A stretch of 28,026 nucleotides of DNA, from positions 9,330 through 37,355 of the forward strand of contig CAZFTV010000002.1 in assembly GCA_964521765.1 (NCBI GenBank), read 5' to 3'. The notes under the pieces are model-generated. The model was given only the letters and a program-made list of their open reading frames with translations. It was not told the DNA's origin and ran no database searches. The DNA is from an uncultured Eubacteriales bacterium (GTDB lineage Bacteria > Acidobacteriota > Aminicenantia > Aminicenantales > JAFGAV01). Below, piece after piece: positions 1-28,026 of the stretch (the first letter of the stretch is position 1; every line of letters starts with the position of its first letter). The position numbers and the translations under genes are program-made.

Positions 1-117
1 CATATCGCCATCAACCAGTTCCCCGGCCTCGCCAGCGAGAGCCTGGGCGACGGGTTTCTGAAAAAAGTGAAAATCTTCATCGCCGATCGCAACCAGAGGC
101 CGCCGAGCAGGTCGTAG
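1..117 (+). CDS. jag: 3' end of a Jag/KhpB (EloR) RNA-binding protein, R3H domain (partial)
   Basis: Frame 1 reads HIAINQFPGLASESLGDGFLKKVKIFIADRNQRPPSRS* (TAG 115-117), matching the R3H C-terminal pattern H..l......tES.G.G...rV.I. It lies in the usual position directly upstream of mnmE. Confidence 0.7.
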   Translation, partial: HIAINQFPGLASESLGDGFLKKVKIFIADRNQRPPSRS

Positions 118-244
118 TTCCTTTCCGCCGGACTCCTACCCCTCTTGAGTTTAATTGACTGAACGCTCGCCCGGCCGATGCGGGCGCCTCCGGACAGGCC
201 TTTCTCACGGGTGAATCGCGCGCGATGAATGGGAGAAGGCCTTT

Positions 245-253
245 TGGTAAAAT
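245..253 (+). promoter_or_regulatory. Extended -10 promoter element (TGnTAAAAT) for mnmE
   Basis: TG-G-TAAAAT at 245-253, ending 6 nt before the ATG at 260. No Shine-Dalgarno sequence lies between them. Confidence 0.5.
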
Positions 254-259
254 AGCCGT

Positions 260-1639
260 ATGAACAAGGCCAGGCTCCAGGACACGATTATCGCCGTCTC
301 CACCCCCCCCGGGTTTGGAGGCCTCGGCGTTCTCAGGATGAGCGGCCCGGAATCGCTGGCGGTCGCCTGCAAATTGTTCGTTCCCGCAAAGAAAATTGCC
401 GCTTTTCCGGAACGAGCCGCTGTCTTCGGGCACGTCGTCAACCGGGAGACCGGCCAGGTTCTGGACGAAGCGTTCATCGTCTATTTTCCCGCTCCCCGCT
501 CCTACACCCGGGAAGATGTCATCGAGATCAGCTGCCACGGAAGCCCCGCCGTCCTTGAGGAAGTTGTGCGGCTCGGGGTCATGGCCGGGGCCAAGCCCGC
601 CCTGCCGGGGGAATTCACTCTCAGGGCGTATCTCCGGGGAAGAATCGATATCCTGCAGGCCGAGGCCGTCCAGTCCCTGGTTCAATCCGCGACGCTCGAA
701 CAAGCCCGGGTGTCGATCGGCCAGGTCCGGGGCGGCCTTTCGCGGAATATCGCGCTGTTGAGAGAGAGCCTCATCGAGCTCATGGGACTCATCGAAGCCG
801 GAATCGAATTCTCCGAAGGAGGAGAGGCCGAAACCGCATTCGCGATCAGGGAACGGATTCTCGGGTGCAGGGAAACGACGGAGAAGCTTGCGGCGAGTTA
901 TGAGACGGGCCGCGTTCTCTCGGAAGGAGTCCGCGTGGCCATCGCCGGCCGGCCGAACGTGGGAAAGTCCACTCTGTTCAACGCGCTCCTGGGCCGGGAA
1001 AGGGCTATCGTCACTCCCTTCCCGGGGACGACCCGGGATTATCTTTCGGAACGACTGATGCACGGCGGAATGAATTTCGTCCTGACCGATATGGCCGGAC
1101 TGGGAAGCGCGAGGGACCCTGTTGAGGGAGAGGGAATCAAGCGGGGACGAGCACTGGCCGATGAAGCCCAAGGCATCCTCCTTATTCTTGACGCTTCCCA
1201 GCCGGAAACTGAGGAGGACAGGCGGTTCGTCTCCGGGTTCAAGGGAAGGAAATTGATACTGATCTTCAACAAGAATGACCTTCCCAGAAAAATCGACCGC
1301 CCGGGAATCCTGTCCCTTTTGCCCGGAGCGCCGCATCTCGACGTCTCGGCTCTCCTGGGGTCGCGCATTGAGGAATTGAAGGAGCTCATGCTCAAGATTT
1401 TTTCTCCGGAAGAGAAAATGGCTGAGGACGTCGTGCTGCATCTCAGGCAGAAGATCTTGCTCGAGGAGATTGCGCGGGCCCTGGGCGCTGCCCAGGAGCG
1501 TTTGGACGGCGGCTTTTCGGAGGAATATTACGCCGAGGAGGTCCGCTCGGCTCTCAACCTGATCGGGCAACTGACCGGAGAGGTCGCCTCGGACGAGGTC
1601 CTCGACGCTGTTTTCGCGCGCTTCTGCGTGGGGAAATAG
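260..1639 (+). CDS. mnmE: tRNA modification GTPase MnmE (TrmE)
   Basis: N-terminal [38 protein letters not shown]1 GRPNVGKS, G2 PGTTRD, G4 NKND and C-terminal FCVGK. Confidence 0.97.
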
Positions 1640-1650
1640 AAGCTGCGGCC

Positions 1651-3486
1651 ATGCCAGACCAGTTCGATGTCGTTGTTGTCGGCGGCGGCCATGCCGGCTG
1701 CGAGGCCGCGGCGGCCGCGGCATCGATGGGCTTGACCTCCTGCCTTCTCACGATCCAGCTTGAAAATATAGCCCAGATGTCGTGCAACCCCGCCATCGGG
1801 GGACTGGCCAAGGGCCATCTCGTCAGGGAAATCGACGCCCTGGGGGGGATCATGGGCCTCCTGGCCGACGAGACCGGCCTCCAGTTCAAGATGCTCAACC
1901 GCAGCCGGGGCGGGGCCGTGCAGGCGCCCAGGGCGCAATGCGACAAGGCCCGATACCGGCAGGTCATGAAAGCCTGGCTGGAAAAAATGCCCAATCTGGC
2001 TTTGATGCAGGGGATCGCGTCCGAGATCATGATCCGGGGCGGCCGCGCGGAAGGCGTCCGGATGCTAGACGGCCATGAAATCAGAGCCGGGGCGGTTATT
2101 CTGACGCCCGGCACATTCCTCAACGGGCTCATTCATCTTGGCCTGACAAGTTATGCCGCAGGCCGGGCCAACGAGCCCTGCTCCCGCGAGCTGGCGGAGG
2201 ATTTAAAAAAGGCCGGGCTCAGGATGTTTCGATTGAAAACCGGGACACCCATGAGGCTGGATGCCCGGACCATCGACTGGAGCGCGTTTGAGCCCCAGGT
2301 CGGCGACGAGCCGCCCGTGCCTTTTTCGTACAGGACCGGGCGGCGGCTCGAAAATAAGGTCGTTTGCTATATCGGTTACACCACGGGCAAAGCGCACGAG
2401 GTGATCAGGAAAAACCTGGATAAATCGCCGCTCTACAGCGGAAAAATTCTAGGCACCGGGGTGCGGTACTGTCCCTCGATCGAGGACAAGGTCGTGAAAT
2501 TCGGCCATCATGAAAGGCACCAGTTTTATCTCGAGCCGGAGGGGCTGGACACGAATGAGATCTACGTCAACGGCCTTTCCTCGAGCCTCCCCCTCGAAGT
2601 CCAGCTCGAAATCCTGAAAGCCATTCCCGGCCTCGACCAGGCCCGCGTGCTCAGGCCGGCTTACGGCATCGAATATGACGCCGTCCTGCCAACACAGCTT
2701 CTCCGGACCCTGGAAACCCAGGCTGTCCGGAGCCTGTATCTGGCCGGACAGATTAACGGCACTTCAGGGTATGAGGAAGCGGCGGCCCAGGGATTGATGG
2801 CCGGGATCAACGCCTCGCTGAAAATCCGGGGAAAGAAAGCTTTCATTCTTGAAAGAAGCGAAGCGTATGTGGGCGTTTTAATAGACGACCTGGTCTCGAG
2901 GGGTGTCGAGGAGCCGTACCGGCTGTTCACTTCCCGGGCGGAATACCGGCTTCTGCTCCGCATCGACAACGCCGACTTCAGGCTCATGCCTTACGGCCGG
3001 CAACTGGGCTTGATAGACGAGAAGACATTTCAGGCTTTTCAAGAGAAAAAAGCTAGGGTTCACAACGCCCTTTCTTTCCTGGGGAATGCGAAAACGGCAT
3101 CTCCGACTGGGGATAAGATCTCACTAAGAACCATGCTGAAAAAGCCTGAAATGTCCTGGCGGGGTGTGCTAGAATATGGGAAATTCGAGGAGACCCTTTC
3201 GGATGATGAGGTCAGGTTCATAGAGTCCGAAGTCAAGTATGAAGGGTATATCCGCAAGCAGGAGAGGGAAATCGACCAGATGATGCGCCTCGATAGAATG
3301 AAGATCCCTGAAAACATGGATTATCAGGCTGTTTCCGGCCTGTCCCGCGAAGCGGTCGAGAAACTTGACAAAGCCCGGCCTGATACCCTGGGCGAGGTCA
3401 AAAGGATACCGGGAATGACGCCCGCCGCGGTTATGAATGTATTTGCCCATCTCAACTTAAGGAAAAAAGCCCGGGGCGGGTCCTGA
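1651..3486 (+). CDS. mnmG: tRNA uridine-5-carboxymethylaminomethyl modification enzyme MnmG (GidA)
   Basis: [15 protein letters not shown] motif, [49 protein letters not shown]. Confidence 0.98.
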
Positions 3487-3502
3487 TGTTTCACGTGGAA
3501 CA
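3487..3502. promoter_or_regulatory. parS centromere site
   Basis: TGTTTCACGTGGAACA. Its reverse complement TGTTCCACGTGAAACA matches the Bacillus-type consensus TGTTNCACGTGAAACA exactly, and it sits between the mnmG stop and the parA start. Confidence 0.93.
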
Positions 3503-3509
3503 CTGAGCC

Positions 3510-4271
3510 ATGGGCAGAGTCATAGCCGTCGCTAATCAGAAGGGCGGGGTGGGTAAAACGACCACCGCCATCAACCTTGGCGCCGCCCTGGCCTTGAAGC
3601 AGCAGAGGGTTCTTCTCGTGGATTTTGACCCCCAGGGCATGGCCACGGTCGGGTTAGGCAAGTCCAAGCGGGAAGCGAAAATGGGCATTTATCAGGCCAT
3701 GATGGACGGCGCCGGCATCATGGACTGTGTCCAGGGGACGGAAATGAACAACCTGTACCTGTGCCCCTGCTCCCCTGAGCTCGCCGGAATCGAGGCCGAG
3801 CTCTATTCCCAGGAGAAGAGGGAGAAAAAGCTGAAGGCCGCCTTGGAGCCCATTAAAAAGAGCTTCAATTTCATCCTTATCGATTGCCCACCCTCGCTCG
3901 GATTTCTAACCATTAACGCCCTGGCGGCGGCCGATTCGATCCTGATTCCCGTCCAGTGTGAGTTTTTTTGCATGGAAGGAATACCGGACTTGCTCCTGAC
4001 GCTGGACGAGGTTCGGACGTTTTTCAACCCCGATCTACACATCGAGGGGATCGTGCTGACGATGTATGACGAACGCACGAACCTATCCAAGCAGGTGGTT
4101 GAGGAAGTGCGCAAGACCCTCGGACCCTTGATTTTCAGCTCGATCATTCCCCGCACGGTCAGGCTGGCGGAAGCGCCTTCTTTCGGGAAACCGATCATCA
4201 TCTACGATATCAAGTCCAAGGGGGCCGACGGATACCTCGACCTGGCCCGGGAGCTTCTGGAGAAGAAATGA
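3510..4271 (+). CDS. parA: Chromosome partitioning ATPase ParA (Soj)
   Basis: Deviant Walker [39 protein letters not shown]. Confidence 0.97.
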
Positions 4272-5116
4272 AAAAACAAGCTTTGGGGAAGGGCATAAGA
4301 GCTTTCGTTCCGGAGGAATTCGGCATCCTGAAAGACGAGAGGTTGGCGGACGTTCCCATCGGCCAGGTCAGGCCGAATCCCCTGCAGCCTCGCAAGAATT
4401 TCGACGAAGCGGCCATCCAGGATCTCGCCCGGTCGATCAAGACATCCGGAGTCCTACAGCCGATCGTCGTCGTCCCCGAGGGCGATCATTACAAAATCAT
4501 CATCGGCGAGCGGCGCTTCAGGGCGGCTCAACGCGCCGGCCTGCCGAAGGTGCCGGTGCTGATCCGCAACGTGCCCAAGGCCCAGCAGGTCGAGATATCG
4601 CTGGTTGAGAACCTCCAGCGGGAAGACCTCAACCCAATCGAAATCGCCCAGGCCTATGAGCAGCTCGTGAAAGAGCTCGGCTTGACCCAGCAGGAGCTGG
4701 CGGACAAGGTCGGGATGGACCGGAGTACGGTGGCCAATTTCCTCAGGCTTATCAGGCTGCCCGAAGAAGTCCAGGAGATGCTGGCTATGAACAAGCTGTC
4801 CATGGGCCATGCCCGCGCCCTGTTGCCCCTCGACGACCCGGGCCAACAGCTGCAGCTGGCCCGGCAGATCGTCGCCGGCAGCCTTTCCGTCAGGGAAGTG
4901 GAAGCCCGTGTCCAGGGCGGAAGAAAAAAGTCTCCCGCGAGAAAAAAAAGCGGCATCGACCCGGAGCTGAGAGCCTTGCAGGAGAGCCTGGTCCGTGTCC
5001 TGGGGACGAAGGTGGAAATCGCCGGCAGCCGCCGGCGGGGCCACCTACGGGTGTATTATTTTTCTCTCGACGAACTCAACCGAATCTATGAACTCATAAA
5101 AGGAGTGCGTTCATGA
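4268..5116 (+). CDS. parB: Chromosome partitioning protein ParB (Spo0J)
   Basis: N-terminal LGKG ParA-interaction peptide, NPLQPRK, GVLQP, GERRFRA box, ENLQREDL and an HTH region. ATGA overlap with parA. Confidence 0.97.
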
Positions 5117-5502
5117 AAGATCGCAAAAGCGAAATGGACGAAGGGAAGATTTCGGGGTTTTTCGACAAGGATTCGGAATTCATCGGCGAGCTGAATTTTC
5201 GGGGGTCGTTCCGAATCGACGGGAATTTCAAGGGCAAGATCAATTCGGAGACGATGCTCATCGTCGGCGACAGCGGCCGGGTGGAAGCCGATGTCCGGGC
5301 TGGACAGGTGGTCGTCAACGGCGAAATCAAGGGCACGATCCAAGCCCAGGACCTGGTGGAGATTCACGGCAAGGGCAGGGTCATCGGCACCATCACCACG
5401 CCCCGCCTTATCGTCGAAGACGGGGCCTATCTCGAAGCGACCTGCCAGACGACGGAGACGTCCGGGATCAAGAGTTTGAAAAACAGCGGGGACGACAATT
5501 GA
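5113..5502 (+). CDS. Bactofilin (polymer-forming cytoskeletal protein, DUF583-like)
   Basis: Beta-helix repeat pattern FIGELNFRGSFRIDGNFKGKI...VGDSGRVEADV...VNGEIKGTI...GRVIGTI...LIVEDGAYLE. Confidence 0.9.
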   Translation: MKDRKSEMDEGKISGFFDKDSEFIGELNFRGSFRIDGNFKGKINSETMLIVGDSGRVEADVRAGQVVVNGEIKGTIQAQDLVEIHGKGRVIGTITTPRLIVEDGAYLEATCQTTETSGIKSLKNSGDDN

Positions 5503-6215
5503 AAAAAGCCGTAGGCGTCATCCCCGCGCGCTATGCATCCACCCGGTTCCCGGGCAAACCCCTGGCTCTCATCCTGGGCCGGCCGATGCTGCAGTGGGTT
5601 TACGAGGCGGCGGCGAAAGCGGGCTCGCTCGAGCGGGTGATCATCGCCACGGACGACGCGCGGATCTTCGAGCAGGCCGGGCTTTTCGGCGCGGAAGCCG
5701 TCATGACTTCGCCCGACCACGCCTCGGGGACGGACCGGGTGGCCGAAACGGCCGCCGGTCTCGATGTTCCGATCGTCGTCAACATCCAGGGCGACGAACC
5801 GCTTCTCAGGCCCGAGATGATCGACGGGCTGGTCTCCGCCCTCCAGGACGACTCCGTGACCATGGCTTCTCTCATGACGCGGGCGGGACGCGAGGATGTC
5901 CTGGACAGGAACACGGTCAAGGTCGTCGTCGATGTCCGCGGGTTCGCCCTCTATTTTTCGCGGTTTCCGATTCCGTTCGGGGCGACGGGGGATTTTTTCA
6001 AGCACATCGGGATGTACGGCTACCGGCGGGACTTTTTGCTGGGCCTTAGCCGGATGCCCGCCACGGGATTGGAGAAAGTGGAGAAGCTCGAGCAGCTCCG
6101 TGTCCTGGAAAACGGGTTCAAGATAAAAATGGTTGAATGCGACGGCCCGTCCTTGAGCGTGGATTCTCCCGAGGATATAATCAAGGTCGAAAACCTGCTC
6201 AAAAGCCGAAAATGA
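5499..6215 (+). CDS. kdsB: 3-deoxy-manno-octulosonate cytidylyltransferase
   Basis: IPARYASTRFPGKPL, SGTDR, NIQGDEP, KHIGMYGY, LEQLRVLENG. TTG start overlaps the bactofilin stop. Confidence 0.95.
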   Translation: MKKAVGVIPARYASTRFPGKPLALILGRPMLQWVYEAAAKAGSLERVIIATDDARIFEQAGLFGAEAVMTSPDHASGTDRVAETAAGLDVPIVVNIQGDEPLLRPEMIDGLVSALQDDSVTMASLMTRAGREDVLDRNTVKVVVDVRGFALYFSRFPIPFGATGDFFKHIGMYGYRRDFLLGLSRMPATGLEKVEKLEQLRVLENGFKIKMVECDGPSLSVDSPEDIIKVENLLKSRK

Positions 6216-7837
6216 AGACCAAGTATATTTTTGTCACGGGAGGCGTTGTTTCGGGACTGGGCAAGGGGGTCGCCGCCTCTTCGATCGGCATGCTCCTCGA
6301 GAGCCACGGGCTGCGCATCACGCTGGTGAAGTGCGACCCCTACCTGAACATCGACCCGGGCACGATGAGCCCCTTCCAGCACGGGGAAGTCTACGTCACC
6401 GCGGACGGCGCGGAGACCGACCTCGACCTGGGACATTATGAAAGGTTCACTTCCGCCCGGACGTCGCGGGCGAACAACTGGACGGCCGGCCGGATCTACG
6501 AATCCATTCTGCGCCGGGAGAGGACGGGCGACTTTCTGGGCAAGACCGTCCAGGTCATCCCCCACGTGACCGACGAGATCAGGAAATCGATAAGCACCGC
6601 GGCCGACTCGAACGACATCGTCATCGTCGAGATCGGGGGCACGGTGGGCGACATCGAAAGCCTGCCCTTCCTGGAAGCCATCCGGCAGATGCGGCTCGAG
6701 CACGGCCCGGAGAATACGCTCTTCGTCCACCTGACCCTCGTCCCTTACATCCCCTCCTCGGGCGAGCTCAAGACCAAGCCCACACAGCACAGCGTAAAGG
6801 AATTGAGGGCCATCGGCATCCAGCCCGACCTTCTCCTGTGCCGGACCGATCGTTTCCTGAGCATTGATATCAAGAGAAAGATCGCGCTGTTCACCAACGT
6901 GCCGCTGGAAGCGGTCATCACCGCCAAGGACGTGGAGAACATCTACGAGATCCCCCTGGTCTTCGCCGCGGAGGGGCTGGACAAATTCATCCTCAAGCAG
7001 CTCGGCCTCAAGGCCGGGGCTCGCAACTTCGCCCGCTGGCGGGCATTCCTCAACACCATGAAGAACCCGTGCGGGGAGGTGAACATCGCGCTCGTGGGGA
7101 AGTACGCCGGACTTCACGATTCCTACATCAGCCTGCGCCAGGCTCTCCTCCACGGAGCGGCCGCGCACAAGCTGCGCCTGAATATCGCCTGGGTCGAGGC
7201 CGAGGACCTCGAGAAGGGAAGGCCGGAGAAGATCCTGGGCCAGGCCGACGGCATCCTCGTGCCCGGAGGGTTCGGAGTCCGCGGCATCGAAGGAAAGATC
7301 AAAGCCGTAACCTACGCCCGGCGGAACAAGGTCCCCTACTTCGGAATCTGCCTGGGAATGCAGTGCGCCACGGTCGAGTTCGCCCGGAACACGGCCGGCC
7401 TGCGCGGGGCGAACTCCACCGAGTTCGACGCCGAGACGCAGCACAAGATCTTTTTCATGTGGCGGGAAATCAAGGGAGTCAAGGACATGGGCGGAACGAT
7501 GCGCCTGGGCGGCTACGACTGCCTGCTCAGCAGGGGATCTATAGCCTATAAAGCCTATAAGAAATATAGGATATTGGAGCGCCACCGCCATCGTTATGAA
7601 TTCAACCCCGCCTTCCGGCGGCGCCTGGAGTCGGCCGGCCTGGTCATCTCGGGCGTCAACCCCGAGCACGACCTCGTGGAGATCGTCGAGCTTCGGGACC
7701 ACCCCTGGTTCCTGGGATGCCAGTTCCATCCCGAGTTCCAGTCCAAGCCGCTCGAACCCCATCCGCTGTTTAAGGATTTCATCGGAGCGAGTCATGCCCA
7801 TCGTCTCAAGAGAAGTCGTCCTCGGACCCGCGGTTAA
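6212..7837 (+). CDS. pyrG: CTP synthase (start re-assigned to ATG 6212)
   Basis: [28 protein letters not shown], glutaminase [25 protein letters not shown] overlap with kdsB. Confidence 0.98.
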
Positions 7838-8639
7838 GGCCGGCGGCCGGAACCCGCTGTTTCTCATCGCCGGCCCCTGCGTCATCGAGAGCCGCGACCA
7901 TGCTCGGCTGATCGCCTCCGAGCTCGCCGCGATCTCGCGGAAGCTCGGAGTGCCCTTCGTTTTCAAGGCCTCCTTCGACAAGGCCAACCGCTCCTCGCTC
8001 CGCTCCTACCGCGGCCCGGGGCTTGAGGAAGGCCTCAAGATCCTCGAGGCGGTCAAGGGAGAGTTCTCCGTACCGGTGCTGTCCGACGTCCACGAGGCCG
8101 GCCAGGTCGCCCGGGCGGCCGAGGTCCTGGACGTCCTCCAGATTCCCGCCTTCCTCTGCCGCCAGACCGACCTGGTGGTGGCCGCGGCCCGGACGGGAAA
8201 GCCCCTCAACCTGAAGAAGGGCCAGTTTCTCGCGCCCGGCGACATGCGCCACGCCGTGGACAAGGTCCTGAGCCGGGGCAACGACCGGATCCTGCTCACG
8301 GAGCGGGGCACGTCCTTCGGCTATCATGATTTGGTGATGGACATACGGTCGATCCCCATCCTCAAGTCCCTGGGTTTCCCCGTGGTCCTCGACGCCTCCC
8401 ACAGCGTCCAGCGTCCGGGAGGCCTGGGTGACGCCTCGGGCGGCGACGCGGAGTTCATACCGCTCCTGGCCAAGGCCGGCGTGAGCGCCGGCGTCGATGG
8501 CCTGTTCATCGAGGTTCACGAGGCGCCGGAGAGGGCGCTCTCGGACGGAAGGAATTCCCTGCGCCTCGGGGACCTCGAGAAGCTGCTCGGGACCCTCCTC
8601 GCCGTCCGCCGGGCCGTCACGGATACGGAGTCTCCATGA
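7794..8639 (+). CDS. kdsA: 3-deoxy-8-phosphooctulonate (KDO8P) synthase (start re-assigned to ATG 7794)
   Basis: IAGPCVIES, FKASFDKANRSS, QIPAFLCRQTDL, KKGQFLAP, TERG, DASHSVQRPG. GGAG lies upstream of the ATG. Confidence 0.96.
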   Translation: MPIVSREVVLGPAVKAGGRNPLFLIAGPCVIESRDHARLIASELAAISRKLGVPFVFKASFDKANRSSLRSYRGPGLEEGLKILEAVKGEFSVPVLSDVHEAGQVARAAEVLDVLQIPAFLCRQTDLVVAAARTGKPLNLKKGQFLAPGDMRHAVDKVLSRGNDRILLTERGTSFGYHDLVMDIRSIPILKSLGFPVVLDASHSVQRPGGLGDASGGDAEFIPLLAKAGVSAGVDGLFIEVHEAPERALSDGRNSLRLGDLEKLLGTLLAVRRAVTDTESP

Positions 8640-9607
8640 CCAACAAGGAAATCATCGCCATCGGCCGCCGGGTCCTCGAGATCGAGTCCGATGCGCTTGC
8701 GGAGCTGGCCCCGAAGGTCGACGAGAGCTTCGCCCGGGCGGTCAAGCTTCTGGCCCTCTCGCGGGCGCGCATTATCGTCACGGGCATGGGCAAGTCCGGA
8801 TTGGTCGGCCGCAAGATCGCGGCCACCCTGGCCTCGTGCGGGACGCCGGCCCTCTTCGTCCATCCGGCCGAGGCGGGGCACGGCGACCTGGGCATGATCC
8901 TCAGGAACGACGTCGTCCTGGCCGTCTCCTACAGCGGCGAGACGCGCGAGATCGTGGGGCTCCTCGACTTCATCAAGCGCATCGGCGTCAAGCTCATCAC
9001 CATCACAGGACACCCGCAGGCGAAGATCGCCCTCTACAGCGACATCGTCCTCGACGCCCGCGTGGAAAGAGAGGCGGAGCCCTCGGGCCTCGTGCCCACG
9101 GCGAGTTCCACGGCCGCCCTGGCCGTGGGCGACGCCCTGGCCGTGGCCTTGATGAAGGTCAAGGGCTTCAGCGAGAAGGACTTCGCCTCGGTTCACCCGC
9201 GCGGCGCGCTTGGCAAGAAGCTGCTGCGCGTCGAGTCGATCATGCACCGGGGCAAGGACATCCCGCGAGTCCAAGCGACGACCCTCATGAGCCGGGCCGT
9301 GGAGGTCATGTCGTCCAAGAAGCTGGGGATGACCTGCGTCCTCGACTACCGGGGCGCGCTCCAGGGCGTCATCACCGACGGCGACCTGCGCCGCCTGCTG
9401 CAGAAGCACGGCGCGCGGGCCATGCGCCTGACGGCGGAGAAGGGAATGACCCGCAACCCCGTGGTCATCGACCGCAACGAGCTGGCCACCAAGGCCTTGA
9501 ATCTCATGGAGGAGCGGAAAATCACTTCGCTCGTAGTCCGGGACGCCCGGGGTCGCGTGGAGGGTGTCGTCCATCTCCACGACCTGTGGCGGACCGAGAT
9601 GTTCTGA
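8636..9607 (+). CDS. kdsD: Arabinose-5-phosphate isomerase, KpsF/GutQ family (SIS + 2 CBS domains)
   Basis: GMGKSGLVGRKIAATLAS.GTP, HPAEAGHGDLG, PTASSTA, HPRGALG, CBS motifs ITDGDLRR and HLHDL. Confidence 0.94.
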   Translation: MTNKEIIAIGRRVLEIESDALAELAPKVDESFARAVKLLALSRARIIVTGMGKSGLVGRKIAATLASCGTPALFVHPAEAGHGDLGMILRNDVVLAVSYSGETREIVGLLDFIKRIGVKLITITGHPQAKIALYSDIVLDARVEREAEPSGLVPTASSTAALAVGDALAVALMKVKGFSEKDFASVHPRGALGKKLLRVESIMHRGKDIPRVQATTLMSRAVEVMSSKKLGMTCVLDYRGALQGVITDGDLRRLLQKHGARAMRLTAEKGMTRNPVVIDRNELATKALNLMEERKITSLVVRDARGRVEGVVHLHDLWRTEMF

Positions 9608-9645
9608 GGAACGGCCAGGGATCGATAGGATAGGAAGGGGGAACC

Positions 9646-11022
9646 GTGAACGTCAATCCCGCCATTTTCAGGGAATACGATATCCGGGGCATCGTGGATA
9701 AGGACCTGACGCCCGGGGTCGTCGAGGCCCTGGGCCGGGGGCTGGGCACCTATTTCCGGCGGCACAACGCCCGTGAGGTCGCGGTGGGCCGGGACGTGCG
9801 CCTGAGCTCGCCCTCCTATTTCGTGGCGCTGGCCCGCGGGCTCCTGTCCACGGGCTGCGACGTCGTGGACCTGGGCGTCGTCCCCACGCCCCTGCTCTAC
9901 TTCGCCATCTTCAACAACAGGAAGGAAGCGGGGGTCATGATCACGGGCTCCCACAACCCGCCCGAGTACAACGGCTTCAAGGTCATGCTGGGCGAGGAGG
10001 CCGTCTTCGGCCCCATGATCCAGGAAATCGGCGGGATCGTCCGGAGCGGCGATTTCGTCGAGGACCGCCCGGGCCGGCGCTCGACGCTCGACGTCGTGCC
10101 CGAGTATCAGGCTCATCTTCTGGGGAACCTCAAGCTCGAGCGGCCGCTCAAGGTCGTCGTGGACGCCGGCAACGGGACGGGAGGTGTCGTGGCCGTCCCG
10201 ATCTTTGAGAAGCTGGGCGCCGAAGTCATCCCCCTCTTCTGCGACATGGACGGCCGATTCCCCAACCATCATCCCGACCCGACCCTGCCCGAGGCCATGC
10301 AGCACCTCATCCGCAAAGTGGCCGAAACGGGCGCCGAGGCCGGCATCGCCTTCGACGGCGACGCCGACCGCATCGGCGTCGTGGACGACAGGGGGAAAAT
10401 CCTCTGGGGCGACCAGCTCATGATCCTCTTCGCCCGCGACATCCTGTCGAGGCAGCCCGGGGCGGCGGTCATCGCCGAGGTCAAGTCGAGCAAGCTCCTC
10501 TTCGAGGAGGTGGCCAGGCTCGGCGGACGTCCGATCATGTGGAAGACGGGCCACTCCCTGATCAAGAAGAAGATCAAGGAGGAGCGGGCGGCCCTGGCCG
10601 GCGAGATGAGCGGGCACATTTTTTTCGCCGACCGCTACTTCGGGTTCGACGACGCCATCTACGCCTCGGGCCGGCTGCTCGAGATCCTGTCCCGGACGCG
10701 GCGCAGTCTTTCGGAGCTCCTGTCCGACCTGCCGGTCACCTACAGCACCCCAGAGATCCGGGTCTACGCCTCGGACGAGGTCAAGTTCAAGATCGTGGAC
10801 GAGGTGAGGCGGGCGCTCGCCGGCCGCTACCCGGTCGTCGACATCGACGGCGTCCGGGCCGAGTTGCCCGGCGGCTGGGCCCTGGTGCGGGCCTCGAACA
10901 CCCAGGCGGTGCTCGTCATGCGCTTCGAGGCCGAGACGCCGGAGGCTTTGGCCGCCATCCAGAAAGAGGTCAAGGCGGAGGTCGAGGCGGTCATCAAGGG
11001 GCTGAACGGCGGCGGAGCATGA
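9646..11022 (+). CDS. Phosphomannomutase/phosphoglucomutase
   Basis: FREYDIRG, phosphoserine loop ITGSHNP, metal loop FDGDADR, sugar loop GEMSGH, VRASNT. GTG start. Confidence 0.94.
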   Translation: MNVNPAIFREYDIRGIVDKDLTPGVVEALGRGLGTYFRRHNAREVAVGRDVRLSSPSYFVALARGLLSTGCDVVDLGVVPTPLLYFAIFNNRKEAGVMITGSHNPPEYNGFKVMLGEEAVFGPMIQEIGGIVRSGDFVEDRPGRRSTLDVVPEYQAHLLGNLKLERPLKVVVDAGNGTGGVVAVPIFEKLGAEVIPLFCDMDGRFPNHHPDPTLPEAMQHLIRKVAETGAEAGIAFDGDADRIGVVDDRGKILWGDQLMILFARDILSRQPGAAVIAEVKSSKLLFEEVARLGGRPIMWKTGHSLIKKKIKEERAALAGEMSGHIFFADRYFGFDDAIYASGRLLEILSRTRRSLSELLSDLPVTYSTPEIRVYASDEVKFKIVDEVRRALAGRYPVVDIDGVRAELPGGWALVRASNTQAVLVMRFEAETPEALAAIQKEVKAEVEAVIKGLNGGGA

Positions 11023-12116
11023 AACTCGACATCCGCGTGGTTGTCATGGCCGGCGGGAGCGGCACGCGTTTCTGGCCGCTCAGCCGCGGAAGCCGGCCCA
11101 AGCAGTTTCTGCCCATCGCGGGCGAAAGGTCCATGCTGGAGGAGACCGTGGAGCGGCTCCTTCCGCTCGTTCCGGCGCGGAAGATTTTCACCGTGGCCGA
11201 TGCGGCCAAGACCCGGACGATCCGCCGGCTGCTCCCGGGATTCCCGGCCCGGAACCTCCTTGTCGAGCCCGAGGGCCGGAACACGGCGCCATCGCTCGTC
11301 CTGGCCACGGCGCGCATCCACCTGGACAATCCCGAGGCGGTCGTCGTCGTCCTACCCTCGGACCACCTCATCCGGCCGGCCGATCTCTTCCGGAGACAGC
11401 TCGAGGCCGGGTGCCGGGCCGCGGCCGAGCGAGGAGTCCTGGTCACCTTCGGCATCCCTCCCACGTTTCCCTCCACGGGCTACGGCTATATAAAAGCCGC
11501 GGCCAAACCCGCGGGCCGGGTCAATGGCTTCCCTTATCATGAAGTCCGGTCTTTCGAGGAAAAGCCGCCGCTCGAAAGAGCCCGCCGGTTCGTCCGCGCC
11601 GGGACCTACACCTGGAACTCGGGCATGTTCATCTGGCGGGCGGACGTCTTCGCCGGGAAGCTGAAAAGGCATTCTCCGGAGTACGCCCCCGGCTGGGACA
11701 GAATGCTCGCCGCTCTCCGGAAGGATGACCGTCGGGCGGCGAACGCCGCGTTCAAGACGATGCCGGCAAAATCCATCGACTACGCCCTTATGGAGAAGGC
11801 TTCCGGCGTGCTCGTCCTTCCGGCCCGTTTCGGCTGGTCGGACGTCGGCGCCTGGTCGTCGCTCCTCGACGTCTGGCCCCGCGACGAGCGGGGCAATACC
11901 GCGCGCGGCGAGATCCTGGCCCTGGATGCCTCGGGGAACCTCATTTACAACCCGGGCCGGTTCACGGCCCTGATCGGCGTCGATAATCTCATCGTCGTCG
12001 AGACGGGCGACGCCCTGCTCGTCTGCCGCCGCGACCAGGACCAGCGCGTCAAGGACGTCCTCGCGAATCTCAAGCGCCGCAAGAAGGGGTCGCGTCTACA
12101 CTTTCCACTTTTTTAA
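11019..12116 (+). CDS. manC: Mannose-1-phosphate guanylyltransferase, monofunctional (start re-assigned to ATG 11019)
   Basis: MAGGSGTRFWPLSR..PKQFL, EPEGRNTAP, PSDH, WNSGMF, SIDYALME, GWSDVGAW. No C-terminal cupin domain. ATGA overlap with the mutase. Confidence 0.93.
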   Translation: MKLDIRVVVMAGGSGTRFWPLSRGSRPKQFLPIAGERSMLEETVERLLPLVPARKIFTVADAAKTRTIRRLLPGFPARNLLVEPEGRNTAPSLVLATARIHLDNPEAVVVVLPSDHLIRPADLFRRQLEAGCRAAAERGVLVTFGIPPTFPSTGYGYIKAAAKPAGRVNGFPYHEVRSFEEKPPLERARRFVRAGTYTWNSGMFIWRADVFAGKLKRHSPEYAPGWDRMLAALRKDDRRAANAAFKTMPAKSIDYALMEKASGVLVLPARFGWSDVGAWSSLLDVWPRDERGNTARGEILALDASGNLIYNPGRFTALIGVDNLIVVETGDALLVCRRDQDQRVKDVLANLKRRKKGSRLHFPLF

Positions 12117-12229
12117 TCGGCCAACTTTCTGCCTCGAAATAAACCTCGCCGATCATTTGTGTCCCAGGATTTTCCGGGGCTCCTATTTGTCAAGCACTTA
12201 TGAATAGTGGAAAGTGTAGACGCGACCCC
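12086..12229. mobile_element. 144-bp MITE-like element with perfect 24-bp terminal inverted repeats
   Basis: GGGGTCGCGTCTACACTTTCCACT (12086-12109) and its exact reverse complement AGTGGAAAGTGTAGACGCGACCCC (12206-12229). The 96-bp interior has no ORF. Confidence 0.8.
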
Positions 12230-12241
12230 GTCTTCTATTGC

Positions 12242-14620
12242 CTAGTTATTCTCTTTCTTCTTCCGGGTTAATTCGAAACTCACCGTAACCGTTGAGGGGA
12301 TTCCAAGATGGCTTAAAAGGGTATCAATGCCGGTGGCAGCATAGAAGTTTTCAGAATCATGCGTTCCCTCAGATCCGTCACCCCTGAATGTCCTCGATCC
12401 GAAGATACCGTCTTTCGAAGCTTTTCCCGTGATAATGAAAGCGCCGCTCATTAAGCCGCGATAATCACAAGTTCCTATATGACCTTTGACATGATACACT
12501 CTTTCCTCTAACCAGTATTGAGGCATGGGATGGCGTTCACTTTCTCTGCAAACAGGCTTGCCGTTTTCGTAATCAATGTCGCGGAATGTCACGAGGCCCC
12601 CGGTTGGCGGGAGCAAGTGGATGTCAATGTATATCTGGTAGGTATCCTCTGCATCGACGGCCAGAGATACGTGCGCAAATGCCTTGCCGGGCACATGGGG
12701 AACGGATTCCCCCTCGGGCACCTTCTCCATAAGGCCGGAACCGCCAAAATCTGCCTGCTCGGTAACGCATCCTTCAGTTGTTGATGAGTAGCGATATTCT
12801 ATCAGGTTATAGGAACCGGAGAGAGATTGCATTTCATAATCAAATGCAGTCTCTTTGTTCTTTTCAAAGTCGACGATGATACGGACTCGCTCCTTGAAAG
12901 CCAATTTAATAGTATTATTGTCTATGCTGTGTTTGCCGTCGACGTCTCGGGTAAAGGTAATCGTGCCGGACCATTCACTGCATGGCTCGGAAGAAGGATC
13001 GATTTCAATCTTGCCGTCGAGGGTTGATTCGCTTCCATTGCTTACAATAAGCGTCAGGTTGACAAGTCTCTCATCAGCCTTGTCCAGGCAGAAGGTAATC
13101 TTGGACTCGCTGCTCCAGTGGCGCACCTCCGCACTTCTCCCTTCGATCGTGACAATGGCATCCACGCCGGCTCCAGGTCTGCTGATTATGTCCTCGAGAA
13201 CAACTGTTATCTTGTGAATGCCCTCGCCGACAGGGACACCGACATAGTAGTAACGGGCAGCGAGACGCTGAATAGGTTCGTCGATTGTCTCTTTTTTGTC
13301 TTTTGAAAGCTCGATTTCTTTTGTGAGTGAAGGGCTAAGATCGGGAAATTCCGGGTCAGGCTGCGAATAGGTCGGACTCACCGGCTCAAAGTTCCAGTTG
13401 CGGAGAGCAAATTCTCGGAAGTTGTCCTTGAGTGAAAAGACTGCATCGACGGCCTTAATGCCGTCTTTCGTCCTTGCGGACTCCCAGACCTGACGAACAA
13501 TACCGTCGTTTCTTTCCATCTGGGCAAAGAGAAAAAAAAGATATGAGCCGTATTGTTGTATCCTCACTCCTGAATATGCTTGGATGGACTCTCCTTTGCT
13601 GTCCAGGGGCTGATTGAGCGCATTGAAAAAGTACGGAAGAGTCCTATGCACATCCCCCAGATCATCTCCCAACATCTGCAAGACCCGGAATTCCGCCCAG
13701 GTAGCCGTTGCTTCCATCAGCCAACTGTTTTCCATTCGGTCATAGCTGAATTGGCTCACGTGGAACAGTTCATGAGCAAGGGTCCCGTTAAGGGAGCTGC
13801 CGCTGGCGGAGGAATCGATGACAACATATCCGCTCGAAGACAGAAAATCTTCCGGATCGCATGGGATAGCCCATCCAGATGCTCCAATGAAAGTGCATCC
13901 TTTGGTCGATCGGTTGCGCAGGCAGTCCCGCATACGGGGATTCCTCCCGCCCAGAGGCACAACATAAATATCAATGGCTTGGTCAGGGTTTATGAGTGAC
14001 GACGGGTCTCCTGGCTTATCCGGCAACGGTTCATTAATAAGGTTGATAAGAAGCGGCCAGATCGCTTCTACCCTGCCGGCATAGGTCAACGAGGCGTTTC
14101 TTGGATCGCGTCGCGTCCAGATTCTGACTTTGCCCCCAACCGCTGTCTCCGAACTCCAACCTTCATCCGCCCATAAAGCCGGAACCGCAGCGGCGAAATC
14201 AACATATCCCGATTGGGGTTTATTGAAGATGCTGATGGGATCGTTGGGGCGCGCCATGAAGGGTGCCAGTTCTTTGAGCGCAGATTGGCTCAGCTGATCC
14301 CTTTTTGCCTTGACCTCTGCAAAAATGACCGTAGCGGCATCCAGGTCTATGACATCCCTTTTATACTTCTCGGGCAAACGGGGATCACTGAATACCGCAT
14401 ACGTACGATAGAGCAAAGAAGTTTCATAATCGATCTCCTTTGCCGCCAGCGCTTTGGCGATGAGATCCTCGCTTGTGATAATTTGTTTGGTTTCGACCTT
14501 CTTTTGGGCTTTTGTTGATTCCTGTGGCTTAGGGCCAAACACTCCCTTCAACCAAAAGCCGATTGCAGCGAGAGCTATAAGAACGACAACCGCAACGATT
14601 GCATTTCGTATGCGTTTCAT
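12242..14620 (-). CDS. N-terminally membrane-anchored putative zinc metallopeptidase (HExxH...E), 792 aa
   Basis: Basic N-terminus plus hydrophobic segment (MKRIRNAIVAVVVLIALAAIGFWL), TLAHELFHVSQFSY followed by WLMEATATWAE (gluzincin-like third ligand), beta-rich C-terminus. AAGGAG RBS; AT-richer than the core genes. Confidence 0.7.
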   Translation of the reverse strand: MKRIRNAIVAVVVLIALAAIGFWLKGVFGPKPQESTKAQKKVETKQIITSEDLIAKALAAKEIDYETSLLYRTYAVFSDPRLPEKYKRDVIDLDAATVIFAEVKAKRDQLSQSALKELAPFMARPNDPISIFNKPQSGYVDFAAAVPALWADEGWSSETAVGGKVRIWTRRDPRNASLTYAGRVEAIWPLLINLINEPLPDKPGDPSSLINPDQAIDIYVVPLGGRNPRMRDCLRNRSTKGCTFIGASGWAIPCDPEDFLSSSGYVVIDSSASGSSLNGTLAHELFHVSQFSYDRMENSWLMEATATWAEFRVLQMLGDDLGDVHRTLPYFFNALNQPLDSKGESIQAYSGVRIQQYGSYLFFLFAQMERNDGIVRQVWESARTKDGIKAVDAVFSLKDNFREFALRNWNFEPVSPTYSQPDPEFPDLSPSLTKEIELSKDKKETIDEPIQRLAARYYYVGVPVGEGIHKITVVLEDIISRPGAGVDAIVTIEGRSAEVRHWSSESKITFCLDKADERLVNLTLIVSNGSESTLDGKIEIDPSSEPCSEWSGTITFTRDVDGKHSIDNNTIKLAFKERVRIIVDFEKNKETAFDYEMQSLSGSYNLIEYRYSSTTEGCVTEQADFGGSGLMEKVPEGESVPHVPGKAFAHVSLAVDAEDTYQIYIDIHLLPPTGGLVTFRDIDYENGKPVCRESERHPMPQYWLEERVYHVKGHIGTCDYRGLMSGAFIITGKASKDGIFGSRTFRGDGSEGTHDSENFYAATGIDTLLSHLGIPSTVTVSFELTRKKKENN

Positions 14621-14835
14621 TTCAGGCTCCTTAGGGTTCTGTTCGGTCTACTAATTGCTTCGGCCAAAAGGGCTTTCGAGTATTGAAGTGCTCGCTGACC
14701 TGCCCCCTAATATGGTACCAGCCCTCGAGCGATATTTTCAATCGCCGGACCCTCACCCGAAAACTGGTCCAGCCAAAAGTGAAGTTATTTGGCTTTGATT
14801 CAATGCATATTTATCCGCGAACCGGCTCGGTGTCA

Positions 14836-14874
14836 AGTCTCCGATCAAACTGTGGAGGCGAAGCACACGGCGGC
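14836..14874 (+). repeat. 39-bp direct repeat, copy 1
   Basis: AGTCTCCGATCAAACTGTGGAGGCGAAGCACACGGCGGC, identical to 17854-17892. Confidence 0.95.
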
Positions 14875-15674
14875 GGCCGTTGGTCATGATGAACTCGGCC
14901 GCCCGGCCGATTTTAAACCTTCACCCCACCTCCATTTCCTGGTGACCGAGGGTGGGGTGGACGAGGCGGGGATCTTCCATAAGATCCCCCAAATCGACGA
15001 CTTACAGCTTGAGGAGCTTTTCGCTCGGGAGGTGTTGTCCGATCTTGTGCGCAAAGAGTTGCTGATCCCGGAATGGACCGAGAGAGGATTCTATCCTGGC
15101 GGCACACAGGCTTCTCAGTCCATAGCTTGGTTCGGGCCACGACCAAGCCGGTGGCCGAGCGGGTGGGCAAATATATGATCCGGCCGCTCTTGGCCCTGGA
15201 CCGCCTTTCTTTCGTAGAGCCTGCGGGCAAGGTGGGATACCGATATGGCCAAGGCGCCCGCGAGACCGAGAAGATGGGTTATTTGGAGTTCATCGCGCGG
15301 GTCACCTCTCATATTCCCGATAAGGGCCAGGTCATGGTCCGCAACTATGGCCTCTACGCCAATGCTCATCGAGGGAAAATCAGGAAGGCGAGCTTGACGG
15401 CTTTTCCCCTCCGGATCGTCGAGGAAAAGCTTCGGCGCGTCCCCTCCAAGGGCTGGGGGCCATGATCCGGAAGGTCTACGAGATCGACCCGATGGTCTGC
15501 CTCCGGTGCGGTGGCACGATGAAGGTCGTCGCCTTCCTCACGGAGCACGTTGTCGTAGACCGGATCATCAGCCACATGAAGCTGATATTCATTGCCGACA
15601 AGCCCCCGCCGCCCCGGGCCGCCTTCCAGGAATATCTTCTAGACGCTGATCCCCAGGTCGATTATATTTTGTGA
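14875..15674 (+). pseudogene. IS91/ISCR-like rolling-circle (HUH) transposase remnant, 5'-truncated and frameshifted
   Basis: HUH motif PHLHFLVTEGG, then ERILSWRH.GFSV, KYMIRP, LEFIARVTSHIPDKGQVMVRNYGLYAN, and the tail MIRKVYEIDPMVCLRCGG.MK. Frameshifts: an extra AG in GAGAGAGG near 15081-15088 and a G-run at about 15455-15459. The N-terminal Zn-binding domain is absent. Confidence 0.88.
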
Positions 15675-15762
15675 GTGTTTTCAGGGGGGAAATGTTTGTC
15701 TGATTTCCGCCTCCTCGGGCGCCCCTGACGCTCTCCTGCTTTATCCCACAAATCAAGTCCTT

Positions 15763-15871
15763 CTTGACAGGTTCCAGACCCCCCTTGTGTATTCTCTTAT
15801 GATGATTGGAGGGGATTCCCGAGGTAATAACGTGTCTGCAAAGCGGCGCAGCAGAAAAAGAATTTCTTATC
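15763..15871 (+). repeat. IS91-like ori-end region, copy A (109 bp)
   Basis: Follows the transposase 3' end and finishes AAAAAGAATTTCTTATC, resembling IS91/ISCR oriIS termini (A/T-TTCCTAT-type, recalled). It aligns without gaps to the reverse complement of 16673-16781 at 77/109 positions. Confidence 0.7.
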
Positions 15872-16598
15872 AATTCTCAGAACGCACTACACGAACATAG
15901 GCGTCGTCGAAAAGAGGGATGCTGACTATATTACCTTCATCGAAGTAAACCACCCACGCATCGAATGGACCATATTGATCACCGGTCCACATATTCTCCT
16001 GAATTCCTATAAAGAGAGGGTCGATGTATAAGTAAAAATTCTTTTTGCTGCTCTCAATCAGCGATGCCCCCTCCTCTAGGGTTGGTAGTCGCCAGTCATG
16101 GTATCCTGCATATCCCTTCTGGTTTAAATTCTCAATCCAATTTCGAGCATCATCAAACGTCTTCCTATCTGAAGACGCCACATGCTGCCACATCAGCCCC
16201 GTGGCATGGTCATTGACAACCAGATCACTATTAATATATTTTCTCTCAAACTTGTTTTTAAACGTCTTTGATTTGTGCCACCTTGAATCATAAAACCCAT
16301 GTTTATTCAGCATGGATTCAACTTCATAAGTTGTCAGATTTTTATATTCGTAACGGAGTCGAGAAGTGGGAATATGAGTCCGAGATTCAAGTTTTGTTTC
16401 TGAAGTTTTATTTTCAAACAAGATGTTTGCTATTAATATAGTTGTTATTACTATTATTATAACTAAAGTTAAAATGAACCACTGTTTTCTAGTTCCGGGT
16501 ATTACAGTTAGCCTTCCTCCACATTTAGGACAGATTTTATAAGGACCACCTGATAGTGTTAAAAAAGGATTTCCACATTTGCTGCAGTGTTGTCCCAT
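15870..16598 (-). CDS. Zinc-ribbon + transmembrane + Lcl C-terminal (DUF1566) domain protein
   Basis: CSKC...CPKC at the N-terminus, TM WFILTLVIIIVITTILIANILF, and DUF1566 motifs VVNDHATGLMWQ, GYAGYHDWRLPTLEE, WVVYF..G and terminal VRVVR. Strongly AT-rich. Confidence 0.85.
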   Translation of the reverse strand: MGQHCSKCGNPFLTLSGGPYKICPKCGGRLTVIPGTRKQWFILTLVIIIVITTILIANILFENKTSETKLESRTHIPTSRLRYEYKNLTTYEVESMLNKHGFYDSRWHKSKTFKNKFERKYINSDLVVNDHATGLMWQHVASSDRKTFDDARNWIENLNQKGYAGYHDWRLPTLEEGASLIESSKKNFYLYIDPLFIGIQENMWTGDQYGPFDAWVVYFDEGNIVSIPLFDDAYVRVVRSEN

Positions 16599-16672
16599 TT
16601 TAAAACCTCTTTATTTCATAAAAAGACACGCCCAAGTTCTCAGGAAAGTCGAAGAGATTCTCTTATAATTTC

Positions 16673-16781
16673 GACAAGCATTTCCTTTTTGGCTGAGCCC
16701 CTTTGAAGCCGCGTAGTTTTCGCGGTCGTCCCCTCCCTCCATCGTGAGGGATTATAAAGGGAGGGGCGGGAACCTGTCAAG
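16673..16781 (-). repeat. IS91-like ori-end region, copy B (109 bp, inverted)
   Basis: The minus strand starts CTTGACAGGTTCC and ends CAAAGGGGCTCAGCCAAAAAGGAAATGCTTGTC. It is colinear with copy A (77/109 identical, no gaps). Confidence 0.7.
16751..16780 (-). promoter_or_regulatory. Consensus sigma70 promoter pointing at the DUF1566 gene
   Basis: The minus strand reads TTGACA-18 bp-TATAAT (both hexamers perfect), about 150 nt upstream of the ATG at 16598. Confidence 0.7.
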
Positions 16782-16785
16782 GACG

Positions 16786-17854
16786 TGAACAGGTCCACTA
16801 CATGGGCAACACTTTCCGTCTGGAGTTGCGTTTCCACTGCCGATAATATTGGTAAGGGGTCAAGTAATCAAGGGACTCGTGCGGCCGGATGCGGTTATAG
16901 GTGTGCTCCCACTCGGCCAGCTGCCGGGTTATGCTCCTCAAGGTCCAGGTCGACGTCGTAAACCTCATAGAGCTCCTCCCCGTGGGTTCGATTCGACCTC
17001 TCCACGTGCCCATTGAGTTTGGGAGACTTGGGCGGAAGGACGAAGAGAGGGATCTTCTTGGCTTGGCATTCCATCTCGAACTGGTCCTTGAACTCTGATC
17101 CGCCATCGATCTGGATGGCCTTGAGAGGAAGTGGGCCGCCTTGAGGCTCGACTGATGCTTATAAGCCCGGATCGCATCGAAACGGCAGACGACATCCCGT
17201 GCCGAGAACTGATATCGGGTCTCGTTGGGCAGGAGCTTGATCTGAACGGTATCGACTTCGACCAGGTCCCCGGGCGCCTCGATCCGATAGTCCTTAGGCT
17301 TCCTTATGGCATAGCGGGGCTTCCTCCGGCGCCTCCGGGCCAGCTTGGCCTGGGTCACGTTCAAGGGCTCGACTAGAACACCGCGGGCTTTGAGCCGGTT
17401 CATCACCCGGCCGACGGTCGAGGCCGAGACCTTGATCCCCTCCCGCCCCAGAAGGACAACCAACTTCTTCTTGCCCCAGCGGGGATATCGGGTCCGCAGT
17501 TCCAGGATCCGCTCCACGACCTCCAACGGCGTCTGAGGCTGTCGAACATGTCGGGGTCGCCGGCTCTCTTCCTCCAGGGTGGTCAGGTCATAAGGGTCGA
17601 ACCTCCGTTTCCAGCGGTAGAAGGTCTTGGGGGAGATGCCGAAGTATCGGCAACTGAGCCTGGCGTTCCGAAGACGGGCATAATGGTCCATCCAGCGGAG
17701 CTTCTTGGCCGCTTCAGCGGAGATCGTCCCCTGGCGGACCAGGGACCGGATGTACTCTGAACCTGGGATTAGGGAGCCGTAAGTCGTTGTCGCCCGTAAA
17801 TACATGGTGCCACCATATTACCCCAGGTGTTTCCCATGTTTCTGGACCTGTTCA
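16786..17854 (-). mobile_element. IS481-family insertion sequence (1069 bp), inactive
   Basis: Imperfect terminal IRs TGAACAGGTCCACTACATGGGCAACAC (16786-16812) and TGAACAGGTCCAGAAACATGGGAAACAC (reverse complement of 17827-17854) enclose one HTH + integrase-core ORF. No target-site duplication is visible. Confidence 0.8.
16798..17805 (-). pseudogene. IS481-family DDE transposase with two compensating frameshifts
   Basis: HTH segments (ISPKTFYRWKRR, PRWGKKKL, SASTVGRV), first Asp LVEVDT and tail YNRIRPHESL are in frame. KAIQIDGGSEF...NGHVER is present only in a shifted frame between about 17123 and 16927. Confidence 0.85.
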
Positions 17855-17892
17855 GTCTCCGATCAAACTGTGGAGGCGAAGCACACGGCGGC
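17854..17892 (+). repeat. 39-bp direct repeat, copy 2
   Basis: Identical to 14836-14874; abuts the IS481 end. Confidence 0.95.
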
Positions 17893-17904
17893 CGGGAGCG
17901 AACC

Positions 17905-17934
17905 TTGACAAGCGGAAACCCTTTCCTGTATGAA
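17905..17934 (+). promoter_or_regulatory. Putative sigma70 promoter of the sdh-Rieske-cytb operon
   Basis: TTGACA at 17905-17910 and a weak -10 (TATGAA, 18-bp spacer). This favours ATG 17960 over 17930 as the sdhC start. Confidence 0.4.
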
Positions 17935-17959
17935 TGGAATCCACGAAGGGAAAACCGAG

Positions 17960-18268
17960 ATGTTCGTCTGGGTCTTTCATCGCGTGACGGGTTTATTGCT
18001 CATCGGCTTCCTGGGCGTCAAGTTCCTGACGTCCTTCTTCCTCATGACCAAGAATGTCAAGCCCGACTGGGCGCTCTTCCTCCACACGAACCCGCTTATC
18101 GACGCGGTGCTCATCGTCAGCGTCGTTTACCACGCCCTCTACGGCTTGCGGACGGTCATCCTCGACCTGGGGCTGCGCCGCGAGAAGCTCCTGTTCTGGA
18201 TCTTCACCATCCTGGGCACCGTCATCAGCGCCGGCTTGCTCGTGCTCTATTTCACCCGGGATTACTGA
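17960..18268 (+). CDS. sdhC: Succinate dehydrogenase/fumarate reductase cytochrome b anchor subunit, 3 TM (alternative start 17930)
   Basis: WVFHRVTG at the start of helix 1, [16 protein letters not shown] (heme His and GLR..D motif) in helix 2, and a third hydrophobic helix. It precedes sdhA. Confidence 0.85.
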
Positions 18269-18429
18269 TGTCGGCCAGCGTATTCAAGCCCGCCGCTTCT
18301 TTCTTTTGCGCCGGAGAACAACGAGCTTTTTTCCTCCGGAGATTCCTTCCGGCGGAACCCGAAGCGCGTTCGCATGCGCGTGCACGAAGCGAAGGGCGCA
18401 GGGGCATGAAGGGGTCGGCCTCGCCATGA
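18268..18429 (+). other. 53-codon ORF or structured spacer between sdhC and sdhA
   Basis: The ATG overlaps the sdhC stop (TGATG) and the TGA overlaps the sdhA start (ATGA). The peptide is Arg-rich and non-TM, with atypical codons, so coding status is uncertain. Confidence 0.3.
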
Positions 18430-20126
18430 TCCGCCACGACATCCTGATCGTCGGCAGCGGCCTGGCCGGCCTCTCGGCGGCGCTCAGCGCCGACCCCAAG
18501 CTCTCGACGGCCGTCATCTCCAAGGTCCATCCCATCCGCTCCCATTCCGTGGCCGCCCAGGGCGGGGTGAACGCCGCGCTGGGAAACAACCCGGCCGGCC
18601 GCGACGACAACCCGGAGCGCCACGCCTACGACACGATCAAGGGCAGCGATTTCCTGGCCGACCAGGACGCGGCCGAGCTCATGTGCCGGGAGGCCGTGCC
18701 GGCCGTCCTCGAGCTCGAGCATCTGGGAGTGCCCTTCAGCCGGTTCCCGGGCGGCGTGATCGCCCAGCGGCCCTTCGGCGGCGCCGGGTTTCCCCGGACC
18801 TGCTACGCAGCCGACCGCACCGGCCAGGTCATGCTCCACACGCTCTTCGAGCAGGCCCTCAAGAACAACGTCAAGCTCTACAACGAATTCATGGTCACGA
18901 AGCTCGTCCTCAACCGCGGCCGCTGCTGCGGCGTCGTGGCCTACGCCTACGACCGGGGCGAGTTCCTGCCCATCCAGGCCCGGGCGGTCGTCTTCGCCGT
19001 GGGCGGCTACGGCCGCCTTTACCTGCGGACGACGAACGCCTATACCACGCTCGGGAGCGGGATCGGCCTCGCCTTCCAAGCCGGCCTGCCGCTCAAGGAC
19101 ATGGAGTTCATCCAATTCCATCCGACCTCGCTCTACGGCAAGAACATCCTCATCACCGAGGCGGCGCGCGGCGAGGGAGGGTATCTCCTCAACAACCAGG
19201 GCAAGCGGTTCATGGCCGATTACGCGCCCAAGGCCATGGAGCTCGCCCCGCGCGACATCGTCTCCCGGTCCATCCAGACCGAGATCGACCAGGGCCGCGG
19301 GTTCGAGAACGAGTACGTCCACCTCGACCTGACCCACCTCGGCCGCGAGAAGATCATGAAGCGGCTGCCGGCCATCCGCGAGATCTGCATCAAGTTCGCC
19401 GGCGTCGACCCCGTCGAAACGCCTATCCCCATCCAGCCGGCCCAGCACTACTCCATGGGCGGCATCGACGTCGGGAACGACTGCGCGACCGGGGTCAAGG
19501 GCGTTTTCGCCGCCGGGGAGTGTTCCTGCGTCAGCGTCCACGGCGCGAACCGCCTGGGCGGGAACTCGCTCCTCGAGACCGTGGTCTTCGGCAAGATCGC
19601 GGGCCGCTCGGCCTCGCGCTACGTCAAGGACGGCGGCGCGAGCCCGGCGGGCGCGGCCAAGGCCCTTGAGGAAGGCGTGCGAAAGGTCGAAAAGCAGGTC
19701 GAGGGATGGGAGAAGCGGAGCAAGGGCATCCCCATCCATCACCTCCTGCAGCGCATGAAGGTCCTGATGACCGCCAAGGCGGGGATCTTCCGCGACCGGA
19801 AGGGCCTCCGCGAGGCCGTGGACGACGTCCTCGAGATGCGCGAGGATTACAGGCGCGTCGTCCGCACCGGACGGAACCGCCGCTACAGCCAGGAGATCGT
19901 CAACATTTTCGAGTTTGAGCACTCGCTCGAGCTGGCCGAGGCCATCACCCGCGGCGCTCTCCACAGGGAGGAGACGCGCGGATCCCACTTCCGCACGGAT
20001 TTTCCCAAGCGGAACGACAAGCGCTGGCTCAAGCACACCCTGGCCTTCCTGAGGAACGGCAAGGTCGAGCTCGGCTCGAAGAAGGTGCGTTTCACGAAGT
20101 ACAAGCCCGAGGAGCGGAAATATTAA
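18426..20126 (+). CDS. sdhA: Succinate dehydrogenase/fumarate reductase flavoprotein (start re-assigned to ATG 18426)
   Basis: [18 protein letters not shown] (covalent FAD His), [52 protein letters not shown]. Confidence 0.96.
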
Positions 20127-20127
20127 G

Positions 20128-20853
20128 ATGAAATACACTTTCCGCGTCCTGCGCTTCGACCCGAAAAAAAACGAAAGCCCCCGCTTCCAGGATTACGTCT
20201 ACGAGCCGCGCGGGAAGACGACCGTCCTCGAAGCCCTGATGGACATCCGCAACGAGCAGGACTACGACCTCTCCTTCCGCTACAGCTGCCGGGAGGGCGT
20301 ATGCGGCTCGTGCGGCCTGGTCATCAACGGCCGCTTCGACCTCGGTTGCCGCACGATGCTCGACACGCTCGAGGCGGACACGGTCGTCCTCGAGCCGCTG
20401 CCCAACCTCGAGGTCAAGAAGGACCTGGTCGTGGACATGGAGCCATTCTGGAAGGCCCTGCGGGAGGTCGAGCCTTATCTCTTTCCGCCGGAGAAGGCGC
20501 CCAAGCGGGAGTTTCCGGTCGAGGACCGTGAAATGGAGAAGATCGACCAGTACGTCTCCTGCATCCTGTGCGCCTGCTGCTACGGCGCCTGCCCGGTTGT
20601 GGCGCGCGACGGGCGATACCTCGGGCCGGCAGCGCTGGCCAAGCTCAACCGCTTCGTCCGCGACCCGCGCGACCGGCGGCCGTTCCGCAACTGGGCGAAG
20701 GTCGACACCGAGGGGGGTGTCTGGGGCTGCGACACGGTCTTCCGCTGCAACGAGGCCTGCCCGCGCGAGGTCCGGCCGGCCGACGGCATTCAGGCGCTGC
20801 GGAGGACCATGACCTGGAACAAGATCAAGAGGATGTTCAAAAGAGTGCGATGA
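20128..20853 (+). CDS. sdhB: Succinate dehydrogenase/fumarate reductase iron-sulfur subunit
   Basis: [2Fe-2S] SCREGVCGSC...C, [4Fe-4S] CILCACCYGAC, [3Fe-4S]-type CDTVFRCNEACP, and VKKDLVVDM. Confidence 0.96.
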   Translation: MKYTFRVLRFDPKKNESPRFQDYVYEPRGKTTVLEALMDIRNEQDYDLSFRYSCREGVCGSCGLVINGRFDLGCRTMLDTLEADTVVLEPLPNLEVKKDLVVDMEPFWKALREVEPYLFPPEKAPKREFPVEDREMEKIDQYVSCILCACCYGACPVVARDGRYLGPAALAKLNRFVRDPRDRRPFRNWAKVDTEGGVWGCDTVFRCNEACPREVRPADGIQALRRTMTWNKIKRMFKRVR

Positions 20854-21299
20854 AACTCAAAGCCTCTCTTTTCTCCCGCCGCAAGTTCTTGAACGGCCTC
20901 CTGGCCGGAGGGTTGGGGTCGCTCTTCGCCTCCCTGCTTTTTCCCCTGCTGCGCTCTGTCATCCCGCCTACCAAGGAGCCGGACGAGGTGCGGCTGCCCG
21001 GGGCCGACTTCGACGGCATGGCGCCGGGCGAGGTCCGCGGGTTCTCCTGGGACATCAAGCCCGGCTTCCTGAAAAAGAAAGCCGACGGCGGATGGACGGC
21101 CTTCGTGGGCGTCTGCACTCACCTCGACTGCAACGTCTCCTATCTTGCGGCCGAGAAGAAGTTTTTCTGCGCCTGCCATGACGGCTGGTACGACGAAGAG
21201 GGCCGCAACATCGCCGGCCCGCCGCCCTCGCCGCTTCGGCGGCTGAGCGTGAGCGTCGAGGGCGCCGAGATCGTCATTAAGAAGGAGCCGCCGGCATGA
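20850..21299 (+). CDS. qcrA: Rieske [2Fe-2S] protein of a Rieske/cytochrome b complex (start re-assigned to ATG 20850)
   Basis: Tat motif SRRKFL plus TM anchor, box 1 CTHLDC, box 2 CACHDGWY, and GPPPSPL. ATGA overlaps on both sides. Confidence 0.9.
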   Translation: MKLKASLFSRRKFLNGLLAGGLGSLFASLLFPLLRSVIPPTKEPDEVRLPGADFDGMAPGEVRGFSWDIKPGFLKKKADGGWTAFVGVCTHLDCNVSYLAAEKKFFCACHDGWYDEEGRNIAGPPPSPLRRLSVSVEGAEIVIKKEPPA

Positions 21300-22547
21300 G
21301 CGCCGGGAGCCGTTGGACCGCCTTCCGCCGCTGGCTCGACGAGCGGCTGGGCCTTGAGGCCGTGCTGGGCTTCATGCGGCACAAGACCGTCCCCCGGAGC
21401 GGCCACACGATCTGGATGTACACCGGCAGCGCCATCCTGATTTTCTTCTTCATCCAGGTCGTGACCGGCATCATCCTGGCCTTCTACTACCGGCCGACTC
21501 TCGAGGAGGCGAACGCGAGCATCGCCCGGATCATGACCGACGTCCCCCTGGGCTGGGTCGTGCGCTCGATCCATTCCTGGTCGGCGACCTTCATGATCAC
21601 CTTCGTCTTCATCCACTTGGTCAGCATCTGGCTCCTCAAGTCCTACCGGAAGCCGCGGGAGCTGACCTGGATGAGCGGCGTGCTGCTCCTCTTCTGCTCG
21701 CTCTTCTTCGGGTTCACGGGCTACCTCCTGCCTTGGGACGGCGACCAAAGTGGGCACGGACATCCCGCGGGCCATACCCGTGGTGGGCGATTTCTTCACC
21801 AAACTGCTCCGCGGCGGCGAGGACGTGAGCGGCGAGACGCTCAGCCGCTTCTTCAGCATTCACATCTCGATCTTGCCCCTGGCGCTGTGTGCGGTGCTGG
21901 TCCTTCATGTTTTTCTCATTCAGAAGCTCGGGATGAGCATGCCGCTCGAGGCCGAGGTCAAGAAAAAACGACTGCCCGAGATCCCCTTTTGGCCCAACTT
22001 CGTCTTCCGAGAGGCGGTGCTGTGGCTCGTCCTCTTCGGCGTCCTTCTCAGCCTGGCCGTATTCCTGCCGCAGGGGCTGGGCCGCGCGGCCGATTTGCGC
22101 GCGCCCGCGCCCGAGGGCATCAAGCCGGAGTGGTATTTCCTGTTCCTCTTCCAGACGCTCAAGATCTTCCCGGCGAAAATCTGGTTCCTGAAAGGGGAGA
22201 CCCTGGCCGTGCTGGCCATCCTGGCCGGCGTCCTGTTCTTTTTCTTCATCCCCCTCATCGACAACAAGCCCGCCTCGCGCAAGGGGAAAATCCTGACCGT
22301 CGTCGCCTGGCTGGCCATCATCTACGCCCTGGCCATGTCGGCCTGGAGCCTGGCCGGGCCGAAGCCGGCGGCCGAGGCGGCCGGCTCGTCTCACGAGCTC
22401 GTTGCCGGGCCGCGGAACGCCGGGGAGCGGACAGGGATTTACGTCTTCCTGGCCTGGATGTGGAGCGCGATTATCTTTCTTGTTTTTGTGCTCCGGGCCA
22501 AGGTGAGCGAGGTCGACCGGCTCAACGACGCCGGTTTCTTCGATTGA
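21296..22547 (+). pseudogene. qcrB: Cytochrome b (unsplit b6+IV type) interrupted by a frameshift at 21740
   Basis: WLDERL, QVVTG, RSIHSWSA...IHL, RELTW.SG and GFTGYLLPWD are in one frame. ATKVGTDIP, RFFSIH...LH and KPEWYF are in the +1 frame from 21741. It may be a real pseudogene or a sequence error. Confidence 0.85.
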
Positions 22548-23560
22548 CACCCAAGCAGCGGATCGAATGCCTGCTCGCGGGGAAGCCCGCGGACCGCGTC
22601 CCCTTCTGCCCGGCCGTATACGAGCACAAGGCGGCGCTCGTCGGCGCGACTCCCTCGGAGCTCTGCCGCAACGCCGGGCTTTTCCTCAGGGCGCTCGAGC
22701 GCGAGGTTGAGCTCTACGAGCCCGACATCCTGACCGTCGGCTGCGACGTCTACAACGTCGAGGCCGAAGCCGCGGGCTGCCGGGTTGAGTATTTCGCCGG
22801 GAACGACGTGCCCGCCGTTGCGGCACACGCCGCGCGGCCGGGCGGCGACCTCTCCGGCTTGCGCCTGCCCGATCCCGAAAGAGACGGCCGTCTGCCGCTC
22901 CATCTTGAGGTCGGGTCGAAAGCCTTGCGGCGTTTCGGCGGGGAGAGGATTGTTCGGGGTGCGGTTTCCGGGCCTTTTTCCCTGGCCTGCTCCCTGGCCG
23001 GCGCGGAGGCCGTTCTGGCGGCGGCGCTCGAGGAGCCCGAATGGGTGAAGCGGCTGCTTTTCTTCGCTTCCGAGACGATCCGCTCCTACGGCCGCGCCCT
23101 TATCGAACGGGGGCTGGGGGTCGTGATCTTCGATTCTGCGGCTTCGCCGCCTCTCCTTTCGCCGCGTCTTTTCCGCGACCTGGTCCTTCCCGTTGCGGCT
23201 GGGATCGTGAAATACTTCCGCGAGGAACTCGGCGTTCCGCTCGTCCCCTACATCCTGGGCGGCGACACGTCATTGATCCTGGACGACATCCTCGCCGCGG
23301 GAACGAACAACATCCTGTGCGATTTCAGGGCGGATTTGGGGAGCTACGTCGAGCGGACGCTCGCGCTCCCCGTCCTGCTCCGGGCGAACCTCGACCCGGC
23401 GGTTCTTCTTTCAGGGACGGACGAGGAAATCCGTTCCAAAGCGCGCTCCCTCCTCGGGGCCGGCCGCCGCCACCCGCGCTTCATGCTCGGCACGGGCATC
23501 CTGGCCTACGACACGCCGCCCCGCGCCGTCCTCGCTGTCCGCTCGACGCTGGAGAGATGA
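22544..23560 (+). CDS. Uroporphyrinogen decarboxylase-superfamily (MtaA/CmuA-like) protein (TTG start at 22544)
   Basis: MTPKQRIECLLAGKPADRVPFCP, EAEAAGC, PDPERDGRLP, GAVSGPFSLAC, IFDSAASP, LRANLDP, DTPP. The supplied 754-aa ORF is a chimaera of the cytochrome b N-half, read-through, and this gene. TTGA overlap with the cytochrome b stop. Confidence 0.85.
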   Translation: MTPKQRIECLLAGKPADRVPFCPAVYEHKAALVGATPSELCRNAGLFLRALEREVELYEPDILTVGCDVYNVEAEAAGCRVEYFAGNDVPAVAAHAARPGGDLSGLRLPDPERDGRLPLHLEVGSKALRRFGGERIVRGAVSGPFSLACSLAGAEAVLAAALEEPEWVKRLLFFASETIRSYGRALIERGLGVVIFDSAASPPLLSPRLFRDLVLPVAAGIVKYFREELGVPLVPYILGGDTSLILDDILAAGTNNILCDFRADLGSYVERTLALPVLLRANLDPAVLLSGTDEEIRSKARSLLGAGRRHPRFMLGTGILAYDTPPRAVLAVRSTLER

Positions 23561-23612
23561 GGACAGCCGTACAAGCCGTGCGTTTCCCGGCCGCGACATA
23601 TAAAAGCTTGAC

Positions 23613-23641
23613 TTGACAAGAGATTCGCAGAGGCTTATCAT
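23613..23641 (+). promoter_or_regulatory. sigma70 promoter of the toxin-antitoxin operon
   Basis: TTGACA (23613-23618), 17 bp, TATCAT (23636-23641). Confidence 0.75.
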
Positions 23642-23647
23642 TATCAT

Positions 23648-23663
23648 GACCAATTCATTGGTC
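23648..23663. promoter_or_regulatory. Palindromic operator, probably bound by the antitoxin
   Basis: GACCAAT-TC-ATTGGTC, 7-bp perfect arms just downstream of the -10. Confidence 0.65.
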
Positions 23664-23696
23664 CGATAAAAGACCAGATAATACGGGGAGCATGAC

Positions 23697-23969
23697 ATGG
23701 CCGAGTACTCTGAAATCGTGCCGTTGAGCCGGGCCAAGGCGCGGCTCTCGAGCCTCGTCCGCAAGGTCAGGGAGGAGCACGGGACTTATGCCATCACCCA
23801 TCGGGGGAAAGCCGAAGGGGTCCTGATGAGCGTCGAAGAATACGAGACGTTGATCGAGACCGTCGAGATCCTCAGCGACCGGCAGCTCATGGCCCGGGTC
23901 GACCGGGGGCTCCGTGACGAAAAGGCCGGGCGTCTTTTTTCCCACGACGAAGTCTTCCCGGAGAAATGA
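23697..23969 (+). CDS. Type II antitoxin, Phd/YefM family
   Basis: LSRAKARLSSLV...ITHRGKAEGVLMSVEEYETLIETVEILSD. GGGGAG RBS. Confidence 0.9.
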   Translation: MAEYSEIVPLSRAKARLSSLVRKVREEHGTYAITHRGKAEGVLMSVEEYETLIETVEILSDRQLMARVDRGLRDEKAGRLFSHDEVFPEK

Positions 23970-24268
23970 AAATCTCCGTTCACCGCGTCCTCTACACGAG
24001 GGAAGCGAAAAGGAATATCGACAAGCTCGACCCTTCCGTCAGGAGACTCGTCAGGAAAGCCGTCGAATCTTTGACCGTCGACCCGGAGAAGGGGAAATCG
24101 TTGTCCCATGAGCTGGCGGGGCTGCGGTCGCTGAGGACTTCGGACTACCAGATTGTCTATCGCGTCAGGAGCGGCGAGCTCGTCGTCCTGGTCGTGGCCG
24201 TCGGTCACCGCAGAGAGGTCTACAAACGGCTCGGGGAGCTGCTGAGCCTCGCGGTCAAGAACAGGTAG
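23966..24268 (+). CDS. Type II toxin, RelE/ParE family
   Basis: YTREAKRNIDKLD, GKSL...LAG.RSLR, YQIVY, VAVGHRREVY. ATGA overlap with the antitoxin. Confidence 0.88.
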   Translation: MKISVHRVLYTREAKRNIDKLDPSVRRLVRKAVESLTVDPEKGKSLSHELAGLRSLRTSDYQIVYRVRSGELVVLVVAVGHRREVYKRLGELLSLAVKNR

Positions 24269-24348
24269 CTTGGTCATGCCGCTCGCGCTTTGGGCTCAAG
24301 AAAGGCCGGCCGCATTTCCGTCCCGCACAAGAGGCCTTTCCCTCCGGA

Positions 24349-25521
24349 TTATTTTTGCCTGTGGAGCACGATCTTGTAGGTCATCCAATCCTGAACGCTG
24401 CCCGTAACCGTGGTGCCGTCCTTCAAGGGCAAAGCCTCGCCTGAGATCTTGTATAGAAATTCCTTGGTGCCGAAGATCTGCGTATAGGACGCTTGCCCGA
24501 GGTAATATTTCAAGGGCTTGCAGCGAACGCATTCCTCCGGAAAATACTCGGGCCAGGTGAGCTTGACGGCGCCGGACTTGACCTGGCCGGCGATGGGCTT
24601 GCCGGTCAATTCCGTCAGGGACCGTCCGCCTATGGCCGACATTTTCTCGGCTTGCTTCCCGCCGGGGAGGAAGAAACACTGATACAGGTCCTGGAAATCA
24701 AAATAAATGGAAGCCGTGTAGCCCGCCGAAAAAACAGAGCCCTCATAGTAAGCGGGCGAGGCCTTGCCCCCGACGATATAGAATATCCCCGCCAGACTCC
24801 ATTCAAAGCCGACCATGACCGGCAATTTAGTATTCGGCGGCTTGAGGGCCTTGTTGGCGATGGGCGGCCGCAGCATGTCCTTCTCCACGCCGGTGACCAG
24901 GACGCGCCATTCTTCGATCTCGTTCAGCGTGAAGACCATGGCGCCCGAAATGACCGGGGAAACGGTGGGGAACTTGCTATAGTCGACAGTGCGCGTCGCG
25001 CCGTCCCTCATTTCGATATCCGTCACCGCGGGCGGGCCGGGCGCTACGGCCGCGGGGTCGAAGTTCAGCGTATAGGGCTCGGTGACGGTCCCCAGGGGCG
25101 CCGGGGCCTGAAACGATATCGTGCCCTTGAGCTCGATGGGTTTGGATTCGAACCAGAATTCAAGTTTTCCAGCCTTCACTGCGGCCGTGACCTTAAAATT
25201 TGCCTCCGGCGCTTCGGCGGGACCGATTTTAACCCCGGGGGATGGAGAGACTTGAGCGTCCGTGCGCACAGTCATTTTCCCGATCCCTTGCCATCGGCCG
25301 CCGCCCTCGGACAGCAGCCAGACTTCACCCTTGACCTTGGTGATGACGGAGGCCTGACCGTAGGGCCCGAGATTTAGCCCGCCGAGGCCGCCCTCGTACT
25401 TGAGGAGGACCCGTTCGACGCCTCTGGCCGGCGGAGGCCAAGCCAGGGTTATTTCCAATACGAACATCAACGCCACGGCTCCCCATATCCTGCCGTTCAA
25501 CAAACCGCGGCTTTTTCTCAT
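24349..25521 (-). CDS. Secreted hypothetical protein, 390 aa (start re-assigned to ATG 25521)
   Basis: AAGGAG precedes MRKSRGLLNGRIWGAVALMFVLEITLAWPPPARG (signal-peptide-like). The body is beta-strand-rich with no recognised family. Confidence 0.65.
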   Translation of the reverse strand: MRKSRGLLNGRIWGAVALMFVLEITLAWPPPARGVERVLLKYEGGLGGLNLGPYGQASVITKVKGEVWLLSEGGGRWQGIGKMTVRTDAQVSPSPGVKIGPAEAPEANFKVTAAVKAGKLEFWFESKPIELKGTISFQAPAPLGTVTEPYTLNFDPAAVAPGPPAVTDIEMRDGATRTVDYSKFPTVSPVISGAMVFTLNEIEEWRVLVTGVEKDMLRPPIANKALKPPNTKLPVMVGFEWSLAGIFYIVGGKASPAYYEGSVFSAGYTASIYFDFQDLYQCFFLPGGKQAEKMSAIGGRSLTELTGKPIAGQVKSGAVKLTWPEYFPEECVRCKPLKYYLGQASYTQIFGTKEFLYKISGEALPLKDGTTVTGSVQDWMTYKIVLHRQK

Positions 25522-25952
25522 GATGCGCTCCTTCCCCCACTCGATAGCCGTAACTCCCTGAAGAAAGGCCCATTCTAAATTAATCATCATTCCGCGGCAA
25601 TACGGATCATCACTCCGGACGGCGAAGAGGCCTTTCCGATTATCAATGTCCGTCGGGGCCGACCTCTGGCTGATGTTGTCTCGCTTATTAAAGAAGAGGA
25701 CGGTTTTGGAGTGCGGCCGCATAAGGCCAGCCTCAGACGCCTTCTTGTCATAATGAATTAGCCCCTCCGCCTCCCCGAGGGAATTCGGGGAGAGCTCGAG
25801 GGCGTCTTCGGAAGGGTCGGCGGCCGACGCGTCGCCGCTCCGAAGACCGGTCTTCCCGTTGGAATTCGGGAACATCCCGATGTCGTTTTCGGAAAGGCCG
25901 ATCGGGCATGCGATTTTCCCGCCGGTCGGCGCGTCCTATTCCCTGAGGCGAT

Positions 25953-26744
25953 ATGGAAACACAGGGTCAAGACGGAAACGGGGACGGAAGCGGCGCCGGC
26001 AACGGCCGGCCGCCGGACAACCGCGCGCCGTACGGGAAGCCCGAAGGCCACCGGCGGCGGCTCCGGGAGAAATTCCTCAGGGGAGGCCTGAACGGCTTTC
26101 TGGACTACGAGGTCCTCGAGCTCCTCCTCACCCTGGCCACTCCCCGACGCGACTGCCGGGAGCTGGCCCGCGAGCTCCTCGGCGAATACCGGACTCTCCG
26201 CGCCGTGCTCGAGGCGGACGTCCGGGAGCTTCACCGCTTCAAGGGGCTCGGCCCGCGGAACGTTTTCGGCCTGAAGTTCGTCCAGGAAGTCTCGGGCCGC
26301 TTCCTCCGGGACCGGATGCTGGCCCGTCCCTACTACCGCTCCTCCAAAGAAGTCTTCGACTACCTCTACCACAGCCTGCGCGACGTCAAGCGGGAGAAGT
26401 TCAAGGTCCTGTTCCTCGACACCAAGAACCGCATCATCGAGGAGAAGACGCTCTTCGAGGGCACGGTCGACTCGAGCGTCGTCTATCCGCGGGAAGTCGT
26501 CAAGGACGCCCTGCGCTACGACGCCTCCTCGCTCATCTTCATCCACAACCACCCCTCGGGCGACCCCGAGCCCTCGCTGAGCGACCGGCAGATCACCCGC
26601 GAGCTCGTCTTCGCCGCCAAGGTCCTGCAGCTCAAGGTCCTGGACCACATCATCATCGGCCAGGGCTGCTACTACAGCTTCGCCGACCAGGGGCTGATCG
26701 AGGACTACGACCTGCTCTTCTACGAGTGGCAGAGGAAGAACTAG
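25953..26744 (+). CDS. radC: RadC family protein (N-terminal helical/HhH region + JAB domain)
   Basis: GHRRRLREKF, DYEVLELLL, KGLG HhH, EKFKVLFLD, FEGTVDSSVVYPREV, HNHPSGDPEPS.SD, VLDHIIIG. Confidence 0.93.
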   Translation: METQGQDGNGDGSGAGNGRPPDNRAPYGKPEGHRRRLREKFLRGGLNGFLDYEVLELLLTLATPRRDCRELARELLGEYRTLRAVLEADVRELHRFKGLGPRNVFGLKFVQEVSGRFLRDRMLARPYYRSSKEVFDYLYHSLRDVKREKFKVLFLDTKNRIIEEKTLFEGTVDSSVVYPREVVKDALRYDASSLIFIHNHPSGDPEPSLSDRQITRELVFAAKVLQLKVLDHIIIGQGCYYSFADQGLIEDYDLLFYEWQRKN

Positions 26745-26781
26745 GTTTTTTATCAACCGTCATGCTCCCGCTCGAACCAGG

Positions 26782-26810
26782 TTGACGCCGTCCGCGGCCG
26801 GGAATATCAT
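26782..26810 (+). promoter_or_regulatory. Putative sigma70 promoter of the AOR operon
   Basis: TTGACG (26782-26787), 17 bp, TATCAT (26805-26810). Confidence 0.6.
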
Positions 26811-26888
26811 CGTGCCGTGAGCGGAGATATCTCTCCGGGAAAAGCCGTTTCTTTCCCTCTCCGGGAATCCTGAATAGGGAGGCTGCCG

Positions 26889-27635
26889 ATGATCGAGCGT
26901 CGAGAGAGAAGCCTGACCTTGCGAGAGCTGGCGTCCCGGCGCGGGAAATCCCGCCGGGAGTTCCTGAGGACCGCCGCAGGCGGAATGGCCGGGGCGCTCA
27001 TCGCCGGCCGCTTTCTGGTCAGGGCTCTCTACGCCCATCCGTCTCCGGCCCAAGGGCAGGCCCAGGCCCAAGAGGAACAGGTCGTCTTTTCCATGATCGT
27101 CGTTGACTTTAACAAATGCACGGGCTGCCGGACCTGCGAGACCGTCTGCTCTTCCTTTAATAACAGGGTCGCCGTGAACGGCAAAGAGCTTCCGGGCCTG
27201 GGAAACCCGGCTTTATCGAATATCCGAGTATATCCCTACAATCCGGACGTCGATGTCCCCGTCACCTGCTTGATGTGCGAGGACGCGCCCTGCATCGCAG
27301 CCTGCCCGGTCGAGCCGGACCCCCGGACAGGGCGCCGGGCGCTCTATAGGGAAGGGCGGCTTCCGGTCCTGCGCAACGACCTCAGCCGCTGCATCGGCTG
27401 CGGCTCCTGCGCCGAGGCCTGCCGGACGGCGCGCGTAGGCGCGATCATCCCCAATCGCGAGACCAACAAGCCGGAACGGATGTGCACCCTTTGCGGCGGG
27501 AATCCCCAGTGCGTCCTCTACTGCCCTAACGGCGCCTTGAGTCATGTCGTTCAAGGATTGCCCGGCCAGCACTACGGGCTTTCGCCCGACTCCGCGGCCA
27601 AGCTGCTGATGGATCTCTGGTACGGGAAGCACTAG
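26889..27635 (+). CDS. Four-[4Fe-4S] electron-transfer subunit with a Tat signal, partner of the aldehyde:ferredoxin oxidoreductase
   Basis: SRREFL plus hydrophobic stretch, then CTGCRTCETVC, CLMCEDAPCIAACP, CIGCGSCAEAC, CTLCGGNPQCVLYCP. GGGAGG RBS. Confidence 0.88.
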   Translation: MIERRERSLTLRELASRRGKSRREFLRTAAGGMAGALIAGRFLVRALYAHPSPAQGQAQAQEEQVVFSMIVVDFNKCTGCRTCETVCSSFNNRVAVNGKELPGLGNPALSNIRVYPYNPDVDVPVTCLMCEDAPCIAACPVEPDPRTGRRALYREGRLPVLRNDLSRCIGCGSCAEACRTARVGAIIPNRETNKPERMCTLCGGNPQCVLYCPNGALSHVVQGLPGQHYGLSPDSAAKLLMDLWYGKH

Positions 27636-27644
27636 GAGGACGAC

Positions 27645-28026
27645 ATGGCGGAAAAAATCTACGGCTACAACGGCATCCTCCTCGAAGCGGACTTGTCCCG
27701 GAAGAAAATCAGCCGGCTCCCTCTCGCCAGAGAGGATGCGCGGAATTTCATCGGCGGCCGCGGCCTGGGCATGAAGCTTCTGGCCGACAGGTTGAAAAGG
27801 CCCGGGGTGGACCCCCTGTCGCCCGAAAATCCCCTGCTGTTCATGCCGGGGTCGTTCTCGGGGTTCCCGGTGCCCTCCTCCTCCAGGACCTGCGTCGTCA
27901 CGAAGTCGCCGCGGACCTCGCCCCTGAAATCCAGGAATCCCTTCGCTTCGACCGTGAGCTACGCCAACATGGGAGGGTTTTTCGGCCCAGAGATCCGCTT
28001 CGCCGGCTACGACGGGATCATCGTCA
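27645..28026 (+). CDS. Aldehyde:ferredoxin oxidoreductase family (W/Mo-bis-pterin) catalytic subunit, N-terminus (partial; not in the ORF track)
   Basis: AGGAGG RBS, then MAEKIYGYNGILLEADLS...FIGGRGLG...VDPLSPENPLLF...VVTKSP...ANMGGFFGPEIRFAGYDGII, running off the window end. Confidence 0.92.
   Translation, partial: MAEKIYGYNGILLEADLSRKKISRLPLAREDARNFIGGRGLGMKLLADRLKRPGVDPLSPENPLLFMPGSFSGFPVPSSSRTCVVTKSPRTSPLKSRNPFASTVSYANMGGFFGPEIRFAGYDGIIV

Follow-up and report, generated by a model that had tools for sequence, protein, structure and literature searches.

Insertion sequences of the IS91 family, among them IS91, IS801 and IS1294, are rolling-circle transposons of the HUH/Y2 type with two distinct ends, terIS and oriIS. 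In IS91-type elements terIS lies upstream and oriIS downstream of the transposase gene tnpA, replication runs from oriIS to terIS such that DNA beyond oriIS is left behind, and in IS91 a 5′-CTTG or 5′-GTTC next to oriIS is essential (PMC13181058). On the oriIS side of ISCR1 there is a variable region, and outward promoters lie within its 232-bp oriIS region (PMC6218425).

The locus considered here lies in a stretch of DNA of 28,026 nt, which we call the window, and consists of two facing copies of a roughly 110-nt sequence, the arms A and B, that enclose a gene of the DUF1566 type. A preliminary description had taken these arms for two ori ends of rolling-circle elements that repeatedly target the gene and jointly delimit or mobilise it as cargo. 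We consider it probable that they are instead two independent, non-functional remnants of one IS91-family insertion sequence, and that the predicted promoter of arm B now serves the DUF1566 gene. The features of the locus are as follows.

14831–14874, no strand assigned: D1-left, the left copy of a direct repeat, consisting of TGTCAAG plus 37–38 nt (TCTCCGATCAAACTGTGGAGGCGAAGCACACGGCGGC) that recur exactly at 17855–17892
14875–14915, no strand assigned: 41 nt that separate D1-left from the transposase homology, which begins at about 14916–14927 (blastn)
14916–15674, plus strand: IS91-family transposase pseudogene, approximately the C-terminal 250 codons only (Pfam Y2_Tnp, E 9e-13)
15675–15762, plus strand: spacer, the oriIS-side region of element A (spacer profile match 15641–15772, E 9e-23)
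15763–15875, plus strand: arm A, the module at the right end of element A (arm profile E 1.5e-21)
15870–16598, minus strand: DUF1566 (Lcl_C) gene encoding a 242-aa protein (Pfam Lcl_C, E 3e-21)
16672–16781, minus strand: arm B, a solo right-terminal module (arm profile E 2e-21), 78% identical to the arm of a third copy, L012
16751–16780, minus strand: predicted consensus promoter in arm B, aimed at the DUF1566 gene (TTGACA, 18 nt, TATAAT; 12/12 consensus positions)
16782–16785, minus strand: CGTC in arm orientation, the tetranucleotide with which canonical spacers most often end
16786–17854, minus strand: IS481-family element (Pfam HTH_32 and rve_3; transposase ORF 16798–17805)
17855–17892, no strand assigned: D1-right, the second, 38-nt copy of the direct repeat, immediately right of the IS481 element
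17904–17935, plus strand: conserved sdhC promoter region (CTTGACAAGC ... TATGAAT), the first host sequence on the right side that is common to relatives

The Inverted Repeat

The arms at 15763–15871 (plus strand) and 16673–16781 (minus strand) are 71% complementary over 109 nt with 801 nt between them, and they form the longest inverted repeat found anywhere in a repeat search of the whole window. Our own count of 77/109 identical positions without gaps agrees with that given previously, and the shared blocks that had been pointed out (CTTGACAGGTTCC, GGAGGGGA and CAAAG.GGC.CAGC..AAAA.GAA.T.CTT.TC) can be seen in the arm alignment, as can a 13-nt outer terminus that both arms have in common. 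The match is far above what composition would produce: across 60 dinucleotide-preserving shuffles of 14500–18000, the best ungapped 109-nt inverted match averaged 54.2 identical positions (sd 2.2) and never exceeded 60. An independent ENA contig that corresponds to 15549–17125 of the window (L001) is 99.7% identical over the locus, so neither the arms nor the DUF1566 gene can be an artefact of this assembly. It had also been claimed that the arms derive from two different element variants, and this is borne out by comparison with the copy L012, which comes from a metagenome: the three arms are pairwise 70–78% identical, and B is closer to L012 (78%) than to A (only 70%).

An IS91-Family Element and Its Right End

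When species-representative genomes were scanned for the transposase fragment, 178 relatives came back, and we retained 80 loci, nearly all in metagenome-assembled genomes of Aminicenantes. The genomes of Candidatus Aminicenantes abound in an unnamed insertion sequence of the IS91 family (HUH/Y2 rolling-circle type) with a length of ~1.7 kb, and each arm corresponds to its conserved right-hand ~110 nt. The fragment in the window matches Y2_Tnp, and a full-length relative (L104 3479–4750, 423 aa) has both the N-terminal zinc-binding domain and the Y2 HUH domain that characterise the family (Zn_Tnp_IS91, E 6e-22; Y2_Tnp, E 1e-26; Pfam). This relative scores 209.6 bits on the NCBIfam model transpos_IS91 (“IS91 family transposase”, cutoff 125). 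On the NCBIfam model of the ISCR clade the score is 144.7, far under the cutoff of 925, which sets the element apart from ISCR1.

The arm belongs to the end of this element, as had been proposed from the window alone. Of 67 related transposase 3′ ends whose downstream DNA is long enough, 37 carry an arm in an arm-profile search, on the same strand and starting 87–132 nt past the transposase stop, that is, after a spacer of ~100 nt; in the remaining 30, which are mostly more distant, the narrow arm profile detected none. Wherever an arm and a transposase occur together in the related loci, the arm is on the 3′ side, and its last bases mark the limit of homology from copy to copy. In L115 and L116, for instance, 99.8% identity extends as far as position 4967, or ~115 in the arm profile. 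A metagenome pattern scan for the arm start gave 102 matches, 101 of them by chance; the one true extra copy, L012, has the same layout, with its arm beside a transposase remnant of 60 codons. The left end lies ~200 nt before the ATG, carries a hairpin (CGTCAACG-CCGG-TTGACG) and is unrelated to the arm, such that copies of the family have two unlike ends and no terminal inverted repeats. Judged by its position, the arm is the counterpart of the oriIS side of IS91 and ISCR elements, and it would presumably have ori function.

The element agrees with known members of the IS91 family in its Zn_Tnp_IS91 and Y2_Tnp domains, a length of ~1.7 kb, unlike ends, a left subterminal hairpin near a GTTC-like sequence and a conserved region of ~210 nt after the transposase gene. 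It differs in sequence (41% identity to its closest relative on a plasmid and ~32% to those enterobacterial plasmid copies that match best), in its Aminicenantes hosts with many truncated copies in one orientation, and in the details of its right end. Directly outside the arm end, no CTTG or GTTC is conserved and the bases vary among copies in the arm alignment; instead, CTTG sits at the inner start of the arm, and all arms begin CTTGAC. Nor could conserved ori hairpins be shown in the arms: RNAalifold predicts zero pairs over 22 of them, and single-strand DNA folds, with z-scores from +1.1 to −3.0, give only short, non-aligned stems of 4–7 bp. Two other identities for the arm were considered and rejected: a small protein-coding gene, as the reading frame of the terminal box varies between subgroups and there is a 10-nt indel, and a known RNA, as Rfam returned a single sub-threshold chance match elsewhere.

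Two Decayed Copies

Copy A had been described as the natural 3′ end of an IS91/ISCR-like transposase, and it is canonical in that its arm lies 92 nt from its own transposase remnant, with an intervening spacer recognised by a profile built from 20 canonical copies. The transposase DNA is 74–80% identical to that of L104, L107, L148 and L130 (blastn). It is also dead: relative to the 423-aa relative it has lost the N-terminal ~170 codons, and reading of the ORFs places frameshifts near 15082–15086 and 15457–15462. An HLHFLV motif is present at 14927, and at 15343 the sequence reads NYGLY where relatives have YYGLY, a motif whose tyrosines are presumably the catalytic ones, as in IS91. Thus truncation, two frameshifts and the altered NYGLY leave copy A with no intact set of catalytic motifs. 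The last bases of arm A contain the stop codon (15870–15872) of the DUF1566 gene.

Copy B retains little beyond its arm. The preliminary description had it cut off by an IS481 end at 16786, and an IS481-type inverted repeat does begin there; the CGTC at 16782–16785, which matches the canonical spacer end, may be all that remains of the spacer of element B, in which case homology may reach the edge of the IS481 element. The remainder of the claim fares less well. Neither a spacer nor a transposase remnant lies past IS481, and alignment of the IS481 ends gave no target-site duplication (the flanks are GGACG| and |GTCTC), from which it follows that a simple IS481 insertion did not truncate copy B; either the truncation came about through an IS481-linked deletion or recombination, or the end had been truncated beforehand. 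The IS481 copy itself has imperfect terminal inverted repeats of ~27 bp beginning TGAACAGGTCCA, a transposase ORF whose middle part appears frameshifted, and an NCBIfam IS481 score of 130 bits that does not reach the cutoff of 224.

Taken as insertion-sequence remnants, the two copies suggest a history in which the order of events would be as follows. Element A would have inserted on the plus strand into the very 3′ end of an AT-rich DUF1566 gene already resident there, for which it now provides the stop codon, and would afterwards have lost its 5′ half and gained its frameshifts. Element B would have inserted on the minus strand 74 nt upstream of the gene and would persist as a solo end against an IS481 copy with non-matching flanks.

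The DUF1566 Gene and the Predicted Outward Promoter

The enclosed gene is AT-rich (local GC 0.32–0.46 against 0.55–0.62 in the surroundings), and its product combines zinc-ribbon-like CxxC pairs at the N-terminus with a hydrophobic stretch and, at the C-terminus, an Lcl_C/DUF1566 domain. A Shine-Dalgarno-like AAAGAGG precedes the ATG, and the gene has no other good promoter than that predicted in arm B, which no other site in the region surpasses (10 sites were found where 2.2 would be expected). Since this perfect consensus points at the start codon, 74 nt from the arm end, it is proposed that the gene is probably transcribed from the insertion-sequence remnant. Arm A carries a weaker putative promoter, TTGACA (15764–15769) and TGTATT (15788–15793) with an 18-nt spacer, that also faces outward and, if active, would give antisense transcription of the DUF1566 gene. 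Within the window, then, one arm promoter is co-oriented with the gene and the other is antisense to it.

Such sites are a property of the element family: in every arm the first 35 nt make up a conserved, outward-facing predicted promoter of the sigma-70 type. Its TTGACA, present in 24 of 28 arms, and a TATnnT −10 are separated by a spacer of variable sequence and of 16–18 nt, nearly always 17 or 18. This recalls ISCR1, where an outward promoter, POUT, is likewise placed between the transposase stop and the right end, although ISCR1 has two weak sites and the present element one near-consensus predicted promoter, and although downstream genes here have no preferred co-orientation with it. In the related loci, by crude ORF calls, the longest ORF downstream of the arm is co-oriented with the promoter in 17 cases and opposite in 14, so a general role of the arms in driving genes is unsupported. 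The arrangement in the window also resembles solo insertion-sequence ends that donate promoters, in that a remnant of ~110 nt with a complete −35 and −10 lies 74 nt upstream of a gene; it differs in that the promoter is wholly inside the remnant, with no hybrid with host DNA, and in that it is conserved across the insertion-sequence family, which is why the promoter is probably there for the element itself.

The Direct Repeat and the Possibility of Gene Capture

The arms lie within a lineage-specific stretch (~14700–17904) that is riddled with insertion sequences and bounded by conserved host genes. A manC-like gene and sdhCAB, whose homology begins with sdhC at 17960, are syntenic with L184, but the genes that L184 has in between are entirely different. 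Exact-protein look-ups with SdhC, SdhA, SdhB, the 792-aa protein and the IS481 transposase, aimed at empty or alternative sites, found none on record. A direct repeat of 38–45 nt, D1, brackets the whole 3-kb block (14831–17892), its left copy directly left of the truncated copy A. This bracket is not accounted for by two simple insertions. D1 has no match in the 80 related loci (blastn-short) and shows no conservation in relatives at either flank of the block. Several origins for it have been rejected: it is not the spacer or terIS of the IS91-type family (no match by spacer profile or by blastn-short against all loci), not conserved host DNA upstream of sdhC (no conservation in L184, L185 and L186, whose SdhA are 86–91% identical), and neither D1 nor its left neighbourhood derives from the OmpA gene found ahead of the 792-aa gene in relatives (no tblastn match). 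No third, degenerate arm could be found by D1-left, either with the arm profile at maximum sensitivity or by global alignment against shuffles.

The bracket does raise the possibility that the block was captured in the manner of ISCR1, a copy A without ter having replicated through its left flank to give a circle with A, the DUF1566 gene and the solo B, which then integrated through a short shared sequence and left the 38–45 nt repeats at the edges. Complex class 1 integrons, where a duplicated 3′-CS surrounds ISCR1 and resistance genes, offer the analogy, and the topology fits from left to right: a repeat, an IS91-type element that is truncated at its 5′ (ter) side, an ori-side end with an outward promoter, a foreign gene and a second repeat. 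In ISCR1, too, the variable region and the outward promoters are on the oriIS side (PMC6218425), and failed termination in the IS91 family mobilises adjacent DNA (PMC13181058). However, the bracket here measures 38–45 nt and is not, as in complex integrons, a conserved segment of kilobase scale; the model would require a pre-existing homology of 45 nt at the target; D1 occurs nowhere else among the related loci, D1-right differs by four extra bases with IS481 at the junction, neither a donor nor an empty site was found, and the DUF1566 stop codon inside arm A is easier to reconcile with insertion into a resident gene than with closure of a circle. An ISCR1-style capture in a non-proteobacterial phylum, with the block integrated upstream of sdhCAB, is therefore unlikely. 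A linked idea is that solo right ends of ~110 nt, cut at the internal CTTG, may act as mobile promoter cassettes.

The position of that CTTG also bears on whether the arm is part of the element at all, for it might be an independent repeat of ~110 nt that serves as a preferred landing site, the element proper ending at its spacer and always inserting 5′ of the CTTG. CTTGAC opens every arm, IS91 needs 5′-CTTG or 5′-GTTC next to oriIS (PMC13181058), and junctions fall exactly at CTTG in L176 (7587), in L109 (8662) and at both D1 copies of the window. Yet near-identical copies of the insertion sequence have the arm in common and diverge past it, the single true extra arm of the metagenome scan is also joined to a transposase remnant, and arms without a transposase retain part of the spacer (~12–14 nt in L110 at 4366, more in L108 at 3974 and L105 at 752) and so resemble truncated elements rather than empty targets. 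We regard a separate landing site as slightly less plausible even than capture.

Do the Two Ends Delimit or Move the Gene?

The suggestion that rolling-circle elements repeatedly target the gene and that the two ori ends jointly delimit or mobilise it has some initial appeal, as two different copies do face one gene of 0.8 kb and lower GC past the arm ends could mean a preference for AT-rich accessory DNA. DNA just past the arm ends is indeed, on average, 5.5 GC points under the mean of its locus, with 28 of 35 cases showing the drop, but this dip is too weak and too confounded to be read as a target preference. Convergent pairs are not enriched in the related loci: the 18 adjacent arm pairs comprise 14 tandem, 3 convergent and 1 divergent, where a quarter would be expected to converge. 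It had been asked whether inverted pairs flank other cargo genes, and the contents of the convergent pairs are unrelated, that of L149 enclosing an 811-aa repeat protein and that of L108 a small membrane protein and an IS3 fragment. As IS91 replication runs from the ori into the element and leaves out DNA beyond oriIS (PMC13181058), inward-facing ori ends cannot move the gene they enclose. Both copies in the window are defective, no second copy of the 1-kb unit of arm, gene and arm was found (the sole other record, L001, is the same locus), and the closest homologues of the DUF1566 protein are at most 50% identical. The cargo reading is thus largely refuted and very improbable, and most likely the arm pair is not a transposon and does not mechanistically delimit the gene.

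Least credible of all is a non-autonomous, MITE-like or composite element with 109-bp terminal inverted repeats carrying the DUF1566 gene, which would explain the common 13-nt outer terminus of the arms, but whose “outer” edges are internal to the canonical insertion sequence, with spacer and transposase continuing past arm A, whose flanks show no target duplication, whose arms are 29% diverged and whose other record is the same locus.

Implications

Read as remnants of one IS91-family insertion sequence, the inverted repeat is ordinary insertion-sequence debris for which no new mechanism is needed. The analysis does define the ends of an uncharacterised element that litters the genomes of Aminicenantes, many of its copies truncated, and these ends should aid annotation and account for assembly breaks in these uncultured bacteria. 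The D1 bracket and the recurrent junctions at the CTTG that opens the arm provide material on which models of cleavage and one-ended transposition in the IS91 family can be tested. Finally, like ISCR1, the element has an outward promoter at its right end, here near consensus, so that its remnants could activate neighbouring genes, and promoter donation of this kind would then extend well beyond the clinical Proteobacteria in which it has so far been studied.

The inverted repeat and its surroundings

The longest inverted repeat of the entire 28 kb window is formed by two 109-nt arms, A and B, which lie 801 nt apart and agree at 77 of 109 positions without a gap. When the surrounding 3.5 kb were shuffled 60 times with dinucleotides preserved, the best inverted match over 109 nt scored 54.2 on average (sd 2.2) and never exceeded 60, so the repeat noted in the preliminary description is real, and the shared sequence blocks quoted there are found in the arm alignment. 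The segment 15549-17125 also occurs, 99.7% identical, on an independent ENA contig (L001). The features of the region, from left to right, are as follows.

11019-12098: manC-like gene, left of the variable interval
12242-14620 (-): 792-aa gene, with weak, below-cutoff similarity to a HExxH metalloprotease model
about 210 nt between the 792-aa gene and D1-left: non-coding DNA
14831-14874: D1-left, the left copy of a short direct repeat, 44 nt
41 nt between D1-left and the transposase remnant: intervening DNA
~14916-15674 (+): IS91-type transposase remnant, C-terminal ~250 codons, frameshifts near 15082 and 15460
88 nt between the transposase remnant and arm A: spacer
15763-15871 (+): arm A
15870-16598 (-): DUF1566 gene, 242 aa, Lcl_C/DUF1566 domain (E 3e-21)
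16673-16781 (-): arm B, followed by four bases
16786-17854: IS481-family element
17855-17892: D1-right
right of D1-right: sdhCAB

GC around the DUF1566 ORF is 32-46%, against 55-62% nearby. The closest homologues of its product are at most 50% identical and differ in their N-terminal domains, caspase and TIR among them; comparison at the protein level gave no mark of recurrent IS91 cargo. In homologues P0002, P0007, P0011, P0031 and P0043 the Lcl_C/DUF1566 domain is fused to caspase (Peptidase_C14) or TIR domains; in the window it is preceded by a zinc-ribbon-like motif and a hydrophobic stretch. Domain shuffling of this kind is typical of conflict or signalling proteins.

Two further observations concern the wider neighbourhood. 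The left margin of the variable interval holds, between the ends of the manC-like and 792-aa genes, a 32-nt inverted repeat (12081-12112 / 12203-12234; 94% complementary, 90 nt between its arms), perhaps a terminator or small repeat element. At 21296-22541, cytochrome b homology to the related locus L184 is broken into two frames at ~21741 by a frameshift or sequencing error, and the ORF listing merges the N-terminal part with the downstream URO-D gene into one 754-aa ORF.

The arms as right ends of an IS91-family element

Searching species-representative genomes with the reconstructed transposase fragment gave 178 relatives; 80 loci were kept, nearly all from Candidatus Aminicenantes MAGs and often several per genome. 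A profile of the arm found the module in these related loci: in 37 of the 67 transposase 3' ends having enough downstream sequence, the arm starts 87-132 nt (mostly 96-113) past the stop codon on the same strand, and the ends that gave no match belong mostly to more distant transposases. Arm A starts 92 nt past its transposase stop, and a metagenome scan for the arm start added one further true copy, L012, in which the arm lies 96 nt behind a 60-codon transposase remnant. Homology between copies ends at the arm's last bases: L115 and L116 match at 99.8% as far as 4967 (profile position ~115), and in the multiple alignment all similarity is gone after ...GCGCAGCCGAAAAGnAAATTCTTATC and about four subgroup-specific bases.

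The full-length transposase of L104 (423 aa, with Zn_Tnp_IS91 and Y2_Tnp domains) scores 209.6 bits on the NCBIfam model "IS91 family transposase" (cutoff 125), and its closest plasmid-borne relative is 41% identical. The left end of the element, located ~200 nt ahead of the start codon, shows no relation to the arm and has a hairpin, CGTCAACG-CCGG-TTGACG, behind a GTTC-like sequence. Because IS91 has its terIS upstream of tnpA and its oriIS downstream (PMC13181058), the arm is the terminus on the ori side of an IS91-family element of ~1.7 kb, "ori" being a label by position. The earlier identification of the arms as IS91-type ori-side ends is correct.

Two features are out of line with IS91: in the alignment of copies no CTTG/GTTC follows the arm end, and folding of the arm did not bring out a conserved hairpin. 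Junctions recur at the CTTG with which the arm opens: at 7587 in L176 and at 8662 in L109, transposase-internal DNA is joined exactly at the arm-opening CTTG/CTCG with the spacer deleted, suggesting a preferred breakpoint, and both D1 copies in the window adjoin CTTGACA. This recurrence keeps alive the alternative in which the true ori nick falls at the arm-opening CTTG, the arm itself being an independent landing-site repeat, although arms that have no transposase in other loci still hold partial spacer and free arms were rare in the metagenome scan.

A predicted outward promoter

TTGACA stands at the arm start in 24 of 28 copies and is followed by 16-18 nt (nearly always 17 or 18) of variable sequence and then TATnnT. 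Such conservation is the kind seen in a promoter, here one directed outward from the element. In arm B the site reads TTGACA, 18 nt and TATAAT (12/12), the best match in 15600-16900; this predicted promoter is aimed at the DUF1566 start codon ~150 nt downstream, which AAAGAGG precedes, and no comparable site was found in the interval between arm B and the gene. In arm A the -10 is weaker (TGTATT), and transcription from this arm would run antisense into the 3' end of the gene. ISCR1 is another member of the wider IS91 group. The likeness to it lies in outward promoters on the oriIS side, predicted from sequence in the window element and experimentally shown in ISCR1, where two such promoters in the 232-bp oriIS region drive downstream resistance genes (PMC6218425). 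A general gene-driving role of the arm promoter is not apparent, the longest downstream ORF being co-oriented in 17 cases and opposite in 14.

A rearranged interval bracketed by a direct repeat

D1 consists of TGTCAAG plus 37-38 nt (exact part 38 nt; 44-45 nt including TGTCAAG) and brackets an IS-laden 3 kb block; its right copy comprises the end of arm B (...CCTGTCAAG) and 17855-17892, split by IS481 and the four extra bases. It is absent from all related loci, and profile comparison showed it to be unrelated to either spacer or arm.

On both sides the DNA that holds D1 lacks conservation in relatives. Ahead of the 792-aa gene, homology ends ~70-80 nt from its ATG, where relatives have an OmpA-family gene, and homology upstream of sdhC starts at the promoter -35 (17904). 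In L184 the interval from the manC-like gene to sdhC holds five entirely different genes. With no match in either set of relatives, ~14700-17904 is a lineage-specific, rearranged stretch. The whole 792-aa gene is relocated, since the OmpA-family gene is missing upstream of it and sdhCAB is adjacent instead; its homologues in L187 and L188, 74-79% identical at the protein level, follow an OmpA-family gene.

In its order (repeat, ter-less IS91-type element, ori end, foreign gene, repeat) the block shares its topology with ISCR1 complex integrons; an origin of that kind is an alternative of low probability, as neither a donor nor an empty site was found.

Fates of the two copies

The L012 copy groups with arms A and B, all three being 70-78% identical to one another. 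Arm B is nearer to L012 (78%) than to arm A (70%), so an inverted duplication in situ is an unlikely source of the pair, and two separate copies appear to have landed at the site. Copy A had been taken for the natural 3' end of the adjoining transposase, now a remnant; the spacer profile bears this out by matching 15641-15772 (E 9e-23). Element A is dead: neither the first ~170 codons nor the ter end is left, there are two frameshifts, and NYGLY stands where relatives have YYGLY. The DUF1566 stop codon (15870-15872) lies within the final bases of arm A, which suggests that the element inserted at the very end of a gene already present.

Copy B had been described as cut off by IS481, which holds in part. 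The four bases separating the two, CGTC in arm orientation, are the commonest canonical spacer ending (~8 of 26 copies in the alignment), so homology with canonical elements may extend as far as IS481 itself. However, the DNA beyond IS481 gave no spacer or transposase match, and IS481 has no target duplication (GGACG on one flank, GTCTC on the other); its two flanks, therefore, were probably not neighbours originally. Either the rest of element B was removed by IS481-linked deletion or recombination, or B was already a solo end. The IS481-family element itself has ~27-bp imperfect inverted repeats and a 335-aa transposase ORF whose middle seems frameshifted, with the rve core missing and an NCBIfam score of 130 (cutoff 224); its terminal TGAACAGGTCC is similar to the arm start TTGACAGGTTCC.

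Arm pairs and the enclosed gene

The proposal that paired ori ends form a cassette delimiting cargo finds no backing in the arrangement of arms. Counted over the related loci plus the window, adjacent pairs are tandem in 14 cases, convergent in 3 and divergent in 1; the convergent share does not exceed the expected 25% (binomial p = 0.59), and tandem pairs are somewhat enriched (p = 0.03). Genes enclosed by the other convergent pairs are unrelated: an 811-aa ORF that, read by eye, looks like an FG-GAP/VCBS-type repeat protein in L149, and a small membrane-protein ORF with an IS3-like fragment in L108. IS91 transfer proceeds from oriIS through the element to terIS, and failed termination carries along DNA past terIS (PMC13181058); given this direction, two inward-facing ori ends could not mobilise the DNA between them.

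In L104-L183, IS91-type right ends cluster co-oriented (14 tandem vs 4 inverted adjacent pairs; for example L158 544/2413/5539, L113 1146/3715/7248 and L143 2348/2614), and many copies are truncated, L143 having a short 5'-truncated copy directly behind another arm. Beyond arm ends (L012 3449 onward; L104 2900-3316; L115 5052-5924), sequence reading gave accessory or defence-type-looking genes, putatively an AAA-ATPase-like ORF, a HicB-like antitoxin ORF and small AT-rich ORFs. GC past arm ends averages 5.5 points under the locus mean.

Most likely, then, an accessory gene already resident in this IS hot spot came to be flanked by two decayed copies of a common Aminicenantes insertion sequence, and one of the remnants would supply that gene with a predicted consensus promoter.

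Follow-up and report, generated by a model that had tools for sequence, protein, structure and literature searches.

Complex II genes adjoin Rieske and cytochrome b genes in a conserved unit of Candidatus Aminicenantes

The analysed stretch of DNA (the window; 28,026 nt) carries, all on the plus strand and identified using Pfam and NCBIfam, genes for the membrane anchor, flavoprotein and iron-sulfur subunits of complex II (sdhC, sdhA and sdhB), a Rieske protein with a Tat signal, a cytochrome b, and a protein of the URO-D family (Table 1). A preliminary description of this DNA had placed these genes, and a further ORF between sdhC and sdhA (orf53), in one operon held together by minimal gaps and stop/start overlaps. 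The junctions are largely as described: sdhA and sdhB are 1 nt apart, the Rieske start overlaps the sdhB stop (ATGA), the cytochrome b start overlaps the Rieske stop in the same way, and cytochrome b and the URO-D-like gene share TTGA. However, this last overlap stems from a deletion of ~175 nt that is specific to the window.

Table 1 Features of the sdh-Rieske/cytochrome b locus (positions within the window)
Feature	Position	Strand	Basis
sdhC, single 3-TM complex II anchor	17930 or 17960-18268	+	Pfam Sdh_cyt 5.4e-9, weaker CybS match
Non-coding sdhC-sdhA spacer (= 'orf53', 18268-18429)	18269..18425	+	No Pfam, TM or Rfam match
sdhA, flavoprotein subunit, 566 aa	18426..20126	+	FAD_binding_2 3e-112, Succ_DH_flav_C 3e-36
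sdhB, iron-sulfur subunit, 241 aa	20128..20853	+	Pfam Fer2_3, Fer4_8
Rieske [2Fe-2S] protein, 149 aa, twin-arginine signal-anchor	20850..21299	+	Pfam Rieske, TM_PetC
Cytochrome b N-terminal part (helices A-C, both helix-B haem histidines)	21296..21739	+	Pfam Cytochrome_B 11-121 of 189, 7e-32
14-nt deletion site, cytochrome b frameshift	21739..21741	+	DNA alignment; Pfam profile positions 122-127 missing
Cytochrome b C-terminal part (helices D-G, helix-D histidines, PEWY, fused extra helix)	21741..22547	+	Pfam Cytochrom_B_N_2, Cytochrome_B 128-188, Cytochrom_B_C
Segment homologous to small single-TM subunit, fused to cytochrome b in window	22353..22547	+	Alignment; no Pfam family
URO-D superfamily protein, 338 aa, TTG start	22544..23560	+	Pfam URO-D 1.5e-44

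Homologues of the Rieske protein carry the names Candidatus Aminicenantes or Acidobacteriota, and a relative is encoded in 240 stretches of the genome collection. The best 80 of these were fetched, and sdhC, sdhA and sdhB lie upstream wherever the contig extends that far. The order sdhC-sdhA-sdhB-Rieske-cytochrome b is the same in all 84 loci fetched via the Rieske protein and on four more contigs, all of which belong to Candidatus Aminicenantes. Recurring in 84 of 84 related loci, the adjacency of sdhAB to Rieske and cytochrome b genes is due neither to chance nor to an assembly artefact. The -4 overlap between sdhB and the Rieske gene is found in 79/84 loci and that between the Rieske and cytochrome b genes in 69/84, and sdhC and sdhA are separated by 0 or -1 nt in 54 of 71. 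Gene order and the -4 overlap are kept down to ~57-60% protein identity, while the flanking genes all vary. Widely kept in this neighbourhood are only SdhA, SdhB, Rieske and cytochrome b (77-81 loci), RadC (41) and FTHFS (29). None of the widely conserved neighbours contains CxxCH, no conserved haem c protein is encoded within ±8 kb of the operon, and the window encodes no CxxCH protein. Note that ATGA overlaps also join unrelated genes elsewhere in the same genome (parB/bactofilin/kdsB; kdsB and pyrG overlap too), so overlaps alone are no sign of one complex.

The first half of the unit resembles classical succinate:quinone oxidoreductase (SQR). SdhA scored 750 bits against TIGR01812 (cut-off 567) and has an RSHS covalent-FAD motif; it reaches neither the cut-off of the 'forward' SdhA model nor that of the FrdA model. 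SdhB scored 253.5 bits against NF004616 (cut-off 228), its three cysteine clusters are conserved, and its nearest solved structures are the mitochondrial subunit, M. smegmatis Sdh2 and E. coli SdhB/FrdB. SdhC has 112 aa if translated from the ATG at 17930 and 102 aa, the usual length among relatives, from the ATG at 17960. It matches the SdhC and SdhD profiles weakly, below the NCBIfam cut-offs for either; its AF2 model (pLDDT 94.6) has three TM helices, with M. smegmatis Sdh2 SdhC and E. coli SdhC as the best Foldseek matches. H17/R18, H52 and H68 are invariant across 30 homologues, and the most conserved segment is the outward-facing loop (FFLMTK..KPDWALLLHTNP), which includes an invariant His. 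Searching 1.13 Mb of flanking sequence, we found exactly one SdhC-like ORF per locus and no sdhD-like gene within ±8 kb (73 loci). The absence of sdhD and cytochrome c noted in the preliminary description thus holds for the unit and its ±8 kb flanks throughout. In sequence and fold, the best matches are to classical SQRs (class A M. smegmatis Sdh2, PDB 6LUM; class C E. coli SQR, mitochondrial complex II), with which the Aminicenantes proteins share the covalent-FAD motif of SdhA, the [2Fe-2S], [4Fe-4S] and [3Fe-4S] cysteine motifs of SdhB, and an SdhC-type three-helix anchor with the HR motif and helix-II histidine. Unlike classical SQR, the unit has one three-helix anchor gene, lacks counterparts of SdhD and SdhF beside sdhC, and has a Rieske gene overlapping sdhB. 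Classes A-F of complex II include none with a lone three-helix anchor (PMC10238741).

The Rieske protein has the conserved motifs SRRKFL, CTHLDC and CACHDGWY. Sequence and alignment place four haem histidines in cytochrome b, with 14 residues between those of helix D, and a PEWY motif; the closest solved relative is cytochrome b6. In the window, cytochrome b is broken by a frameshift instead of forming one intact ORF. The N-terminal part, which ends in ...GYLLPWD and is 93% identical to that of a close relative (L085), loses its frame after ...LLPWD (21739), and the frame is picked up at ATKVGTDIP (21741), within the Qo-site region. The spacing at this site is 15 nt in 81/81 relatives, all intact there, and 1 nt in the window, indicating a 14-nt deletion; five codons present in all relatives, (D/E/A)LS(L/F)(S/A), are lost. 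As the sequence stands, the C-terminal part lies in another frame and is untranslatable from the cytochrome b start (alignment with 78 relatives). We rejected the 754-aa ORF spanning 21296-23560 as a single protein, since it strings together the cytochrome b N-terminus, an out-of-frame stretch and URO-D. Given the deletion, the Rieske/cytochrome b half in the window is either freshly inactivated or mis-assembled. The type of quinone used is uncertain, because the Qo motif is PEWY, which Kao and Hunte reportedly found in 2014 to be commoner with ubiquinone or plastoquinone, and the CACHDG box of the Rieske protein appears to be of low potential.

The hydrophobic helix that had been described as an extra C-terminal element of cytochrome b is indeed fused to it in the window; however, 64 of 73 genomes encode it on its own, in a small gene that overlaps the stop of cytochrome b. 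The small subunit matches no Pfam family; its helix is conserved to an unusual degree, and its cytoplasmic tail, KIKE.DRL, is conserved as well. In a neighbour-joining tree of SdhA+SdhB, the fused forms fall into two non-sister clades, so the fusion to cytochrome b arose on two independent occasions.

Although sdh and Rieske/cytochrome b form a conserved, tight unit in Candidatus Aminicenantes, as proposed for the window, two of the suggested operon members do not belong to it. We rejected orf53 as a gene: its product has no Pfam match and no predicted TM helix and is not conserved among the loci that possess a spacer there (L001 and L003 have ORFs here whose products are unrelated), and the spacer is missing in the closest relatives L085, L087 and L089, as in the 54 of 71 loci where sdhC and sdhA directly adjoin. 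It is a variable non-coding spacer, with no Rfam match and a folding z-score of -1.0. The URO-D-like gene, included in the proposed operon, lies directly 3′ of cytochrome b only in the window's sub-clade. Relatives within this sub-clade have 128-147 nt between the two genes, with a GC hairpin there in 3/4. In four other loci the URO-D-like gene is ~3.5 kb off, and in ~75 there is none within 8 kb. Since it was a second deletion that joined this gene to the cytochrome b 3′ end in the window, the URO-D-like gene is a bystander, a lineage-specific downstream neighbour and not a conserved member of the operon. Its product scores below the MtaA/CmuA and HemE cut-offs, although it resembles these proteins in having a URO-D-family domain over its full length; its best solved relatives are MtaA (4AY7, 1e-17) and HemE (4EXQ, 3e-15). 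The HIC of the MtaA chain, an HxC that we take to be the zinc-binding motif, aligns to YIL in the window protein, which also has Ser and Thr where the UroD chain has Tyr and His.

Several known Rieske/cytochrome b systems share features with this unit. The cytochrome b6f complex and Firmicute-type b6 are the most similar in the N-terminal four-helix part (1Q90_B, 9e-56; NF002990), although the 208 bits scored against the b6 family lie below the cut-off of 325. Like b6f, the Aminicenantes protein spaces its helix-D histidines 14 residues apart and carries PEWY in a subunit-IV-like part. Unlike b6f, it lacks a cysteine at the haem ci (CxGG) position, which reads MYTGS, its b6 and subunit-IV-like parts are fused, and the unit has no genes for cytochrome f, dihaem c or PetG/L/M/N. 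The petCB unit of green sulfur bacteria, a menaquinol:cytochrome c oxidoreductase, is also without a c1 gene, its partner cytochrome c-556 being encoded elsewhere (PMC10172866). Likened by description, both pair Rieske and cytochrome b with no c-type cytochrome gene in the unit, and both include long fused cytochrome b forms (PMC5600118). In contrast to petCB, the Aminicenantes pair is embedded 3′ of sdhCAB, and its cytochrome b usually has seven helices, with the small subunit encoded separately after it. Modular clusters in which Rieske/cytochrome b is joined by further oxidoreductase subunits, as in anammox bacteria (Kuenenia) and others, and the Nap-linked cluster of Caldithrix, likewise combine the module with another redox enzyme and no classical c1 (PMC5600118, PMC5317091), but in Aminicenantes the partner is complex II, and genes for NAD(P)-binding proteins, HAO and Nap are absent. 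We found no report of complex II as the partner of a Rieske/cytochrome b cluster, or of an operon combining the two, in the full-text literature searched. The link therefore appears to be undescribed, in agreement with the preliminary description, which did not recognise the gene set.

On balance, we lean towards the view that the window carries the Aminicenantes form of a conserved respiratory operon, whose products are expressed together as a module leading from succinate via menaquinone to Rieske/cytochrome b, with a single SdhC as an unusual anchor. The genes sdhC-sdhA-sdhB-Rieske-cytochrome b-(small one-helix subunit), presumably transcribed together, would encode two known kinds of enzyme. 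One would be a succinate:quinone oxidoreductase with one three-helix SdhC as its only encoded anchor, which most likely acts as a homodimer with its haem held by the invariant His68. The other would be a quinol oxidase built of Rieske protein and cytochrome b and lacking a c-type cytochrome of its own; its cytochrome b is b6-like, lacks the haem ci cysteine and has a small extra subunit, fused at the C-terminus in the window's lineage. Electrons would pass from succinate via FAD and three Fe-S clusters to (mena)quinone, and then from quinol at the Qo site to the Rieske cluster at the outer face, and on to a periplasmic acceptor encoded elsewhere. Co-expression, possibly aided by proximity, would keep menaquinol low and so draw forward the transfer from succinate to menaquinone, which is otherwise uphill.

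Three other explanations merit consideration. In a refined form of the idea put forward in the preliminary description, the products might form an obligate II-III supercomplex, in which SdhAB and a single SdhC dock on a cytochrome b dimer with the small subunit. Cytochrome b and the small subunit would then replace SdhD, creating either a common quinone pocket or a direct route from haem to haem, and the operon would code for a single succinate:acceptor oxidoreductase instead of two enzymes. Consistent with this, there is neither an sdhD nearby nor room for one between sdhC and sdhA, the sdhB/Rieske overlap is kept class-wide, the small subunit's helix and tail are conserved to an unusual degree, and the conservation of the outward SdhC loop would be unusual if it contacted nothing. 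However, the fold of SdhC is ordinary, and a homodimeric anchor would account for the missing SdhD more simply. Moreover, only one respirasome containing complex II has been solved (PMC10238741), and where the small subunit is fused, its partner is cytochrome b and not SDH. We consider an obligate supercomplex unlikely.

It is highly improbable that the unit runs in a reverse or bifurcating mode as a quinol:fumarate reductase, in which the low-potential b-haem chain would feed SdhC, SdhB and then fumarate, replacing the Qi-site quinone. Such a scheme would accommodate the mostly anoxic habitats of these organisms, the nearby genes for AOR and a Tat ferredoxin, the cytoplasmic flavin/Fe-S oxidoreductases of anammox Rieske/cytochrome b clusters (PMC5600118), and the failure of SdhA to reach either the 'forward' or the FrdA cut-off. 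However, SdhB and SdhC are nearest to succinate-oxidising enzymes, and the Rieske cluster would still require a high-potential acceptor. In addition, the sequence following the second helix-D histidine is b6-like (IQKLG; IRKQG in cytochrome b6), with no obvious decay. The reverse scheme echoes an early proposal of Mitchell, who is said to have placed SDH at centre N. Finally, the synteny could lack functional significance, the genes encoding two ordinary, independent complexes behind a shared promoter, with sdhD and a cytochrome c1 equivalent elsewhere. Stop/start overlaps between unrelated genes, the precedent of cytochrome c-556 as a partner encoded elsewhere, and published Aminicenantes genome reports, which merely name complexes I, II and III, are all compatible with this explanation. 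We nevertheless regard it as quite doubtful, given that order and overlap outlast the turnover of the flanking genes, and that sdh accompanies Rieske/cytochrome b one-to-one in every locus, whether reached via Rieske (84 loci) or via SdhC or URO-D (L085-L089).

The preliminary description had read succinate dehydrogenase and Rieske/cytochrome b genes as one operon, and when the window sequence is read directly the gene junctions it listed are present. We scanned one genome per species and found 240 stretches encoding a relative of the Rieske protein, of which the best 80 were examined; four further loci from exact look-ups brought the set to 84. The matches examined are the nearest ones and all are from Aminicenantes, and in a homologue search the Rieske homologues carry the names Candidatus Aminicenantes or Acidobacteriota. 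The proposed linkage is borne out across these 84 loci: sdhC-sdhA-sdhB lies directly 5′ of the Rieske gene in every one wherever the contig extends, and the order is kept at protein identities down to ~57–60%. An ATGA overlap joins sdhB to the Rieske gene in 79/84 loci, and a 4-nt overlap joins the Rieske gene to cytochrome b in 69/84. Searches seeded with SdhC or with the URO-D-like protein arrive at the same sdhC-sdhA-sdhB-Rieske-cytb unit. When all flanking ORFs of at least 110 aa were clustered, only SdhA, SdhB, Rieske and cytochrome b were near-universal neighbours (77–81 loci), the next commonest families being RadC (41 loci) and formate-THF ligase (29 loci). Because four-base overlaps also join unrelated genes (parB/bactofilin/kdsB in the window; kdsB/pyrG in L086, a related locus), the case for a unit rests on conservation and not on the overlaps. 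Promoter and terminator scans gave no convincing signal within the sdh-Rieske-cytb unit.

One locus with an Aminicenantes-type operon, L023 (DATKXS010000144.1), is titled Candidatus Desulfaltia (Desulfobacterales), and many records with accessions beginning CAZ or CAY, all with such an operon, are titled 'uncultured Eubacteriales bacterium'. In a tree of SdhA+SdhB, these loci group with Aminicenantales genomes; the records are probably mislabelled or mis-binned. An exact look-up showed that the window's Rieske protein is not on record.

Features of the window, with positions, strands and database matches
Feature	Position	Strand	Remarks
792-aa ORF in low-GC island	12242–14620	−	no Pfam match
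IS91-type Y2_Tnp fragments in low-GC island	15073–15465		
Lcl_C-domain protein in low-GC island	15870–16598	−	
Transposase ORF in low-GC island	16798–17805	−	HTH_32; rve_3 match partial only
sdhC	starts at 17930 or 17960	+	112 or 102 aa; Pfam Sdh_cyt
sdhC-sdhA spacer ('orf53' of the preliminary description)			157 nt; non-coding
sdhA	18426–20126	+	TIGR01812, 750 bits (cut-off 567); Pfam FAD_binding_2 3e-112, Succ_DH_flav_C 3e-36
sdhB	20128–20853	+	NF004616, 253.5 bits (cut-off 228)
Rieske protein	20850–21299	+	twin-arginine signal-anchor
Cytochrome b	begins 21296	+	
URO-D-family gene	22544–23560	+	
Phd/YefM antitoxin gene	23697–23969		ATGA overlap with ParE gene
ParE toxin gene	23966–24268		ATGA overlap with Phd/YefM gene
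Protein with twin-arginine-type N-terminus and 4Fe-4S ferredoxin motifs	26889–27635		
Aldehyde:ferredoxin oxidoreductase N-terminus	from ~27645, runs off window		AFOR_N 5e-31

Both enzymes encoded by the unit are of known kinds. SdhA and SdhB score above their family cut-offs, and the SdhB cysteine motifs CxxxxCxxC...C, CxxCxxCxxxCP and CxxxxxCxxxCP are all present and conserved. Within the flanks searched, the membrane anchor consists of one SdhC only, of 102–112 aa with three TM helices. It matches none of complex II classes A–F, whose anchor sets are C+D(+F), one 5-TM protein, one 6-TM protein, or SdhE/F, and no enzyme with one 3-helix anchor is among the classes in the review that lists them (PMC10238741). 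That sdhD is missing, as had been proposed from the window, holds for the unit and its flanks in other genomes: no second Sdh_cyt-like ORF lies within ±8–10 kb of 73 loci, and an SdhC HMM run on the 4685 ORFs of 1.13 Mb of flanks matched exactly once at each locus, indicating that there is no sdhD-like gene nearby.

SdhC matches both SdhC and SdhD profiles weakly, and its nearest solved sequence is the M. smegmatis Sdh2 SdhC. In an AlphaFold2 model (pLDDT 94.6) the chain forms three membrane helices, plus a short one in the outer loop; Foldseek ranks 6LUM SdhC (TM 0.77) highest, ahead of E. coli SdhC (TM 0.73), and the model fits solved SdhC chains better than SdhD chains. H17/R18, H52 in the outer loop and H68 in helix II are invariant. 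As modelled, SdhC has the fold of a complex II anchor and, as in complex II, a conserved putative haem-ligand histidine (His68) in helix II. The stretch of SdhC most conserved across Aminicenantes is the outward-facing loop at residues 36–58 (window 18035–18100), which includes an invariant His and may be a distal haem site, a quinone site or a protein contact. All seven NCBI-named SdhC homologues listed (P0137, P0139, P0177, P0199, P0223, P0235 and P0240) are called 'hypothetical protein', and for this group automated metabolic reconstructions may therefore show complex II as lacking its anchor.

A reading frame, orf53, had been placed between sdhC and sdhA as a gene of the operon. We do not retain it: it has no family match and no hydrophobic helix, its product is not conserved, it is missing from the closest relatives, and the ORFs at its position in two other loci, L001 and L003, encode unrelated proteins. 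On the same grounds (no TM helix, no conservation, missing in the closest relatives) we ruled out that it is a small SdhD-like subunit. Spacers between sdhC and sdhA align badly, with many indels. Among the closest relatives the gap is 18 nt in L085 and there is none in L087 and L089, and the sdhA start lies 0 or −1 nt past the sdhC stop in 54/71 loci. We found no Rfam match that would mark a structured RNA in the spacer, its folding z-scores are inconsistent (window −1.0, L001 +0.4, L003 −4.4), and the window spacer sequence was not found repeated elsewhere. A sub-clade has a different spacer sequence of ~184 nt (L003 7387–7570; also L028 and L020). In L003 it folds far better than shuffled sequences (−91 kcal/mol, z = −4.4, 0/200 shuffles as good), and spacers of this type may be an inserted palindromic element.

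The Rieske protein matches Pfam Rieske and TM_PetC, and its ligands, disulfide cysteines and Tat signal-anchor are conserved (SRRKFL, C89-T-H91-L-D-C94, C107-A-C109-H110). Its box II reads CACHDGWY, with Gly where bc1 has a serine; by analogy with bc1 mutants, this suggests a cluster of lower potential. The cytochrome b is b6-like, with 1Q90_B as best match and 14 residues between the helix-D histidines. It keeps the PEWY Qo motif, but its cd-loop reads PWD.LSL.ATKV in place of the usual PW(G/D)Q.S.W. Unlike the b6f/Firmicute bc type, in which the cysteine of a CxGG motif binds haem ci (PMC5600118), the Aminicenantes protein lacks the haem ci Cys and reads W-M-Y-T-G-S, with Tyr for Cys. No conserved CxxCH-containing ORF that might encode a c-type cytochrome subunit occurs within ±8 kb of the examined loci, in agreement with the lack of a cytochrome c gene noted in the window.

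In most relatives the cytochrome b is a seven-helix protein of 351–361 aa, and a small gene of ~100 aa overlaps its stop codon. The small protein is hydrophobic at its N-terminus and has, besides a polar linker, a highly conserved segment with one membrane helix, EKI(V/I)P.P.NIKE...IYVF.GWMW...VLIY.LRLKIKE.DRL. It matches no Pfam family above cut-off, and there is no haem motif in its sequences. The preliminary description had given the cytochrome b an extra C-terminal helix; this helix is present in the window, but in most genomes it belongs to the separate small gene, which is split in 64 and fused to cytochrome b in 9 of 73 genomes. Its conserved segment is fused to the cytochrome b C-terminus in two separate groups, one being the window's clade and the other comprising L023, L027 and L052; neighbour-joining of SdhA+SdhB places each group as sister to split forms. 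That fusion arose twice independently speaks for the small protein being a cytochrome b complex subunit.

The URO-D-like gene had been counted as the last member of the operon. Its product scores 42.8 bits against TIGR01464 (HemE; cut-off 303) and 105.7 bits against TIGR01463 (MtaA/CmuA; cut-off 235.4). The Tyr and His of UroD chain 4EXQ, which we take to be catalytic, align to Ser and Thr, and the HIC of MtaA chain 4AY7, presumably the HxC zinc motif, aligns to YIL. The family is common in Aminicenantes, and only in the window's sub-clade does the gene directly follow cytochrome b. It lies ~3.5 kb off beside radC in L011, L027 and L052, and ~3.7 kb off in L081, on whose contig no radC was found; in the remaining examined loci it is not within 8 kb of the unit. 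The link of URO-D to the operon is incidental.

The window's own copy of the operon is damaged. In cytochrome b, a 14-nt deletion at 21739/21741 shifts the frame: the Pfam cytochrome b profile matches at positions 11–121 in one frame and 128–188 in another, and DNA alignment with the related locus L006 has a clean 14-nt gap, GGGACG[CGCTCTCCCTCTCG]GCGACC. The spacing between the two cytochrome b blocks is 15 nt in 81/81 relatives, encoding (D/E/A)LS(L/F)(S/A), and 1 nt in the window. The haem-histidine and PEWY motifs are present across the two window halves of the gene, which is intact in 81 relatives and split in the window. With both this deletion and the one before URO-D described below, the N-terminal frame remains open through 267 out-of-frame codons into the URO-D frame; given the two frames and the gap, the resulting 754-aa ORF (21296–23560) is a chimera, and gene callers might list it as a single protein. 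Eleven other window genes are uninterrupted relative to L085, and a relative-rate test found no excess of lineage-specific changes (3 vs 1, 1 vs 0, 9 vs 6) that would indicate relaxed selection on Rieske/cytochrome b in the window lineage; the lesion is thus either of very recent date or an assembly error confined to this site. Neither the deletion junction nor, in near-identical strains, either allele turned up in metagenome scans (0 matches).

The TTGA overlap between cytochrome b and URO-D, previously listed among the operon junctions, is secondary, since the window lacks ~175 nt present in relatives. In L085, L087 and L089 an intact cytochrome b of 426–427 aa is separated from URO-D by an intergenic stretch of 128–147 nt. 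The same 147-nt gap precedes URO-D in L092, which is a short contig edge with an upstream ORF not compared with cytochrome b. The loss removed the last ~10 cytochrome b codons, and the stop now used sits inside the TTGAC start of URO-D. A GC hairpin opens the intergenic stretch in L085, L087 and L092 and is deleted in the window. It has an 8-bp stem, CCGGGCGT...ACGCCCGG, directly after the cytochrome b stop (L085 14512–14560; equivalents in L087 and L092). The tail is A-rich, not T-rich, and L092 preserves the stem but has another loop. The operon transcript may have its 3′ end at this hairpin.

In the simplest and most likely reading of the observed gene content, motifs and conservation, the genes would be transcribed as one unit and specify a module of two co-expressed enzymes acting in sequence. 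Membrane quinone would be reduced by SdhAB, seated on an SdhC anchor that is probably a homodimer, a stoichiometry we infer; the quinol would be re-oxidised in a Q cycle by the Rieske/cytochrome b complex and its small subunit, and the electrons would go to a periplasmic carrier with its gene at another locus. A precedent comes from green sulfur bacteria, whose petCB unit has no c1 gene and whose cytochrome c-556 is encoded elsewhere (PMC10172866). If the quinone is menaquinone, succinate oxidation would be uphill, and tight co-production of a quinol-consuming enzyme would make sense. The conserved outer loop of SdhC also hints at a closer association, a II-III supercomplex of the kind first proposed for the window. 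SdhAB on a single SdhC would then dock to a cytochrome b dimer, which with the small subunit would replace SdhD, and electrons would travel from succinate to a periplasmic acceptor by a private quinone or haem-to-haem path and the Q cycle. We consider such a hard-wired machine unlikely; should it exist, no II-III supercomplex would have been known from prokaryotes before it, and the architectures of complex II would number seven. Operation of the module in reverse, as a fumarate reductase, seems least likely.

We found no description of an sdh-Rieske/cytochrome b operon in the literature searched, just as the preliminary description had not recognised the gene set from described systems; earlier Aminicenantes reports only list complexes I–III. 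What is new is the class-wide genetic union of the two enzymes, together with the anchor of a single SdhC and the extra small subunit. Among respiratory complexes, complex II alone is almost never found in supercomplexes; it is missing from every respirasome structure except one (PMC10238741), and its anchors have been sorted into six classes. Here a whole bacterial class has a complex II with a single 3-helix anchor, its last gene coupled to Rieske/cytochrome b. Three questions could naturally be put to this system: does a homodimeric SDH anchor, perhaps an ancestral one, exist; how is succinate oxidation driven where the quinones are of low potential; and can complexes II and III be obligatorily associated? 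The known range of Rieske/cytochrome b complexes also gains a new combination of modules and, with it, a new small subunit.

The unit is preceded by origin-proximal housekeeping genes (mnmE, mnmG, parAB, bactofilin, kdsB, pyrG, kdsA, kdsD, PGM and ManC) and, between ManC and sdhC, by a low-GC island with insertion-sequence remnants (12000–17900; GC 0.43–0.55 vs 0.60–0.68 elsewhere). The genes at this position differ in relatives. Homology with L085 picks up again no farther than 26 nt 5′ of sdhC, and the native promoter region of the operon may therefore have been displaced. The sole sigma-70-like match of the promoter scan in the region (23613–23641) is 5′ of the Phd antitoxin gene, and the Phd/ParE pair was not seen at the equivalent position in L085, L087 and L089. 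Downstream of the pair follow a 508-aa ORF on the − strand without a Pfam match (24349–25875), radC, the Tat 4Fe-4S protein and the start of the aldehyde:ferredoxin oxidoreductase. A similar Fer4 gene follows radC in L089, at the same place as in the window.
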